From NCBI GenBank assembly GCA_021852055.1, contig JAJZOD010000003.1, positions 15,884-79,883 on the forward strand: a stretch of DNA of 64,000 bases. The letters are read 5' to 3'. The translations under genes were made by a program, and so were the position numbers. The notes under the pieces were generated by a model. That model was not told the origin of the DNA, did no database searches, and saw only the letters and a list, made by a program, of their open reading frames with translations. Positions 1 to 64,000 of the stretch are shown in pieces; within the stretch, counting starts at the first letter, position 1; every line of letters starts with the position of its first letter. The DNA comes from Candidatus Micrarchaeota archaeon. Its GTDB lineage: Archaea > Micrarchaeota > Micrarchaeia > Micrarchaeales > CABMGC01.

Positions 1-2538
1 AATGACACTCCGGCAGTTTTCGATGATGCAGAATTCCGTGCATACATTAACTCTGCGTGCAAAGGCTATGACGGCGTTGTCGATACCGAGGAGCTTGTAC
101 GCCGGTGCGAAACAGGAATTTTCGACGGTATAAAAACAAAAGACATCTCCAAGCTGGCTGTAATGTCTGCAAGGGCATTTATAGAAAAGGATCCGCCAGC
201 CTATTCCGCAGTTACAACACGCCTGTTCCTTTATGATTTATACAAAGAAGTATTTGCAGGCGACTTTTCAAATATAAACAATACATATGCCTCTTCATTT
301 GTTGCATCTATAACAAAAGGCGTACGTCAGGGTACCCTTGCAAAGGAGATGGAAGGCTTTGACCTTAATGCCATGTCAAAGGCGCTGCACATAGAGCGTG
401 ATGAGCTTTTAGGCTATCGCGGACTGCAGACGCTTTACGACAGATACTTTATACGCGACAGGGAAACAGACCTGCCTATAGAAGTTCCGCAGTTCTTCTG
501 GATGCGCGTTGCAATGGGTCTTGCCATAAACGAGAAGGACAAAGAGTCAAAGGCCATAGAGTTTTATGAGGCCCTTTCATCACTGCGTGTTGTGTCATCT
601 ACCCCTACACTATTCCATTCAGGTACCCGCCACCCGCAGCTAAGCTCATGCTATCTTACAACAGTCGAAGACGACCTTGGGCATATATTCAAGGCCATAG
701 GCGACAATGCACAGCTGTCAAAGTGGTCTGGCGGTCTTGGAAACGACTGGACAAACCTCCGGGCGACAGGCGCACTTATAAAAACCACAAATGTAGAAAG
801 CCAGGGCGTTATACCTTTCCTGAAGATAGCCAATGATACCACTGTGGCAATAAACCGGAGCGGCAAGAGGCGCGGCGCCACATGTGCTTATCTTGAAGTA
901 TGGCATATGGACATAGAGGACTTCATAGATCTGCGCAGAACAACAGGTGATGAGCGCAGGAGAACTCAGGATATGGACACTGCTGCGTGGATACCGGACC
1001 TGTTCATGAAGCGCGTCATGAGCGACGGCGATTGGACCCTGTTCTCACCAGACGAGGTGCCAGAACTCCATCATATATACGGAAAGGCATTTGATGATAA
1101 GTATATGGAGTATGAAAAACAGGCTGCAGAAGGGAAGATACGCCTTTACAAGACCATTAAAGCAAATACGCTATGGCGCAAGCTTATAACATCCTTATTT
1201 GAGACCTCGCACCCGTGGCTTGTGTTCAAGGATTCTGCAAACATACGTTCCCCTCAGGACCATGTCGGCGTAGTACACAGCTCAAATCTGTGCACAGAGA
1301 TAACGCTAAACACCTCAAAAGATGAGACCGCTGTGTGCAACCTCAGCTCAATAAACCTGGCAAAGCACATAAAGAACGGCGCGCTCGACCTTGATCTTAT
1401 AAAAAATACAGTTACCACAGCAATGCGTATGCTGGATAATGTTGTAGACCTAAACTTCTATCCTACTCCTGAAGCCAAAAACTCAAACATGAAGCACAGG
1501 CCTGTCGGTCTTGGCATAATGGGCTATCAGGATGCATTGTACATGCTGGACATAAATTTCGATTCTGACGAAGCGGTAAAGTTTGCTGATGAGAGCATGG
1601 AGGTGATTTCATACTACGCCATACTTGCTTCATCGCAGATCGCTTTGGAAAAAGGCCCGTACGAGACGTTCAAAGGCTCAAAGTGGGATCGCGGCCTTCT
1701 GCCTATCGATACAATATCACTCCTTGAGCAGGAGCGCCAGATGCCTATAGAAATCAGCAAAAGCTCAAGTATGGACTGGCAGGCTGTGAGGGACTTGATA
1801 AAAAAGAACGGCATGCGAAACTCCAACTGCATGGCTGTAGCTCCAACAGCTACTATATCAAACATAGCCGACTGCTATCCCTCAATAGAGCCAATATACA
1901 AGAATCTGTATGTTAAGTCAAACATGAGCGGCGAGTTCACTGTTATAAATACCTATCTTGTAGAGGATCTCAAAGCCCTGGGGTTATGGAACAGCACAAT
2001 GCTGGAAAAGATAAAAGAGAAGGACGGGAACATACAGCATGTGGAGAGCATACCAAAGAAGCTGAAAAATAAGTACAAGGAAGCTTTTGACATAGATCCG
2101 GAATGGCTGATAAAGGCAGCAGCTCACCGCGCCAAATGGATAGACCAGAGCCAGTCTCTAAATATATTCACTACAACAACCTCAGGCAAAAGGCTCTCGG
2201 AGATATACATGTATGCGTGGAGAATGGGCCTCAAAAGCACATACTACCTGCGCACTACAGCAGCAACCTCAATAGAAAAAAGCACTATAGAAATAACTAA
2301 CAAGTCCAAGATGTCAAACATAAATGTAAACACTGGGCAGCAGGAGCAGACTGTGCAGATACAGCAACAAGCTGTGCCTTCAATACCAGAACAGAAGCAT
2401 GCCGCTGTTTTGCAGCAGCAAGACAAACAGGAAGCATATGTTTCAGAGCATACGGTCGAAATGCAAACTGCAGAAGCCAAGGTATGCAAGATAACCGGCA
2501 ACCCTATGGACGATCCGACCTGTGAAGCCTGCCAGTAA
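1..2538 (+). CDS. nrdA: Ribonucleoside-diphosphate reductase large (alpha) subunit, class I; N-terminus lies outside the window
   Basis: Frame 1 is open from base 1 (NDTPAVFDDAEFRAYINS...), upstream of the listed Met at 163. RNR hallmarks: SSNLCTEITL, AVCNLSSINL, GLGIMGYQDAL, and the C-terminal redox-shuttle pair CEAC. The R2 gene follows 14 nt later. A Gln-rich low-complexity spacer precedes the C-terminal tail. Confidence 0.93.
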   Translation, partial: NDTPAVFDDAEFRAYINSACKGYDGVVDTEELVRRCETGIFDGIKTKDISKLAVMSARAFIEKDPPAYSAVTTRLFLYDLYKEVFAGDFSNINNTYASSFVASITKGVRQGTLAKEMEGFDLNAMSKALHIERDELLGYRGLQTLYDRYFIRDRETDLPIEVPQFFWMRVAMGLAINEKDKESKAIEFYEALSSLRVVSSTPTLFHSGTRHPQLSSCYLTTVEDDLGHIFKAIGDNAQLSKWSGGLGNDWTNLRATGALIKTTNVESQGVIPFLKIANDTTVAINRSGKRRGATCAYLEVWHMDIEDFIDLRRTTGDERRRTQDMDTAAWIPDLFMKRVMSDGDWTLFSPDEVPELHHIYGKAFDDKYMEYEKQAAEGKIRLYKTIKANTLWRKLITSLFETSHPWLVFKDSANIRSPQDHVGVVHSSNLCTEITLNTSKDETAVCNLSSINLAKHIKNGALDLDLIKNTVTTAMRMLDNVVDLNFYPTPEAKNSNMKHRPVGLGIMGYQDALYMLDINFDSDEAVKFADESMEVISYYAILASSQIALEKGPYETFKGSKWDRGLLPIDTISLLEQERQMPIEISKSSSMDWQAVRDLIKKNGMRNSNCMAVAPTATISNIADCYPSIEPIYKNLYVKSNMSGEFTVINTYLVEDLKALGLWNSTMLEKIKEKDGNIQHVESIPKKLKNKYKEAFDIDPEWLIKAAAHRAKWIDQSQSLNIFTTTTSGKRLSEIYMYAWRMGLKSTYYLRTTAATSIEKSTIEITNKSKMSNINVNTGQQEQTVQIQQQAVPSIPEQKHAAVLQQQDKQEAYVSEHTVEMQTAEAKVCKITGNPMDDPTCEACQ

Positions 2539-2552
2539 GATTAGGCGATCCT

Positions 2553-3551
2553 ATGAAACAAATGCTGAACGCTTCTGAAGTAGACCCGAACAAAATACTC
2601 CCAATAAAATATGAGTGGGCCAGGACACACTATAAATCAGGTGTAAACAACAACTGGGTGCCTGAAGAGATACCGATGCAGCAAGACATAGAGCTGTGGA
2701 AAAGGAAAGACGGCCTAACTGATGATGAGAGACGCATGATAATGTGGAATCTCGGCTTCTTTTCAACAGCAGAAAGCCTTACGGCTAACAATATAGTCTT
2801 ATCAATATACAGGCATTTGACAAATCCAGAGTCAAGGCAGTACCTTCTCAGGCAGGCGTACGAGGAGGCTGTGCACACAGAGACATTTATCTACTGCTGC
2901 GATTCCCTCGGTCTGGATCCTGACGAAGTATACAACATGTACATGAGCGTGCCAAGCATAAAAGCAAAGGACGATTATGTGGTAAACCTTACAAAATCAA
3001 TACTGGATCCTAACTTCAGCACAGTGGGCCACGAAAACATCCAGAGGTTTGTTTACGACCTCGTCGGATATTATGTTATTATGGAGGGAATCTTCTTTTA
3101 TGCCGGCTTTGCAATGATGCTGTCCCTTCTGCGCAGCAACAAGATGGTAGGTGTAGGCGAGCAGTTTCAATATATACTGCGCGACGAGTCCGTGCACCTT
3201 GCATTCGGCAGCGACCTTATAAACACTATAGTGCAGGAGAATCCGGAGATTTGGACTGATGAATTCAAGAAAGAGGTCACAGAATCAATCAAGAAAGGCG
3301 TAGACCTTGAAGTTCTTTATGCCAAGGACTGCCTGCCAAAGGGCATCCTCGGCCTTAATGCAGATATGATAAAAGAGTACATGCAGTACATAGGCGACCG
3401 CAGGCTGGAGCGCATAGGCCTGCCAAAGGTCTATAACTCTGAAAATCCGTTCCCATGGATGAGCGAGATAGTCGATCTCAAGAAGGAGAAGAACTTCTTC
3501 GAGACAAGGGTGACAGAGTACAAACACAGGGGAGAGCTGGCGTGGGACTGA
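2553..3551 (+). CDS. nrdB: Ribonucleotide reductase small (beta) subunit, ferritin-like, with a class Ic-like signature
   Basis: Di-metal ligand motifs FFSTAESL, EEAVHTETF and DESVHLAFG. Tightly coupled to nrdA. Confidence 0.92.
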   Translation: MKQMLNASEVDPNKILPIKYEWARTHYKSGVNNNWVPEEIPMQQDIELWKRKDGLTDDERRMIMWNLGFFSTAESLTANNIVLSIYRHLTNPESRQYLLRQAYEEAVHTETFIYCCDSLGLDPDEVYNMYMSVPSIKAKDDYVVNLTKSILDPNFSTVGHENIQRFVYDLVGYYVIMEGIFFYAGFAMMLSLLRSNKMVGVGEQFQYILRDESVHLAFGSDLINTIVQENPEIWTDEFKKEVTESIKKGVDLEVLYAKDCLPKGILGLNADMIKEYMQYIGDRRLERIGLPKVYNSENPFPWMSEIVDLKKEKNFFETRVTEYKHRGELAWD

Positions 3552-3604
3552 GGTGAAATACTCACGCCTGAAGACTGTGGGCTTGTAAATACAAACTGCA
3601 TCTG

Positions 3605-4705
3605 CTAATACCCTTCAAGCTTCTGTATCTGCACTATGGCAGGCAGCTGGCATATCTCCGCGTTGTTATTCAATGAGCTGCATGCCATTGCTATGTAAAC
3701 ATCAGCAGCTGCGTATTCGGTCCACGCAAACTGACTGTTAGGATGCGCAAGCATTGAGAATATCTGTGCGTGAGTCCAGCTCTCCAAAGGCTGCGGCGCT
3801 GTTGCTGAGCTGTTGCCGAAATCTATGGCATCTGCACCAGATACCTGTTGGCTTCCCCATATGGTGTATGGCGTTCCCTGAAAGTTGTTAATCTCGCTTA
3901 TGTATTTTATCGCATCGATATAAGCAAGGTTGCCTGTCTTGTTTATCTCCTGTTCCTGCACTGCAGGAAATGGAGTCTGTATGCTGAATCCCCCTGTTAT
4001 CGGGTCTGTATCCTCTATGGCTATAAAGTTAAGGTACTTGCTGCTGTAAAATGAGCCGAGGTCCACTGTAGAGCTGTTGTAATGTGCCGGAGACCAGTAT
4101 ATCGTAGGCACGTCGCTATCCTGGAGCGCGCTATATCCTGTGAAAAGTGCAGAGAAGTTTCCAAAGCGTCCAAGCGCAAGTGCCATTGCCCATCTGTTTT
4201 CTCCGCAGAAAACACATGTTATAGAACCGAAGTATATTACGCTTGGTTTGCCATTTACAATGAATGTTTTTACCTTGTTGGCAGAAGCGCCTACCTGGTT
4301 CTTAAGCGTGCCGTTAAGCAGCATCTCTCCTGCAGTCTCAAAGTATGCATCTGACGCGTTGTTTATAACGGCGAGATCTGTTGCGTTTATCTGCGTGTTA
4401 ATCCCGTTAAGTGTATCGCCAGGCGTACCGCTTGAATTTATCGGCGGGTCTGCAGGCAGGTAGTGCAAAGGCGTGATAAGCGCGCTTGTGATGTTGTATG
4501 CCACTAAGTTCTTAAGCGAAACCCCGCTAGTATTAGAAGGCGAGGACTGGTTTATGTAGTAGGTCTTGGTCTGGTTCACATAAATTGTATTTACGTGCGT
4601 ATAGCTCATAGTTGATACTGCAATTGCTATTATAGCCAGTGCAATTGCAAGGTATACAAGGCGTTCATGCCTTCTCGCTCTTGTCTTTTTCCCTGAAGCT
4701 GCCAT
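3605..4705 (-). CDS. N-terminally membrane-anchored, sequon-rich protein with a CxxC thioredoxin-like motif (DUF929-like)
   Basis: N-terminal basic stretch plus TM (RLVYLAIALAIIAIAV). The motif GSITCVFCGENRWAMALALGRFGNF resembles the archaeal DUF929 signature as I recall it. Many N-x-S/T sites. Confidence 0.5.
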   Translation of the reverse strand: MAASGKKTRARRHERLVYLAIALAIIAIAVSTMSYTHVNTIYVNQTKTYYINQSSPSNTSGVSLKNLVAYNITSALITPLHYLPADPPINSSGTPGDTLNGINTQINATDLAVINNASDAYFETAGEMLLNGTLKNQVGASANKVKTFIVNGKPSVIYFGSITCVFCGENRWAMALALGRFGNFSALFTGYSALQDSDVPTIYWSPAHYNSSTVDLGSFYSSKYLNFIAIEDTDPITGGFSIQTPFPAVQEQEINKTGNLAYIDAIKYISEINNFQGTPYTIWGSQQVSGADAIDFGNSSATAPQPLESWTHAQIFSMLAHPNSQFAWTEYAAADVYIAMACSSLNNNAEICQLPAIVQIQKLEGY

Positions 4706-4727
4706 GGTAACTAGTATATGCGGAATG

Positions 4728-4737
4728 TTATATAAAG
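4728..4737 (+). promoter_or_regulatory. TATA-box-like element upstream of the TatD-family gene
   Basis: TTATATAAAG lies 42-51 nt upstream of the ATG at 4779. Confidence 0.3.
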
Positions 4738-4778
4738 TTTACGAACACTGTTGTACTAGGCAAGCAAAAGGTGCATTT

Positions 4779-5534
4779 ATGGATGAGGCAGGATTTGTTA
4801 TAGATGCCCACTGCCATATGGAGATGTACAGTGATCCTGGCGCAGTGCTATCCAAATCAAATGGGAATGGCATATTGGCTGTGATAACCTCCGGCTGGAG
4901 CCTCGAGTCAAGCATTGCATCAGCTGAGCTTGTGAAGATAAACGGCATATTTGCTACAATAGGCGTCGGTCCGGAGCATACACTTAGCGAGTCAGGGATC
5001 GCTGATCTGGTAAACAAGCTGCAGGCGATGGCAAAATCTAGCAAAAAAGTCATCGGCATAGGCGAGATAGGGCTTGATGCGAAAGCCATAGACAGCATTG
5101 GCATTGCAGAACAGGAGGCGCTGCTCACTGCACAGCTTGAGCTTGCCCAGCACCTCGGTCTTCCGGCCGTGATACACTGCAGGGGCATGCTTGAGAGGCT
5201 CCTACAAATTCTTTACGATACAGGCACAAATAAGGCAATGTTTCATTTCTTTTCTGGCAATGAGGAAGATGCAAAGAAGCTCGAGAAGAAAGGCTACCTC
5301 ATTTCAATACCTCCGATAGAGTCAAGCAGGCTCAGAAGGGTAATTAAAACTGCAGCAACAGAGTCCCTCGTCGCAGAGACCGATGCACCCGTTGTCGGAA
5401 AAGAACCCTCTGACGCAGTTACTGTAGTTAAGCGGATAGCAAGCCTCAAAAGTAAAAGCTTTGAAGAGACGGGTTTAATAACAACACAAACTATTAAAGA
5501 TTACTTCGGTATAATATTTAAAGAGGGCCCGTAG
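4779..5534 (+). CDS. TatD-family metal-dependent hydrolase/DNase
   Basis: Motifs DAHCHM, GEIGLD, VIHCR, HFFSG and ETDAP. The listed ORF starts at 4704 and overlaps the divergent gene's start. Met-26 (ATG 4779, MDEAGFVIDAHCH) is the more plausible start. The stop codon lies inside the tRNA-Arg acceptor stem. Confidence 0.85.
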   Translation: MDEAGFVIDAHCHMEMYSDPGAVLSKSNGNGILAVITSGWSLESSIASAELVKINGIFATIGVGPEHTLSESGIADLVNKLQAMAKSSKKVIGIGEIGLDAKAIDSIGIAEQEALLTAQLELAQHLGLPAVIHCRGMLERLLQILYDTGTNKAMFHFFSGNEEDAKKLEKKGYLISIPPIESSRLRRVIKTAATESLVAETDAPVVGKEPSDAVTVVKRIASLKSKSFEETGLITTQTIKDYFGIIFKEGP

Positions 5535-5615
5535 CTCAGCTTGGATAGAGCGGCAGACTTCTAATCTGAAGGTCGCGGGTTCAAAAAACAAAGTTTGAGA
5601 ATCCCGCCGGGCCCG
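5525..5615 (+). tRNA. tRNA-Arg (anticodon UCU) with a putative 16-nt intron in the T-loop
   Basis: Manual fold: acceptor GGGCCCG/CGGGCCC, D arm GCTC-AGCTTGGATA-GAGC, anticodon arm GCAGA-CTTCTAA-TCTGA (27:43 is a G-A mismatch), variable AGGTC, T stem GCGGG/CCCGC. The T loop reads TTCA[AAAAACAAAGTTTGAG]AAT. Discriminator is G and there is no encoded CCA. Confidence 0.8.
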
Positions 5616-5631
5616 GACAACAGGTGATTTT

Positions 5632-5904
5632 ATGGCAGAAGACAAGAATATAGAGGAAACGATAGCACAGGTAAGACAGCAGATAGAGGTATTGCTAAAT
5701 GACAACAGCGTGCCTAGAAATGTAAAATCGGCTCTTGACGAGGCCAGAAAGTCATTGGATTTGAAGCAGGAGAGCTACTCCGTCAGGGCATCCGGTGCAA
5801 CATATAAAATAGACGAGATAAGCAATGACATAAACCTGCCGCCTTACGCTAGGACGGTGATATGGAATATACTCAGCATGCTGGAGTCTATAAAAGATCA
5901 ATAA
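5632..5904 (+). CDS. UPF0147-family small helical protein
   Basis: 90 aa. NDNSVPRNVKSALDEA and ISNDINLPPYARTVIWNILSMLE match the archaeal UPF0147 pattern as I recall it. Confidence 0.7.
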   Translation: MAEDKNIEETIAQVRQQIEVLLNDNSVPRNVKSALDEARKSLDLKQESYSVRASGATYKIDEISNDINLPPYARTVIWNILSMLESIKDQ

Positions 5905-5974
5905 TAAATAGGCAATAAATAATGCATAATAAGGTAAAAATCTTACATCCCTCAATGAAAACCAACCAGTAAAG

Positions 5975-6415
5975 GTGTTTTGCATGGCAATACGAACTGC
6001 AAATAAGCAAAATAAAGCAAAGGGAGGCAAGGCGCATCTATACTTCAAGTGCAAGACCCTGTCTCTGGTTCATATACTCGGGAAGAAATGGGCAGTCGAT
6101 GTTATCGAGATACTTTCATCTAAAAAGAGCATGCAGTTCAACGGAATGATGCATATGCTTAAGGGCATAACGCCCCGTGCCCTGAGCAGCATACTTAACG
6201 ACCTTATTCTTGCCGAGGTAGTGTCAAAGTCAGGTTCTGAAAGCAGAAATGACGGCGAAGTCCAGACAAGCTATAAGATTACAGAAAAAGGGCTCGTGCT
6301 GGTGAGCTTCATACAAAGCTCGAAACAGCTCGGTATAAATCTATATTCAATAGACGCATCGTGTACAGATAGGCAGTGCAGAACGTGCAGCCTGAACTCT
6401 CTGTCTGGAAAGTGA
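5975..6415 (+). CDS. HxlR-type winged-helix transcriptional regulator
   Basis: LGKKWAVDVIEIL...MQFNGMMHMLKGITPRALSSILNDLILAEVV is typical of the HxlR family. Confidence 0.65.
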   Translation: MFCMAIRTANKQNKAKGGKAHLYFKCKTLSLVHILGKKWAVDVIEILSSKKSMQFNGMMHMLKGITPRALSSILNDLILAEVVSKSGSESRNDGEVQTSYKITEKGLVLVSFIQSSKQLGINLYSIDASCTDRQCRTCSLNSLSGK

Positions 6416-6439
6416 GCCTGGCCTTTGCCACAGCAAATT

Positions 6440-6907
6440 CTATTTTTCGCCAAGCCCTGAACTCTGTATAATGTTTCTTATAGCAGAGCTCTTGTATCTT
6501 TCAGGCATCAGCCTGATTTTAAGCCTTACAAGCCTGGCGTCTATTTTGTTCTTCTTCAGCCATCTTTCCATTTCGTCTTCGTCAACGTCCTGGTCATAGC
6601 CAAACACTATAACCTGCGGCCTATATTTTGCTATTATTTTATATTTGTCATCCTGTCTTTTAATTTTGCTGCCGAGCACTGCCTTATCTACCATGCCAAG
6701 AGAACTTATGATGCGGAGCCTGTCATTCTCAGCGAAAAATGGCTCGCGGTGTTTTATTTTTCTTATGCTGCTGTCCCTTGCAACTACCACTACAAGAGAA
6801 TCCCCAAGTCCCCTTGCCTTATTAAGATATGCGATGTGGCCCGGATGCAAGATATCAAACGAGCCAAATGCCATCACCCTCTTTATGGGTCTGCCTGAGC
6901 TGTTCAT
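6440..6907 (-). CDS. ribL: FAD synthase / FMN adenylyltransferase of the cytidylyltransferase family (RibL-like)
   Basis: VMAFGSFDILHPGHIAYLNKA is a (T/H)xGH nucleotidyltransferase motif, in a ~150-aa protein. Overlaps the upstream peroxiredoxin gene by 4 nt (ATGA). Confidence 0.75.
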   Translation of the reverse strand: MNSSGRPIKRVMAFGSFDILHPGHIAYLNKARGLGDSLVVVVARDSSIRKIKHREPFFAENDRLRIISSLGMVDKAVLGSKIKRQDDKYKIIAKYRPQVIVFGYDQDVDEDEMERWLKKNKIDARLVRLKIRLMPERYKSSAIRNIIQSSGLGEK

Positions 6908-7512
6908 AGTTTGCCTATGTCATTTACTATGTCTATGTCAAGGGCTCTCTTGCCGATTTTCCAGTTAGCCGGAATTGCGCATATATGTCCCTCAGAAGCG
7001 GGGGTATCCCTCACATATTTAAGCGCCATGAAAGACGTGAATATGTGGTCTACGTCCTTGCCAAGCGCATCATTGTGTATAGCTACATATTGCACTACGC
7101 CGTCGGGATCTACTATCACACTGCCTCTTCTTGCTGCGCCTGTTTCAGCGTTAAGGAATCCGTATTCTGTTGATATCTTCTTGTTAAAATCCTCTATAAG
7201 CGGTATGCTGCTCCCTTTCACTCTCGGTGAACTTTCACTCCATGCCTTGTGTGAATATACGCTGTCGGTGCTTATTGCAACTATGTCGGCACCGTTCTTC
7301 TTGAACTCTTCGTAGCTCGACATAAATGCCTCTATGTCAGTTGCACAAACAAAAGTGAAATCACCCGGATAAAAAGTAAGTATCACCCACCTGCCCCTGA
7401 CATCCGAGAGCTTAAACTCCTTTATCTTTTTCGATTCCGGAAACCATGCCTTTGCTTTTATCTCAGGTGCCGGTTCGCCTATACTCCACGCTGCATACAT
7501 AAACTCACACAT
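6904..7512 (-). CDS. Peroxiredoxin (AhpC/TSA family)
   Basis: WVILTFYPGDFTFVCATD carries the peroxidatic Cys motif. The listed ORF begins at a TTG (7587). The ATGs at 7512 and 7500 (..MYAAWSIGEPAPEIKA) fit typical Prx N-termini and lie downstream of the TATA-like AAATTATATAAAT at ~7597-7612. Confidence 0.88.
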   Translation of the reverse strand: MCEFMYAAWSIGEPAPEIKAKAWFPESKKIKEFKLSDVRGRWVILTFYPGDFTFVCATDIEAFMSSYEEFKKNGADIVAISTDSVYSHKAWSESSPRVKGSSIPLIEDFNKKISTEYGFLNAETGAARRGSVIVDPDGVVQYVAIHNDALGKDVDHIFTSFMALKYVRDTPASEGHICAIPANWKIGKRALDIDIVNDIGKL

Positions 7513-7735
7513 ATACTTGGCAGCAAAACTATAAAATCCTAAGCTATGCGCATTGCTCTCGCTGAAATCCTCAAACCTCAAACTCAAATTTAAAATTTAT
7601 ATAATTTATGTGTTAGGCTATACATAAGAGTTCCTCTATGCGCATGCAGAAGTCGCTGAATGACTTGCCTATGCAAGAGCTTTAAATAACTTTCTTGTAC
7701 AGAGTGATGTATATCTGCGACCGCAAGATGATATT

Positions 7736-9103
7736 ATGCCAAGAACAAAGGTAATTGCTACTTATGGACCGAGCTTGGACAATGAGGCAACACTGAACGA
7801 AGCGCTCAAGTACGTTGACATAGTGCGCCTTAATTTTTCACATGGCACCCTCGAAGAGAAGAGCGCCGCAATACGAAAAATACGCGGTGCAGCAGCAAGA
7901 CATGGCAGAGACATAGCAATACTTGCCGACCTTCCAGGGCCAAAGATCCGCGTATCAAAACTCAAGGAAGATGTACTAGTAAAGAACAACGGCATAGTGT
8001 CTCTGTGTTACTACAAGAGAGCCAGAGGCAACGATATACCAACAGACTTTGACATGTACAATGGCATGAAAAAAGGTTCTGAGATATCCATAGGCGATGG
8101 GGAGCCAAAGCTTCTTGTTACAGGCCTTTCCAACGGGCGCATAATATGCAGGGCGCTGCAGGACGGGGTCATTAAAAGCAGAAAAGGGATAAATGTCAAG
8201 GGATCCTCGATAAATGCCGAGCCTCCGACGCAGGAGGATATCAAATTCGCAAAATTTGCAGTGAGAAACTCGCTTGATTTTATTGCTCTCTCGTTCGTAA
8301 AGTCTGCCAAGGATGTACTAAAAATAAAAAAGATAGCAAAAGGCATGCCTGTAATCTCAAAGATAGAGCGCCAGGAGGCAATTGATGATATAGAAGCCAT
8401 TGTACGTGAATCCGACGGCATAATGATAGCAAGAGGGGATATGGCGCTTAACATCGACTATAACCATGTGCCATTAGTGCAGGATAAGATAATAAGCGTG
8501 TGCCGTTCTGCAAAGAAGCCTGTTATAGTTGCGACACAAATGCTGGCGAGCATGACCGGCAACAAGATACCGACAAGGGCTGAGATGACAGATGTTGCAA
8601 ATGCAGTTAAAAGCGGGGTAGACTGTGTGATGCTCAGCGACGAAACTGCCGTTGGCCGGAATCCTGTAGAGGCAATTACTGCAATGTCCGGCATACTGTC
8701 TTATACTGAAGAAGAAATGCCAAGCAGCTTTGAGATGCAGAAGCATGCAGCAAGCGGACACGAAGGCATAGCAGTTGCTGTGGCAAGCATATCCCATACG
8801 TGCAGTATGGATTGCATATTCATACCTTCCGATACCGGCGGAACAGCAAAAATGCTATCTGGTCTGCGGCCGGAATCTACAATAGTTGCCCTGTCAAAAT
8901 CCGACAAGCTCAGGAGGAATCTCAACCTATACTATGGTGTGAAGAGTGCAGACCTGCGCACTGATGTAGGTGATAGCGCACTTCAAAGCAACATAAGTAC
9001 GTATGCCAGAAGGCTCGGCATCAGAAGCTATATGCTGGTGTACGGACATCAGGCACAAAAATCCACGAGTGATTCAATAAAATGCTTCTGGGGAAGGCAG
9101 TAA
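7736..9103 (+). CDS. pyk: Pyruvate kinase
   Basis: TKVIATYGPS, VRLNFSHG, MIARGDMAL, VATQMLASM and MLSDETAVG. Confidence 0.93.
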   Translation: MPRTKVIATYGPSLDNEATLNEALKYVDIVRLNFSHGTLEEKSAAIRKIRGAAARHGRDIAILADLPGPKIRVSKLKEDVLVKNNGIVSLCYYKRARGNDIPTDFDMYNGMKKGSEISIGDGEPKLLVTGLSNGRIICRALQDGVIKSRKGINVKGSSINAEPPTQEDIKFAKFAVRNSLDFIALSFVKSAKDVLKIKKIAKGMPVISKIERQEAIDDIEAIVRESDGIMIARGDMALNIDYNHVPLVQDKIISVCRSAKKPVIVATQMLASMTGNKIPTRAEMTDVANAVKSGVDCVMLSDETAVGRNPVEAITAMSGILSYTEEEMPSSFEMQKHAASGHEGIAVAVASISHTCSMDCIFIPSDTGGTAKMLSGLRPESTIVALSKSDKLRRNLNLYYGVKSADLRTDVGDSALQSNISTYARRLGIRSYMLVYGHQAQKSTSDSIKCFWGRQ

Positions 9104-9144
9104 GCCCATGCTTCTGAATAATCTCTCCGCGCGAACTTCTTGAA

Positions 9145-11496
9145 TCAGTTCTTTCCAAGCGAGAACTGTATGCTGCCTATCCCTACTGCAGGGTTCTGCA
9201 GGCTTTGATTGTCAAGCTCAAAAAGCAGACCGTTTCCATTGATTCCAGGAGACAGTACAGTACTGAAGGTATAATTCTTCATTGGTCCGCTTATGTTTAG
9301 GTCGGCTATTGTAGATATTCCTGAATTTGTAAGAAGCCCTACCCGCAACTCTGAGATTTCCCCAAGCGATACCGCCCGTACTGTAATTATGGTGTTGACT
9401 CCATAATTGCCTGTGTAGTTATTGTTCAGATAAGGCGCATATGCAAGTACAAGCCCACCGGCTACCGGAACCCACAATGCAGTACCGGTGCTGTTCGAGT
9501 AGCTTGCATTCCAGTAAAGATAATTTGGAAATGCAACATAGCTCTTGAATATGGCATTGTTAACGGCATTCGCAGTGTCCCACGCAATCACAGTATCGTT
9601 ATTTCTGTCGTATATTGGGCTGCCAAAGATTCCCTCCAGATAATATCCTATCTCAGGAAGGGTTGTATTTGTGTATGCGTTTTCATTCAGCGTTACCACT
9701 GTTGTGTTGTAAAGATACAGCGCTAGGAGCGTCTGATTAGTGTAGTTTTCATTTATTACAGAACTATAGCTCAGATTGCCGCCTGCCTCAAGGTCTGCAG
9801 ATTGAATTATAAGCGGTATGTTGTAAAGGGTGCTCTCCTGCGATGTGTTCTCACGCGTAAGGTAGCCTCCTATTATCGGCTTGTTTGTGAACATAGTGTA
9901 AAACATATCCATTCCTGGGTACAGTTCAGAAAGTGTGGAGTTCTGGTTAAGTAGCGCAGGCAGCGAAAGCACAGAGAAGTTCTTATTTACAGTCCCAAGA
10001 TATTTATAAAAAGGTGATACGTTCACTACCGTTGTCATGTTAGCGGCTAATCCGCCGGACAACGGTGGTGTGGCAGTCTCAGCAAGTATGAGGACCGATA
10101 TGATAATGGTCACGGCTATCATGGCATTCCTGATGGTGCCGAATCTTGCTGCATGCTTGTGAATTTTTTCCAATATTGCTTTCACGCCATAAGCTGCAAG
10201 TATGGCCATAACAACAGAAACCAGCATGTCGAAGCGTCCCGGCTCCCTAAGAACGCTGAATCCTGGTACTGCCTTCAGAAGCAGATACGGTCCAGGTATG
10301 GGTGTTATGTAATTTGCTATTATTATGTAAGGCCCTAGAGCTATCAGGAAAAATATCACGCCTAAAGCAATCCACATGTACGTGGGCCTGCGCGTCTTAT
10401 AAATCCCATAAGCTGCAAGCGCAAGAACAGTATAGCCTATATACGAAGTGGTTTCCCCGATATCCTGATGGTATATGCTTACATAAGACTGGGCAACGCC
10501 ATTTAGCAGGCCGTTGTAAAAGCTGGGCAGGAAGAATGACAGGACATCGTCGCTCCATATGGCATTGTGGTATAAGTCATTAAGCTGGTTTACTGTACTG
10601 TTGGAATAGTTGGTGATTACAGGTATAAATGCCCACGAACCAAAAACAAAGGCGCAGAATATAAAAACAAGCATGAGTGCGCCAAACTCCCTGTTCAGCA
10701 CCTTTGCGCGGGATTTGCTCGCTGCGTAAAAAACAAATATTAGAATAAGCATCAAAGAAACAATTATGCCCTGCTCTATGTCACCCATGAACATTGTTAC
10801 TACGAACAATGCTGCAAACAAAACAGCAGTGAAGTACTTGCCATGCCTTATCCTAAGATAATCCCTGTTTATTATTCTGAGGAACATGTAAAGCGCTATA
10901 GGCACGAGTTCTATGTTTGCATAATCAAGGTGGCCGTAGGATTGCGCAATATGGAATGCGCTAAACGTGAATGCAAGTCCTGCTACAAAAGCCGCATACT
11001 TGTTCTTGACAATGTAGTCTGCAAGTATGTACATGCTAAATCCAGAGAGCATTATGCCTATGAAGAACAGGGCATTATACGCAAAAGCCGGGCCTATCGC
11101 CTGCAGCGGATAGACTATCAGCGCACCTATAGGCATCATTGTCTGGTATATAAGGTTAGCGCCTACAGGCCAGAATACAAGCGAAGTAGTCCAGAAGCTC
11201 TGATGCATGCTTAACAATGCGTGGCCTACCCACCATAAATTCCACATGCTCTGATACGGATCCCCGCCAACTCCTGCAACTGTATTGGTAATTCCTGTAG
11301 TTATGGGCCAGAAGATTATAAATGCTATCAGAAGGTATGCAATAAGCACGGCAAAATTAAGCCTGTTTGATATAAAAAAACCAGCTACGCCATTGTTCCT
11401 TTTCGGTGCAGCTCCAGAACTGCCACTGCCTGCTGCGCCCATGCCCCCTTGGCCGGCGTCAACTGCATGTACGTGCGCTTGCTCTGCCTCCATCAC
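9145..11496 (-). CDS. Large polytopic membrane protein with a sequon-rich C-terminal extracytoplasmic domain (GT-C-like candidate); paralogue of 17609..19942
   Basis: More than 12 hydrophobic segments. Conserved MWNLWW, FWPVGANL and SFFLPSFYNGLL are shared with the paralogue. The listed start is GTG 11496, with an ATG at 11493. Confidence 0.75.
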   Translation of the reverse strand: MMEAEQAHVHAVDAGQGGMGAAGSGSSGAAPKRNNGVAGFFISNRLNFAVLIAYLLIAFIIFWPITTGITNTVAGVGGDPYQSMWNLWWVGHALLSMHQSFWTTSLVFWPVGANLIYQTMMPIGALIVYPLQAIGPAFAYNALFFIGIMLSGFSMYILADYIVKNKYAAFVAGLAFTFSAFHIAQSYGHLDYANIELVPIALYMFLRIINRDYLRIRHGKYFTAVLFAALFVVTMFMGDIEQGIIVSLMLILIFVFYAASKSRAKVLNREFGALMLVFIFCAFVFGSWAFIPVITNYSNSTVNQLNDLYHNAIWSDDVLSFFLPSFYNGLLNGVAQSYVSIYHQDIGETTSYIGYTVLALAAYGIYKTRRPTYMWIALGVIFFLIALGPYIIIANYITPIPGPYLLLKAVPGFSVLREPGRFDMLVSVVMAILAAYGVKAILEKIHKHAARFGTIRNAMIAVTIIISVLILAETATPPLSGGLAANMTTVVNVSPFYKYLGTVNKNFSVLSLPALLNQNSTLSELYPGMDMFYTMFTNKPIIGGYLTRENTSQESTLYNIPLIIQSADLEAGGNLSYSSVINENYTNQTLLALYLYNTTVVTLNENAYTNTTLPEIGYYLEGIFGSPIYDRNNDTVIAWDTANAVNNAIFKSYVAFPNYLYWNASYSNSTGTALWVPVAGGLVLAYAPYLNNNYTGNYGVNTIITVRAVSLGEISELRVGLLTNSGISTIADLNISGPMKNYTFSTVLSPGINGNGLLFELDNQSLQNPAVGIGSIQFSLGKN

Positions 11497-11569
11497 TGCA
11501 CCTAAGCAGCTATTTATTGCACCGCAAGAATAAAAGGTTATGCCACAGTTTCACAAATTAGGGGCTTGG

Positions 11570-11656
11570 CATTTACATTCAATTGCCTCGTCAATTCCAA
11601 AAGAGTCCTTCAATAACTGGGAGGTATCCGAGAATACAGGAAAACACGTGAATTTT
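11570..11656. repeat. Intergenic conserved element, copy A (candidate sRNA or cis-regulatory module)
   Basis: 87 nt with 3 mismatches to 13736..13822 by hand alignment. Ends at a T5 run, with a TATA-like AATAAAAGG ~35-40 nt upstream on the + strand. Confidence 0.6.
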
Positions 11657-11874
11657 TACGGTCTTCATCACATGTTTTCATCTCCTAGAAGGCGACCGAT
11701 GTACTTATTGCATCTGTGCATCTGGCTCAGGAGACTCACAGTAATCCATCTTTACTATGACAAAAGAGAAGAGAAAAGCCTCCAAATAATAAAAACAGAG
11801 ATTATTTAATTTGACAAGCTCCTATATGTAGTCTTTAATTCAATAAATTTAAGGATAAATATAACAAGCAAAAG

Positions 11875-13662
11875 CTACGTAGGAAAGGCTATGGCTACAG
11901 GGGAGCTAAATCCAGAAGTCCATGAGCCTATTACGCCGCCAGTGGAGGGATTTATCTCTATGACGTTGCCAGAATTGAAATTAGAAACGTATGCGTTTCC
12001 GGAGTAGAAGGCTATGCCTGCAGGATAATCAAACCCAGAATTCCATGAACCTATTACATCGCCATTGGAAGGGTTTATCTCTACGACGTTGCCAGAACCA
12101 GCATTAGCAACGTATGCGTTTCCGGAGTAGAAGGCTATGTCAAAAGGATTGCTAATTCCGGAAGTCCATGAACCTATTGCGTCGCCAGTGGAGGGATTTA
12201 TCTCTACGACGTTGCTAGAAACTTGATTAACAACGTATGCGTTTCCGGAGTAGAAGGCTATGCCTCCAGAACCGTAAAACCCAGAATTCCATGAACCTAT
12301 TACATCGCCATTGGAAGGGTTTATCTCTACGACGTTGCCAGAACCAGCATTAGCAACGTATGCGTTTCCGGAGTAGAAGGCTATGCCTTCAGGACTGCTA
12401 AATCCAGAAGTCCATGAACTTATTGCGTCGCCATTGGAAGGGTTTATCTCTACGACGTTGTCTGAACCGAAATTGTAATTAACAACGTATGCGTTTCCGG
12501 AGTAGAAGGCCATGCCATGAGAATAGTAAAATCCAGAAGTTATTGCATCGAGAACATTTCCGGTAGTTACATCTACAATACTTACATAGTTTGAATTAGC
12601 TACATATGCATAAGGGTCATTTGTCACAATGACATTGATAGGAGTGCTTGTTGCCTGGTTGCCTTGATTGTTTGAGGTTTGTACATCGAATTGATATGTG
12701 CCGGTAGTTGCGCCTGATGGAAGTGAAAAGAGGTAGGTGTTTGAGGTTGCACCGGATATTTCAGAGAATGACGATGCTCCTGGAGCTTCTTCGTACCATT
12801 GAAAGTTTGTTGCACCGCATGATTGAGTTGTTGTTAGAGTAGTACTTTTAAGACCGCTTAAGAACATTTCTGAATAGGTTGTATTTACCAACGCACATAC
12901 GGGACTTGTCTGTAGATTGAAAGCGTATACCCCATAAGATACCATAGCGATACGAGTAAGATCAGATACACTAAATGAATAAGCACCATCAAATTGCATA
13001 TTACATATAGCTCCGAGAGCCGACTCGGAATAGTCATTATATTCGTAAGCCTGAAACACCTGCGAGCATCCAGAAGGAAGATTATTAAAATAACAAGGAG
13101 TTCCGTTCGCTCCTTCTTCTCCACATGCCACTAGAATGACAACGTAAGATGGATGTGACAAAGTATAAGAGATCGGATATGAATCATTGCTTTCCTGACC
13201 TGATGAGGAAGTGACTGTATACGGAAGATTTGTCGTGACACCTATGCCGCCAATAATTATATTTGCATTTGTATTGCTTGATGCGCTGCATGTGAGACTT
13301 GTCTGATGACCTACACTCGTACTATGGTATATGTCATTTACATCAGAGGTCCATGAAGGTGTAAGACCTGCGTTTACCCCTTGATTTGCGCCAATACCTA
13401 CCGCACCGGCGCAAAATATTACATTGCCTGAAGAGACAGTTGCTGATGCTGAGGTTGTACCGCCACCGGTGCCATAAACATATGTAGGCGAAGAGGCAAG
13501 TCCTGTTAGGCTTCCGCCTGAGCCACTAGGATTTCCTGAACCGCTTCCAGGCGCGCTCAATGATGGCACCTGGAAATGCCAAAGAAAAAGGCCCGCAACT
13601 ATTGCAATAATTAACACTACAATTACTGCTCCAATTACATGTATAGTTTTCCCATCAGCCAC
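11875..13662 (-). CDS. Membrane-anchored secreted protein with an Ig-like module and a C-terminal ~6-bladed NHL/YVTN-type beta-propeller
   Basis: N-terminal TM (VIGAVIVVLIIAIVAGLFLW). Repeated ~41-aa blades GIAFYSGNAYVxNxxSGNVVEINPSxGDxIGSWxSGF. GTG start at 13662. Confidence 0.75.
   Translation of the reverse strand: MADGKTIHVIGAVIVVLIIAIVAGLFLWHFQVPSLSAPGSGSGNPSGSGGSLTGLASSPTYVYGTGGGTTSASATVSSGNVIFCAGAVGIGANQGVNAGLTPSWTSDVNDIYHSTSVGHQTSLTCSASSNTNANIIIGGIGVTTNLPYTVTSSSGQESNDSYPISYTLSHPSYVVILVACGEEGANGTPCYFNNLPSGCSQVFQAYEYNDYSESALGAICNMQFDGAYSFSVSDLTRIAMVSYGVYAFNLQTSPVCALVNTTYSEMFLSGLKSTTLTTTQSCGATNFQWYEEAPGASSFSEISGATSNTYLFSLPSGATTGTYQFDVQTSNNQGNQATSTPINVIVTNDPYAYVANSNYVSIVDVTTGNVLDAITSGFYYSHGMAFYSGNAYVVNYNFGSDNVVEINPSNGDAISSWTSGFSSPEGIAFYSGNAYVANAGSGNVVEINPSNGDVIGSWNSGFYGSGGIAFYSGNAYVVNQVSSNVVEINPSTGDAIGSWTSGISNPFDIAFYSGNAYVANAGSGNVVEINPSNGDVIGSWNSGFDYPAGIAFYSGNAYVSNFNSGNVIEINPSTGGVIGSWTSGFSSPVAIAFPT
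11878..12600 (-). repeat. Intragenic tandem repeat, 123-nt period, encoding the propeller blades
   Basis: About 6 units. 12031..12139 is identical to 12277..12385 (109 nt). Confidence 0.85.
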
Positions 13663-13735
13663 ATTTGCACCAAATACAACTTACTTAAGAAATAATTATA
13701 TATCCTATGGTCTTACACTGCTGTTAGGAACCTTA

Positions 13736-13822
13736 CATTTACATTCAATCGCCTCGTCAATTCCAAAAGAGTCCTTCAATAACTGAGAGGTATCCAAGAA
13801 TACAGGAAAACACGTGAATTTT
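13736..13822. repeat. Intergenic conserved element, copy B
   Basis: Matches 11570..11656. Further shared blocks lie downstream: TCTCCTAGAAGGCG at 13834..13847 versus 11681..11694, a purine-rich CAAAAGAGAAGAGA block, and AATTTGNCA..TCCTAT. Confidence 0.6.
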
Positions 13823-14035
13823 CGCTGTTTTTATCTCCTAGAAGGCGGCTAAACTGCTACGGGAGACGTACCTCTCATATATCAAAAAGAGAGAAGAGAG
13901 AAATAGAATTTATCATACCTTAAAGTTTATAATTTGTCAGGTTCCTATTCACAAATGTTGATTTCTACTGCAAAATTAACGTTCTTGATTCTCTATTCAA
14001 ATCATGTACAAGGAAGCACTTCAAGCAGCATGAGA

Positions 14036-15976
14036 TTACTTGAACCTCATGCTGTCTAAATCCATCGGCGCCCTTGCCTCAACCCTAAATCTGTTCCCTA
14101 GTGTCCGCGCAAGATCGTCGCACTTGCTCTCTTCCCCATGCATCGTATATATCCTTTTTGCAGCAGGCCTCAGATGCTCTACAAAACTTATAAGCTCTGA
14201 TCTGTTGCTGTGGCCGGAGAACATATCCATAGTCTTAACCTGCATATTTATCTTCATAGGCTCCATGCGCCCATCTTCACCTGGCATCATGGTTTCTGTA
14301 ATGCCATTCTGTACCCTCCTCCCAAATGACGTGGGGCTGTTCCATCCTACGAATATGATAGCGTTTTTAGGATCCTCTGCAAGCACTTTGAAGTACTCCA
14401 AACTTGTGCCTCCGTTGAGCATTCCTCCGCTTGCGAGTATGACTGCCGGTCCCTTCTCAACTATCTCGCTTCTCTCTCCTTTTGCAACCTCGAATATCTC
14501 GCTCTCGAAAGGAGAGTTGTTGTTTAGTATCCTGTGCCTAAGCCCCATTTTCAGATACTCCGGATAAGCAGTATGTATTGCACTGGCTTCAAGTATCATC
14601 CCATCAAGAAACACTGGCGCTTCTATCTTGAAGGTTTTGTTATTGGCAATGTAACTCTCAAGAACAAGCTGTAGCTCCTGCGCCCTGCCTATGGCAAACA
14701 GTGGTATAAGAACCTTTCCGCCGTTGTCTACTGTCCTCTTAATGAAGTCCATTATCTCAAATTCACCATGCTGCCTGTTCTGCCCTGTGTCACGCGGTCC
14801 GCCGTGGGTGCTCTCCATAAACAGCGTGTCTATCCTTGGATATTTTGTGTCTGCCTGGTCGAAAAGCCTTGTAAATCCGTATTTCATGTCTCCGGTATGC
14901 ACTATGTTGTATAAGCCCTCTCCTATGTGCAGATGCACGGTTCCGCTGCCGAGTATGTGGCCTGCATTGTGATATGTAAGCTTTATCTCGTCTGTTATGT
15001 TTGTGACTTCGCCGTACTCCCTCGGTATCATATGCATAAGTGCGTTCTTTATGTCCTTTTCGCCGTAAAGCGGCGTTCCCCCGGACCTCATGACAAGCTT
15101 GTTATAGTCATAAAGCGATAATGCTGCAAGATCCCTTGAAGGCGGCGTGCAGTAAACGGGGCCGTTGTAGCCGAACTTGTAAAGATATGGTATAAAGCCC
15201 ATGTGGTCCATGTGCGCATGCGTAAGCACAACCGCATCAAGGTCGTTTATGGTTATATTTGCGCTGTCAAGATACGGAAACGCCTTGTTCTCCGTTGCTG
15301 ATGTATCAAAACCCTTTATTCCGGGCTCTGCGCTTATGCCGCAGTCTATCAGTATCTTGGAGTGGTTTGTTTCTATTAGCAGGCAGCTCCTTCCGACTTC
15401 ACGAAAGCCTCCTAGGGCAGTTGCCTTAACCCACTCACTCTTTACCATTGGCTGGTTTATCTTTTTGCCAAGCGTGGAAAGGAACTTTTTCCTGAACTCG
15501 CTTTCCTTAACAACAAGCCCTCTGACGCCCTTTATAACATCACTGTTCATTGTTGGTATACGCAGTACCTTTGGCACCCAGTTAGTTTCAGATATTATCT
15601 TTATGAGCGTAGAGCCTCCTTTGCCTATAACCAGCCCCGGCTTCATCGCTTCTATATAAACCTGAGAAAATCCCCTGTCAAACTTTATGCCGTCTTCATT
15701 CACGCCTGCTTCTGCAGGTATTATCTCAATTATCTTCTTAAGCGCAGATTCCTCATCAGTAAGATGCTTCTCATCACTCCTGACTATGAGCCTTTTCTTT
15801 ATTGCAGATGATATGTTTCTTATGACATTCTCATCGTTATATACATAAGCGACATCCTTCACGTAAACTGCTACGTCGGGCCCCTCAAACTCCACATCAG
15901 AAATCCCGGCCTCTTCAGGCATAAGTTCTCTTATCTTCTCCTTTATGTCTTTTGTCTCCTGCGCTTCCTTGTCCAA
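14036..15976 (-). CDS. fttA: aCPSF1/FttA: KH-domain, metallo-beta-lactamase, beta-CASP ribonuclease (transcription termination factor)
   Basis: N-terminal KH region (GLVIGKGGSTL), HxHxDH motif (THAHMDHMG) and beta-CASP/RMMBL C-terminus. 646 aa is typical of aCPSF1. Confidence 0.93.
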   Translation of the reverse strand: MDKEAQETKDIKEKIRELMPEEAGISDVEFEGPDVAVYVKDVAYVYNDENVIRNISSAIKKRLIVRSDEKHLTDEESALKKIIEIIPAEAGVNEDGIKFDRGFSQVYIEAMKPGLVIGKGGSTLIKIISETNWVPKVLRIPTMNSDVIKGVRGLVVKESEFRKKFLSTLGKKINQPMVKSEWVKATALGGFREVGRSCLLIETNHSKILIDCGISAEPGIKGFDTSATENKAFPYLDSANITINDLDAVVLTHAHMDHMGFIPYLYKFGYNGPVYCTPPSRDLAALSLYDYNKLVMRSGGTPLYGEKDIKNALMHMIPREYGEVTNITDEIKLTYHNAGHILGSGTVHLHIGEGLYNIVHTGDMKYGFTRLFDQADTKYPRIDTLFMESTHGGPRDTGQNRQHGEFEIMDFIKRTVDNGGKVLIPLFAIGRAQELQLVLESYIANNKTFKIEAPVFLDGMILEASAIHTAYPEYLKMGLRHRILNNNSPFESEIFEVAKGERSEIVEKGPAVILASGGMLNGGTSLEYFKVLAEDPKNAIIFVGWNSPTSFGRRVQNGITETMMPGEDGRMEPMKINMQVKTMDMFSGHSNRSELISFVEHLRPAAKRIYTMHGEESKCDDLARTLGNRFRVEARAPMDLDSMRFK

Positions 15977-16056
15977 TAAATCACAGTCAAAGTAGTTAAA
16001 GTATACACTCTACAATATGCAATTATTACAATGTGCAATAAAAGTAAACGTCAGAT

Positions 16057-16698
16057 TCACTTAAGCATTTTTTCTATCTCGTCCTTGCTGAACTCCTTGT
16101 AGCCTTTTTTGGTTATTGCCACCATTTTTATGCCGTCCCCAGTTGCCGAGTCTCTTTTCATGGCTATCTTAAGCGCTTTAGCTATGTGCCTTGCAGCATC
16201 CTGCGTAGACATGCCATCCTGGTACACGCTCTCCATATAGCCTGTTGCAGCTATAGAGCCGCTTCCTGTTGAAGCGAACTTGGATTCTTTTATGTTTCCG
16301 CCGACAGGATCAACACTGTATACCTCTGGAACGTTATTATTCATGCCTCCAAGTATAAGCTCTACATAAAAAGGCATCATCTTGTTCTCCTGCATTATAA
16401 GTGAAATTATTGATGTCGCCGATTTCGGAGTCATAGGCTTGCCCTCGTTCATGCTATATATCTCGCTCTGAACCTTGAGGATCTTCACCAGATATTCGGC
16501 ATCTCCTACTCCGCCGGCTATTGTCATGCCCAGATTATCGTTTATTTTGTGTATCTTGATTGCCTCAGAGCTGAATATGTATGTGCCTCCTGTGGCCCTT
16601 ACATCTGATCCAAGTACTACTCCGTCGCTGCACACTAGCCCGAGCGTCGTTGTTCCATGCCTTACTCCTTCTGGAAATACTCTATTGTCCATATACAA
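16057..16698 (-). CDS. psmB: Proteasome beta subunit
   Basis: A propeptide is followed by the G|TTTLGLV catalytic Thr, then GSGS. Confidence 0.93.
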   Translation of the reverse strand: MYMDNRVFPEGVRHGTTTLGLVCSDGVVLGSDVRATGGTYIFSSEAIKIHKINDNLGMTIAGGVGDAEYLVKILKVQSEIYSMNEGKPMTPKSATSIISLIMQENKMMPFYVELILGGMNNNVPEVYSVDPVGGNIKESKFASTGSGSIAATGYMESVYQDGMSTQDAARHIAKALKIAMKRDSATGDGIKMVAITKKGYKEFSKDEIEKMLK

Positions 16699-16899
16699 CC
16701 CTCTTTCAATTTTTAAATCTCAAATGCAGGGAATACTGTTCCTCTGCCTTTTCCCGATACAGCCGAATAAAGCATTAAATGCGCCTATGCCATACTTCAT
16801 GCTATATTACATCCATTTTCTATCATTAAATATTATTAAATTTTAATACTGTAAAAATTCAACAAAATAATAAAAGTATTAAAATAAAATAAACAGGTC

Positions 16900-17151
16900 T
16901 TATAATACTTGGCTACCATTACCTATAAAATACTTACTGCCCTGCATCATTTCTGCAAGTTCCGCATATGCGAATGTCCTGTACAATTTTGTTATCCTTA
17001 CGCGGTGTGTTTTGCCGATTCGCGCATGTGCGTTGCGCACAAAAACGACTACGTCGTTTATTCTTCCTATCCCCTCGCCCTTAGGATTTCTCGCATTCAG
17101 GCGCACATCGTATGTTCCCCCTTCTACTAATTCATTCGTCTCCATTTCCAT
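16900..17151 (-). CDS. TRAM-domain RNA-binding protein
   Basis: GGTYDVRLNARNPKGEGIGRINDVVVFVRNAHARIGKTHRVRITKL is the typical stand-alone archaeal TRAM fold pattern. Confidence 0.75.
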   Translation of the reverse strand: MEMETNELVEGGTYDVRLNARNPKGEGIGRINDVVVFVRNAHARIGKTHRVRITKLYRTFAYAELAEMMQGSKYFIGNGSQVL

Positions 17152-17608
17152 TCCCCAATATCTCTAATCTTACAATTAGTATTTAAATCTTCTCTACAAA
17201 AAAGAAGCTGTAAATCCAAATATCTCATGATTTTGCAACGTTTCTGCTTTGTATTCCATAACGTTCAGGCATCTGATTTATCGTCAGCAGAATAATTGCT
17301 TTTTTACGTTCCCACGTACTCCAAAATAAGCATCGCGTTCAAGCCGCGGTGCATAAAATTTGATAAACATCAAGAAGAGGAATTTCCTAAACAAAACAAA
17401 CAGAAGCAGTTGGATCTGAAAAGTTGACTTCTAATGTTTTAGTCTTAAATTCACGTATAGATTGCTGTACTTTCTGTGCTTTGTTATTTTATCATTTTAA
17501 GAATTAGCTGTAATGCCCTACTTAAACTGAAATTCCTTCTTCGCACTATTACTATGCACTAACTGGTATATAAAGCCATACCCCAAAGCCTTATAAGTAA
17601 ACTCAATC

Positions 17609-19942
17609 TTAAGTTACGTTCGCGTATGACAGGCTTATGTTGTAAAGGCCGTAGTTGAAGTATGGGTACTTCGCGTAGTTAGGATTCTCCTGCGCAAGAG
17701 TAGAGTTCTGCTCGTAGAACAGCACCTGGTTGAAGCCTTGCGAGGCCTTTGTAGTGAAAGCAAACGTCTGCCTTGATGCAGTATAATTCGTAATGTTCAT
17801 GGTGGCTATCTGCGCTGTGCTGTTGAATACTGCAACCTCAGCGCTGCTGTAATAAGACAGCGCATCAAGATGAATAGTTATGGCTCCGTTTTTCGGTGAA
17901 AATATGTTTATTGCACGGACATTGCCGCCCCACCACATAGTTGCAAATTCGCTGTTGCACGATACTGCACTGCAGAACAGGTATCCCGGCACCCATGTCC
18001 CCACTATATATCCCAGAAGGTTGCTCTCTGATTTTGCGTTTATTGCACCGCTTGTCTGGAATATGGTAACATTCGAGTCCTGATATACATACCCGCCTAA
18101 TACACCTGAAAGATAGTTTACAAGTGAAGTGTAGCTCTGGTTGTCAAATGCCCTGTTTATTATTGAAACAAATCCAACCCTGTAATCTGGGTTTGCAAGC
18201 CATAACAAGGTAAGATTGCTGTAGTTTTCGTTTATAGGATATGGATAAATAAAGCCCTGATTTCCGGTAAGATAGTTTGTCTGTACAACAAGTGGTATAT
18301 CTTCAAGTGCTAGCTGCTGCGTCGTGTTGATTACGGCAGAGTAGCCGCCTACAAGCTGCTTTTTCGCAGCTGTTGCATACAGCATTGCCATTCCCGGATA
18401 TGCAAAGCTGCCGTTTTCTGCCGGAAGAGCAGGCAGCGAAAGCACAGAGAAGTTTGCTGAGAAGTTGCCGATATCATAAAATGCAGGCGGTATCCTTGCG
18501 TTTGCGGTAAGCTGTGCGGCAGATGTACCTGAAAACTGCATGCCGTTATACTCTATAAGTATTAAAGCAGACAGGATAACCACAGCCATAAACACCTTGT
18601 CGTGGAATACTCCCAACTTGCTTATCTTTTCGAATCCAAAGCCTGCAAGTATGGCCAGAGCCATCTCTGCAAACAAGTCGAACGCTCCGGGCCTACTGGC
18701 TGTATTAATCACAGGTATATACCTATAAACAAAGTATAAAAGAGGAATGCCTGTCACATTGCCTCCTGTTGCGTTTGTGCCTATGCTTACTGGCCCAGCC
18801 GGAGTGCCCTGGCGTGTGCCTGTAATCTGCAGTACAGGACCCATTGCAAGCAATGCGAATATTACTAATATGGAAGACCAGTACAGAACCTGCTTGCGTT
18901 CCTTCCCATACATAAAAGCAATCCCTATGGCTGAAAGTGCAGCAACAGTATAGCCGAAATAAGCAACCTTCTGCCCTGCCGAAGAGGTCGTCTGAACTCC
19001 TGTGTAGTTAAGCCCATAAGTTTCATTGTAATAATTTTTAGCAAGGCCTCCAAGAATGCCGTTGTAAAAGCTGGGCAGGAAGAATGAAGCCAGCGTATCG
19101 CTGTATAGCATCTGATGCGGTATATTGTTTAATTGAACCTGGGCGCTGGCAGAACTGCCCTGCCCCTGCGCAGATGCCATGAGTGCGATCATCGGGAGGC
19201 ATGCCAACAGTGCAACAATTACAATTACCCCTACAGGTTTGATTACTGCCCTGTCTATCCTCTTATCTATGGCCGCCAGAAGGAAAAAGCTCAGGCCTGC
19301 AAAGAACAGCGTCATTGCTGCCTGCTGCAGATCCCCGAAGAATGCAATAAGAAAGAAGACCACCCCAGCAGCAAATGCATGGCCCATTCTTTTCCTGTCT
19401 ATTGCTATAAGAAACAGCAAAACAAAAAGAGGCATGAATTCTATGCTTGTCCACTGCAGGCCGCTATACGACAGCGCTATATGCACCGGACTGAATGCAA
19501 AAATAAGCCCCGAAATAAATGCAGCGTAACTGTTTTTGATTATGTACTTTGCAAGCATGTACATGAACAAGCCTCCGAGGGCAAAACTCAAAAACAGAAG
19601 TACGTTATAAGCAAAAGCGAGGCTTATCTGCTGCAGTGGCCATGTAAGTACTCCAGCTACAGGCGCAAGCGCCTGTGCCTCAAGATTAGTCCCTACGGGA
19701 TAAAGTATAAAATTGCTGAAGTATGGGTTCTGATGCAGTACAAACATAGAGTATGGGGACCACCATAAGTTCCACATGCCCTGATAAGAAGCTCCTGCAT
19801 TGTTGAATACGCTGCCAGAGATGTTTGCTGCAATATTCCAGAATATTATCAGCGCTATAATCAGATATACGGCAAACGAACCTGCATGTTCACGAAAACT
19901 GCCATGCTTAAAGTATGCAGCAATATCAAGACTTAAAACCAT
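17609..19942 (-). CDS. Large polytopic membrane protein (GT-C-like candidate); paralogue of 9145..11496
   Basis: Shares MWNLWW, LYPVGTNL, SFFLPSFYNGILGG and SVLSLPALP...YPGMAMLY with the paralogue. The C-terminal domain is sequon-rich. Confidence 0.75.
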   Translation of the reverse strand: MVLSLDIAAYFKHGSFREHAGSFAVYLIIALIIFWNIAANISGSVFNNAGASYQGMWNLWWSPYSMFVLHQNPYFSNFILYPVGTNLEAQALAPVAGVLTWPLQQISLAFAYNVLLFLSFALGGLFMYMLAKYIIKNSYAAFISGLIFAFSPVHIALSYSGLQWTSIEFMPLFVLLFLIAIDRKRMGHAFAAGVVFFLIAFFGDLQQAAMTLFFAGLSFFLLAAIDKRIDRAVIKPVGVIVIVALLACLPMIALMASAQGQGSSASAQVQLNNIPHQMLYSDTLASFFLPSFYNGILGGLAKNYYNETYGLNYTGVQTTSSAGQKVAYFGYTVAALSAIGIAFMYGKERKQVLYWSSILVIFALLAMGPVLQITGTRQGTPAGPVSIGTNATGGNVTGIPLLYFVYRYIPVINTASRPGAFDLFAEMALAILAGFGFEKISKLGVFHDKVFMAVVILSALILIEYNGMQFSGTSAAQLTANARIPPAFYDIGNFSANFSVLSLPALPAENGSFAYPGMAMLYATAAKKQLVGGYSAVINTTQQLALEDIPLVVQTNYLTGNQGFIYPYPINENYSNLTLLWLANPDYRVGFVSIINRAFDNQSYTSLVNYLSGVLGGYVYQDSNVTIFQTSGAINAKSESNLLGYIVGTWVPGYLFCSAVSCNSEFATMWWGGNVRAINIFSPKNGAITIHLDALSYYSSAEVAVFNSTAQIATMNITNYTASRQTFAFTTKASQGFNQVLFYEQNSTLAQENPNYAKYPYFNYGLYNISLSYANVT

Positions 19943-20026
19943 AAAATCCGTTCTGCAGCCTAAGATGCCTGCTTTTATACCTTATCTACATAAACAAATA
20001 AAAAGGATTGCAGGAAGCAATGGGTT

Positions 20027-21625
20027 GTGCAAATGCCTAAAAGAAACGCTACAGAGAATATCGCATCATCGGCAGCAAAGACTGCATATATCCTATACGG
20101 CGGCCAGATATTCGCAATAATAATAAGCCTGGCAACATTTGTAGCTCTCGCAAGGCTTCTTGGTCCTGGCAGCTACGGGCTTTATGCATTTGCCATAAGC
20201 TTTGCAGCAATCATAGGCGGCTTCAGGAATTTCGGCATAGGGGCATACCTCAGCAAGGAGATATCAAAGAACCTTCACAGCAACGATGTCGATGGCATAT
20301 CACGTGCGATATCCTCCGGGCTTGCGCTCCTTTTTGTCCTGGCGTTTATACTGACATTAATAGGCTTGGGCCTGAGCGGAGTTGTTGCAAACGTTTTGTT
20401 CGGCAGCATCGGGATAAGTGTGCTGTCGTTGATTTTGGCATCGATGACTATATTCTTCATGATGTTCCAAAACGCTGCCATAATGGGGTTGATAGGGATA
20501 TCAAGGCCCAAGGCAGCAGCTGTTGCCACTATACTTATAGATGCAGTTCAGCTGATATCCATCCTGCTGTTGCTGCACTACGGCTTCGGGGTAAATGGCG
20601 CACTATTCGGGATGCTAATAGGATATATTGTCGGCGCAGTTATTGCAACTGCATACCTTGTGCGCGTTGCTTCAACCCATGCGGGATTCAGGATTTACAT
20701 ACCCTCCAAAAAAGAGCTCAAGCACGCCTTCAGCTTTGCAGCTCCGATAGGCGCCGTAAACATGCTAAATCAGGTGATGCAGAATGCTTCAGTTCTCATA
20801 CTCGGGCTTTTTGTAAGCGCAGAGATACTCGGCAACTACGGCGCAGCCCTCAAAGGCCTGGCCTTTACATCAGTAATAACAACGACCCTATCCTCTATAC
20901 TAATACCTGTTTTTTCCAAAGTGGCTGCAGGCAAATCGGATGCGGCAAGCAGAGACGCGACATATGACAAGGTGGTGCGCTACTCACTCATGCTGACGCT
21001 GCCAATATTGATTTACATAGGCGTCATGGCAAATCCCGGAGTTCACATCCTGCTCTCAAACAAATACGCTTATGCACCGCTTTATCTTACCTTAATATCA
21101 TTCGGAATTGCAATAAGCCTTGTAAGCATCTCAATCGGCAGCCTGATAATCTCACGTGGCGTCACGCGCAGGTATCTATACTACAGCGCAATAACCTCTG
21201 CAATAGAGCTGATATCCGCTGTTGTTCTTGTTCCATATTTCAAGGTCGTCGGTGTCATAGTTGCGGTCTTTGTGATAGGCAGCATTGTGTCAAACGCCCT
21301 GTTTATAAAATTATCCAGGGAAAAACTCAAGGCAAAACTAAATTATGGGAAAATATATCTGCTGTTGCTGTCAAACTTTATACTTGCAGTGCCTATGTAC
21401 GCCGCTCTCCTGGTTCCAAACTATGCAGCAGAGCTGGTAGCTGGCATCGTGATACTTCTTATTGCGTATCCTGCGATTCTCGCCTTCCTGCGCCTTGTTG
21501 ATAAAAAAGACCTTGACAGGATAGCTAATTCCACTTCAAAAATAATGTACTTGAGTTCAGCTGTTGATTATTTTTGCAGATACACGAAGTTTTTTGTTGA
21601 AAAGGTTGGTGCAGCAGATGCCTGA
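20027..21625 (+). CDS. Polysaccharide/oligosaccharide flippase, MOP superfamily (Wzx/RfbX-like)
   Basis: About 14 predicted TM segments with a typical Wzx-like N-terminus (GGQIFAIIISLATFVALARLLGPGSYGLY). GTG at 20027, ATG at 20033. Confidence 0.8.
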   Translation: MQMPKRNATENIASSAAKTAYILYGGQIFAIIISLATFVALARLLGPGSYGLYAFAISFAAIIGGFRNFGIGAYLSKEISKNLHSNDVDGISRAISSGLALLFVLAFILTLIGLGLSGVVANVLFGSIGISVLSLILASMTIFFMMFQNAAIMGLIGISRPKAAAVATILIDAVQLISILLLLHYGFGVNGALFGMLIGYIVGAVIATAYLVRVASTHAGFRIYIPSKKELKHAFSFAAPIGAVNMLNQVMQNASVLILGLFVSAEILGNYGAALKGLAFTSVITTTLSSILIPVFSKVAAGKSDAASRDATYDKVVRYSLMLTLPILIYIGVMANPGVHILLSNKYAYAPLYLTLISFGIAISLVSISIGSLIISRGVTRRYLYYSAITSAIELISAVVLVPYFKVVGVIVAVFVIGSIVSNALFIKLSREKLKAKLNYGKIYLLLLSNFILAVPMYAALLVPNYAAELVAGIVILLIAYPAILAFLRLVDKKDLDRIANSTSKIMYLSSAVDYFCRYTKFFVEKVGAADA

Positions 21626-23207
21626 TAAAAAAAATAGAAAGGAAGGTGCGGCAAAGCAGAGCTCTGCAAAAGAGCTCGGAGTAAGGACAGCGAGAGCAGC
21701 ATCCCTCCTAATTTCAGGAAGGTTCGTAAGCATAATAATAAGCGCAGCGATGTTTATAATAGTGGCAAGGCTGCTGCAGCCGCACAATTACGGCATATAT
21801 GTCTTGATAATGAGCGCAGCTACAATAATAAGCACCATAGGAAATCCTAACATAGGCAACTATCTCAAGGAAAGGATACCACGCCTTGCCGCGCAGAAAA
21901 AGACTGCAGAGGCAGGCACTGCACTGGGCGACGCGTTTCTAATATCTCTATGCATAGGCGCAGCCCTTCTTATAATATCGGTAATATTCGGCAACACCAT
22001 ATCCACTTATTTTCTCAAGGCCCCAAATTATAACTTTGCACTTGACCTTGGGTTCATAAGCGTGCTTGCAAGCCTGCTATACTCGACCTTCAACGATGCA
22101 CTTATAAGCATCAACAAGAGCGGCGGAGCTGCATTTGCTTCAATAGTGCACTCGACAATCCAGGCAGTAACTAGCGTATCACTGGTGTTTATGGGCTTTG
22201 GCATTATAGGTGCGCTGTCCGGGTTCACTATAGGGTTGGTTTTTGCATTCATATTCGAGCTTTACATTGCCAATAAGACGCATCCAATCAGGTTTGCAGT
22301 AAAAGGCATGGCCAAGCGTTTTGCAGAGGCGATAAACTTCTCAAAGTACCTTACGTTTTCAGGGGTGATAAGCAGCATAGTTTCTAACTTTTCTACGATA
22401 TATCTGAGCTTCTTTGTACTGCCATCCATAATAGGAGATTATGGCATAGCACAAAAGGCACTGTCAGCTATAGATGTAATAACCGGATCAATAGCGCTTG
22501 CCTTAATACCTATGTTCTCCGAAGCAAAGCAAAGGAGTCCGTCAGGTCCTGATGCAGGCAAGCTGTTCTACTATTCGATATATCTCAGCCTGCTTGTAGC
22601 GACTCCTATTGTGCTGTTCATATCCATATTTTCACATGTTCTTATAGTTCTGCTGTTCTCTGCAAGTTACGCTGGCGCCACGCTTTATATGCAGCTCATA
22701 ATGCTGAGTATTCCAATCTCAATATTTGGTGCATACGGAGTAAATTTTGTCATAGGCATAGGGGAGCCGGGCAAAGTAATGAAGTACACTTTAATAACGG
22801 GCCTTGTGTCTGTAGCAGCAATGGTGCCTCTTACAATGTATTTCGGTGTGGTAGGAACAATAGCAGCAATCTTTTATATAGGCAATATAATTCCTGGGAT
22901 GCTGTATGTAAAATACATACTCCGCCGCGGTGCAAAGCTGAATCTATCAAAAATTTCGCGCGTGATCCTTGCAAATGCAGTTCCCGCAATAGCGCTTTCC
23001 GCCATGCTTCTGCTTAATCTACAGCCAATCCTAGAATTGGTGCTTGGCGCAATCATATACCTAGCCATATACCCAATCCTGGCTGCAAAATTCGGAGCAA
23101 TAGAGGTAAAAGACATAGCCTTAATAAAAGAGTCAGGAGACAAGCTGCCTTTTGTAGGTGGTATACTGAATGCATTCCTTAACTACGCCGCAGCATTTAC
23201 ATCCTGA
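21618..23207 (+). CDS. Second MOP-superfamily flippase (Wzx-like)
   Basis: Paralogous architecture (GRFVSIIISAAMFIIVARLLQPHNYGIY). ATG 21618 overlaps the previous stop (ATGCCTGA). The listed 21564 start would lie inside the preceding gene. Confidence 0.8.
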   Translation: MPDKKNRKEGAAKQSSAKELGVRTARAASLLISGRFVSIIISAAMFIIVARLLQPHNYGIYVLIMSAATIISTIGNPNIGNYLKERIPRLAAQKKTAEAGTALGDAFLISLCIGAALLIISVIFGNTISTYFLKAPNYNFALDLGFISVLASLLYSTFNDALISINKSGGAAFASIVHSTIQAVTSVSLVFMGFGIIGALSGFTIGLVFAFIFELYIANKTHPIRFAVKGMAKRFAEAINFSKYLTFSGVISSIVSNFSTIYLSFFVLPSIIGDYGIAQKALSAIDVITGSIALALIPMFSEAKQRSPSGPDAGKLFYYSIYLSLLVATPIVLFISIFSHVLIVLLFSASYAGATLYMQLIMLSIPISIFGAYGVNFVIGIGEPGKVMKYTLITGLVSVAAMVPLTMYFGVVGTIAAIFYIGNIIPGMLYVKYILRRGAKLNLSKISRVILANAVPAIALSAMLLLNLQPILELVLGAIIYLAIYPILAAKFGAIEVKDIALIKESGDKLPFVGGILNAFLNYAAAFTS

Positions 23208-23230
23208 ATCTTTGTGCATCAGAACGCAGC

Positions 23231-24844
23231 TCAGTCACGCGCGGTGTTAGCAGTTTTGCTGGTGTTTGCTGATTTCAAAAGCCCGACAAACAGCGGCGCT
23301 GGTGCCTCAAGCCTGCTCCTTAGCTCCGGATGGGATTGCGTCGCAATTCCGAAGCCGTTTTTCCACTCGACAAATTCGACCAGTTTGTTGTCCATGGTGG
23401 TGCCGCTTATCACAAATCCCTTTTCCTCCATAAGCTCCCTGTAATTATTGTTAAATTCATATCTGTGCCTGTGCCTTTCCCCTATCTTTTCCCTGCCGTA
23501 CAGCGCATAAGCTGTAGTGCCGCTCTTCAGCTTGCACTCCCACAGCCCCAACCGCATTGTGCCTCCTTTGTCCTTAACGCTTTTCTGTTCGTCCATCAGG
23601 CTTATGACGTCGTGCTTAGTATTCGGGTCAAACTCAGATGAGTTGGCGTCTTCAAGCCCGCAGACGTTTCTTGCATACTCGACGCACATAAGCTGCATTC
23701 CAAGGCATATCCCAAGATACGGTATGCCTTTCTCTCTAGCATACTGTATACCTTTTATCATGCCTTCAATCCCGCGTTTTCCAAAACCGCCTGGAACTAT
23801 AAGCGCACCTATGCCGTCAAGTTTGCTCATATCCCCTTTTTCAAGGTCTTCTCCCTCAATCCAGCGCATAGTTGGCTTTATGGCAAGTTCTGCCCCAGCA
23901 TGCGCTACGGCCTCCTTTATGCTTGCATAAGAGTCAGACAAGCCTGTATATTTGCCTAGCACTCCTATCTCCACCTTTGCAGACGGATTAAGTATGTTGT
24001 TTATCTTATTCTTCCACATATCAAGCTTCTCGCTGTTTATGCTGTTTCCAAACCCCAGCTGCTCCATAAGCATCTTATCGAATCCCTGCTCCATAAAATG
24101 CAAAGGCAGCATATACACGCTTGCAAGGTCAGAATCATCAATAACCCTCTCTTTTGTGATGTTTGCAAAAAGGGCAAGCTTCTCCTTAGTTTTCTCGAGC
24201 AGCCTGTCAACGCTTCTGCACACTACAAAATCAGGCATGATCCCTGACTGCAGAAGATTTCTGAAGCCCTGTTGTGCGGGCTTGGTTTTCTGTTCACCCA
24301 CAACCTCCATCTTTGGTGTGTATGTAAGATTTATGAAAACAGTCGGCTCCTTAAGCGCCAGCTGTCGCATGGCCTCTATGAAGTAGCTGTTCTCCAGATC
24401 GCCAACAGTGCCGCCGACTTCTACAACAACAACGTCAAGATTGTTTTCTCTACCGACGTTCTGTATCATCTCTATGGCCCTGCTGGTAAGGTGCGGTATT
24501 ATCTGAACGTCTTCACCGAGATAGCCTCCCCTACGCTCCTTCTCTATTATTGAACCAAACAGCTTACCTCCTGTTATGGACTGATTGCCCTGCATGTTTT
24601 TATTAAGAAAGCGCTCATACAGCCCGAAATCCATATCAACTTCGCTTTTGTCATCAAGCACGAACACCTCTCCATGCCTGTAGGGGTTCATTGTGCCGCA
24701 GTCGTAGTTCAGGTACCCATCGAACTTTACCGGAAGTGCGCTATAATTGTAAAAATCGAGAAGCTTCAATATAGAGGAAGTGACAACCCCTTTGCCGAGG
24801 CCGCTCATAACAGAGCCAAGAATTACTACGTACTTGGTTTGCAT
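23231..24844 (-). CDS. pyrG: CTP synthase
   Basis: KYVVILGSVMSGLGKG is the N-terminal synthetase motif. GICLGMQ carries the glutamine-amidotransferase Cys, and HRHRYE is present. The start is chosen at MQTKYVV; the ORF extends to TTG 24865 and ATG 24862. Confidence 0.95.
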   Translation of the reverse strand: MQTKYVVILGSVMSGLGKGVVTSSILKLLDFYNYSALPVKFDGYLNYDCGTMNPYRHGEVFVLDDKSEVDMDFGLYERFLNKNMQGNQSITGGKLFGSIIEKERRGGYLGEDVQIIPHLTSRAIEMIQNVGRENNLDVVVVEVGGTVGDLENSYFIEAMRQLALKEPTVFINLTYTPKMEVVGEQKTKPAQQGFRNLLQSGIMPDFVVCRSVDRLLEKTKEKLALFANITKERVIDDSDLASVYMLPLHFMEQGFDKMLMEQLGFGNSINSEKLDMWKNKINNILNPSAKVEIGVLGKYTGLSDSYASIKEAVAHAGAELAIKPTMRWIEGEDLEKGDMSKLDGIGALIVPGGFGKRGIEGMIKGIQYAREKGIPYLGICLGMQLMCVEYARNVCGLEDANSSEFDPNTKHDVISLMDEQKSVKDKGGTMRLGLWECKLKSGTTAYALYGREKIGERHRHRYEFNNNYRELMEEKGFVISGTTMDNKLVEFVEWKNGFGIATQSHPELRSRLEAPAPLFVGLLKSANTSKTANTARD

Positions 24845-24944
24845 GGTTGATTTACATTCCATCAATTATTTAAAACATACGCATGGTCTTTGTTAGTTGC
24901 ATAAACATTATACAACGCACACACGAATGCACAGGCCAAAAGGC

Positions 24945-24956
24945 AAATATATAAAG
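24945..24956 (+). promoter_or_regulatory. TATA-box-like element upstream of the giant surface-protein operon
   Basis: AAATATATAAAG lies 36-47 nt upstream of the TTG start at 24992. Confidence 0.3.
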
Positions 24957-24991
24957 ATATAAACATCATCTTTTAGCATCGGTGCATTCAT

Positions 24992-27133
24992 TTGAAGGGA
25001 GTGGTATTCACAACTGACGCTGTATTTGCACTGCTTATAGTGTCATTGGCCATAACAATAATAGCATACTTCAATTATTCGGTAAGCGCCCCTTACTCCG
25101 CGGTTTCCTCCTCAACACAATCTGTGCTCAGTACCCTCGGTTCAACACCCTTTTCATCAGCAGGCTCTGACATGGTTGCGTATTCCATACTTAATGCGCA
25201 TAACGCAAGCGGTGAGAGCTGGACGCAGTACCACGGCAGCCTATCCGAAAGCAACTACGTTGCATACGGTCCCTCACTTCCTGACATAGCTTTTATATAC
25301 ACTGCAAACGCACCAATATCCACTAAAATAGTTTCAGGATATGGGAACGTGTACTTCGGCACTGCAACAAACGTTTATGCGCTGAACGCAACAACTGGAG
25401 CTCTTGCATGGACGTTTCCTGTTACTGGTGTTACGGGCTTTACCCTTTATGATAATATGCTCTTGTATTACAACTCTACTGGCATGGGAACTTTATCCGC
25501 CAATAACGGCACTAAAATATGGACTTCACAGACTCATGCAACACAGGTTGTAGCTTATAACAACTACCTTTATGCAATATACAACACCAGCTTGGAGGAT
25601 CCTAATCTTTACATACTCGGGGCCCAGAACGGCACACTCCTCTCTTCTATAAGCATATCAGCCAATCTCAGCGGCATCACAGTTTCGAACGGCACTCTTC
25701 TGCTATTTTACAACACCAACATATCTACGCTCAATACAGGTGGCGGCATAATAAATTCAGCCTACTCCGTTGCAAACACAAATCTTACTGCAGTAGACGG
25801 TTATATCTATACTGGTTTCGCTGTCACCGAAGCCTGTAGCTTTTATATGAATTTAACAGAACGCTTCTGCACTTTGCAGGCAGCAAACTTTACTGGCGCT
25901 GCTGCAGACAGCAATATAATAATAGTTGAGAACATCAACGGGACAGAGGCGTACCTTCAATCCGGCACTCTAATATGGAATGCGACACTTACGCCGTACG
26001 GTGCTGCGCTGCTGTATCCTATACTTACAAATAGCTCTGTCTACAGCATATGGTCTAACAATTACCTTGTAGATCAGAATGCGAGTACTGGAAATGTTTT
26101 ATGGAGTACACAGGTGCCCAGCACTTACGGCTCAATAAGCCAGATGTCAGCAGGATACGGTAATATATACCTCTCAGCAGGAGACAAGCTCATAGCTTAT
26201 GGGGCATGTACCTCACAGGTATACAAATCTGTGCTCCAAGAAGCAGTTCAGCTTTATTTACAAGGCGACGGGAGCTGCGCAACATACATTCTTAGCAGGT
26301 CGTACAATGCATCCAACTATGGTTTGTTCATAAACAACATGTACGCACCGTCGCTCAATGTCTCATCATTCAGCGGCACAGGGAGCTATGCATACGCAAA
26401 TCTCGGCGCGTACTTCGGTGAAAACAAACCGCTTACAGCTTCTGTATGGGCATATCTATCGCCAAGCACAAATGGCCCTCTCTTCGGAGTCGCAAGTTCG
26501 CCTCCAGGCAGCGGTTGGAATATGCCGTTCATAAGCGCAGACGGACTTACAGTTTATGGATGGATATGGGTTAATTCTCAAATGTCTTACACTGCCCCGT
26601 CCCCTGGATGGTATATGCTCACATTAACATACAACTCTTCTGGATCAGGCACAGAAATCTTCTATGTAAACGGTGCAGAAGTCGCAAATGTCATCGGGCA
26701 GTATAGCCCCTCAGGAGCCACTGATTACTGGACCACATATATCTCAGGATCAAAGCCTTCTGGTGTAAATACATATCTCACAGGCGATATTGCAGACGTC
26801 CAGGCATACGAAAGCATTCTTAATGCAACAGACATATCAAAGCTTTACAGCGAAGGCATCGGGGGCTCCCCGATCCCCGGCGCGCACAATACTGGCTGGT
26901 GGCTTCTCGAAGGCGATACAAACGATTACAGCGGTTATAACAACACAGCATATCCTGAAAATATTGCCTACGTGCCTGGCAACTACGTGCCTGCAGGCCT
27001 CTCAAGCGCGTACGGAATATCAGTTGCATCCGTGCTCTTGCCTTTCAATATGCATCAGGGGTTCAACGGCGGGAACTCTATATATTCTAACAAACCCAAA
27101 CTATACAAGGTCAGTGTGTACTCATGGAACTAA
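24992..27133 (+). CDS. Secreted/anchored protein: pilin-like (class III-type) N-terminus, PQQ-like beta-propeller and C-terminal LamG domain
   Basis: TTG start. MKG|VVFTTDAVFALLIVSLAITII fits the K-G-hydrophobic class III motif. PQQ-type repeats are present (VYALNATTGALAWTF, NASTGNVLWSTQV, NIYLSAGDKLIAYG). The LamG tail reads DIADVQAYESILNATDISKLYSEG. Confidence 0.75.
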   Translation: MKGVVFTTDAVFALLIVSLAITIIAYFNYSVSAPYSAVSSSTQSVLSTLGSTPFSSAGSDMVAYSILNAHNASGESWTQYHGSLSESNYVAYGPSLPDIAFIYTANAPISTKIVSGYGNVYFGTATNVYALNATTGALAWTFPVTGVTGFTLYDNMLLYYNSTGMGTLSANNGTKIWTSQTHATQVVAYNNYLYAIYNTSLEDPNLYILGAQNGTLLSSISISANLSGITVSNGTLLLFYNTNISTLNTGGGIINSAYSVANTNLTAVDGYIYTGFAVTEACSFYMNLTERFCTLQAANFTGAAADSNIIIVENINGTEAYLQSGTLIWNATLTPYGAALLYPILTNSSVYSIWSNNYLVDQNASTGNVLWSTQVPSTYGSISQMSAGYGNIYLSAGDKLIAYGACTSQVYKSVLQEAVQLYLQGDGSCATYILSRSYNASNYGLFINNMYAPSLNVSSFSGTGSYAYANLGAYFGENKPLTASVWAYLSPSTNGPLFGVASSPPGSGWNMPFISADGLTVYGWIWVNSQMSYTAPSPGWYMLTLTYNSSGSGTEIFYVNGAEVANVIGQYSPSGATDYWTTYISGSKPSGVNTYLTGDIADVQAYESILNATDISKLYSEGIGGSPIPGAHNTGWWLLEGDTNDYSGYNNTAYPENIAYVPGNYVPAGLSSAYGISVASVLLPFNMHQGFNGGNSIYSNKPKLYKVSVYSWN

Positions 27134-30100
27134 AAAATTTCCAAAAAATATTCTACGCTGCAGGATCCAGCAAAGCGCAGCTCATGAGCCTTACAGTTCT
27201 TCTTATACTCCTACTGATACTTGCAGAACTTTTCTCTTTCGTAGTCATAGGAATACAGTACAACAACATAGCGCAGAGCACTGTGCTTTCAAGGTCTTCT
27301 ACAAGCCTCGTTTCAAGCCTAAAGCAGAGCTCATCGCAGTTTGCAGAATACAGCGCACAGACTGCGCTTTCTGTGCTGTCATATTACGAATACAACTCAA
27401 CACTCAGAAAAGACAACTTCATAACAAACACGAGCGAGTACCTTTCATATCTCATTACTAATGGCACGTTGCCGAAAGTAACGCAGGGGTCTATCGCAGC
27501 AAACTATCTCAATCATGCAATGGGCAATATGACTTTCCAGTCGTACAATGCGCTGCTGTTATCAAACTTCTCGGGTTCAGGCCTGTACTCGATAAATGAG
27601 AGCAAAATTACCATATCCCAACAGAACCCGTACTACATAAACGTCAGCTTTGTAGAAAACATAGGCATAAGCCAAAGCGGTGCAATATCACAATATTCGC
27701 TTCCAATAACAGCGTCAGTACCTATAAACGGCACGCCAGATTTATACTACGCGCAGAAGGGCATACTCCGTTATATAAACATTACCGGCCTGCAAAATCT
27801 AACGAGCCTTATAACAGGCGAACACGCAGTCAAAGGCAACATCTTTGCATTTGCATACGGCCCGGTATACTACGCAACTTCATGTCCTTCCCTAACCTCT
27901 GGAACTTATGGCACTTTGATATTTGTGACTCCCAATGCTATCTCCCTCGGTACATGCGGGAATGTTTTTGCCGGAGTCATAACAAACAATACCTCTTCAA
28001 TACCTCCGTCAGTACCATACTTAATATACCCGAAAAGTACCATACTGTCAAAATCATTTACAACCGGCAAATCCGTGCTTATATACGGTCCACAGCTTTC
28101 AGCATTAAACATAGAGGCACTGCGCCAGGCAGTAGCAAACGGGTACTTTTTTGCATCGCCGTTTGCGCCTTCGTACCTGTCAATGTCGCAGAGCGCGTTT
28201 AATTCATCGCCAGCAGGCATAGCCACGTTTCAGGGATATGACCAGCAAACAGCGTCATTCAATGGCGTAAATGCCTATGTGTCCCTGGGCAACAGCGCAA
28301 AGCTAAGCCCAGAGGCAGGGCCTGACGGCAACATGACGCTGTGCACGTGGTACAAGGTAAACTCGCTTTCAGGATACCGCGGACCATTGCTAAAAGGTGC
28401 AAGTGTTCCGAGCAATGGAAATGGCTGGGAGTACACACTTGACCAAGCTGGAATGTTCCAAGGTTTTACAATATGGACACAAGGCGGCAGCAATATAGCA
28501 TCGTACTCTACAGGGACACTGCCGCAGCAGGATACGTGGTACTTTGCATGCTTTACCTACAACTACGCTGCGCAGCAATCCTATTATTACCTAAACGGCA
28601 ATCAGTTCAAAGCCACATTCAGCTCTGGAACCCCTGCAACTGCAGGAACAGGGGATCTTGTCATAGGTACAGGCGAAAGCGGCTACTCCAACGTGAGCAT
28701 GTCAAACCTACAGATATACAATATCTCATTATCGGCAAATCAGATAAAGCAGCTGTACATACGCGGCATTGGCGGTCTGCCCATACCAAACAACGGCCTT
28801 GTAGGCTGGTGGCCACTGGACGGAAACACAAACGATTACAGCGGCCAGGGCGATAAAGGCAGTCCCGCTGCTGCATACACGTTGTTTCAGCCAGGTACGC
28901 CTTCAATAAGCCCCGCATATCTCAACGGCGCGACTTCGCTTATAAATATAACATCCCTCTCAAAAAGTGCTAAGGTGCCTGTAAGCAGTAGAGGCATAAG
29001 CATAAGCGCATGGGTCAAGCTTACGGCTCAGCCTGGCGCAGATACAGGCATAGCCTCAACATACGGCGGCTGCGGCTACAATCTTTTCTTTGCAAGCTCT
29101 ACTTCACTCAGCTTCTCAGATGGCTGCGGCAACTCCAACACCATATCACGTAGCTTCGGCACAAACACATGGTACAACATAATTGCAACTGCATCCACGG
29201 GCTCCCCGTCAACAGTGACTTTTTATATAAACGGCACGCAGGCAGGACAAGGATCAACAGCTGCAGCATGGAGTGCTTTCTCTGCCAATGGCCTGTACCT
29301 GGGCTATTATGCCGGCGGAAGTAATCTTAATGGAGTTTTATCTGATGTTCAGATATACAATAGAACTATCTCCCTGGCGCAGGCGAAGCAGGTATACGCT
29401 TCGGGGCCAGGCGGTGCACCTTACAACCTTTCCGTGGTTCCTGCGTGGTTTAAGCTTGACGGAAGCATTACTGATTACATGCAGGGAAGCACAGGGAATG
29501 CCATAAACATTCTGTTCAAACAAATAAACGGCTCAGCGCGCGACAGCATATTCCCTAATTATACCGGCGATGCGTATCCTCTGCCAGGTATCCTCTCATG
29601 CGAAAATTTTGCAAACTGCTACAACGCCTCGCGCCCAAACCTGTTTCTCAGCGGCCTTCCCCTTGAGACCGGCGGCATATCCCAAGTTGCAAACTTCAAC
29701 GGCAGCTCCTTTGCCACACTTAATACAACACTGCAGTCGTCATCATGGACTGTTGGGCTGTGGTTAAAACAAAATGCCAAATCATCCTCATCCCAGTATC
29801 CTGTCGGCCTCTCTGGCGTAAACGGAATACTCATATCCGGTACATTAGAAAACAGCATGTGGGCATTATACGATGGTGCAAACACAGTCTATGGCAATCA
29901 GCTAAGCAGCAACCAGTGGTACTATCTTGCGATTACAAGATCAGGATCCACATACAAATTATACACCGACGGATCAGCAAGCAATACAGCGACAATGGCT
30001 GCCATAGGCATAAACGGCATCCAGCTTGGCAGGCGCCAGGACAACAGCCTGTACTTCAACGGCTCCATGGCAAACCTGCAGGTCTATTCAAAAACTCTTA

Positions 30101-31338
30101 CTGCAAACCAGTTAAGCAGCATCTACAGCGAAGGCATAAGCGGCGCTCCTATACCTAACAACGGCATAATCACCTGGATTCCAATGGATGGTGCATGCAT
30201 TGATTACAGCGGCTATTCGAACGGGTGCATACTGCAGCAGAATGTCTCATACCCTGTATTCTTCGGAAACTATCTCTCACCAGGCTCTCCAAGCAGCATA
30301 GAGAACGAGTGGCAGGCATTGGGATTTGTCATGCTGAACACCTCCCTTTACGAATCAAAGAACTACGGACCGCAGCCCAAGGCATATGTCCCGATACAAC
30401 TGTCGAATCAGCAGAGTACAGGTACATCGGCAAACTTCCAGCAGATGATTTCCTTCAATCCATCATTGTCGCAGTATTCGCAGTACGAAGCATCAAACCT
30501 GAGCAACATCGAGTTCACATCAGGTGCGCCTGCGGGGCTGTCCGGAAGCACGCCCATGTATGCCTGGTTAGAGAGCGGTGCGTCTACTGCAGCGACAAAC
30601 ACAGTTGCATGGGTAAATCTGGGCAGCAGTACACTCGGTGCTGCTGGTTCAGGCAGCAACACGCTCACAATCTACATGAACTTCATGTCAAACAATGCGC
30701 CAGTTACGTCCGGTTACACAGGCTACGCACCGCAGCTGTGGTGTGCATCTGGATGCTTCCAGACCTCATATGCGAAGTATGATGATGGAGCAAAGGTGTT
30801 TAACTTTTATGATAACTTTGCTGGAACTACTTTAAATACTAATTTATGGACAGTATCGTCCGGTTCCCCGACTGTTAATGATGAATTAGAATTGTCTGGT
30901 TCAACAATAACATCAAAACAAACATTTTCTGATACTTCAACTGCTTTAGATATTTACGGATATTTTCAATCTCCATATGACGGTTATAGAGGATGGGCAT
31001 TTACGTCCGGGTCAAATTCAATACAAATAGGAGACCTTGGCTATTATTATCTTATAAATTATAATCCAAGCCAATATTTTGCTGGGCTTCCGCCTATATC
31101 TGCTAATACTTTAACAATATTTACATTAGGGGCTACAAGTAGTTATTCATATACATCAATTAATTATGGAAGTTTAACAACATTATCTAATGGTTATCCT
31201 ATATTAAATAATCCAAATATACAATTAGCTCAAACATCATCTACTTTATCTTATCCTATGTTTATACAATGGATTCGCACACGTTCATATCCTCCAAATG
31301 GAGTAATGCCTTCATTCGGCTTTGGAAGCGTGTCGTAA
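27124..31338 (+). CDS. Giant (1404 aa) surface protein: pilin-like N-terminus, 3-4 LamG domains, DUF2341 and a concanavalin-like C-terminal domain
   Basis: The N-terminus SSKA|QLMSLTVLLILLLILAELF fits the class III motif. Repeated LamG ends include NLQIYNISLSANQIKQLYIRGIGG, DVQIYNRTISLAQAKQVY and NLQVYSKTLTANQLSSIYSEG. The DUF2341-like stretch reads YVPIQLSNQQSTGTSANFQQMISF...IEFTSG...AWVNLG...LTIYMNF. Overlaps the previous gene by 10 nt. Confidence 0.8.
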   Translation: MELKNFQKIFYAAGSSKAQLMSLTVLLILLLILAELFSFVVIGIQYNNIAQSTVLSRSSTSLVSSLKQSSSQFAEYSAQTALSVLSYYEYNSTLRKDNFITNTSEYLSYLITNGTLPKVTQGSIAANYLNHAMGNMTFQSYNALLLSNFSGSGLYSINESKITISQQNPYYINVSFVENIGISQSGAISQYSLPITASVPINGTPDLYYAQKGILRYINITGLQNLTSLITGEHAVKGNIFAFAYGPVYYATSCPSLTSGTYGTLIFVTPNAISLGTCGNVFAGVITNNTSSIPPSVPYLIYPKSTILSKSFTTGKSVLIYGPQLSALNIEALRQAVANGYFFASPFAPSYLSMSQSAFNSSPAGIATFQGYDQQTASFNGVNAYVSLGNSAKLSPEAGPDGNMTLCTWYKVNSLSGYRGPLLKGASVPSNGNGWEYTLDQAGMFQGFTIWTQGGSNIASYSTGTLPQQDTWYFACFTYNYAAQQSYYYLNGNQFKATFSSGTPATAGTGDLVIGTGESGYSNVSMSNLQIYNISLSANQIKQLYIRGIGGLPIPNNGLVGWWPLDGNTNDYSGQGDKGSPAAAYTLFQPGTPSISPAYLNGATSLINITSLSKSAKVPVSSRGISISAWVKLTAQPGADTGIASTYGGCGYNLFFASSTSLSFSDGCGNSNTISRSFGTNTWYNIIATASTGSPSTVTFYINGTQAGQGSTAAAWSAFSANGLYLGYYAGGSNLNGVLSDVQIYNRTISLAQAKQVYASGPGGAPYNLSVVPAWFKLDGSITDYMQGSTGNAINILFKQINGSARDSIFPNYTGDAYPLPGILSCENFANCYNASRPNLFLSGLPLETGGISQVANFNGSSFATLNTTLQSSSWTVGLWLKQNAKSSSSQYPVGLSGVNGILISGTLENSMWALYDGANTVYGNQLSSNQWYYLAITRSGSTYKLYTDGSASNTATMAAIGINGIQLGRRQDNSLYFNGSMANLQVYSKTLTANQLSSIYSEGISGAPIPNNGIITWIPMDGACIDYSGYSNGCILQQNVSYPVFFGNYLSPGSPSSIENEWQALGFVMLNTSLYESKNYGPQPKAYVPIQLSNQQSTGTSANFQQMISFNPSLSQYSQYEASNLSNIEFTSGAPAGLSGSTPMYAWLESGASTAATNTVAWVNLGSSTLGAAGSGSNTLTIYMNFMSNNAPVTSGYTGYAPQLWCASGCFQTSYAKYDDGAKVFNFYDNFAGTTLNTNLWTVSSGSPTVNDELELSGSTITSKQTFSDTSTALDIYGYFQSPYDGYRGWAFTSGSNSIQIGDLGYYYLINYNPSQYFAGLPPISANTLTIFTLGATSSYSYTSINYGSLTTLSNGYPILNNPNIQLAQTSSTLSYPMFIQWIRTRSYPPNGVMPSFGFGSVS

Positions 31339-31415
31339 TAATACTTAAACTGCGTGTTTACGCCAAACTGGCTCCTACGGCGAGGCTTAAATTGTTTGGC
31401 GTTTAATACTAATTC

Positions 31416-32294
31416 ATGCAGACATCAAAACAGCTTCCCGAATGGCTTTCAGTAAAACCGGCATCTACTAATTCATACTCCTCGATAAAAAACCGCGTAA
31501 ATGAGCTCGGTCTCAGCACTGTATGCGTTGAAGCGCACTGTCCAAATATAACAGAATGCTGGAGCAGCGGCACAGCGACGTTTATGGTGCTGGGAGGCCT
31601 CTGCACGCGAGGTTGCAGATTCTGCGCAGTCAAAAAAAGTGCAGTGGGTGTTATTCCAGATGCACATGAACCTGAAAAGCTTGCAAAAGTGATAAACGAA
31701 TGGGGCTTGGATTACATAGTGATAACCTCTGTCTGCAGGGATGATCTGGAGGATCAGGGCGCCGGGCATTTTGCTGCATGCGTAACTGAAATTAAAAAGT
31801 TAAATCCTTCGACATACGTGGAGGTTCTTATACCTGATTTTACTGCCGATGCAAATCTTCTAAAGAAGATAACAGATTCGCATCCTGATGTCATAGGCCA
31901 CAACATAGAAACAGTCGAGAGAATAAGCCCTAGCATACGCGACAGGCGCGCATCATACCAGCAATCACTTAATGTCCTTAAGACAGTAAAAGACCTGGAT
32001 TCAAGGATATACACCAAGTCAGCAATGATGCTCGGCGTAGGCGAAAATGATGATGAAATATTAAGCGCCCTTGACGATTTGCGTGCAGCAGGCGTTGATT
32101 TTGTGGCAATGGGGCAGTATCTGCAACCAAGCCCTGTCCATGCTGAAGTAAAGGAGTACGTCACTCCGGAAAGATTCAAAACATTTAGAGAAAAAGCAAC
32201 AGCCAAGGGCTTCCTGTACGTTGCGTCAGGACCATTTGTACGAAGCTCATACCTTGCCGGAGAGGCATTTGTAAAGGCTGTGCTAAACAAATAA
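31416..32294 (+). CDS. lipA: Lipoyl synthase
   Basis: CPNITECW and the radical-SAM motif CTRGCRFCAV. Confidence 0.93.
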   Translation: MQTSKQLPEWLSVKPASTNSYSSIKNRVNELGLSTVCVEAHCPNITECWSSGTATFMVLGGLCTRGCRFCAVKKSAVGVIPDAHEPEKLAKVINEWGLDYIVITSVCRDDLEDQGAGHFAACVTEIKKLNPSTYVEVLIPDFTADANLLKKITDSHPDVIGHNIETVERISPSIRDRRASYQQSLNVLKTVKDLDSRIYTKSAMMLGVGENDDEILSALDDLRAAGVDFVAMGQYLQPSPVHAEVKEYVTPERFKTFREKATAKGFLYVASGPFVRSSYLAGEAFVKAVLNK

Positions 32295-32333
32295 ATAATT
32301 CAAAATAAATTAATTTTGTATATTTTGTATAAT

Positions 32334-32359
32334 GTGCAGCAAGCAACTGCACCGGTTTT
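32334..32359 (+). terminator. Possible hairpin plus T-run downstream of lipA
   Basis: GTGCAG-caagcaa-CTGCAC is followed by CGGTTTT, in a convergent intergenic region. Confidence 0.25.
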
Positions 32360-32375
32360 CAGGCTACTGCCCACT

Positions 32376-33134
32376 TTATCTCTCTCCCTTTGGAGCTGAG
32401 AAGTGCTTTGTATCTGCAAGTATCATGTGGTGGTTATCCTCAAAGCCTATTGCGGCTTTGAATGCATCATGGTCCATGGTTATTGTGTTATCAGAGTAAG
32501 GATCGTTTATGTAAAATGCGTCCTTGTCATAGCCTTTGACTACAACCCAGTGCGGTGACGGGTCCAAATAAGAGTTTATGACATTGGCGTTTATGAGCAC
32601 TATCGGAATGAAGTTTGCAGAGATGGCCTTCTTTATTGTTTGTATAGTTACTCCATTATGTTCTTCCTCAATCTCAAGCGCCTCTGCCTTGCTTTTTATC
32701 TCATTAAATGATGCTGTAAGCGTATCAAGATTGACGTTCTCATAAACGGCCATCTTGCGTTCATAGCCCTCATCCTTTGTATTGCTTATTATGCCTACTT
32801 TAGCGCCTCTTTTTGCCAGCGCGTAAGCAACGCCGTACTTAGAACCATGCCATACGCTGCCATTTACGGCTTCCTGCCATATGCTGTATTCGCTCTCTTT
32901 CTTGAACTTAAAACTTGGGTTTACATATTTGAGTACCATCATGGCACATGCTGCCGAGCTGGTAAACTCCTCGCTCTGCGGATAATGTGGCACATCAAAA
33001 ATCACCTTGTCCTTCAGTTTTACCTTCCCAAGCCTGCTGAGAAACTTGCCTTTTGCCGGTGCTGCGTGCTTGGCCTTAGGCGTTTTCCTTGAACTTTTCG
33101 CATTCTGTTTTTTATTAGGCATATAATCTACCAT
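32376..33134 (-). CDS. Papain-like cysteine peptidase, C39-like family (Peptidase_C39_2-type), with a basic N-terminal tail
   Basis: VPHYPQSEEFTSSAACAMMVLKY carries the Gln and Cys, and HWVVVKGYD...YINDP the His and Asp. The listed start 33167 overlaps the tRNA-Leu, so ATG 33134 (MVDYMPNKK) is preferred. Confidence 0.55.
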   Translation of the reverse strand: MVDYMPNKKQNAKSSRKTPKAKHAAPAKGKFLSRLGKVKLKDKVIFDVPHYPQSEEFTSSAACAMMVLKYVNPSFKFKKESEYSIWQEAVNGSVWHGSKYGVAYALAKRGAKVGIISNTKDEGYERKMAVYENVNLDTLTASFNEIKSKAEALEIEEEHNGVTIQTIKKAISANFIPIVLINANVINSYLDPSPHWVVVKGYDKDAFYINDPYSDNTITMDHDAFKAAIGFEDNHHMILADTKHFSAPKGER

Positions 33135-33144
33135 TTTAGATGTG

Positions 33145-33242
33145 TGCAGGGGGAGAGATTTGTCCATTTCTATTGAACTCCCGTAGGCCTAAGCCAACAG
33201 ATCTTGAGTCTGTCGCATTTGACCAGGCTCTGCCACCCCTGC
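33145..33242 (-). tRNA. tRNA-Leu (anticodon CAA), class II, with a putative 13-nt intron in the T-loop
   Basis: Reverse strand: acceptor GCAGGGG/CCCCTGC plus discriminator A, D arm GCAGAGCCTGGTCAAATGC, anticodon arm ACAGA-CTCAAGA-TCTGT, long variable arm TGGCTTAGGCCTAC, T stem GGGAG/CTCTC. The T loop is 20 nt (TTCAATAGAAATGGACAAAT) instead of 7. Confidence 0.8.
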
Positions 33243-33499
33243 AGCATCTCTACTAATTATAACATCACATTATTAAACATACATATTAAATACATATCAA
33301 CATACGGTGCACATCCCTGCACCCAAACCTATACGACAAAGATGCGATGTACTGATATTTAATCCTTTCTATTGATTTTGCATGGTTTTACCTCGGTTAA
33401 GTGCTATATGGGATTTTTTATATTTTTGGCATCATTATTTGTATTTAACTGCAAAAAATTCAATAAACTGCAGAAAATAAAGCCCGAGAGCTGAAGAAA

Positions 33500-34939
33500 A
33501 TGGAGATCACAAAAATATCAGATGTAAAATTTGAAATACAAAAGGACGATGCATCAGGCATGAATGGCGGGGTGACGTTATACGCTACTGAAGAGATGCT
33601 GGAGAAGATGAAGAAGGACAGCACTGTACAGCAGGCAATAAATGCAACTACGCTCCCCGGGCTTGTTGGCAATGTGCTTGTCATGCCAGACGGGCATCAG
33701 GGCTATGGGTTCCCGGTAGGCGGCGTAGCTGCGTTTGATGCAGAAAACGGCATAATCTCCCCAGGAGCAGTAGGCTTTGATATAAATTGCGGCGTCAGGC
33801 TTATAAAAACCAACCTGACTTCTGATGAACTCAAGAAAAAGTCAAAATCACTGTCAGATGTGCTATTCCGGAACGTACCTACTGGCGTAGGAAGCAAGCT
33901 ATCACTGGGTTTTACACAAAAAGACCTTGAGAGTGTCTCGGAGCATGGCGCAGGGTACGTCATAGAAAAAGGCTATGGGTTTGCTGACGAGACCGAGAGC
34001 ATAGAGGAGCATGGGGGGCTTTCAGGGGCTGATTTCTCCAAGGTAAGTGGCGATGCCAAAAAGCGGGGCCTAAACCAGCTTGGCACTCTAGGTGCAGGCA
34101 ACCATTTCCTCGAGGTGCAGAGAGTAGACAGGATATTCGACACTAAAACTGCAGATGCATATGGTTTGGCCAAAGATCAAATAGTAATAATGGTACACAC
34201 TGGTTCGAGAGGGTTTGGCCATCAGATATGCAGCGATTTCCTCAGGACGCTAGTTTCGTATCAGGAGAAGCACAATATACGGCTTGTAGACAAAGAGCTA
34301 AGCTACGCTCATGTCGGCAGCAAGGAAGCCGATAACTACATAGGTGCCATGAACTGTGCGGTCAACTTTGCCTTTACTAATCGGCAGATAATAACGCATC
34401 TTATACGCCAGAGCTTTTCCGAGGTATTCGGTAAGAGTGCAGATGCATTGGGCATGGACCTTCTTTATGATGTGGCGCACAACATAGCAAAACCTGAAGA
34501 GCATACAGTGCAAGGAAGGAAGCAGATGCTATACATACACAGAAAGGGCGCCACGCGCGCATTTCCAAAAGGTGTTGAGGGAGTGCCCAAAAAATACAGG
34601 AGCGTAGGACAGCCTGTAATTATACCAGGAAGCATGAGCACCGGCAGCTATGTGCTTTGCGGCATGGAAGGCTCAATGAAAGAGTCGTTCGGCAGTGCAT
34701 GCCACGGCTCAGGCCGCGTCATGTCGCGTCATCAGGCACTCAACGAGATCCCTGCTGCAAAAACGTTCAAAGGGCTCAGCGAGAAAGGCATAGAGATAAG
34801 GGTGCGCACAAGAAAACTCATAAGCGAAGAGGCAGAATGGGCGTACAAGAATCCCGATGATGTTGTCAGCGTAGTCGAACGCGCTGGCCTTGCGAAAATA
34901 GTATCAAAGAACATACCTCTCATAGTAATAAAAGGGTAA
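33500..34939 (+). CDS. rtcB: RNA 3'-phosphate ligase RtcB (tRNA-splicing ligase)
   Basis: MPDGHQGYGFPVGG, GFDINCGVR, GAGNHFLEVQ and CHGSGR. 479 aa, so no intein. Confidence 0.95.
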   Translation: MEITKISDVKFEIQKDDASGMNGGVTLYATEEMLEKMKKDSTVQQAINATTLPGLVGNVLVMPDGHQGYGFPVGGVAAFDAENGIISPGAVGFDINCGVRLIKTNLTSDELKKKSKSLSDVLFRNVPTGVGSKLSLGFTQKDLESVSEHGAGYVIEKGYGFADETESIEEHGGLSGADFSKVSGDAKKRGLNQLGTLGAGNHFLEVQRVDRIFDTKTADAYGLAKDQIVIMVHTGSRGFGHQICSDFLRTLVSYQEKHNIRLVDKELSYAHVGSKEADNYIGAMNCAVNFAFTNRQIITHLIRQSFSEVFGKSADALGMDLLYDVAHNIAKPEEHTVQGRKQMLYIHRKGATRAFPKGVEGVPKKYRSVGQPVIIPGSMSTGSYVLCGMEGSMKESFGSACHGSGRVMSRHQALNEIPAAKTFKGLSEKGIEIRVRTRKLISEEAEWAYKNPDDVVSVVERAGLAKIVSKNIPLIVIKG

Positions 34940-34964
34940 ACCTCACCAAGGCATAGCCATAAAG

Positions 34965-35795
34965 CTATGTGTCTGTCCTATCCTGCAGCTCTTTAATACT
35001 GCCAAGCAGATATTTTGCTGAAGGCATGCCCGTCTTATAAAAAAGCTCAGAAAGCAGCGCTTCAGCATCTTCAAATCTTTTCTTGTGCATTAGGTGTACT
35101 GATAAATAGTAAAATGTATTCGGCTCGCCTGTGTTTAGCACTGAGGCTACCTGTGCACCGGCATTCTTAGACCTGGTAATTACGGCATAAATCATTTTTG
35201 AATATCTCCATATAGCGTTATTTTCATCTATAGGATCTACATTCTCAAGAATCTTTCCGGCGTAAAAGAACCTTTTCAAGCGCATGTTAATCATGAACCT
35301 CAGATACAATGCCCCACTGCCTCCTGTCGCATCCTTACCAAATGCATCAAGAGCCTTAAAAAAGAACTCCCTTGATTTTGATGTCAATGCAAGCGATTCA
35401 TAGATTCCGACAGAGTTATCCTCCATAAAGCCCTGACCGGAGTAATTGCGCATGCTGTATCTGTATGATGATGCATGCATGTACAGGTTTCCTATCCCGT
35501 ACATAATCTGTGGCGGCAACTCGCCCTGTTTTCTGCTTTCTAAAAATGCATCAAGGCCTTTAGTATTGCCGTTGAGTGCATCACCGCTGAGCTTTGAGAG
35601 AGAAGCCGAAATGTCCGGATAAGGACTCGCAATGCCAAGGTTCACTCTAGATTCGCAGCATGTACAGAACACTTCGTCGGAAACGGATGCAGTCTGCGCG
35701 CCGCAAAAATGGCACGTCGACGTATGATAGCCTGCAGACCTTAAAAGATCAAGATATTTTTTAGTAGAACTGTGCACAGTACAATAACACTGCAA
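34965..35795 (-). CDS. Hypothetical protein with an N-terminal zinc-ribbon (CxxC...CxxC) and a helical repeat domain
   Basis: TCHFCGAQ...CTCCES is followed by a helical, TPR-like C-terminal region. No recognisable family. Confidence 0.45.
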   Translation of the reverse strand: MQCYCTVHSSTKKYLDLLRSAGYHTSTCHFCGAQTASVSDEVFCTCCESRVNLGIASPYPDISASLSKLSGDALNGNTKGLDAFLESRKQGELPPQIMYGIGNLYMHASSYRYSMRNYSGQGFMEDNSVGIYESLALTSKSREFFFKALDAFGKDATGGSGALYLRFMINMRLKRFFYAGKILENVDPIDENNAIWRYSKMIYAVITRSKNAGAQVASVLNTGEPNTFYYLSVHLMHKKRFEDAEALLSELFYKTGMPSAKYLLGSIKELQDRTDT

Positions 35796-35813
35796 TAATT
35801 CTTATCCTTTGTG

Positions 35814-36476
35814 TTACCTCCTTTTCCTAAAGACAACGAAAAGGTGCATCTTATCATACGGTTCAAGCCTTATCCTTTCAATCACGCTAAACTCATCAGA
35901 CACCGCATCTATGAACTCCTCAAATATCTCTTCGGGCTTCCTTGTTATATCGATGCTCTGCGACTTTATAGCCACATACGCTATGCCTTCGCTGTCCAGA
36001 AGCGCACTGTTTTTCAAAAGTATATCAGCCTGTTCCTGCGCAGAGACGTCCTGGTACAGTACATCGACAGTTCCTACGTCGTCTTTATATTCATCTATGT
36101 ACCTCGCATCAGTGAATATAGGCAGCATGTTCTCTCTGGCATCGCACAGGTCAAGAAGATCGCGCATGCTGCGCTTCGACACCTCAACGCAGTACACGCT
36201 GCCACTGCCGCCGACTATGTCGCTCACGTGGCTGCACGTCGTTCCGTTAGCCGCTCCGAGATAAAGCACCTCACTGCCTTCCGTTATAGCCATCGTCTTC
36301 ATGCCGTTGAGTATGGCAGCTGCTAGCTTGCTCCTGTAAGGGTTCCACATCCTGTACTCAGCGCCTTGAACGGTCTTCAGCTCCTCACCATATACCCTTG
36401 CGCTAGGCACAAGGTTCAACGTAGCCAGTTTTCCGTCTATCCTGAACACGCCTTTGAATACTTGTGTAATCTGCAC
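35814..36476 (-). CDS. flpA: Fibrillarin (rRNA/tRNA 2'-O-methyltransferase)
   Basis: YRMWNPYRSKLAAAI, VLYLGAANGTTCSHVSDI and DVLYQDVAQ-like (DVLYQDVSAQ). Confidence 0.93.
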   Translation of the reverse strand: MQITQVFKGVFRIDGKLATLNLVPSARVYGEELKTVQGAEYRMWNPYRSKLAAAILNGMKTMAITEGSEVLYLGAANGTTCSHVSDIVGGSGSVYCVEVSKRSMRDLLDLCDARENMLPIFTDARYIDEYKDDVGTVDVLYQDVSAQEQADILLKNSALLDSEGIAYVAIKSQSIDITRKPEEIFEEFIDAVSDEFSVIERIRLEPYDKMHLFVVFRKRR

Positions 36477-36544
36477 AGATGCACCTTTTTATGTGTTTGT
36501 TGCGCTGTTATTATTGCGTTGTTATATTTTATATGTGTGGTATT

Positions 36545-38779
36545 ATGCTTTCTATTGAAAGTATCCTTGAAAAAATCTCAAATGGCATCCTGCAGAAAGA
36601 CCCCTCTGTATTCCTGAAGGTGTTTGCTGAACAGCTTAGGCAGGCTTCAGGAGCCGAGGTTGTTTATTGCAAGGATTTTTTCCAAAAATCGGATAAGCCC
36701 AGTCAAGGCGAAGAGTTCATATTAAACACCGGAACCCCCTACCTTGACAACAGCCTCAGCAAATATTCGTCATTTCCTGAACTTATAAATTTTTTTAACG
36801 CAGGCTTCAGGAGCTGCATAGTCGTGCCGATAAAGGATAAAGAAAACGCAATAGGAATAATATCGCTTCTCTCAAAAAAAGACAGATTCTTCCAAGAGGG
36901 AGACGTCGCCAAAATAAAGGCTCTCGGAGATCTTGCTGCACGTGAGTACGGGCTTCTCGCCAACTCCAACTACGAACACAGGATTACAGAGTACTTCTGG
37001 ATAGTTTTTGAGAGCGACATGCCGCAGTGCCTTGTGGACGATAAAGGTGCAATAGCCCTGGCAAACAAAAGCTTCACAAAGTTATTCGGGAGCGGTGCGC
37101 AGAACAGCATGCCGTTGTATAAGTTTTTTGGCATGGGAAAGGAGGCATTTGAAAAGCTGAAATCCGGCTCTGACATAACTGTTGTAACCTCCGACGGCCG
37201 AAAGTTGAATGTCCATCCCTCTAGTGCACCTGGAGGGCTGCTGTACGCTGCTTTTAAAGACGATACACGGCTAAGCGATCTCGAGGAGCGCGAACTTTTC
37301 TTCAAATACGCTGCAGAAGAGGCATACGTGCTCATGGATGACAAAATGCGTGTGCACTGGGTAAGTGACAATGTTAAAAGCATCCTGCACATAGATAAAG
37401 AGTACCTTATAGGCAAGAAATTAGATGACATAGTCCGCGACAGGGATTCCCTAATAAAACCTGATTACGAGAGCACCGAGCCAAGACAGATAAGCATAGA
37501 GATTCTCTTGGGAAATGACCAGTCTGTAAAAGCATCGGGGACAATGTTCTGCAGTGCATCGGGCGTTTTTCTCATGCTTTCAAGAGGCACAGCTACGCAC
37601 CTGAAGCTGTTAAAGAAAAATCTGGATGACATTATCAGAATATCCGGAGACATGATAATAACGCTGGATACTCTAGGCTATATTAAAAACATCAATAAGT
37701 CTGTAGAAAAAACCCTCAGAAACAAAAGCGATAATCTTGTGGGAATGCCTATATCAAACATCTGCGCAGACCAGGAGAGCCAGTACCGCATAAGCTCTTC
37801 AATGAATATAGCGAAGATCAATGGCTTTGCAACTGATGTTTTCATCAATCTTGTAATAAAAAACGGAGAGGATCCTGTGCCATCGCAGCATAGCATAAAA
37901 GCAATCTATGATGAGGCAGGCAAGATATCCGGGTACATGCTTATCGGCCGCGAGCTAGCTACAAAACAGCTCCTGGAAAAACTTCAGGTTGACGTTGCTA
38001 AGATCTCAAAAGAAAAGGAGGATTTCAAGGAAGAAAGCAATCTCAAAACCCAGTTTATCTCCAGCATGGCGCATGATCTGCGCACTCCGATAACATCAAT
38101 CTCTGGATTTGCAAAGCTTATGCTTGAAGGACAGCCATTCGGTGAGCTGAATGACAAGCAGAAGGAGTCCCTTCAAACAATAATAGATGAGTCAGCCCGC
38201 CTAAATGAACTCATAGAGCATATACTCGATGCTGCCAAACTAGAGTCTAAAAAAGTAAAATTAGACATTCGCCCGGTAGATATGCGGGAGCTCGGGCAGA
38301 ACGCAGGTATAAAGTCTCTCGCAGAAGTTGCTTCAAACAAAGGCCTTGCGTTTAACTACATTGTTGATTATGACGTGCCCACTGTCGAATGCGATCCCAA
38401 CCGCATTGTGCAGGTGCTTGTTAACCTCATAGGCAACGCGCTCAAGTTCACAGAAAAGGGCAGCATAACAGTCCACATAAAGAGAAACGGAACAGGCAAA
38501 AGAGTCAAAACAGTAAGAATAGAGGTAAAAGACACAGGCATAGGGATAAACAAGGAGGATAAGGGAAAACTGTTCAAGAAATTCTTCCAGATAGAAAAGA
38601 ACGATCTTATAATGCGTCCTGGCAAAGGCACCGGCTTGGGCCTGACAATAGTCCACGAAATAGTCCATCTGCATGACGGCAGGGCAGGCGTAGAGTCAGA
38701 GCCAGGCAAAGGCAGCACCTTCTGGTTTCTACTCAACATAAAGTATAAGTCAAAGAAGTCAAAAGCAGTACAAGAATAA
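36545..38779 (+). CDS. Cytoplasmic sensor histidine kinase (GAF, PAS-like modules, HisKA, HATPase_c)
   Basis: H-box FISSMAHDLRTPITSI, N-box LVNLIGNALKFT and G-boxes DTGIGI, GTGLGLTIV. No TM segments after ATG 36545. The listed 36479 start adds an implausible Cys-rich leader. Confidence 0.88.
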   Translation: MLSIESILEKISNGILQKDPSVFLKVFAEQLRQASGAEVVYCKDFFQKSDKPSQGEEFILNTGTPYLDNSLSKYSSFPELINFFNAGFRSCIVVPIKDKENAIGIISLLSKKDRFFQEGDVAKIKALGDLAAREYGLLANSNYEHRITEYFWIVFESDMPQCLVDDKGAIALANKSFTKLFGSGAQNSMPLYKFFGMGKEAFEKLKSGSDITVVTSDGRKLNVHPSSAPGGLLYAAFKDDTRLSDLEERELFFKYAAEEAYVLMDDKMRVHWVSDNVKSILHIDKEYLIGKKLDDIVRDRDSLIKPDYESTEPRQISIEILLGNDQSVKASGTMFCSASGVFLMLSRGTATHLKLLKKNLDDIIRISGDMIITLDTLGYIKNINKSVEKTLRNKSDNLVGMPISNICADQESQYRISSSMNIAKINGFATDVFINLVIKNGEDPVPSQHSIKAIYDEAGKISGYMLIGRELATKQLLEKLQVDVAKISKEKEDFKEESNLKTQFISSMAHDLRTPITSISGFAKLMLEGQPFGELNDKQKESLQTIIDESARLNELIEHILDAAKLESKKVKLDIRPVDMRELGQNAGIKSLAEVASNKGLAFNYIVDYDVPTVECDPNRIVQVLVNLIGNALKFTEKGSITVHIKRNGTGKRVKTVRIEVKDTGIGINKEDKGKLFKKFFQIEKNDLIMRPGKGTGLGLTIVHEIVHLHDGRAGVESEPGKGSTFWFLLNIKYKSKKSKAVQE

Positions 38780-38788
38780 CGATGCAGA

Positions 38789-39832
38789 TTACTGCACATA
38801 GGCAGCGCATCCGTTTCCTACTGCGGCTTGGGTATTATATGCGTTAGAAAGCGTTGTGTAATTAAGACCGCTGAACAACCCGATAAAGTTTACATTGCTT
38901 ACGTCTCCTGAAGAGTCCATGTCCATGCTTATCACAGTGCCTGAAAAACTCTTCAGCTTTGCAGTCACAGAGTAATTCACAAGGTAAAGCCCTGATGGAA
39001 GCTGCTTTATTGTCATGGCCTCAGACGAAGGCGTACTTTTCGTTGCGTTAACGTAATCCAGCGGCCCCTCAGGAGACGTGTGGAATTCTGTTATATATGT
39101 CTGGTTGTATAAACTTTCTGTGCACTGCGGCTCTTCAGCATACAAGACACCAAGCTTATCCATAAGCATGCCTATGCTTGTTGTATTTACAAGCTCTATT
39201 ATGCTCTGCGGCACCTGCTGCTGTATTGTAGTGGTGCTCTGCGTTGTCGTTCCCTGAGCACCTGAAATTGTTGATGTAGCCGAAGGGGATATTGTGGTAG
39301 TTGACGTGCTTGCTACAGTGGTCGTTCCCTGCAGCACTGAGCTTCCTCCTGTAGGAAGCGGCGCAGGCACAACAACAGTTGCGAGAGAGCTTGACTGTAT
39401 GCTTAGCCCGCTCGGCAGTGGAGTTATCTGAACCTTTGACGCAGTTGCATTGCTGGATATTATCTTGAAGTTTATGTCTGCTGTTCCTGTGCCTGACACG
39501 CTCAGATTATAATCTGCGCCGGGCGCGCCGCCTATCTCTGTTATAGGGCTTGCAAGTATTGGATAAGGGCTTACATAAAACTCAGCATAGCCGGCGCTTG
39601 AGTTACCCAGATAAATGGAGAATGTTTTCCCTCCATTTATATAAAAGCCAAGGGTGCTGCCTTTGCCTATAATGTAGCTTTGGCTGCCATTTACTGCTAT
39701 TGCACCGTTTGCCGAAAACGCAAGTATGGCAATTCCTGCAAACAGTACGGCCAGCACTATCACTATAACTGCATTCCTCAAATTAAGAAGGTGATGTCTG
39801 TGCCTGTGCATCATGCTCCTGTGGTCTGCCAT
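38789..39832 (-). CDS. Membrane-anchored extracellular protein with a Thr/Ser-rich linker (hypothetical)
   Basis: A His-rich N-terminus is followed by a TM (AVIVIVLAVLFAGIAILAF), a T/S-rich stretch (TTVASTSTTTISPSATST) and a Cys-containing C-terminal domain. Confidence 0.55.
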   Translation of the reverse strand: MADHRSMMHRHRHHLLNLRNAVIVIVLAVLFAGIAILAFSANGAIAVNGSQSYIIGKGSTLGFYINGGKTFSIYLGNSSAGYAEFYVSPYPILASPITEIGGAPGADYNLSVSGTGTADINFKIISSNATASKVQITPLPSGLSIQSSSLATVVVPAPLPTGGSSVLQGTTTVASTSTTTISPSATSTISGAQGTTTQSTTTIQQQVPQSIIELVNTTSIGMLMDKLGVLYAEEPQCTESLYNQTYITEFHTSPEGPLDYVNATKSTPSSEAMTIKQLPSGLYLVNYSVTAKLKSFSGTVISMDMDSSGDVSNVNFIGLFSGLNYTTLSNAYNTQAAVGNGCAAYVQ

Positions 39833-39948
39833 GCTATGATATAAAAACAGAAGTTTAAAAAGATTGCTGTTGCGCGCTGCGAATTGGCATAATGCCTATA
39901 TTTCAAAAAGCATATTATATTTTGCATTTAAACTAGTAATAGATTGGC

Positions 39949-41163
39949 ATGAAAAGTCTTGAGGATTCAGAGTCTGATATAATATCAGTATTAAACGATA
40001 GGCAGGAGATAACTTACAACGAGCTTAAATCTTTTGCTGCAGAGTCAGGAATTGAAGATGACACACTCAAAAAGAGCCTGAAAGAGCTGGAGAAAGCCAA
40101 TGCAATTGCATCAAGAAGCAGCGGCGGCATACTTACATATTATATGCTCCAGCAGAAGCCGCTTCTCCGGAGGATAATGATAGTCGAGGATGACAAAAGC
40201 ATCAACAATCTCATGGCGTTTACTATAGGCGGCGATTTTGACATAACACAGATGAATGATGGAGAACAGGCAATGCGCAAGATAAAAATGGAGAAGCCAG
40301 ACCTTGTTGTCCTCGACCTGAACCTTCCAGGCATGGATGGCCTTGAGATATGCAAGCGCATAAAGAAGGATGCCTTACTGAAAGACACCATAGTAATAAT
40401 CGTCAGTGCAATGGATGCCACATCTAACAGGTTCAAAGGCATCAAATACGGCGCCGATTATTATATACGGAAGCCTTTCGAGCCGTCAGAGCTCCGCAGC
40501 CTCGTTAAGATCTTCCTTAAAAAGAAAGGTAAGAAGTTCGATCCTCTTATAGACCTTCCAAACCAGGAGAAGATATCAGATACTGTTGAAAAGGCGCTTA
40601 AAGCCACAGAGAAAGACTACGAGATAGGCAGGCTCCGTGTTGAGGGCATAAGCAAATTTGTAGTGCGGTTTGGCAATGAGTCAGGCATAACAATACTGCG
40701 GCTTGTGTCACAGCTTCTTCAGGATAAGGTAAAAGACAGCACAATCAAGATGTTCGTAGGCTTCCTCGACGGAGAGGACTTTATCGTTGCAGGAGAGAGG
40801 CATGCAGTGGAGCATGCAATAACTAGCATAAAATCCGAATTTACTGCTGTGCTTCCTTTCGTATACCAAAGCGAAGGCTACAAGCCAATGGAGCTTGGGA
40901 TAGACTCCACGTATGGCGCCGAAAAACCCATGCTGAATCTTGTATACAGTCAGATAGAAAAAAGCGTCATAATAGAACGCCGCGCTGAGGTCCTCAAGAA
41001 CAAAGAAGACAAGGAAGGCAAGAACAAGGATGTAGGAAACTACACTTATGATGAACTGCGGCACATGCTCGGCAGCGAAGATTTAAACATAACAATAACA
41101 AGGGATCCAAACGGCGTCAGGCTTTCAGTAGGAAAAGGCAATGACGAGAAAGAAGATAAGTAG
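39949..41163 (+). CDS. Response regulator: N-terminal wHTH-like region, REC domain and a C-terminal degenerate GGDEF/nucleotide-cyclase-like domain
   Basis: REC motifs: IVEDD, VVLDLNLPGMDG and RKPF. The C-terminal stretch GISKFVVRFGNESGITILRLVS...FVGFLDGEDFIVAG aligns by eye to the DxDxFKxxND...GGDEF core. Confidence 0.7.
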   Translation: MKSLEDSESDIISVLNDRQEITYNELKSFAAESGIEDDTLKKSLKELEKANAIASRSSGGILTYYMLQQKPLLRRIMIVEDDKSINNLMAFTIGGDFDITQMNDGEQAMRKIKMEKPDLVVLDLNLPGMDGLEICKRIKKDALLKDTIVIIVSAMDATSNRFKGIKYGADYYIRKPFEPSELRSLVKIFLKKKGKKFDPLIDLPNQEKISDTVEKALKATEKDYEIGRLRVEGISKFVVRFGNESGITILRLVSQLLQDKVKDSTIKMFVGFLDGEDFIVAGERHAVEHAITSIKSEFTAVLPFVYQSEGYKPMELGIDSTYGAEKPMLNLVYSQIEKSVIIERRAEVLKNKEDKEGKNKDVGNYTYDELRHMLGSEDLNITITRDPNGVRLSVGKGNDEKEDK

Positions 41164-41206
41164 GTGCCAAGCGATCGCTAAATTGGCGCAGCATAAAACA
41201 TCTTGC

Positions 41207-41557
41207 TCATCTGCGCGTACGACTTTTTCTGGAAGGTCCGCGCCTTGATCTTGAAATGTGTTTACTTCTGCTCTTAGCCATGTAACGTTCAATACTGCCA
41301 ACGGCTCTTTCGTTTCCTGAATCCTCTTCCAGCAAATTCGATATATGGTCTTCACCAGAAGGCCGGTCGTCACCGCTGCTCTGCAAAGCCTCGCTTTCTA
41401 TTATGCTTTTTTTAAGCATGTCATTCATCTGCTGTGCGCGCAGTATTGCCTGAAGCATAGTCCCGCTGCCTTTTCTCGAGGCGCCACTTCCCGACGTAGG
41501 CTTTTGCCTGCTCTGTTTGTTTTGATTCTTCCTAGCCTTTACGGTTCCCTTTCCCAT
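41207..41557 (-). CDS. Small, highly charged, likely disordered protein (basic termini, acidic centre)
   Basis: 116 aa. SD-like GGTGG sits 4 nt upstream of the ATG, with TATA-like TTTATATAAT further upstream. No family recognised. Confidence 0.4.
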   Translation of the reverse strand: MGKGTVKARKNQNKQSRQKPTSGSGASRKGSGTMLQAILRAQQMNDMLKKSIIESEALQSSGDDRPSGEDHISNLLEEDSGNERAVGSIERYMAKSRSKHISRSRRGPSRKSRTRR

Positions 41558-41806
41558 TTTTCCACCCAGATTTATTTTCCCCCAAAAGGGATAATTATAT
41601 AAAACAATTATTATATAAACCCCTACCTATACTTTCGTCATAGCCACTGAATGTTCAGGTGCCTGCCTGGATAGCAGCTACGATTTTTAAAATGTGATGC
41701 CGACAGCTACTCAAGGGAATAATTCATCTAAGCACTGAAGTCTGCTGTGCGAAGGCTATATATAATTGAACTGGAAATTAATGCATAAAGCTAATTTTGC
41801 GATTAA

Positions 41807-44464
41807 GTGAAATATATGATAGAGTACTGCAGCGCACCATACAGCAAGGAGGAAAGCCTCGACAGCCTAAATCCCTTCATAAGGAAATGGTTCGAAGGCA
41901 GGTATAAAGACCTGACTCCTCCACAGCGCTACTCATTCAAACTGATCAAAGAGGGCAGGAACCTTCTGATTACTGCACCTACAGGCAGCGGCAAGACGTT
42001 TTCAGCATTCACGGGCATACTAAGCGACCTCATGGATCTGTCGGTATCAGGAAAGCTTGAGGACAAAATATACTGTGTTTACGTATCTCCGCTGCGCGCT
42101 CTCAACAACGATGTTTATCACAATCTCAATGAACCTCTCGATGAGATATTTTCTAAGATAGCAATACCTATTAAAAAGATACGCGTTGGCATAAGAACTG
42201 GCGATACGCCCCAAAGCGAACGCCAGAAGATGCTGAGGAATCCGCCGCATATACTGGTGACGACTCCTGAAAGCCTTGCCATAATATTGAATTCGCAAAA
42301 GTTTCTTGAGAACATGAATGCTGTCAAGTACATTGTCATAGACGAGATACACGAGCTTGCGGGCAACAAGCGCGGGGTGCATCTTTCATTATCTGTAGAA
42401 AGGCTGCGTGAGATGGTAGGCGGGGATTTCGTGCGAATAGGCCTGGGTGCGACATTGAGCCCGCTCGACGAAGCCGCAAGGTTCCTTGTAGGCTACAAGA
42501 ACGAAGGCACAGAGCGCGACTGCATGATAGTCGATGCTACATGGGACAAAAAGATGGAGTTCGGCGTTATATGCCCTGTAAAAGACATAATCAACGAGGA
42601 AGACAACAAGGTAGAGAATGCCATATACAAAAAGATAAACGACCTTGTTTCAGCAAACAAGACAACCCTAATATTTACCAATACCAGAAGCGGCACAGAG
42701 CGTGTTGTTTATAACCTTGTCAAAAGGTTCAAATACGGAGAGGAGAGCATAGCTGCCCATCATGGTTCATTGTCCAGAGAGACGCGCTTGGGTGTTGAGG
42801 AGATGCTGAAAAAAGGCAGGCTCCGCGTTGCCGTATCCTCTACAAGTCTTGAGCTTGGCATAGACATAGGCAGCATAGACAATGTAGTACAGATAGGCTC
42901 TCCCAAAAGCGTTGCACGTGCAGTTCAGCGTTTCGGCAGGAGCGGCCATAGCTTCAACGACACTGCTGTTGGAGAGGTAATAGTTACGAACAGGGACGAT
43001 CTTGTAGAATGCTCGGTCATGCTCGACGCAGCAAAGAAGCGCCACATAGATTCATTCAAGGTACCCAGAAACGCTCTGGATGTGCTTTCCCAGCATATTG
43101 TGGGCATGTCGCAGAACAAGCGATGGGATGTCGATGAAGCGTACGCTCTTGTGCGCACTGCGCATCCATACCACACTCTTGACAAGAAGGATTTCATCTC
43201 ATTGCTCGAGTATCTGTCGGGCATGTACGTCGGGCTGGAGAGCAGGCGCGTGTATGCGAAGATATGGTATGATGAGAAGGAGCATGCGTTCAGCAGGCGC
43301 GGCAAGCTCACAAAGCTTATATACTTCCTTAATCTCGGGACAATACCTGACGAAGTAGCCATAGACGTAATGACCAGCCAGAACAAGTGGATAGGCAGCA
43401 TAGAAGAGGAGTTTTTGTCCAGGCTCAAGCCAGGTGACATATTCGCACTAGGCGGGAAGACATACAGGTACGAGTATTCAAAAGTAATGAAAGCTTATGT
43501 AACAGATGCGCCGGGTCTTGTACCGACGATACCTCCATGGTATTCCGAGCAGCTGCCCCTTACATACGAGCTTGCTATTGAGATAGGCAAATTCAGGAAA
43601 GAGCTCTCAGCATCGATGGAGGGCAAGCTGAAGAGGAGCCACGTACAGCTTCTGGCAAAGAACAGCCTGAAGCCGGGCAGGGAAAGCGCAGAGATACTGG
43701 ACAAGATGCCAATAGACAGGAACTCAAAAAGCTCCATATTTATCTACTTCGCAGAGCAGCTTCTTTACACAAAGACAGTGCCGAACGACAAACTGATGCT
43801 CATCGAGATAAGCCATGACGATGAACGCAGCCTTGTCGTATTTCATGCGCTTTATGGGCGCAGGATAAATGATGCACTGTCCAGGCTGTTTGCAATACTG
43901 CTTGGTGACTCTGTCGGCAGCGACGTTGCGATAAACATAAATGACAACGGTTTCGTGCTTGCACTCCCAAAATCAAAGGAGCCAAGCGCAAGAATCATAA
44001 GCAACATGATAAAAGAGGCAACATCCATCGATGCTGACAGGGTGCTCCGTGATAACATCCGACGCACGGAGATGATGCGCAGAAGGTTCCGGTACAATGC
44101 GGCAAGGAGCTTCATGGTGCTGCGAAACTACAAAGGCAAAAAGATAAGCGTTAGAAAACAGCAGATAAATTCCCAGCTCATACTAAAAGCTGCGGAGGAG
44201 ATAAGCCCTAATTTTCCTATAATAAAAGAGACATACAGGGAGATATTCGAGGATGTGATGGATCTCCCAAGGGCGAAAAAGCTGCTCAGGGAGATGTCCG
44301 AAGGCACGCTTGACTGCAGGATAATAAGCACGGATGTGCCCTCGCCGTTCTCGCATATGCTTGTTACTATGGGCGAGTCTGACGTAATAATGATGAAGGA
44401 CAGGCGGAAGCACATACGCGAGCTTAGAAAGCAGGTGCTTTCCAGGATAAAGAAAGGGCGATGA
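41807..44464 (+). CDS. lhr: Lhr-family superfamily-2 DNA/RNA helicase (large helicase-related, Lhr-core type)
   Basis: Motif I APTGSGKT, motif II DEIHE and motif VI QRFGRSGH, plus a long C-terminal DEAD-associated region. 885 aa. GTG 41807 or ATG 41816. Confidence 0.88.
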   Translation: MKYMIEYCSAPYSKEESLDSLNPFIRKWFEGRYKDLTPPQRYSFKLIKEGRNLLITAPTGSGKTFSAFTGILSDLMDLSVSGKLEDKIYCVYVSPLRALNNDVYHNLNEPLDEIFSKIAIPIKKIRVGIRTGDTPQSERQKMLRNPPHILVTTPESLAIILNSQKFLENMNAVKYIVIDEIHELAGNKRGVHLSLSVERLREMVGGDFVRIGLGATLSPLDEAARFLVGYKNEGTERDCMIVDATWDKKMEFGVICPVKDIINEEDNKVENAIYKKINDLVSANKTTLIFTNTRSGTERVVYNLVKRFKYGEESIAAHHGSLSRETRLGVEEMLKKGRLRVAVSSTSLELGIDIGSIDNVVQIGSPKSVARAVQRFGRSGHSFNDTAVGEVIVTNRDDLVECSVMLDAAKKRHIDSFKVPRNALDVLSQHIVGMSQNKRWDVDEAYALVRTAHPYHTLDKKDFISLLEYLSGMYVGLESRRVYAKIWYDEKEHAFSRRGKLTKLIYFLNLGTIPDEVAIDVMTSQNKWIGSIEEEFLSRLKPGDIFALGGKTYRYEYSKVMKAYVTDAPGLVPTIPPWYSEQLPLTYELAIEIGKFRKELSASMEGKLKRSHVQLLAKNSLKPGRESAEILDKMPIDRNSKSSIFIYFAEQLLYTKTVPNDKLMLIEISHDDERSLVVFHALYGRRINDALSRLFAILLGDSVGSDVAININDNGFVLALPKSKEPSARIISNMIKEATSIDADRVLRDNIRRTEMMRRRFRYNAARSFMVLRNYKGKKISVRKQQINSQLILKAAEEISPNFPIIKETYREIFEDVMDLPRAKKLLREMSEGTLDCRIISTDVPSPFSHMLVTMGESDVIMMKDRRKHIRELRKQVLSRIKKGR

Positions 44465-44465
44465 G

Positions 44466-45218
44466 TTGCGCATCAATAAATATGTTGAAGCGGTAGACGG
44501 GCTTCCTCTTCTTTACATTAAACCTCTTAATGCCCTGGTGTGCTCAGACCTTCACCTTGGGTATGAGGGCGTACTCGCAGATAAGGGCGTATTCCTGCCA
44601 AAGGTAAACCTCAAGTCCATAAAGCAGAATATCAGAACTGCAGTGAACAAAACAGGCGCCAAAAGCATAATTCTGGACGGCGACGTAAAGAATGAGTTCT
44701 CAACTGTACATAATGAGGAGCTTAACGAGTTCATGGAACTTGCCGGCTTTCTGACAACCGATCTCGGCATCGAGAAGATCATTGTGATAAAGGGCAACCA
44801 CGACAACTTCATAAACAGGATAACAGGCAAGGAATTCATAGAAGTGCACGAGAATGAGGCTCTAATTAGCAACTTCCTCTTCTTCCATGGCGAGAAACTT
44901 CCGAGCATGCATGCGCAATTCATGATCATGGGGCATCTGCATCCTGCCGTGACGCTCTACGACGATGTCGGGTCTAAAGAGAAACTGCGATGCTTCCTTT
45001 CAGGAACAACAGCAGACGGTACAACACTGGTAGTGCTGCCAGCAATAAGCTATTTTGCCGAAGGAGTCAGTGTTAACCTTGAAAGCGTATCCCAAATAGC
45101 ACCAATATTTAAATCAAGGGTAGATATAAATAGCATGGAAGCGCTCTGCATCGGTGACGGGGAGACTCTGTCGTTCGGCAGTGTCGGAGGGCTCAAAAAC
45201 GCAATAGAAGGAAAGTGA
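44466..45218 (+). CDS. Metallophosphoesterase (MPE), Lhr-associated type
   Basis: SDLHLGYE, LDGDVKNEF, KGNHDN and MGHLHP. TTG start 1 nt after the lhr stop. Confidence 0.85.
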   Translation: MRINKYVEAVDGLPLLYIKPLNALVCSDLHLGYEGVLADKGVFLPKVNLKSIKQNIRTAVNKTGAKSIILDGDVKNEFSTVHNEELNEFMELAGFLTTDLGIEKIIVIKGNHDNFINRITGKEFIEVHENEALISNFLFFHGEKLPSMHAQFMIMGHLHPAVTLYDDVGSKEKLRCFLSGTTADGTTLVVLPAISYFAEGVSVNLESVSQIAPIFKSRVDINSMEALCIGDGETLSFGSVGGLKNAIEGK

Positions 45219-45222
45219 TTCA

Positions 45223-45669
45223 TTGTTACTCTACATTTACACTGACGGTGCTTCAAGAAACAATCCCGGAAGAAGCGCATCAGGTTATGCCATATTCGAC
45301 AAGTCCTACAAGGAGCTATTCTCTGAGGTTTTCTACAACGGCATAAAGACCAACAACGCTGCAGAATACATAGCACTTATTGCAGCCCTCGGGAAAGCCG
45401 AAGAGCTGTACGGAAGTGCAACAAGCGATGTAAGCGCATTCTCCGACAGCGTGCTCATGGTGCAGCAGGTATCTGGTGTTTACAAGACAAAGAACCAAGG
45501 ACTCAAGGTCCTAAATAATAAAGCAATCGAACTCGCAGGCAGATTCAAGTCGTTTACAATAAAAAGTGTGCCAAGAGAGAACGCACACATAGCCGAGGTC
45601 GATGCTGCTCTGAATGCGCTCCTTGATGATATGGAATCAGGCAACCATGCAATAAAAACGCATGCCTGA
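45223..45669 (+). CDS. rnhA: Ribonuclease HI (type 1 RNase H)
   Basis: YTDGASRNNPG, NNAAEYIALIAAL and FSDSVLMVQQVSG. TTG start 4 nt after the MPE stop. Confidence 0.82.
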   Translation: MLLYIYTDGASRNNPGRSASGYAIFDKSYKELFSEVFYNGIKTNNAAEYIALIAALGKAEELYGSATSDVSAFSDSVLMVQQVSGVYKTKNQGLKVLNNKAIELAGRFKSFTIKSVPRENAHIAEVDAALNALLDDMESGNHAIKTHA

Positions 45670-45685
45670 AACAACGACATGTCAG

Positions 45686-46540
45686 TTAGTGCGATTTTTT
45701 ACCAGGTTCATCCCACGACTTTACCCACAGAAACCTCTTTTTGTTGTTTCTGATTATTTCGGGAAGTTCCCTGTCCTGCACATGCGTAAGATACGATTTG
45801 GGCCATATTGTCTTGTACTCCTTAAAATCGAAGCTCTCTTCTACATCAGGCAGCGAACGGAGGAATCGCTCACCTTCACCTAAAGGCCTGTTTCTTATCT
45901 CCCTGTCTGTCTGTATGTGCCACTTTTTGTTCAATGCCTTCGGATTTCTTATAGTGCCTGTGTGCCAAACATCAAAGGCAATAGGCGGAACACTCTTATA
46001 TGCTGCAATAAGGTCTGTGTCTATTATACTGTAAAGAATCCTTTTTTTGACTCCGAGGAAATATGGCGGCTCTACGCTTGCTCCGTCTCCAAGAACGGCT
46101 CGGTCAGTGTGGTGTATAACATACTTATATTTAGGAAGGACATGGTAAGTGTCATGTATCTCTGTGTTTGCGTTGCCGTAGAGATGGTGATACCGTATCG
46201 GATAAGCATATTTCTTGTTTAGTCTGCTTGTATCTAACCTGCACGGAAGGAACTCGTCTACGTCGGTCATCATCTTCCAGTCTGTATTAAGCGCTTTCTG
46301 AGCAGCCGCCTTTCCCTCCGTAGAAAATCTAAAACTTGTTATGAGCGGCTGTCTCATCCGCAAGGTCTTTAATCTTGGATTGCGACCAAACCCGTTCGGC
46401 AGCTTCACGTCGTCATAAAGTGCCAGCACAACCCTGTCAAAGAGCTGTAATGTCCACTCAAGCCAGAGATCCAGTGGCAAATCCTTCTCCTTCCAATCTG
46501 CAGTAACGTAACCATACGCTCCTACTGTTTCCTTCTGCAT
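45686..46540 (-). CDS. Hypothetical protein, possibly a GT-A-fold glycosyltransferase
   Basis: MMTDVDEFLP resembles a DxD motif. It sits at the edge of the glycosyltransferase island. The call is weak. Confidence 0.35.
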   Translation of the reverse strand: MQKETVGAYGYVTADWKEKDLPLDLWLEWTLQLFDRVVLALYDDVKLPNGFGRNPRLKTLRMRQPLITSFRFSTEGKAAAQKALNTDWKMMTDVDEFLPCRLDTSRLNKKYAYPIRYHHLYGNANTEIHDTYHVLPKYKYVIHHTDRAVLGDGASVEPPYFLGVKKRILYSIIDTDLIAAYKSVPPIAFDVWHTGTIRNPKALNKKWHIQTDREIRNRPLGEGERFLRSLPDVEESFDFKEYKTIWPKSYLTHVQDRELPEIIRNNKKRFLWVKSWDEPGKKSH

Positions 46541-46595
46541 AAACGTTGTATTTTTTATTTAATCACTATATACGCTAATCCAAAACCAAATCCAT

Positions 46596-47726
46596 CTATC
46601 TGCTTCTTTTAGCACTTGTTTCTTTTAATATTTTCAAGTATTTTATCTTATAATTATCTAAATTGTAGTCGTGGCTCCGTTTCCACGCATTTAGACTGAA
46701 GCTTTTATAATTCTTCATTATTTTATATGCAAGATTCGGAATCTCATCTGCATTATCAAAAAGGTAGCCCTCCCTTCCTTCGGTTATGAGATCGCCCATG
46801 GCTGTGTCTCTACGCACGAGTACTGGAAGCGAATGTGCCATCGATTCTATGGTGGGCATATTAAAGCCCTCATGATAGCTATTGCATACATATATATCAG
46901 AATCTTCAAAGAAGTTTTCTATTGCTACTTGTTTGGGCAGTATTCTGATGTTGTCATTTGCATATTTCCGCGCACTCATATACTCTTTTCTGAACTCCTT
47001 CATCATTTTGTTTTCACCGAAATGCGTCAAGCCTATACCCGCTTCATTGCATATCTTCGCAAGTTCCGGCACCGCCTTGTTCTTTGCATATCTTCCATAC
47101 GCGAGAAGCTGTGGTTTTTTCACTCTGACACGGTCTGATCTCGTGTTCGCATACTTCAAATTATATATATGGAAAAGCGGCAGCACCCTGATTGCACCAG
47201 GGTCGAAGCCTTGTTTTATTAAATCGCTTTTTGTGAACTCCGAGGTCACTACAACTGTGGGACTAAGGCTGCGTAGCGTCGGAAGTGCTGTATAACCTTT
47301 ATATGATACTTCTGGAATGCCAACTAGATATGGGTATGTTATTCCATGATAAAACAGAACGTCTCCATCATGGAATTGGTGTATTAATTGATATGGGCCA
47401 CCATAGTGCCAGATGCGTATATCTGCGTTTTCTATCGCCTTCCTGCCTGCCTGTGGTTTGTACTGCTTTAACGATTTAAAATAAAGTTTAAGCCAATGTG
47501 TTTTGTTGCCTAACCTCATAAATATTGCCAGTCTTGTCCTAATGCTCTGCCTATCATAATAATCTTTGTATGCCATCGTCAATACTTCCGACATCTCACT
47601 GAACAGTTCCACTACTGTTTTGGAGTCTGCTCCACCGTGCTGCCTGTCTATCTTGTTATTGGTGCGTATTACACTGCTTATAGCATCACCTCTTAGTGCT
47701 ACGCTGTTTAACTGTACTACTCTCAT
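46596..47726 (-). CDS. Glycosyltransferase family 4 (GT-B, Glycos_transf_1 type)
   Basis: YHEGFNMPTIESMAHSLPVLV is the E-x7-E region. Tandem paralogue of 47732..48928. Confidence 0.85.
   Translation of the reverse strand: MRVVQLNSVALRGDAISSVIRTNNKIDRQHGGADSKTVVELFSEMSEVLTMAYKDYYDRQSIRTRLAIFMRLGNKTHWLKLYFKSLKQYKPQAGRKAIENADIRIWHYGGPYQLIHQFHDGDVLFYHGITYPYLVGIPEVSYKGYTALPTLRSLSPTVVVTSEFTKSDLIKQGFDPGAIRVLPLFHIYNLKYANTRSDRVRVKKPQLLAYGRYAKNKAVPELAKICNEAGIGLTHFGENKMMKEFRKEYMSARKYANDNIRILPKQVAIENFFEDSDIYVCNSYHEGFNMPTIESMAHSLPVLVRRDTAMGDLITEGREGYLFDNADEIPNLAYKIMKNYKSFSLNAWKRSHDYNLDNYKIKYLKILKETSAKRSR
46855..47117. repeat. 263-bp tract identical to 47994..48256 (inter-paralogue conversion tract)
   Basis: Base-by-base comparison of the two printed stretches shows no mismatch. 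A second 76-bp identical tract is 47168..47243 = 48370..48445. Confidence 0.9.
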
Positions 47727-47731
47727 TCTGA

Positions 47732-48928
47732 TCAGCTTTTAAATTGCTCCCTTTTCAAGTCTTTCAATACGTGAAGATACCTGCCCTTGTATTTTTCATA
47801 TGCGAAATTGTTTGAGTGCTTCCACGCATTCCTGCTGAAACTACTGTAATTCCTCATTATGCGCTCCGATAGTTCAGGTATCTCATCTGCGCTGTCAAAA
47901 AGGAATCCGTTATAGCCATCTTTTACAAGATCATCCATTGCAGTGCCCCTTCTCGCAAGGATCGGAATTGAATGAGCTTCAGCTTCTACGAGAGGCATAT
48001 TAAAGCCCTCATGATAGCTATTGCATACATATATATCAGAATCTTCAAAGAAGTTTTCTATTGCTACTTGTTTGGGCAGTATTCTGATGTTGTCATTTGC
48101 ATATTTCCGCGCACTCATATACTCTTTTCTGAACTCCTTCATCATTTTGTTTTCACCGAAATGCGTCAAGCCTATACCCGCTTCATTGCATATCTTCGCA
48201 AGTTCCGGCACCGCCTTGTTCTTTGCATATCTTCCATACGCGAGAAGCTGTGGTTTCTGCCTGTTTTGCATCTTACCGGTGGCGACATCTGAAGCAGAAC
48301 TGTAATTGTATGTATGTACACCGCGGCTCCTAATATATGGTTTGTATGTTCTATATGGTAAATTATATGTATGGAAAAGCGGCAGCACCCTGATTGCACC
48401 AGGGTCGAAGCCTTGTTTTATTAAATCGCTTTTTGTGAACTCCGATATTGTTATTATTCTTGGGTCAAGGCTTTTAATTGTCTGCATCATCGAGTAACTA
48501 TAAAACGCATGATTTGTGTCGTGCGAAAGGAAAGGATAAGTGATGCCATAAAAAAAGAATATGTCATTCCTGTGGAAATGTTCAAAAAGAGGGTAAAATG
48601 CTCCCAAATGCCATACCCTTATATTTGCTTTTTCTATGGCGTTGTATGCGGCCTTTGGTTTATATCTAACTTTTGAAGGCAGCGCCATCCTGAACCACTC
48701 CGATTTCTTGCTATGTATAAACTCTCTAAACGGGTCAAGCGTTTTAGTTTCAAAATAGTCTTTTATAGCATATGGCAGTACGAAATCAAAAGAACTGTAA
48801 TGTTCTGCTATCAACGTTGAGTCCCAACCCTGCTCCTTGTGTATTCTGTTGTTGGTGCGCACTACATTGCTCAGCGACTCTCCCTCTATTATCACTGTAG
48901 ATATGTCTGCTATTTTCATTTTCATCAC
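47732..48928 (-). CDS. Glycosyltransferase family 4 (GT-B), tandem paralogue
   Basis: YHEGFNMPLVEAEAHSIPILA. Carries a 21-codon insertion relative to the paralogue, between the two identical tracts. Confidence 0.85.
   Translation of the reverse strand: MMKMKIADISTVIIEGESLSNVVRTNNRIHKEQGWDSTLIAEHYSSFDFVLPYAIKDYFETKTLDPFREFIHSKKSEWFRMALPSKVRYKPKAAYNAIEKANIRVWHLGAFYPLFEHFHRNDIFFFYGITYPFLSHDTNHAFYSYSMMQTIKSLDPRIITISEFTKSDLIKQGFDPGAIRVLPLFHTYNLPYRTYKPYIRSRGVHTYNYSSASDVATGKMQNRQKPQLLAYGRYAKNKAVPELAKICNEAGIGLTHFGENKMMKEFRKEYMSARKYANDNIRILPKQVAIENFFEDSDIYVCNSYHEGFNMPLVEAEAHSIPILARRGTAMDDLVKDGYNGFLFDSADEIPELSERIMRNYSSFSRNAWKHSNNFAYEKYKGRYLHVLKDLKREQFKS
47994..48256. repeat. 263-bp tract identical to 46855..47117
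   Basis: See the partner entry. Confidence 0.9.
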
Positions 48929-49635
48929 TCTTTCAGCACGCTACTTTGTTGCATGGTTTTGGCAGGATTCTTCTGCTTGTCATCTGCGCTTGACAATATG
49001 CTATTTACAACCCTCCTCTGTTCTACTGCAATTTTCCTCTGGTCCTGAACTATTCGTATCTGATCCCTTATGAATGACTGGAAGTTTTTAAGTGTATGAA
49101 TCTGCTCCTCTAACACAACCAACTTCTTTGCTAGCCTGTTTTTAGTTGCCTTGCTTATCTTTAGCTCCATAATTGCCTTCATGTTAAGCATCTCTATCTC
49201 TATATTTTGTACGCGCATCTCATACTCCTGCAGCCGCATCTCAAGGTTTTGTGCCTGAATGCCATAATTCTGTATCTGCACATCATAACTTTGTACGCGC
49301 ATCTCATAGTTTGCTATCTCCTTGAAGCCTATTGGCTTGTTTATATAAGGATTTGTTTCGGCATTTATGGCATGCTCTTCTCCGAAGATTCTCAGTTTCT
49401 TCATTGTGTAACCCAAAATACCGCTTAGGAACATCAGCCCAAGCAGTATTGCCACTGTCACAGTAAGTGTATCCGGGATGAATTTTACCAGAACCAGTTC
49501 GTAAATTATTGTTACGTATGCTATCGCGCCGAGCCACCATGCAATGTAGCTGCCCCAGCCAAGTCTTGTATAGAAGAATATCCTGGCAAACAACACGCGG
49601 TCAAGTTTTACCATCTTATCATTATAGATTATCAT
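48925..49635 (-). CDS. Membrane protein (2 TM) with a repetitive C-terminal coiled-coil; first gene of the GT operon
   Basis: TM segments WGSYIAWWLGAIAYVTIIY and VTVAILLGLMFLSGILGY. Repetitive MRVQSYDVQIQNYGIQAQNLEMRLQEYEMRVQNIEIEML. Its stop overlaps the GT4 start (ATGA). Confidence 0.55.
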   Translation of the reverse strand: MIIYNDKMVKLDRVLFARIFFYTRLGWGSYIAWWLGAIAYVTIIYELVLVKFIPDTLTVTVAILLGLMFLSGILGYTMKKLRIFGEEHAINAETNPYINKPIGFKEIANYEMRVQSYDVQIQNYGIQAQNLEMRLQEYEMRVQNIEIEMLNMKAIMELKISKATKNRLAKKLVVLEEQIHTLKNFQSFIRDQIRIVQDQRKIAVEQRRVVNSILSSADDKQKNPAKTMQQSSVLKE

Positions 49636-49754
49636 TTATAGAAATAGTATGCCTGTGCACCTATCTCTGTATATATTTATCCGTATTTGTCATGAACATT
49701 TATATTAATTTCCGAATGATTCAATGTTTGTATGTTATATGCACGGTGTTTTAT

Positions 49755-52136
49755 ATGGCTGTTGAAGCCGTCACTGAGTCAGCGAAACGCCGCATATCAG
49801 GCAAAAGTACAATGCTGCTCATGCTCGCTATTGTTCTTGTCTTGGCATCTGCAATATACCTACGTGTTTTGCTAATACAATATCCCGGATTCTTTGAACC
49901 TGATGGTTTCTACAATTATGCAGTAGTTAATTATGCTGTTGCACATGGGTTTTCTGTACCTAAATACCTAAGCATCTCCGGACAGTCTGCAGGCGTGCCT
50001 GTCAATGAACCCTCCGGGCTTTACTGGGTTGCATTGCTTCCATACGCAGTTCTTCAGCATCTTGGGATAAGCGTCTATTCGATAATGCGCTTTATTTCGG
50101 TGCTGTTCGGCCTGTTTGATATAATTGGCGCATACTACTTATCAAGATTCATAAGCAAGGATCGCGTCTTCGGATTGCTTGTAATAGCGCTTGTCGGGCT
50201 TAGTGCAGCTAATGCTTCAAAGACAATGGCGCTTGAATACAGGGGCGACGGCTTTGTTACTATTTTCCTCATTTTTGCACTTATATCTATAGGGATGGTA
50301 ATCAACGAGAAGCGCCGTAGCAGGAAGGTTCTATACGCGCTCCTTGGTGCAGTGTCGCTAAGCATATGCAATCTTGTATGGAATGGCGCCTCTTTTGCTG
50401 TTGCAGTATACGCCATTTCAATCGTACTCCTTGCATCATATGCATTCATAGCTGCTAACAAAGAGCTGCTCAGAAACATGCTTTATATCCTGTCTGGCCT
50501 CTTTATCTGGTTCATGCTTGCCATGTTGTTCTCTGCATTAGGATACATACACGGGCAGCAGTATCAGGCGTTTGTTGGCCCTGATTTCATAGCACTGCCA
50601 TTTGCGCTTCTTGCAGGATGGTTTGTGCTGTGGCTTATACTAGAAAAAAAAATAATGCGCAGCGCAGTAACTACTACAAAAGGCAGACTGAAAGTTCTTG
50701 GAATGATATTCCTCATCGGCACAGTTATTTTCTACCTGTCTGCATACGGATTCCTGTACCAGACACTTATTGCTGAAGGTCTTTTCTCTTCGCGCGTAAA
50801 TCTATTGTCATCAATACAGGAACTTGCAACGCCAAATCTCGGCTTCCTCTTTGCAAATTTCAACATAACTCTTCTTATGAGCCCTATGGGGCTAATGATG
50901 GTGTTTTCATCAATTCTGCCTGCAGCTATGTTTGTGTTCTTCGCTGCACTGGTTGCAAGTTCATTCTTGTATGTACTCATACGCGTATCCGGCTCTGGCG
51001 GATGGCTCAATGGCAGCTTCAACTTCACCAAAAACATCCGGCCTGAGATGCTTATACTTATAGCATACCTCGCAGTTACTGCGTACCTGCAGATGCTTGC
51101 TGAAAGGTTTGCTTCGCTTGTTTCAGTACCCACTGCTATATTTTCTGCGGTCACATTGTATCTTATAATCCTGTTTGTGAAAAGTCGTACCCCTATCAAA
51201 TATAAAATTAGGGCATACTTCACAACAGCTGTAATTATCATTGCGTTTTTTGCAGTAATACTGCATTATGATTTGCTGTTAGCTCCTGCATCCCCAACGG
51301 ATTCTACGGTACCATACCTGCTTAATGCCTCTTCCTGGCTGGAAACTAATACTCCACAGAACAGCGTGGTGCTTACACTATGGCCTGATGGTTCTGTAGT
51401 GGAAGGGTGGGCCAATCGTACAAGCGTAACTGACAGCGTCGGGTCCCAGAATCCATCAAAAATCACAGCCTTTGCATCATGGCTTCTTAATAGGAGCAGT
51501 GACCCAAATTTTCTCACGAGCAGTTCAGCGGGACATCCTAATTACCTGCTCGTAAGAAGTTCGTGGCTTGAAGAAACCAATGGCATCTTCATAGAATCCG
51601 GAATGAACCAAAATCTTTCAGGATACTACGGTGTCAAGGGCTTTGCGTTCACCAATGAGTCCACAGGTCCTACAGGAACTAGCATAAGATTATCAGGCAT
51701 TGATTCAGAAATATATCTGCATGTGCAGAATAACAGTGCCGCTGGCATAATGGTATACAATACCTCTTTGGAAAAACAGATTGTGCCAATTGAATACATT
51801 GAAATGTACAACATTAAAAATGGAAACTTCTCTGTTCAGGAGAATTATACCGGTGGAAGCGGCCTCTCCTCTCTGCTTATTGTGATGTACTCTGATACAA
51901 ACAGTGCAAAACACAACATGCCTCTAAATATAACAGGCGCAGTTCTTGCAGCGCCATACCTCGCAGGCAGCAACCTCATCAAACTGCTATACCTATGCAA
52001 CTACAATGCATGCGTGTGGAACTCCAACAACACTTCAGTAAAGCTTGTGCAGGTGTATCCGAACAGCACAACGGGATTCAATCCAAACACAAAGATATTC
52101 AGGATTGAATATATCAATGCTACCGGGACCAGATAG
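49755..52136 (+). CDS. aglB: STT3/AglB-family oligosaccharyltransferase homologue with a degenerate WWDYG motif
   Basis: More than 12 TM segments. FFEPDGFYNY aligns to the STT3 EFDPYFNY loop. VVLTLWPDGSVVEGWANRTSVTDSVGSQN aligns to yeast [27 protein letters not shown]. The start is set at ATG 49755 because upstream codons overlap the divergent gene. TATA-like TTTATATTAA lies at 49699..49708. Confidence 0.7.
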   Translation: MAVEAVTESAKRRISGKSTMLLMLAIVLVLASAIYLRVLLIQYPGFFEPDGFYNYAVVNYAVAHGFSVPKYLSISGQSAGVPVNEPSGLYWVALLPYAVLQHLGISVYSIMRFISVLFGLFDIIGAYYLSRFISKDRVFGLLVIALVGLSAANASKTMALEYRGDGFVTIFLIFALISIGMVINEKRRSRKVLYALLGAVSLSICNLVWNGASFAVAVYAISIVLLASYAFIAANKELLRNMLYILSGLFIWFMLAMLFSALGYIHGQQYQAFVGPDFIALPFALLAGWFVLWLILEKKIMRSAVTTTKGRLKVLGMIFLIGTVIFYLSAYGFLYQTLIAEGLFSSRVNLLSSIQELATPNLGFLFANFNITLLMSPMGLMMVFSSILPAAMFVFFAALVASSFLYVLIRVSGSGGWLNGSFNFTKNIRPEMLILIAYLAVTAYLQMLAERFASLVSVPTAIFSAVTLYLIILFVKSRTPIKYKIRAYFTTAVIIIAFFAVILHYDLLLAPASPTDSTVPYLLNASSWLETNTPQNSVVLTLWPDGSVVEGWANRTSVTDSVGSQNPSKITAFASWLLNRSSDPNFLTSSSAGHPNYLLVRSSWLEETNGIFIESGMNQNLSGYYGVKGFAFTNESTGPTGTSIRLSGIDSEIYLHVQNNSAAGIMVYNTSLEKQIVPIEYIEMYNIKNGNFSVQENYTGGSGLSSLLIVMYSDTNSAKHNMPLNITGAVLAAPYLAGSNLIKLLYLCNYNACVWNSNNTSVKLVQVYPNSTTGFNPNTKIFRIEYINATGTR

Positions 52137-52582
52137 CACTGGAGCTAAGTCGCATGTACTAAATATCATTAGTGGTAATTAGTGGTAATAATAAATAAAA
52201 GAATCAAAACTTAACTGCAGGCACCTCTTCATACCAATAAATCTAAATGTCTTCTCTGACAAAAAGACAGTAGTGGTTAAACGCAAAAATCAAAAGCAGG
52301 AATGCGGTTAACGGCATCTCGTAAGAATGGCGGATTCATGCTTATGCATACATCTGCAGTCAGTCACATAAACGGTTCAGACGAACCGGATGCAGCGCTT
52401 AGAACTCCACAAACAATTCTGTTAAATAGAAATTATTGCAACGCACGCATGCGTATGCATTATACGAGTGAGAATGGCTTTGGTTTCGCCGGCATAATCA
52501 GCATTATGGTATACGTAGCCAGCAGAACGATGAAACCTTCAATGCCGTATGCACTGGTGCAGAGATAAAATCAGGGAGCTCA

Positions 52583-54115
52583 ATGGCTACAGGCGACACA
52601 CAGGATCAGTCACAAAGAGACAGCAGTACGGGAAGCAAAGAAGCAAAGGATTTCTATACAGATGCCGGCAAGGCATTCGAACAGAATGACTTTGAGAAGG
52701 CAATAATTCTTTATACAAAAGCCATAAATGCGGATCCCAACTACTCCAGTGCATATTTCAACCGGGCACTGTCCTATGCTATTGTGAACAAATACCTAGA
52801 GGCTACGCGGGATGCAGAGAAGGTGCTTGATCTTGAGCCGAACAGCCACGATGCACCCTATGTAATGGGCATAATATCAGAATATCAGCATGACTATAAA
52901 GGCGCAAAGGAGTGGTACGAAAAGGCACTGTCAAGGAATCCGAACTATGAGCAGGCAAAAGCACGGCTTGAGCAGTTGAAATCCAAGCTTGCACAGGAGG
53001 GCACATCACCTGCTTCAGAGGCTTCGGCTGCTCCTGCTATGGGTCCGGTATCAACAAAACCAGTTGCTGAAAGCAAGGACACTGTTGTGGAAGAAGGCCA
53101 GATCAAAAAAGTCAAGTGGCACGTCTCAAACATAAAGTTCAAGGACGTAGTGGGCATGACAAAGGAGAAGAAGCTCATCTACGAGAATATAATACTAGCC
53201 ATACGCAAGCCTGACTTGCTAAAGGCGTACGGCAAGAAGCTCGGGCTTGGCGTAATATTCTACGGCCCTCCGGGCTGCGGGAAAACCTACTTTGTCAATG
53301 CGATAGGCGGCGAAACAGGCTCAAAGGTAATGATAGCAAGGATTAACGAGATAGTGGATATGTATGCCGGCAACACAGAAAAGAACATGCATGCAATATT
53401 CGAGCAGGCAAGGAAGAATACCCCTGTAGTTGTATTCTTCGATGAGATTGATGCCCTTGGGCAGAAGCGTGGCGGAGAAGGCGGCGGAGGCGAGCAGGGC
53501 TCATACATGCGCATGGCCGTTAACCAGTTCCTTCAGGAGATGGATGGTGTAGAGAAGAATCCAGAGGGCATATTCGTAATAGGCGCAACAAACCAGCCAT
53601 GGGACATAGACCCTGCGCTTAAGCGCAGCAAACGTTTCGGCGAATCCATTTACATACCGCCTCCAGATTACAAGACAAGGAAGCAGGCTCTCATATACAA
53701 CACAAGGAAGATGCCCCTTGGCAGGATAAATTTCGGAAGGCTAGCGCGCGCAACGATGGGTTTCTCGCAAGCCGATCTCGAGGAGATTTGCGACAAGGCT
53801 GCTCTAATCCCTGCTGCTGAGGAGGACAGAACAGGCAGGAGGAGAAAGATAACAATGCGCGATTTTCTTAAGATGATAAAGGCGCACGGCAACACCCTGG
53901 ACGAGTGGTATTCTATGGTAAAGAAGGACATAATAAGCAAGACAGAGACCCAGATTGTCGATGGAAAGAAACAGACTACAGTAAAGGAAGGCAAGCTCAG
54001 TCCAGAAGAGAAAAGCAGGTACAAGGCGATGATAAAGGACGTTAAGAGGAACAGCAACTCATTCTACAGGTTTGTGAAGAGGTTCGTAAGAAGCTTCTCC
54101 CTCAGAATAACTTGA
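52583..54115 (+). CDS. TPR-repeat N-terminal domain fused to a single AAA+ ATPase domain (Vps4/meiotic-clade-like)
   Basis: Three TPR-like repeats (AIILYTKAINADPNYSSAYFNRALSY...). Walker A GPPGCGKTY, Walker B VVFFDEIDAL, and GATNQPWDIDPALKRSKRFGESIYIPPP. Confidence 0.8.
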   Translation: MATGDTQDQSQRDSSTGSKEAKDFYTDAGKAFEQNDFEKAIILYTKAINADPNYSSAYFNRALSYAIVNKYLEATRDAEKVLDLEPNSHDAPYVMGIISEYQHDYKGAKEWYEKALSRNPNYEQAKARLEQLKSKLAQEGTSPASEASAAPAMGPVSTKPVAESKDTVVEEGQIKKVKWHVSNIKFKDVVGMTKEKKLIYENIILAIRKPDLLKAYGKKLGLGVIFYGPPGCGKTYFVNAIGGETGSKVMIARINEIVDMYAGNTEKNMHAIFEQARKNTPVVVFFDEIDALGQKRGGEGGGGEQGSYMRMAVNQFLQEMDGVEKNPEGIFVIGATNQPWDIDPALKRSKRFGESIYIPPPDYKTRKQALIYNTRKMPLGRINFGRLARATMGFSQADLEEICDKAALIPAAEEDRTGRRRKITMRDFLKMIKAHGNTLDEWYSMVKKDIISKTETQIVDGKKQTTVKEGKLSPEEKSRYKAMIKDVKRNSNSFYRFVKRFVRSFSLRIT

Positions 54116-54256
54116 GGCATTGAAATTATAAATCCCAAAGCCACGCTTTACGAAACGATATACTGGCTTATGCAAAACAATATCTGCAAAAAACCTAAAG
54201 CCGCCAGATAATCCTGTAATTTATATTTTTGTTTTCAATTATGTAGGGTCGAAACA

Positions 54257-56302
54257 TTGTACGGAAACATAAAAAGCTCATGTACTATTTCTGCATTTGC
54301 CTTACTGCTACTGTTTTATGCGGTTGCGCATCCTGTATATGCGGGCAACTCTGTATCAGCAAATGTCAATGTAATATGCCCTTTTGATGTAGTTCTTGGT
54401 GTAGCGCCGGCCTACATCAAGTACACAAACATCACCATGAACTACAGCGTCGAGGCGCTTGGCAGCTGCTCTGTAGGTAGCCTAAACGGGAACATCAGCA
54501 TAGTATCGGGCAATGGCACACATATCCTGTACAAAAGAGACGTAAACATCAGCAATATTGACAGGAGTTTCAATGGCATAATTGTAATAAACAGCAATTC
54601 AATTGCAGCAAATGCGTCAGGCGCTCGCCTCTTTCTGCAGGGTCTAAACACCTACAACTTCAGCAGCAAGAGCTTTACACTAATACAACCTGCAGACATC
54701 ATCATAACGAATTTCACTTTATCATCTGGTTCGGTTAATCCGGGATCACAGATGATCCTTTATGCAACATTATACAACAAAGGCGAACTTGCATCAAACC
54801 AAATACTGCTCAACATGTTTGTAACAGGTCCATATCCGTTCAATACAAGCTACATCGAGCCAGGCCTGCCTCCTAGTGAAAGTGAGGTAGTAACAATAAC
54901 ACTTCCAATCAATGCTACACTGCAATCGGGCACGTATGCCGTATCATTATATGCGCATTTCAATACAACAGGGTATAATTTTATAAAAGGCGTATCAAAT
55001 ACCAGCACTTCTACATATACTGTTTCCCAGCCTGCGCAGCCTCATCCATCCTCGGTTCCTAATAAAAAATCAATAACATCGCTGCCGCAGCTGTCAGTGG
55101 TCAGCGCACCGTTGTTGATATCCACCCAAGAAGGAGCTGCGTCAGTGTCCCAGATGGACTTCCTTAACAGCGGCAGCGCCCCAGAAACAATAAACATCTC
55201 AACTACAAAGGAGTTCCAGAATGTCTTGCTTATCTCATCTAAAAACGTATACATAGAGCCCAAAAGTTCATTGTTGGTAGATTTCAAGTTCGTTCCAAAT
55301 TCAACAATGATCCCAGGAACATATGTCATACCAATTAACATAACAGCAAGGGTGCAGAACGGAACTGCAGAGACGGAACAGGAGTTCATAAACTTCGAAG
55401 TGTATAACAGTTCCACAGTCAGGCCCACTATAACAACTCAGGTAACCTTGTCAAATAACACCAACTACGCTTCAGGTACTATATACATATCTGCGCCTTC
55501 AAATTCCCCTATATACAATATGACAATGGCAACAAAGCTTCCATTATTCGTAGCAGGCAACATATCGCAGATATATGCATACGGCATGCCGAACAACATA
55601 ACACAGTCAAATGGATACTACAACATAAACTGGTTTATAAGCTACATACCTGCGGGCCAGAGCGCATACGCCTACTATACAATAAAGAACATATCAAGCC
55701 AGTCATACCTGCAAAATGTCCAGAACATCCTTACAGCCCAGTACCCCCAAAAACCGCAGCAGAGCAATCTGCGTATTATCAAGATAAAAGTGCCGTCATT
55801 TTATACAAACGAGACAGCCAATATAACTGTTGCCTCCCTTTACACAGGAACGCAGGCCCAGAAAGCCTACTTTTCACTGGAAAATTACGGGTCCTTGTCA
55901 GTACAGAATCCCGTAAGGGTTGTCAACATGTCTCCTAATGAGCTTGCATATACGAGCTTCAGCATAACAACAAACTCAAGCACAGGAACCTTCCTGTTCA
56001 GCCTACTCATATCTGGGAACAATATAAACTATTCATACTCCCTGCCTGTTGTTGTTGAGGAGAATCCTATAAAGAGCAATATACCCGCGCTCGAGACTAT
56101 TCCTCCGGTATACCCCCAAAACCAGATAGATCTCCAAGCTGCCGAACCTTATGCTCTTGCAGCAATATTCTTATTATTGACTATTGGAATTATATTTGTA
56201 ATATTGAACAAACGAAATAAGTCCCATTACAGCAGGGACAGGAGCAATGAGCTGAGAAGGCTTAAAGATCAGATATCTAGGGACTATGATGATACCGAAT
56301 AA
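54257..56302 (+). CDS. Secreted multi-beta-sandwich protein (CARDB/NEW3-like) with a C-terminal TM anchor and charged tail
   Basis: TTG start. Signal peptide ...LLLLFYAVAHPVYA|GN. CARDB-like ADIIITNFTLSSGSVNPGSQMILYATLYNKGELAS...GTYAVSLYA. C-terminal TM ALAAIFLLLTIGIIFVIL is followed by NKRNKSHYSRDR. Confidence 0.7.
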   Translation: MYGNIKSSCTISAFALLLLFYAVAHPVYAGNSVSANVNVICPFDVVLGVAPAYIKYTNITMNYSVEALGSCSVGSLNGNISIVSGNGTHILYKRDVNISNIDRSFNGIIVINSNSIAANASGARLFLQGLNTYNFSSKSFTLIQPADIIITNFTLSSGSVNPGSQMILYATLYNKGELASNQILLNMFVTGPYPFNTSYIEPGLPPSESEVVTITLPINATLQSGTYAVSLYAHFNTTGYNFIKGVSNTSTSTYTVSQPAQPHPSSVPNKKSITSLPQLSVVSAPLLISTQEGAASVSQMDFLNSGSAPETINISTTKEFQNVLLISSKNVYIEPKSSLLVDFKFVPNSTMIPGTYVIPINITARVQNGTAETEQEFINFEVYNSSTVRPTITTQVTLSNNTNYASGTIYISAPSNSPIYNMTMATKLPLFVAGNISQIYAYGMPNNITQSNGYYNINWFISYIPAGQSAYAYYTIKNISSQSYLQNVQNILTAQYPQKPQQSNLRIIKIKVPSFYTNETANITVASLYTGTQAQKAYFSLENYGSLSVQNPVRVVNMSPNELAYTSFSITTNSSTGTFLFSLLISGNNINYSYSLPVVVEENPIKSNIPALETIPPVYPQNQIDLQAAEPYALAAIFLLLTIGIIFVILNKRNKSHYSRDRSNELRRLKDQISRDYDDTE

Positions 56303-56328
56303 GAAACAAGAAGCCAGCAGATGAGTAA

Positions 56329-57117
56329 ATGCCAAAACCGTATGTTATAAAAATATCCTCGCAAAAAGGAGGCGTAGGAAAGACCACAATGGCGGTAAAC
56401 CTTTCAGCAGCGCTTCAGGAGATGGGCAGCAATGTGCTTCTTGTAGATTTTGACATCGCAAATCCAAGTGTAGGCTTTCATCTTGGAATAGAGGGACAGA
56501 ATCTCGGAGTCCAGAACATCCTGTTGAAAGGCGCTAAGCCCGAAGATGTGATTATACCGCACGCGCCTACAGGCCTGCACGTCATCCCAGGAAACATGAC
56601 ATATCCTTTAAAGGAGCCGAGTGCACAGAACATCAAGGTGTTTTTCACCAAGCTGAAGCGGTTAAACTATGATTATCTGATATTCGACACAGCTCCGGGT
56701 TTTTTTCTTCCAGAATTTTCAGCAGAGTGCAACGAAGCCATAATAATTGCCACGCCAGAGCTGAGCTCCTGCGTAAGCAGCGTAAGGCTTTCAAACATAT
56801 ACAAAAAACACGGACTCAAATCGCAGCTCCTGATAAATCGGATAAGAAACAAGCGTTATGAGCTGCATCCTGCAGAAATAGAGGAGACTTTCGGGTCAAA
56901 GGCCCTTGGCCTGATACCAGAAGACGAAACAGTGCCAAAGAGCATAGCCATGCACGTGCCTGCTTATATACTAAACAGAAAAAGCATTTTTTCAAGGGCT
57001 GTGCACGACACGGCGCACTTCTTCCCTTCAAACGGGTATAATAGCGAAAGAGATCTGATCAAGCGGGGAGGCATACTCTCTTTTATAAAAAGGCTCTTCA
57101 GGATAAAATCCTATTGA
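56329..57117 (+). CDS. MinD/ParA-family P-loop ATPase
   Basis: Deviant Walker A SSQKGGVGKTTMAVNLS and Walker B-like YLIFDTAPG. 262 aa. 26 nt after the previous gene and 1 nt before the next. Confidence 0.88.
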   Translation: MPKPYVIKISSQKGGVGKTTMAVNLSAALQEMGSNVLLVDFDIANPSVGFHLGIEGQNLGVQNILLKGAKPEDVIIPHAPTGLHVIPGNMTYPLKEPSAQNIKVFFTKLKRLNYDYLIFDTAPGFFLPEFSAECNEAIIIATPELSSCVSSVRLSNIYKKHGLKSQLLINRIRNKRYELHPAEIEETFGSKALGLIPEDETVPKSIAMHVPAYILNRKSIFSRAVHDTAHFFPSNGYNSERDLIKRGGILSFIKRLFRIKSY

Positions 57118-57118
57118 C

Positions 57119-60100
57119 ATGCCTTTTTATCTGTTAGTGTATAATATAATCTCTATTGATCCTATGCTGCGTTTCAGGAGCATGATGCTGTTTTATATTA
57201 TATCGTTAGCTTTTGTTTTGTTTTCACAACTCATCACATCAGTTTACGCGAATCCTATGCTAAGCGCAAACCAGACATCATCCAATACCATAATACAGCA
57301 GGCTGTTACGCAAAATTCGGTACAGGAAAGCTGCAAAACCTGCAATGTTCTGGTATTTTCAGAAAACGGGCTCCCACAGGGCCTAGAATGGGAAGTTTTA
57401 TCCATAAACGGCAACACTCTGGCAAACGCTATAACTCCAAACACGATAGTCGTGAATTACTCATTTTTAAATAACGTTTCAAATACTATTACCATACCTG
57501 ATGTAATCTCAGCAAATATGACTTATGCGCCATCCCCAAATACAATGCTGTTGAGCTCAAACCAGTTCAATGGCACCGCAGTTCTTAACATTTCATTCAG
57601 CAGTTACGTAAACACCTCATTTTCAGAAGAGGGCCTGCCAACCGGAACTTTGTGGTCCATTTCCTATGGCAATAAAACAGAGTCATTTATCGGAAACACC
57701 ATAATCTTCAGGTCTATGGCAGGAAATTATCCTGTGTCAATACCTGACATCACTTCAGGCAGCAGGCTGTATGCTGCACAAAGCCCTGCATACGTTATTT
57801 CAGGAGAAACAGTTGCATTAAATTTTTCAGGCAACTATATAATAGCGCAACCCCCTACAGAGAACACAACAGTAAATGAATCAGCCGCAAATATCTCAAC
57901 AGGCATGCAGAAGCTCAATAGCACGCATGCAAACACAAGCATTCAAGGCAAGCTGTCCAAGGCGCTAAACGAATCATTTAAAAAATACGGGCTTGGCAAT
58001 GGCGTGCTAATCATGCAGTGGCAGGGATCGAACAGTAATCTTAATGGCACTGCAGTGAAAAACAGCAATTATCACAGCAGTGCAATATCCAAATACAACC
58101 AAACCAACCAAACAAGCCAGTCTTTGTACAATGGCAGTATAACCTCAACTACAAATCAAGCAATACAGCTTAACTATACTACAATGGACAATCTGACTTC
58201 GTTGAACATAACCAAGGCAAATGCATTCCGCACATACATTAATTCAAGTTATCCTTCCCTTCTGCAGCTGCAGCATAACATTACAGTGGGTTATGGCAGC
58301 ATAAGGCAATCAGGCAAAGTCGTGGCTGCTGGCAGGCGCCTAGAGTTCATTACGTATAACGAAAATTCAACTTTAGTCTATTACAATATCTCAGTTGTAA
58401 AGGCCTCCCCGAATATGTCTATATCTGTTGATGGTGTATCATTTAACAAAAGAAACTCAACTGGTAAAATTTATGTTCCAGTTATAAATAATCAAAAAAA
58501 TTATAATTTATCTATATCATTAAAAAGTGCCCTTGGTAACAATAATTACGCAGAGTTTTCATATTCTATAAAATTTAACAATGGAACAACAATTACTAGA
58601 AGTGGCAATTATAATTCGGTAAATAAAAACTTTCTTTATAAATTACCCTATACAACTAATACTATTATTACTTTTGATACGTATGGAAATCAAAATTACA
58701 GTGCAATTGATCCTACAATAATCGTAATACCTGTAAATATTTTGTACTATGTTCCGATAACATTAACTAATTCACAAAATATAGCAACAACTGCACCATT
58801 TCAACAAATGATTTCGGTTAATAGTCGTTTATATAAAAATTACGAAGCTGGAAATTTAGATAATATAAATTTCTTTTATGCTAACGGCACTATAATCTCG
58901 TCATGGATGGAAGGTAGTAACGTAATAAGTTTGGATACTCCTGGAGACAATTTGTTAAATACCTCAATAAATACTATATATTGGATTTATCTGACTAATG
59001 GCATACCTGCTGTATCATCAAAAACCATATATATGGGCTTTTCATCTATTAATACAAATTTTTTTAATTCCATATCTGAAGGAGAAGCACCAGAGTTATC
59101 ATCAACATATGCAAAATATGATAATGGCGCAAATATTTTTGGTGTATATGTAAATGCTAATACTCCTCTCTCTGATTTTACTGGGGTAAATATAGGCAAT
59201 TTTTCAACTACGACGCTAAACGGAGAACCTGTATTATTATTTTATGCATCGGCACATAAAGTTGGGTGGGTAGGATTACCAAATCCATACACTAATTTTA
59301 TTATGGATGGATTTTCATATATCGCACAGACTGGAAGCGCTGTAGGTTATTTTGCAGAGGCGCAGGCTGGTACTTCAGCTGGATATTTATTAGGAGCAGG
59401 AAATGGTCAAGGGCATACAGAACTTTCTATAAGTTCTATCGATTCAAAAGGCGGTACGACTTTACTAAATTCTACGGGCACAGAGAATATTAATGTGTGG
59501 CAATATACGCAGACAAATTATTCTAATGGATATATATCTATGCTTGGTGGCAGTGCTCCAGACAATTTTTCATTAACAACATTTGCTACAGACACTAGTT
59601 ATACAAGTGGTTATATTGGATTTGGAGAATCAGGTGATCAACATCCTAATTATTATCGTTATATCTTCGTTAGGAGTTTGCCTCCAAATAATATTATGCC
59701 ATCTGTGACATTTGGAAGTTTGTTGGGCGTTGCAAGTTTTTCTGAAAGTGGATTACCTCTTTCCGGTGAATTATGGAATGTCACTTATAATGGCATAACT
59801 GAAAATACTATAGTGCCTAATTCAATAATATTTTCGAATATACCTGGCAAATATTTTTTCAGTATTCCTAATCAAATTGTTAGTGGCTCAACATATTCTT
59901 CAAATATTATTAATGGTTATATGGTTACAGGAAATTCAACTGCAATTACTTTTTCACAATCATTAACTTCAACATGTACTATATATTTAAATAGTAATGT
60001 AATAAATTTTGGAAATTTAAATCCAAATTCAGATATACCCACATCAAACAGCATAACAGACACGAATTCGGGAAATACAAATGCGTACCTGTATCTTTAC

Positions 60101-60331
60101 GGAGGAAATTGGGTGCAGGGATCGGAATCTTTTGGAGTCAGCAACACCATCTACGCAGATGCTTCTGGCGTTGCATACTCTGCTGCGAGCAAGCTCACTT
60201 CAACTGCAACAAATTCAATGATACAGATAGCAGCAAGTTCTAGCAACACCATATACTTTGGCTTAAATATACCTCCAGCAACCCCCTCAAGTGCATACGG
60301 CCAGACAATAACAATAGAGAACGTATGCTGA
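57119..60331 (+). CDS. Giant (about 1055-1070 aa) secreted adhesin-like protein: sequon-rich beta domains, DUF2341 plus a concanavalin/LamG-like module, and a C-terminal ~120-aa module paralogous to the 60450..60953 protein
   Basis: Probable start ATG 57164 (MLRFRSMMLFYIISLAFVLFSQLITSVYA|NP). DUF2341-like YVPITLTNSQNIATTAPFQQMISVNS...INFFYANG...IYWIYL...TIYMGF. The C-terminus reads ...IQIAASSSNTIYFGLNIPPATPSSAYGQTITIENVC. Confidence 0.8.
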   Translation: MPFYLLVYNIISIDPMLRFRSMMLFYIISLAFVLFSQLITSVYANPMLSANQTSSNTIIQQAVTQNSVQESCKTCNVLVFSENGLPQGLEWEVLSINGNTLANAITPNTIVVNYSFLNNVSNTITIPDVISANMTYAPSPNTMLLSSNQFNGTAVLNISFSSYVNTSFSEEGLPTGTLWSISYGNKTESFIGNTIIFRSMAGNYPVSIPDITSGSRLYAAQSPAYVISGETVALNFSGNYIIAQPPTENTTVNESAANISTGMQKLNSTHANTSIQGKLSKALNESFKKYGLGNGVLIMQWQGSNSNLNGTAVKNSNYHSSAISKYNQTNQTSQSLYNGSITSTTNQAIQLNYTTMDNLTSLNITKANAFRTYINSSYPSLLQLQHNITVGYGSIRQSGKVVAAGRRLEFITYNENSTLVYYNISVVKASPNMSISVDGVSFNKRNSTGKIYVPVINNQKNYNLSISLKSALGNNNYAEFSYSIKFNNGTTITRSGNYNSVNKNFLYKLPYTTNTIITFDTYGNQNYSAIDPTIIVIPVNILYYVPITLTNSQNIATTAPFQQMISVNSRLYKNYEAGNLDNINFFYANGTIISSWMEGSNVISLDTPGDNLLNTSINTIYWIYLTNGIPAVSSKTIYMGFSSINTNFFNSISEGEAPELSSTYAKYDNGANIFGVYVNANTPLSDFTGVNIGNFSTTTLNGEPVLLFYASAHKVGWVGLPNPYTNFIMDGFSYIAQTGSAVGYFAEAQAGTSAGYLLGAGNGQGHTELSISSIDSKGGTTLLNSTGTENINVWQYTQTNYSNGYISMLGGSAPDNFSLTTFATDTSYTSGYIGFGESGDQHPNYYRYIFVRSLPPNNIMPSVTFGSLLGVASFSESGLPLSGELWNVTYNGITENTIVPNSIIFSNIPGKYFFSIPNQIVSGSTYSSNIINGYMVTGNSTAITFSQSLTSTCTIYLNSNVINFGNLNPNSDIPTSNSITDTNSGNTNAYLYLYGGNWVQGSESFGVSNTIYADASGVAYSAASKLTSTATNSMIQIAASSSNTIYFGLNIPPATPSSAYGQTITIENVC

Positions 60332-60449
60332 ATATGCTGAATGCATATTTGCTGTATTCCTTATGTCTGTTGCATTTTGCCTTTACCTATGCTGTTTACC
60401 TGTGGCAAGCATTTATAGCCTTTTTTATTGCAATATAACTGGAGATTAT

Positions 60450-60953
60450 ATGTTCGGAAAGAAATTTTTTGGAGTGCTCGCCGGTTTGGTTGGCGTGATT
60501 TTGACGTTTGCGTTTATTTCTCTGCCTTTGGTTTATCCAAACGCTAATGTCAATGCAAATGTTATTGTGTCCCCGGCATGTTTCATAGGGGTTTCGCCGA
60601 GTTCAATAACTTTTGGAAATATGGCGCCTACGTCTGCGTATGATACAAACGTGCTTGTAACAGATACAGATAACGGCGGAAACGTCGCAGCTAACATACT
60701 GCTTGAAGGCATAGCTTGGGCATCAGGAAGCAATAATTTCGCAGTAGGTCAGACACAGTGGTCACCAACGGTCCAGACCTCCTACACTGGCACTGCACTT
60801 ACTACAAGTCTCGTTGATACCCTGATACAAATCCCTGCGCCTACATCAAGCTCGCCTTCAACCTCAAATGTAGTTTACTTTGGTTTGCAGGTGCCTGGCG
60901 GAACGCCTCCGGGAACATACACGCAGACTATAACATTCGAGAACTCATGCTGA
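60450..60953 (+). CDS. Small secreted beta-rich protein (167 aa), candidate fibre/pilin-like subunit
   Basis: GGAG lies 6 nt upstream of ATG 60450. Signal peptide MFGKKFFGVLAGLVGVILTFAFISLPLV. The mature part aligns along its length with the C-terminal module of the 57119 gene and ends ...VYFGLQVPGGTPPGTYTQTITFENSC. Confidence 0.75.
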   Translation: MFGKKFFGVLAGLVGVILTFAFISLPLVYPNANVNANVIVSPACFIGVSPSSITFGNMAPTSAYDTNVLVTDTDNGGNVAANILLEGIAWASGSNNFAVGQTQWSPTVQTSYTGTALTTSLVDTLIQIPAPTSSSPSTSNVVYFGLQVPGGTPPGTYTQTITFENSC

Positions 60954-60960
60954 GGAACTG

Positions 60961-61551
60961 ATGAATTGCATGCATCCCAATTACGGCCGTTTTATCGGCC
61001 TACTTGTTATTTTTTCTTTTATTTTTTACAATGTAGCATATGCGCAGTTAGGCGAAGTGGCAGGCCCCCTTAACTTCAATGTAAGCGTAGGCAGCAGCGC
61101 CTCTCTGCAGTATACACTTATAAACGGAGGGTCGCAGCCTATACATTATCAGATAGTGCTTCCATCGCTTAATATAGTGCCAAATTCTACGGCGCCAACT
61201 TTTACAGTGTCGCAGATGAATGGCACAATATCACCACAATCACAGCTTGTCATAAATGTTACCGCTTATATGCCATCAAACGATAAACCTGGCATGCACT
61301 GGGGCGGCATACTGCAGGCAGTTGAAGTATCAAACATAACAATAAGCGGGAGTGGTGCGGTAATCCATCAAGGTGTGGCAAAGCTTGTAGGGGTAACTGC
61401 AGCGCAGCCGAAAGGCATACCTCTGCTGTATATAGTGCTGGCGATAGTCGTCTTAATAATAATTATTGTTCTGGTGTATTATTTCATGCGCCGCAGAAAA
61501 CATACTGGCCAGCATCCGAAGTCCAGGCGCAGGAAATCAAGAAAGCCATAA
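60961..61551 (+). CDS. Secreted single Ig-like/beta-sandwich protein with a C-terminal TM anchor and poly-basic tail
   Basis: Signal ...FIFYNVAYA|QL. LNFNVSVGSSASLQYTLINGGSQPIHYQIVLP. TM LLYIVLAIVVLIIIIVLVYYF is followed by MRRRKHTGQHPKSRRRKSRKP. 7 nt after the previous gene. Confidence 0.7.
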   Translation: MNCMHPNYGRFIGLLVIFSFIFYNVAYAQLGEVAGPLNFNVSVGSSASLQYTLINGGSQPIHYQIVLPSLNIVPNSTAPTFTVSQMNGTISPQSQLVINVTAYMPSNDKPGMHWGGILQAVEVSNITISGSGAVIHQGVAKLVGVTAAQPKGIPLLYIVLAIVVLIIIIVLVYYFMRRRKHTGQHPKSRRRKSRKP

Positions 61552-61601
61552 AGCACAATTTTCCAAAAGGCATCTAACGAGAGCAGCCCGCTTCACAAAC
61601 G

Positions 61602-61609
61602 TTTATATA
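61602..61609 (+). promoter_or_regulatory. TATA-box-like element upstream of the run-off giant ORF
   Basis: TTTATATA lies ~45 nt upstream of ATG 61654. A 7-bp inverted repeat TTGCTAT/ATAGCAA sits between the box and the ATG. Confidence 0.3.
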
Positions 61610-61653
61610 CGATACAGTCGTATTGCTATAATTACGAATAGCAAGATGTATCA

Positions 61654-64000
61654 ATGACTGGGAATTCATTTTTGAATGATAGTTTTTTATTGCTAGCTCG
61701 TTATACCACATTTTTCATGCTCCTGGTTTTTTCAATTTTTAGTATGTTTGGGGTAATGTATGCGCAAGGCGGCGCAAGGTATTCTGCAACAGGATTATCT
61801 GTAACTGTCACAAGTCCTACAACAGTAGTGCTTGGCAGTTCTACACCTATTAAACTGGATGCTCAAGTTCAAGGCGGAACTCCCGACTACACTTATTACT
61901 GGTATAATGCGCCTTCGTCTTCGGGCTGTGACAGCTCTAAGCTCTACGACTTCGTTCTTGAGGACACTGTTGGCCCAACCTCTTCTACTTCATCTTCGTA
62001 TGCTTTATCTCCACCAAGTTTTTGGAACCAAATGGGTTCCTATTATTTTTGCGTCAAAGTCGTTGATGCAAACGGCGATCAGGCAATGTCATCATACACT
62101 GTTTCAATCCAAGAACCAATAATAACTGTCCAAGTATCTCCACTTGTGAGCGGCATATCCAGCGGCAATTCCATCACACTTAGCTCGTCTGTGACAACTC
62201 GTGCCTCATTCACACCACCGCTCCAGTTAACATATAATTATGTTTGGATGTCTGGCACATCCTCAGTATGTAACCAAGAATCTACAGTTGCAGGGCGAAC
62301 CGCATCTATAACTGTGAGCCCGTCTTCTACTACATATTATTGTTTGACTGTGTTTATCAACGGCGGAGGCGGTGCCGGAACACAATCATCGGATGTAGCT
62401 CAAGTGATTGTTGGACAGCCAGGTTCAATGATTGCTACAATCTCAGTTCCCGAATCTGTTAATATCGGCAATCCGCTTACTCTAACTGCGACTGTATCTG
62501 GCGGCACACCACCATATTACTTTACATGGTATTCTGGAAGTTCACCGACAAACTGCAACACATATGTGGGCGAAACTAGCGATGTGGGGACATCTTCCGC
62601 CAATTATACTATAGATAATATGCAGACACCTAACTACTACTGTGTATCAGTGCTTGACAGCCAATCAAACTATGCGCAATCAGAAGCATATTATGCGCAG
62701 GTTCTTACCCCCGTAGCTTCTTCAGGTCCTTCCTGTTCTCTTAGCACGGGCCCATCTTCTGCAAGTACACCTGCTACGCAGGTACCTCCTGCATTGGCGC
62801 CACTCGCACAACAGACATTCAACTCCTCTTCTTCAAGTACGAATCTGGATACCATAGAACAGCAGATAATAACTGACCAGCAGGATATAGCTTCAAATTC
62901 GCTGAATGCATCATATTACAACAGCACGCTGCCGCAGTCGTGCACTGCAGTAAACATACCTCAACAGACTATTCCTGTGCAGATAGGCGGCACTACCCAA
63001 TATGTAACAATACCAGCAATAAGCGAGGAGTACTATCCGTCAAGCGCCATATCCAGCACCATAAGTGCTGCATTCCAGAGCGCAATGCAAACTGCAGTCG
63101 CATCCCTTATGTCTCAGCTTCAGGCGCAGATTCAATCGAGCATACAGAGTTCCTTATCTTCAAGCTTCGGTTCGAGCGCAGGCTCTCAGATTGCGTCATC
63201 GGTTTCATATGCTGTAGTTTCAGCACTCACTCCCAATCTAGAATCCCAAGTATATACGGCAATGCAGCCGGACATAGGCCAGACAATAACGCAGTCAGAA
63301 ATAAGTGGAATATCATCGAGTATCTACTCACAATTGGGTTCAACGCTTGCATCATCGATGGACTCTGCGGTTTCGCAGGCTCTTTCGCCTTATGAAAGCT
63401 CGATGTCTTCATCGGCGCTTGGATCGCTTTCAAGCGGCATAGTTGCAGGTATAATCCCGAGCATAGAATCAGGGATAAGCACTGCTGTGTACTCGGAGCT
63501 GAATCCGTATTCTGGCCAGCAGCTTACTCTGTCTGATGCATCATCGTTTTCAACTCAGATAGAGGAAAATGCTGTGGCATCAATATCCAATGCCGCAGGA
63601 AGCTACATACAGGGCAACATACAAAGCATAGTTCCAGGCTATGTCTCCGGCCAATCGGCATCATCTGCAATCTCCTCAGTAGTCACATCAGGGCTGGACT
63701 CTGCACTGCAGTCTGCGTTTTCAGGAACTTTCGGAAGCAGCCTTCAGAGCAGCGTAGGATCTAGCATATACGATGCCATGTACTCTGCGCTGCCGCAGAG
63801 CCTGCCTTCTGGACTTACGCAGGCACAGATATCGGGACTGTCATCTCAGATATCCAGCCAGGTTGCATCATCATTGTCGCAGAGCCTTGCACAGGAGCTC
63901 TCGCAGCAGCTCTCGCAGAATCTTGCACAGGGATTTTCACAGGCGTTCTCGCAGCAGCTCTCGCAGAATCTGGCGCAGTCCCTTGGAAGTTCCATCTCCT
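61654..64000 (+). CDS. Large secreted protein, 3' end beyond the window: signal peptide, three Ig-like repeats and a long Ser/Gln/Ala-rich low-complexity region
   Basis: Absent from the ORF track because it has no stop within the window. I translated frame 1 from ATG 61654 (preceded by an in-frame TAG at 61639) to base 64000 without a stop (782 codons). Signal ...FSMFGVMYA|QG. Repeats carry GGTP(D/P)Y.Y.WY ... YYC. Confidence 0.8.
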   Translation, partial: MTGNSFLNDSFLLLARYTTFFMLLVFSIFSMFGVMYAQGGARYSATGLSVTVTSPTTVVLGSSTPIKLDAQVQGGTPDYTYYWYNAPSSSGCDSSKLYDFVLEDTVGPTSSTSSSYALSPPSFWNQMGSYYFCVKVVDANGDQAMSSYTVSIQEPIITVQVSPLVSGISSGNSITLSSSVTTRASFTPPLQLTYNYVWMSGTSSVCNQESTVAGRTASITVSPSSTTYYCLTVFINGGGGAGTQSSDVAQVIVGQPGSMIATISVPESVNIGNPLTLTATVSGGTPPYYFTWYSGSSPTNCNTYVGETSDVGTSSANYTIDNMQTPNYYCVSVLDSQSNYAQSEAYYAQVLTPVASSGPSCSLSTGPSSASTPATQVPPALAPLAQQTFNSSSSSTNLDTIEQQIITDQQDIASNSLNASYYNSTLPQSCTAVNIPQQTIPVQIGGTTQYVTIPAISEEYYPSSAISSTISAAFQSAMQTAVASLMSQLQAQIQSSIQSSLSSSFGSSAGSQIASSVSYAVVSALTPNLESQVYTAMQPDIGQTITQSEISGISSSIYSQLGSTLASSMDSAVSQALSPYESSMSSSALGSLSSGIVAGIIPSIESGISTAVYSELNPYSGQQLTLSDASSFSTQIEENAVASISNAAGSYIQGNIQSIVPGYVSGQSASSAISSVVTSGLDSALQSAFSGTFGSSLQSSVGSSIYDAMYSALPQSLPSGLTQAQISGLSSQISSQVASSLSQSLAQELSQQLSQNLAQGFSQAFSQQLSQNLAQSLGSSIS

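Follow-up and report, generated by a model that had tools for sequence, protein, structure and literature searches.

A predicted giant surface protein of a Micrarchaeon combines N-terminal Ig-like repeats with a conserved four-residue repeat domain

INTRODUCTION

The closest described systems to the protein reported here are the giant surface proteins of other nano-archaea. SPEARE proteins, known from Nanohaloarchaeota, carry protease and endonuclease domains. In 'Ca. Mancarchaeum acidiphilum' Mia14, ~2.5% of the genome encodes four huge surface proteins with PKD, Kelch/YVTN beta-propeller and CARDB fusions, and these have been proposed to act in cell-cell interaction (PMC5498576). Both systems resemble ours in that they belong to host-dependent, small-genome nano-archaea, involve proteins that run to several thousand residues and carry a signal sequence, include Ig/PKD-like adhesion-type repeats, show low conservation outside their lineage and have a proposed role in cell-cell contact. 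Going by the descriptions of those proteins, ours is set apart by a core of ~1,900 aa without a known domain and by an N-terminal arm of four-residue (tetrad) repeats.

Ig_3/SprB multi-repeat surface proteins form a widespread class of large adhesin-like proteins, and the three repeats found here share their GGTPxYxYxW and YYC signatures. On the other hand, our protein has only three copies, with Pfam scores just under the cut-offs, and these cap a far larger unrelated protein instead of forming its bulk. The stalks of tetrabrachion (11/3) and YadA (up to 19/5 = 3.8) are right-handed coiled coils with non-heptad periodicity in which, as proposed here, a long extracellular region of regular period that is predicted to be helical links a head to an anchored base. 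The tetrad domain differs from both in its period of 4.0, in having Pro and Gly in register, in its Ser content of 30-45% and in its near lack of charged residues.

SlaB of the Sulfolobales has a C-terminal transmembrane (TM) anchor plus an elongated region. Together with SLP_Mh, it shares with our protein an N-terminal signal and the setting of an archaeal envelope glycoprotein, although our protein is by estimate about ten-fold larger than SlaB and has paralogues and variable inserted enzyme domains. SLP_Mh (Micr_00292) is a 101-kDa S-layer protein with the S_layer_N domain, PF05123 (10.1101/2021.04.28.441871), which was not found in the giant protein. Thermoplasmatales serve as hosts to which Micrarchaeota attach, with filaments at the contact sites that the authors of the cryo-ET work regard as host-derived (PMC8975820). 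Here, we analyze a gene at the end of a 64,000-nucleotide stretch of Micrarchaeota DNA (the window); all features described below lie on its forward strand.

RESULTS

An ATG at 61654-61656 opens 782 sense codons that continue without a stop to the end of the window at 64000, and an in-frame TAG (61639-61641) lies four codons upstream of it. Since run-off ORFs are unlisted, this frame is missing from the ORF list, and a sequence-only reading had put it forward as an unlisted run-off ORF for a secreted or surface protein. We find that the frame is real. The window from 60040 to 64000 matches six contigs (L001-L006) with 99.6% nucleotide identity over the shared 3,961 bases, and on these contigs the gene encodes either 3,255 aa (complete in L003) or 3,348 aa, depending on the strain; the latter figure comes from the gene table, with 3,299 aa of that form seen intact. 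The L003 protein differs from the window product by 3 aa in 782 shared codons. The stretch 61654..64000 is thus the 5' part, 24% (782 codons), of a gene of ~9.8-10 kb, and by its sequence the ORF is the first quarter of a predicted membrane-anchored surface protein of ~3,250-3,350 residues.

The repetitive nature of the gene, its run past the window edge and the many family members from metagenome-assembled genomes (MAGs) that are cut at contig ends might suggest that the frame is a pseudogene in decay or an artefact of assembling repetitive DNA. We consider this barely credible, since the chance of 782 stop-free codons at the local base composition is ~3e-17, homologues at 26-50% identity retain both frame and pattern, and contigs that were assembled independently, from several samples, carry the gene intact over 3,255 aa or, for the 3,348-aa form, over 3,299 aa.

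From its N-terminus, the full protein consists of a signal/anchor segment, three Ig-like repeats, a linker, a small beta element, a Ser/Gln-rich domain of ~830-880 aa, a core of ~1,900 aa, a C-terminal TM helix and a basic tail. The hydrophobic N-terminal segment (aa 1-38; 61654..61767) was located by Kyte-Doolittle analysis (aa 10-38) and is modeled as a helix by AlphaFold2 (AF2; aa 5-37); it may be a signal peptide of the Sec type, possibly cut after VMYA, or an uncleaved signal anchor. At the other end, where the sequence-only reading had asked for downstream sequence in search of an anchor, the L003 protein closes with a TM helix and a Lys/Arg-rich tail. The reading as a secreted or surface protein is supported. 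Only ~7% of the residues in the ectodomain between the two hydrophobic segments are charged, which we take as a typical sign of exposure to acid.

Two TATA-like boxes read from the sequence precede the ATG, where one had been claimed for the gene: TTTATATA at 61602..61609 (45-52 nt upstream) and TATAATTA at 61627..61634 (20-27 nt upstream). Both fall in the 102-nt gap between the stop codon of the upstream gene (end 61551) and ATG 61654. The proposed link to an upstream 'fibre locus', however, is not conserved. In five related genomes, the giant-protein gene directly follows a TPR-AAA gene, and the five genes that lie between the TPR-AAA gene and our ORF are absent from those loci; a functional tie to this five-gene block was therefore rejected.

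Three mutually similar repeats of ~100 aa follow the N-terminal segment, in agreement with the earlier description: R1 (aa 44-154; 61783..62115), with GGTPDYTYYWY and Cys92/Cys133; R2 (aa 155-256; 62116..62421), with Cys206/Cys230; and R3 (aa 257-352; 62422..62709), with GGTPPYYFTWY and Cys301/Cys329. Compared with one another by BLASTP, R1 and R3 match at E=1.5e-10, R2 and R3 at E=2e-5, and R1 and R2 at E=0.01. The motif GGTP(D/P)Y-x-(Y/F)-x-WY had been assigned to each repeat; it holds for R1 and R3, but in R2 it is degenerate (SFTPPLQLTYNYVW). Every repeat does contain the two expected Cys (SSGC/YYFC, SSVC/YYC and PTNC/YYC).

The suspected Ig-like nature of the repeats, more exactly of the Ig_3/SprB-repeat type, is supported by Pfam near-hits, a PDB match and homologues. 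Ig_3 (PF13927) matches R3 at aa 266-330 (E=6e-6, 27.1 bits, below the cut-off of 30), and the SprB repeat (PF13573) matches aa 276-296 (E=0.01, 15.9 bits, below the cut-off of 28), while a junctional adhesion molecule in the PDB matches across aa 182-357 (E=1.9e-5). A library of 1.8 billion proteins yielded 317 homologues of the three-repeat region, which are Ig_3/SprB multi-repeat proteins. The window product has 94 matches at E<=1e-10, and their best stretch falls within aa 23-479 in all but P0006 and P0007. When the top homologues were scanned, six of seven passed the SprB cut-off and five of seven also passed that of Ig_3. Among the sequences examined, the three Ig-like domains occur only in this lineage. 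The AF2 model, built from an eight-sequence alignment, shows only scattered strands over aa 35-394, with pLDDT mostly <50.

A Ser/Thr/Pro/Gln-rich linker, defined by composition (aa 353-424; 62710..62925), connects the repeats to the rest of the protein. It carries three of the four N-glycosylation sequons of the window part, and its pLDDT is <50 except in one short helix. Next comes a conserved beta-type element (aa 425-465; 62926..63048) with the core IPQQTIPVQIGGTTQYVTIPAISEEYY, which can be aligned across P0005-P0008, L007 and L008 and lies ahead of the tetrad domain in every homologue that possesses such a domain. AF2 places four strands at aa 431-460 (pLDDT ~70-80). The Ser-dominated region had been said to begin at about codon 440; given this element, its start lies at ~aa 466-470.

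The window contains the first ~315 residues of the tetrad-repeat domain (63049..64000), which was recognized by its period of 4.0, homologue alignment and AF2 helices and extends past the window to ~aa 1110 and, more weakly, to ~aa 1300. Its consensus is [L/I/V/F/M]-[S/A/Q/G/P]-[S/Q]-[S/A/T/G], and ~160 units of the form [hydrophobic]-x-[S/Q]-[S/A] follow one another in it. At period 4.0, hydrophobic power reaches 38 for the window part and 51 when aa 470-1300 of the full protein are taken, with a maximum of ~12 over 200 shuffles, so that the amphipathic periodicity noted from the sequence is real and far stronger than had been implied. The register tolerates Pro and Gly and stays unbroken for 200-240 residues. 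Odd positions alternate between hydrophobic residues and Gln/Ser, even positions are mostly Ser, Ala or Gly, and all multiples of 4 are equivalent, without a higher-order period. In a seven-sequence alignment with P0005-P0008, L007 and L008, the domain is near-gapless over 880-925 aa, and 89% of homologue residues at register positions are hydrophobic, compared with only 6% at other positions, even though residue identity at register positions is only 42%. The 4.0 period is present in all six of these homologues and, in a shorter form, in P0013 and P0023. Residues 385-782 of the window product match P0006 at E=5e-74.

The label 'silk-like, low-complexity' does not fit this region, which is a length-conserved, near-gapless tetrad repeat under pattern constraint. 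Beta-sheet silk of the fibroin type has short Gly/Ala/Ser-rich repeats (GAGAGS) with period 2, whereas this region has a Ser/Gln/Leu/Ala composition and no significant period-2 signal; it is not a Gly/Ala beta-silk. The suggested helix-compatible pattern, on the other hand, agrees with the period of 4.0 and with the helices predicted by AF2 (pLDDT 60-80 at aa 480-620 and 33-60 at aa 620-782). Over the whole 782-aa product, the AF2 model has a mean pLDDT of 47 and is informative only for aa 430-620, and a Foldseek search with it against the PDB returned nothing below E=0.5. The direct nucleotide repeat reported before is exact: two 25-nt copies at 63899-63923 and 63947-63971 encode SQQLSQNL within the tetrad array, their 48-nt spacing equals four tetrads, and none of 100 shuffles gave two matches.

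We asked how such a region might otherwise be read. Were it an intrinsically disordered, probably O-glycosylated, mucin-like spacer, with the tetrad a by-product of DNA repeat expansion, one could point to the Ser content (26-44% per 100-residue block over aa 500-1100), to at least one recent duplication evident in the exact 25-nt repeat, to the drop in AF2 confidence at aa 620-782 and to the sole Pfam matches in the Ser/Gln region, which look composition-driven. Yet only one DNA repeat was found, the register is maintained over the lengths given above, the alignment preserves hydrophobicity far better than identity, and the domain is conserved in length among homologues, whereas disordered spacers usually drift in both length and pattern. 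We therefore regard a disordered spacer as improbable. N-glycosylation sequons are absent from the tetrad domain (0 observed; 8.0 +/- 2.2 expected). Based on the strict and conserved period, the alignment, the lack of sequons and the predicted helices, we infer that this conserved four-residue repeat of unusual regularity forms a structured rather than a disordered domain.

Structured need not mean helical. Some archaeal sheaths are built of functional amyloid, which sets a precedent for silk- or amyloid-like cross-beta or sheath material with a Leu/Gln face and a small-residue face, and the alternation of odd and even positions formally fits a two-faced strand; such a material would come near the 'silk-like' fibre of the sequence-only reading. 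A beta-structure of this kind nevertheless appears highly unlikely to us: AF2 gives long helices, with its best confidence in the tetrad domain; Leu, Gln and Ala are helix formers; by helix geometry, the repeat angle of 90 degrees would lie near alpha (100) and far from beta (160-180); and the protein is membrane-anchored and no free matrix subunit. The lack of a higher-order period that would mark turns, together with Gly and Pro that show no significant period, also led us to reject a beta-solenoid.

For the helical reading that we prefer, the period itself matters. Continuous coiled coils have an accessible range of ~3.33-3.9 residues per turn, with an upper limit of ~3.8-3.9 (PMC4786415), and a period of 4.0 falls outside this range, which includes heptads, hendecads and pentadecads. 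A rod model would therefore need short packed helices or an undescribed geometry. At the equivalent N-terminal position, P0015 has a conventional heptad coiled coil (3.5 period), which supports a rod or spacer role for the tetrad domain. In the full protein, Pfam also reports DUF445 (PF04286) at aa 730-981 (E=5e-13, 50.1 bits; cut-off 33.8), with matches above the cut-off in two homologues as well; the window part gave no DUF445 match. E. coli YjiN, a DUF445 protein, showed no similarity in a direct comparison (phmmer score ~0). It shares with the tetrad domain a weak hydrophobic period of ~4.0 (power 7-8), but unlike that domain, it is highly charged and not Ser/Gln-rich. The match was therefore not taken as DUF445 membership and is best read as a resemblance in helical pattern and composition.

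Beyond the window, the C-terminal ~1,900 aa, consisting of two conserved modules and the anchor, define an unannotated family. Module A covers ~aa 1300-1750 and module B ~aa 2149-3190; HHPLGIxDVNGYLYVLDDW and RLIYVxxDRFNNTIY are among their invariant motifs. Since both lie past the window end, family membership of the window gene rests on its near-identity to L003, whose full-length protein matches P0004-P0016 with E values from 0 to 9e-70. For the C-terminal part, homologues reach E=0 with 46-51% identity over 74-99% of the query. The core was found at 42 loci in ~38 genomes, all labeled Micrarchaeota except for one Marsarchaeota and two 'uncultured archaeon'; one genome carries three of the loci, and two further genomes carry two each. 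Nearly all of 40 loci examined share a C-terminal signature of a QIGLxELSYG motif, one TM helix and a Lys/Arg-rich tail; in L003, the end reads ...IGLWELAYGDIQTLEVIGLISLVGAVIAAKLILESRSKTRRK...

Family members range from ~1,400 to 3,350 aa, and their N-terminal extensions and inserts are variable. The extension made of the beta element followed by the tetrad-repeat domain is restricted to one subclade. About half of 22 members scanned contain a hydrolase domain inserted between modules A and B, namely SLT_3 (five), SLT (three), M23 (two), phage tail lysozyme (one) and NlpC/P60 (one). Pfam found no SLT, SLT_3, M23, NlpC/P60 or lysozyme domain in the L003-type full protein, which has 3-4 Ig-like 'TGSGF' repeats in that place. 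The core itself gave no meaningful Pfam match when the C-terminal 1,956 aa were searched at E<=1 as five consecutive segments; NCBIfam and PHROGs gave none for the full protein; and the family profile found only chance-level matches among PDB sequences (E>=0.13). AF2 modeled module B (P0004 segment, 22-sequence alignment) as mostly beta with a mean pLDDT of 39, too low for the model to be of use. A cluster look-up of the family yielded no name beyond 'hypothetical protein', and our literature searches found no description of the core family.

A membrane-anchored family so widespread in Micrarchaeota could instead be an S-layer component, or a SlaB-like anchor or stalk that holds SLP_Mh to the membrane and does not contact other cells. 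The C-terminal TM anchor is conserved across the family, and aglB is directly upstream on the same strand in eight relatives (L026, L027, L028, L031, L033, L034, L039 and L046); in the window, aglB (49509-52136) is 9.5 kb upstream of the giant-protein gene. For SLP_Mh, which lacks a clear anchor, a second protein containing a TM segment was suggested as a possible stalk by the authors of that work (10.1101/2021.04.28.441871). Against this stand the up to three paralogues per genome, the wide range of lengths with variable N-terminal extensions and lysozyme-type or peptidase inserts, and a size of 3,255 aa, which far exceeds that of SlaB-type stalks. Pfam detected no S_layer_N (PF05123) in the whole protein at E<=0.01 or in the C-terminal segments at E<=1, and no other S-layer domain was seen. 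In our estimate, an S-layer role is unlikely.

DISCUSSION

The explanation that we find best, and reasonably probable, is that an acidophilic Micrarchaeon (DPANN, 'ARMAN'-type) encodes a giant surface protein serving as a host tether or adhesin, and that the window holds its N-terminal part, furthest from the anchor. Apart from the N-terminal segment, the only anchor is the C-terminal TM helix ~2,400 residues past the window part, so that this part is the furthest from the anchor in sequence and does not form a membrane-proximal 'stalk'. If the N-terminal segment is uncleaved, both ends would be anchored, and the 'distal tip' geometry would be wrong.

In the mechanism that we propose, the C-terminal core would sit at the cell surface beside the membrane, N-glycosylated by AglB. 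The tetrad domain would fold into a mostly alpha-helical, elongated structure of fixed length and carry the Ig-like domains out past the S-layer, at a distance from the cell, where their ligand may lie on the wall-less Thermoplasmatales host or within the biofilm matrix. This would make the giant protein a long tether or adhesin, and a long adhesion arm is the most likely role that its sequence suggests. The scaffold as found in other lineages would present lysozyme-type, M23 or NlpC/P60 domains instead, which suggests that the general job of the family may be to bring a binding or lytic module to the envelope of another cell. In a bolder version, the tetrad domain would represent a fibrous extracellular fold of a new class, perhaps a helical assembly outside the coiled-coil range that is stabilised by Ser and strongly right-handed or non-canonical in some other way. 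It would provide a tether with Ig-like tips that captures wall-less Thermoplasmatales hosts, by estimate on the order of 100 nm long if it were a single continuous helix (830 residues x 0.15 nm). This version seems doubtful at present.

Host recognition and attachment are largely unexplained in DPANN nano-archaea, and no adhesin has been identified for Micrarchaeota. Our analysis defines an unannotated family of giant, predicted membrane-anchored surface proteins, found almost only in Micrarchaeota, whose variable modules (Ig-like tips, rod-like extensions and lysozyme-type or peptidase inserts) are such as one would expect where two cells meet. The tetrad domain spans at least 640 residues of naturally occurring, conserved sequence, and its hydrophobic period of 4.0 lies beyond the range of coiled-coil theory; its structure would for that reason interest protein-fibre specialists either way. 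For existing co-cultures, the members of this family are concrete adhesin candidates.

The window-end frame encodes a giant surface protein

We confirm the run-off open reading frame proposed by the sequence-only reading: from the ATG at 61654, which lies four codons downstream of an in-frame TAG, 782 sense codons extend to the window end, a stop-free run expected by chance with p ~3e-17 at the local base composition. The frame is absent from ORF lists because run-off frames are not listed. The predicted TATA-like box is present at 61602-61609 (TTTATATA), and a second one lies at 61627-61634 (TATAATTA). The sequence of the 196-aa neighbor (60961-61551) occurs unchanged on 22 public contigs, including GCA_027363735.1, GCA_027363715.1, and several ENA assemblies, to which window 60040-64000 is 99.6% identical. 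These near-identical contigs supplied the downstream sequence and, with it, the C-terminus and anchor: the complete gene on one of them (L003) encodes 3,255 aa, ends in a TM helix, and differs from the window product at 3 of 782 residues.

The protein begins with an N-terminal hydrophobic segment (aa ~1-38, with the hydrophobic stretch at aa 10-38), followed by three Ig-like repeats (aa ~44-352), a linker rich in S/T/P/Q (aa ~353-424), a beta-type element (aa ~425-465), and a Ser/Gln-rich domain with a four-residue repeat, hereafter the tetrad domain (aa ~466-1300, with regularity highest up to ~aa 1110). It continues with conserved module A (aa ~1300-1750), three or four 'TGSGF' Ig-like repeats (aa ~1800-2100), conserved module B (aa ~2149-3190, with 23 Cys and 23 N-glycosylation sequons), the single TM helix (aa ~3203-3227), and a Lys/Arg-rich tail of ~30 residues to aa 3255. 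There are only two TM-like segments, one at each end. Charged residues make up ~7% of the ectodomain, compared to 5-10% in other predicted extracellular and 25-29% in the cytoplasmic proteins of the window, a low charge that we take to be consistent with the exposed proteins of an acidophile. Altogether, these findings demonstrate that the frame belongs to an authentic Micrarchaeon gene, whose product is a giant, type-I-like surface protein.

A second strain form has 3,348 aa (gene table; the type of contigs L001, L002, and L004 as opposed to L003) and differs, over the 3,299 aa compared, essentially by one added 'TGSGF' Ig-like repeat (~93 aa) near aa 1813, past the window end.

The N-terminal repeats belong to a widespread domain type

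Pairwise BLASTP recovers the three repeats of ~100 aa (R1/R3, E=1.5e-10; R2/R3, E=2e-5; R1/R2, E=0.01), each with two cysteines as described. R1 and R3 carry the GGTPxYxYxWY motif intact; in R2, to which it had also been assigned, it is degenerate. Among 1.8 billion representatives, the repeats have 317 matches at E<=1e-3, mostly to multi-repeat proteins. Six of the seven top matches scanned score above the Pfam cut-off for SprB, five of these above that for Ig_3 too, and the giant protein's own scores fall a little under both; a junctional adhesion molecule in the PDB matches at E=1.9e-5. Judged from these matches, the repeats are members of the very widespread Ig_3/SprB domain type and ordinary in themselves.

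A conserved domain with a strict four-residue period

The region previously read as silk-like low-complexity sequence is instead a strict tetrad repeat. Fourier analysis of hydrophobicity gives one sharp peak at 4.0 residues, with a power of 51 over aa 470-1300 and 38 in the window part, against a shuffle maximum of ~12. In blocks of 40 residues, 9-10 of the 10 register positions are hydrophobic, and the register holds without a break over aa 671-870 (200 residues) and over aa 871-1110 (240 residues), continuing straight across Pro and Gly. Position 1 is L/I/V/F/M (96-98% in the two blocks of highest regularity), position 2 is S/A/Q/G with Pro tolerated, position 3 is S or Q (80-88%), and position 4 is S/A/T/G. 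The two copies of the 25-nt direct repeat noted earlier, at 63899 and 63947, match exactly.

An alignment of seven homologues is nearly gapless across 880-925 residues of this region. Identity at register positions is only 42%, while hydrophobicity is retained in 89% of homologue residues there and in 6% at other positions. N-glycosylation sequons are absent (0 observed vs 8.0 +/- 2.2 expected). The strict pattern, its conservation, and the lack of sequons together indicate a putative folded domain of fixed length as opposed to drifting low-complexity sequence; a disordered, glycosylated spacer fits this pattern less well. A beta or amyloid fibre also fits less well. We found no higher-order period, with all multiples of 4 equivalent and Gly and Pro without significant period, which argues against a beta-solenoid.

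By geometry, the 90-degree amphipathic repeat angle would be near alpha-helical. AlphaFold2 of the window product, made from a shallow alignment with an overall pLDDT of 47, places a four-strand element at aa 431-460 followed by helices of 18-59 residues (pLDDT 60-80 for aa 480-620, lower further on). Both this prediction and a second one, of module B from a relative, were weak overall. According to published work, continuous coiled coils do not reach a period of 4.0, their natural extreme being YadA with 3.8 (PMC4786415). Since the tetrad domain exceeds this, it would consist of shorter helices packed in an array or else have a structure so far undescribed. Pfam reports a DUF445 match in the full protein (aa 730-981, E=5e-13); a direct test against the DUF445 protein YjiN of E. 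coli shows no sequence similarity and a very different composition, and the period of ~4.0 is only weak in YjiN.

A modular family largely confined to Micrarchaeota

The C-terminal 1,956 aa have homologues that are themselves giant, at 1,437-3,239 aa, and the sole named one is from 'Candidatus Micrarchaeia'. In a scan with one genome per species, we found 42 loci in ~38 genomes, labeled Micrarchaeota, Micrarchaeia, or Micrarchaeaceae except for one Marsarchaeota and two 'uncultured archaeon', with three loci in one genome and two in each of two others. Members are typically 1,400-2,300 aa long, and almost all complete ones terminate in a shared pre-TM motif, TM helix, and basic tail. None carries an informative name, the core has no match in Pfam (down to E<=1), NCBIfam, PHROGs, or PDB sequences, and our literature search found no paper describing the family. 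That the frame is a pseudogene fits this conservation and paralogy less well.

What lies between modules A and B varies. About half of the 22 members scanned carry a peptidoglycan-hydrolase-type insert there (SLT_3 in five, SLT in three, Peptidase_M23 in two, and phage tail lysozyme and NlpC/P60 in one each; proteins P0009, P0013, P0015, P0016, P0017-P0019, and P0023-P0025). The protein of the window organism has Ig-like repeats in this place, with no enzyme domain found by Pfam. Such inserts are odd for archaea because, to our knowledge, the known hosts of Micrarchaeota lack murein.

The N-terminal part varies as well. The long extension is confined to one subclade (the window organism, proteins P0005-P0008, and loci L007 and L008), a shorter one occurs in P0013 and P0023 (locus L016), and P0015 has a classical coiled coil of period 3.5 where the subclade has its extension. 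Among the family members examined, only this protein showed the three N-terminal Ig-like repeats. The window carries the lineage-specific N-terminal arm of the giant protein.

Genomic context and strain variation

By its STT3/AglB and its gene content, the window is archaeal. Five relatives share the order Lhr helicase, metallophosphoesterase, RNase H, TPR-AAA ATPase, and giant gene. The ATPase (52583-54115, 510 aa), the conserved immediate upstream neighbor in these relatives, is 75-79% identical across genera, and its AAA part resembles FtsH, CDC48, and CdvC ATPases, all far under family cut-offs. The window interrupts this order by two blocks, 45686-52568 (with aglB) and 54257-61551. The five genes of the second block specify a CARDB-like protein of 681 aa, a ParA/MinD ATPase, and three further proteins of 1,070, 196, and 196 aa. 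The giant gene does directly follow this 'fibre locus' in the window, as the sequence-only reading had it, but the adjacency is not conserved: because the locus is absent from the order in the five relatives, it is a lineage-specific insertion and no conserved partner.

In eight other Micrarchaeota genomes (loci L026, L027, L028, L031, L033, L034, L039, and L046), the oligosaccharyltransferase gene aglB (STT3) is the immediate upstream neighbor of the giant gene, on the same strand; in the window it is 9.5 kb upstream (49509-52136). Given the sequons of module B, this adjacency fits a putatively N-glycosylated product.

Within the insertion, the C-termini of the 1,070-aa protein (60250-60331; ...NTIYFGLNIPPATPSSAYGQTITIENVC) and the first 196-aa protein (60870-60953; ...NVVYFGLQVPGGTPPGTYTQTITFENSC) have a common motif with a final Cys, which has no Pfam or NCBIfam match and is probably the 'shared module' mentioned earlier. 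The six contigs, ~99% identical elsewhere, all have an unrelated stretch of 2,887 bp in place of window 58447-60039 (1,593 bp). The swapped stretch lies within ORF 57119-60331, reaches the start of ORF 60363-60953, and falls in a part of unusually low G+C (0.33 for 58001-60000). As a result, the large secreted protein has 1,070 aa in the window and 1,501 aa in the contigs, and the next small gene encodes 196 vs 167 aa. This is a strain-specific exchanged cassette in a surface protein.

Elsewhere in the window, 24992-31338 encodes a 713-aa PQQ_2 beta-propeller protein and then a 1,404-aa protein with three Laminin_G_3 (LamG/ConA-like) domains and one DUF2341 domain, both probably secreted; LamG expansion has been noted for Mia14 and DPANN generally (PMC5498576). 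Two tRNA matches were found by Rfam and missed by ARAGORN. That at 33145-33242 (-) probably contains an intron since it is 98 nt long, and that at 5525-5583 (+) is unusually short or degenerate since the full model is covered in just 59 nt.

Discussion

Giant surface proteins are known in DPANN archaea as a kind. This family, its modular logic, and its strictly 4.0-periodic conserved domain appear to be undescribed, and the tetrad domain is the most unusual feature of the protein. The S-layer protein of Micrarchaeota is a different, 101-kDa protein (PF05123; 10.1101/2021.04.28.441871), and a role as S-layer anchor fits less well; like the disordered spacer, the beta or amyloid fibre, and the pseudogene, it explains the pattern of conservation, the occurrence of paralogues, and the varying inserts less well than a long adhesin or tether, which is the most economical reading. 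The C-terminal core would sit at the membrane, the tetrad domain would act as an elongated spacer of fixed length, and the Ig-like domains at its end would bind something outside the cell; together with published work showing that Micrarchaeota need physical contact with Thermoplasmatales, which lack a wall (PMC8975820; PMC5498576), this arrangement underlies the adhesin or tether reading. The hydrolase-type inserts of other members may have bacterial targets or serve glycan scavenging, and the family overall would be a scaffold that displays modules for binding or lysis toward the envelope of another cell.
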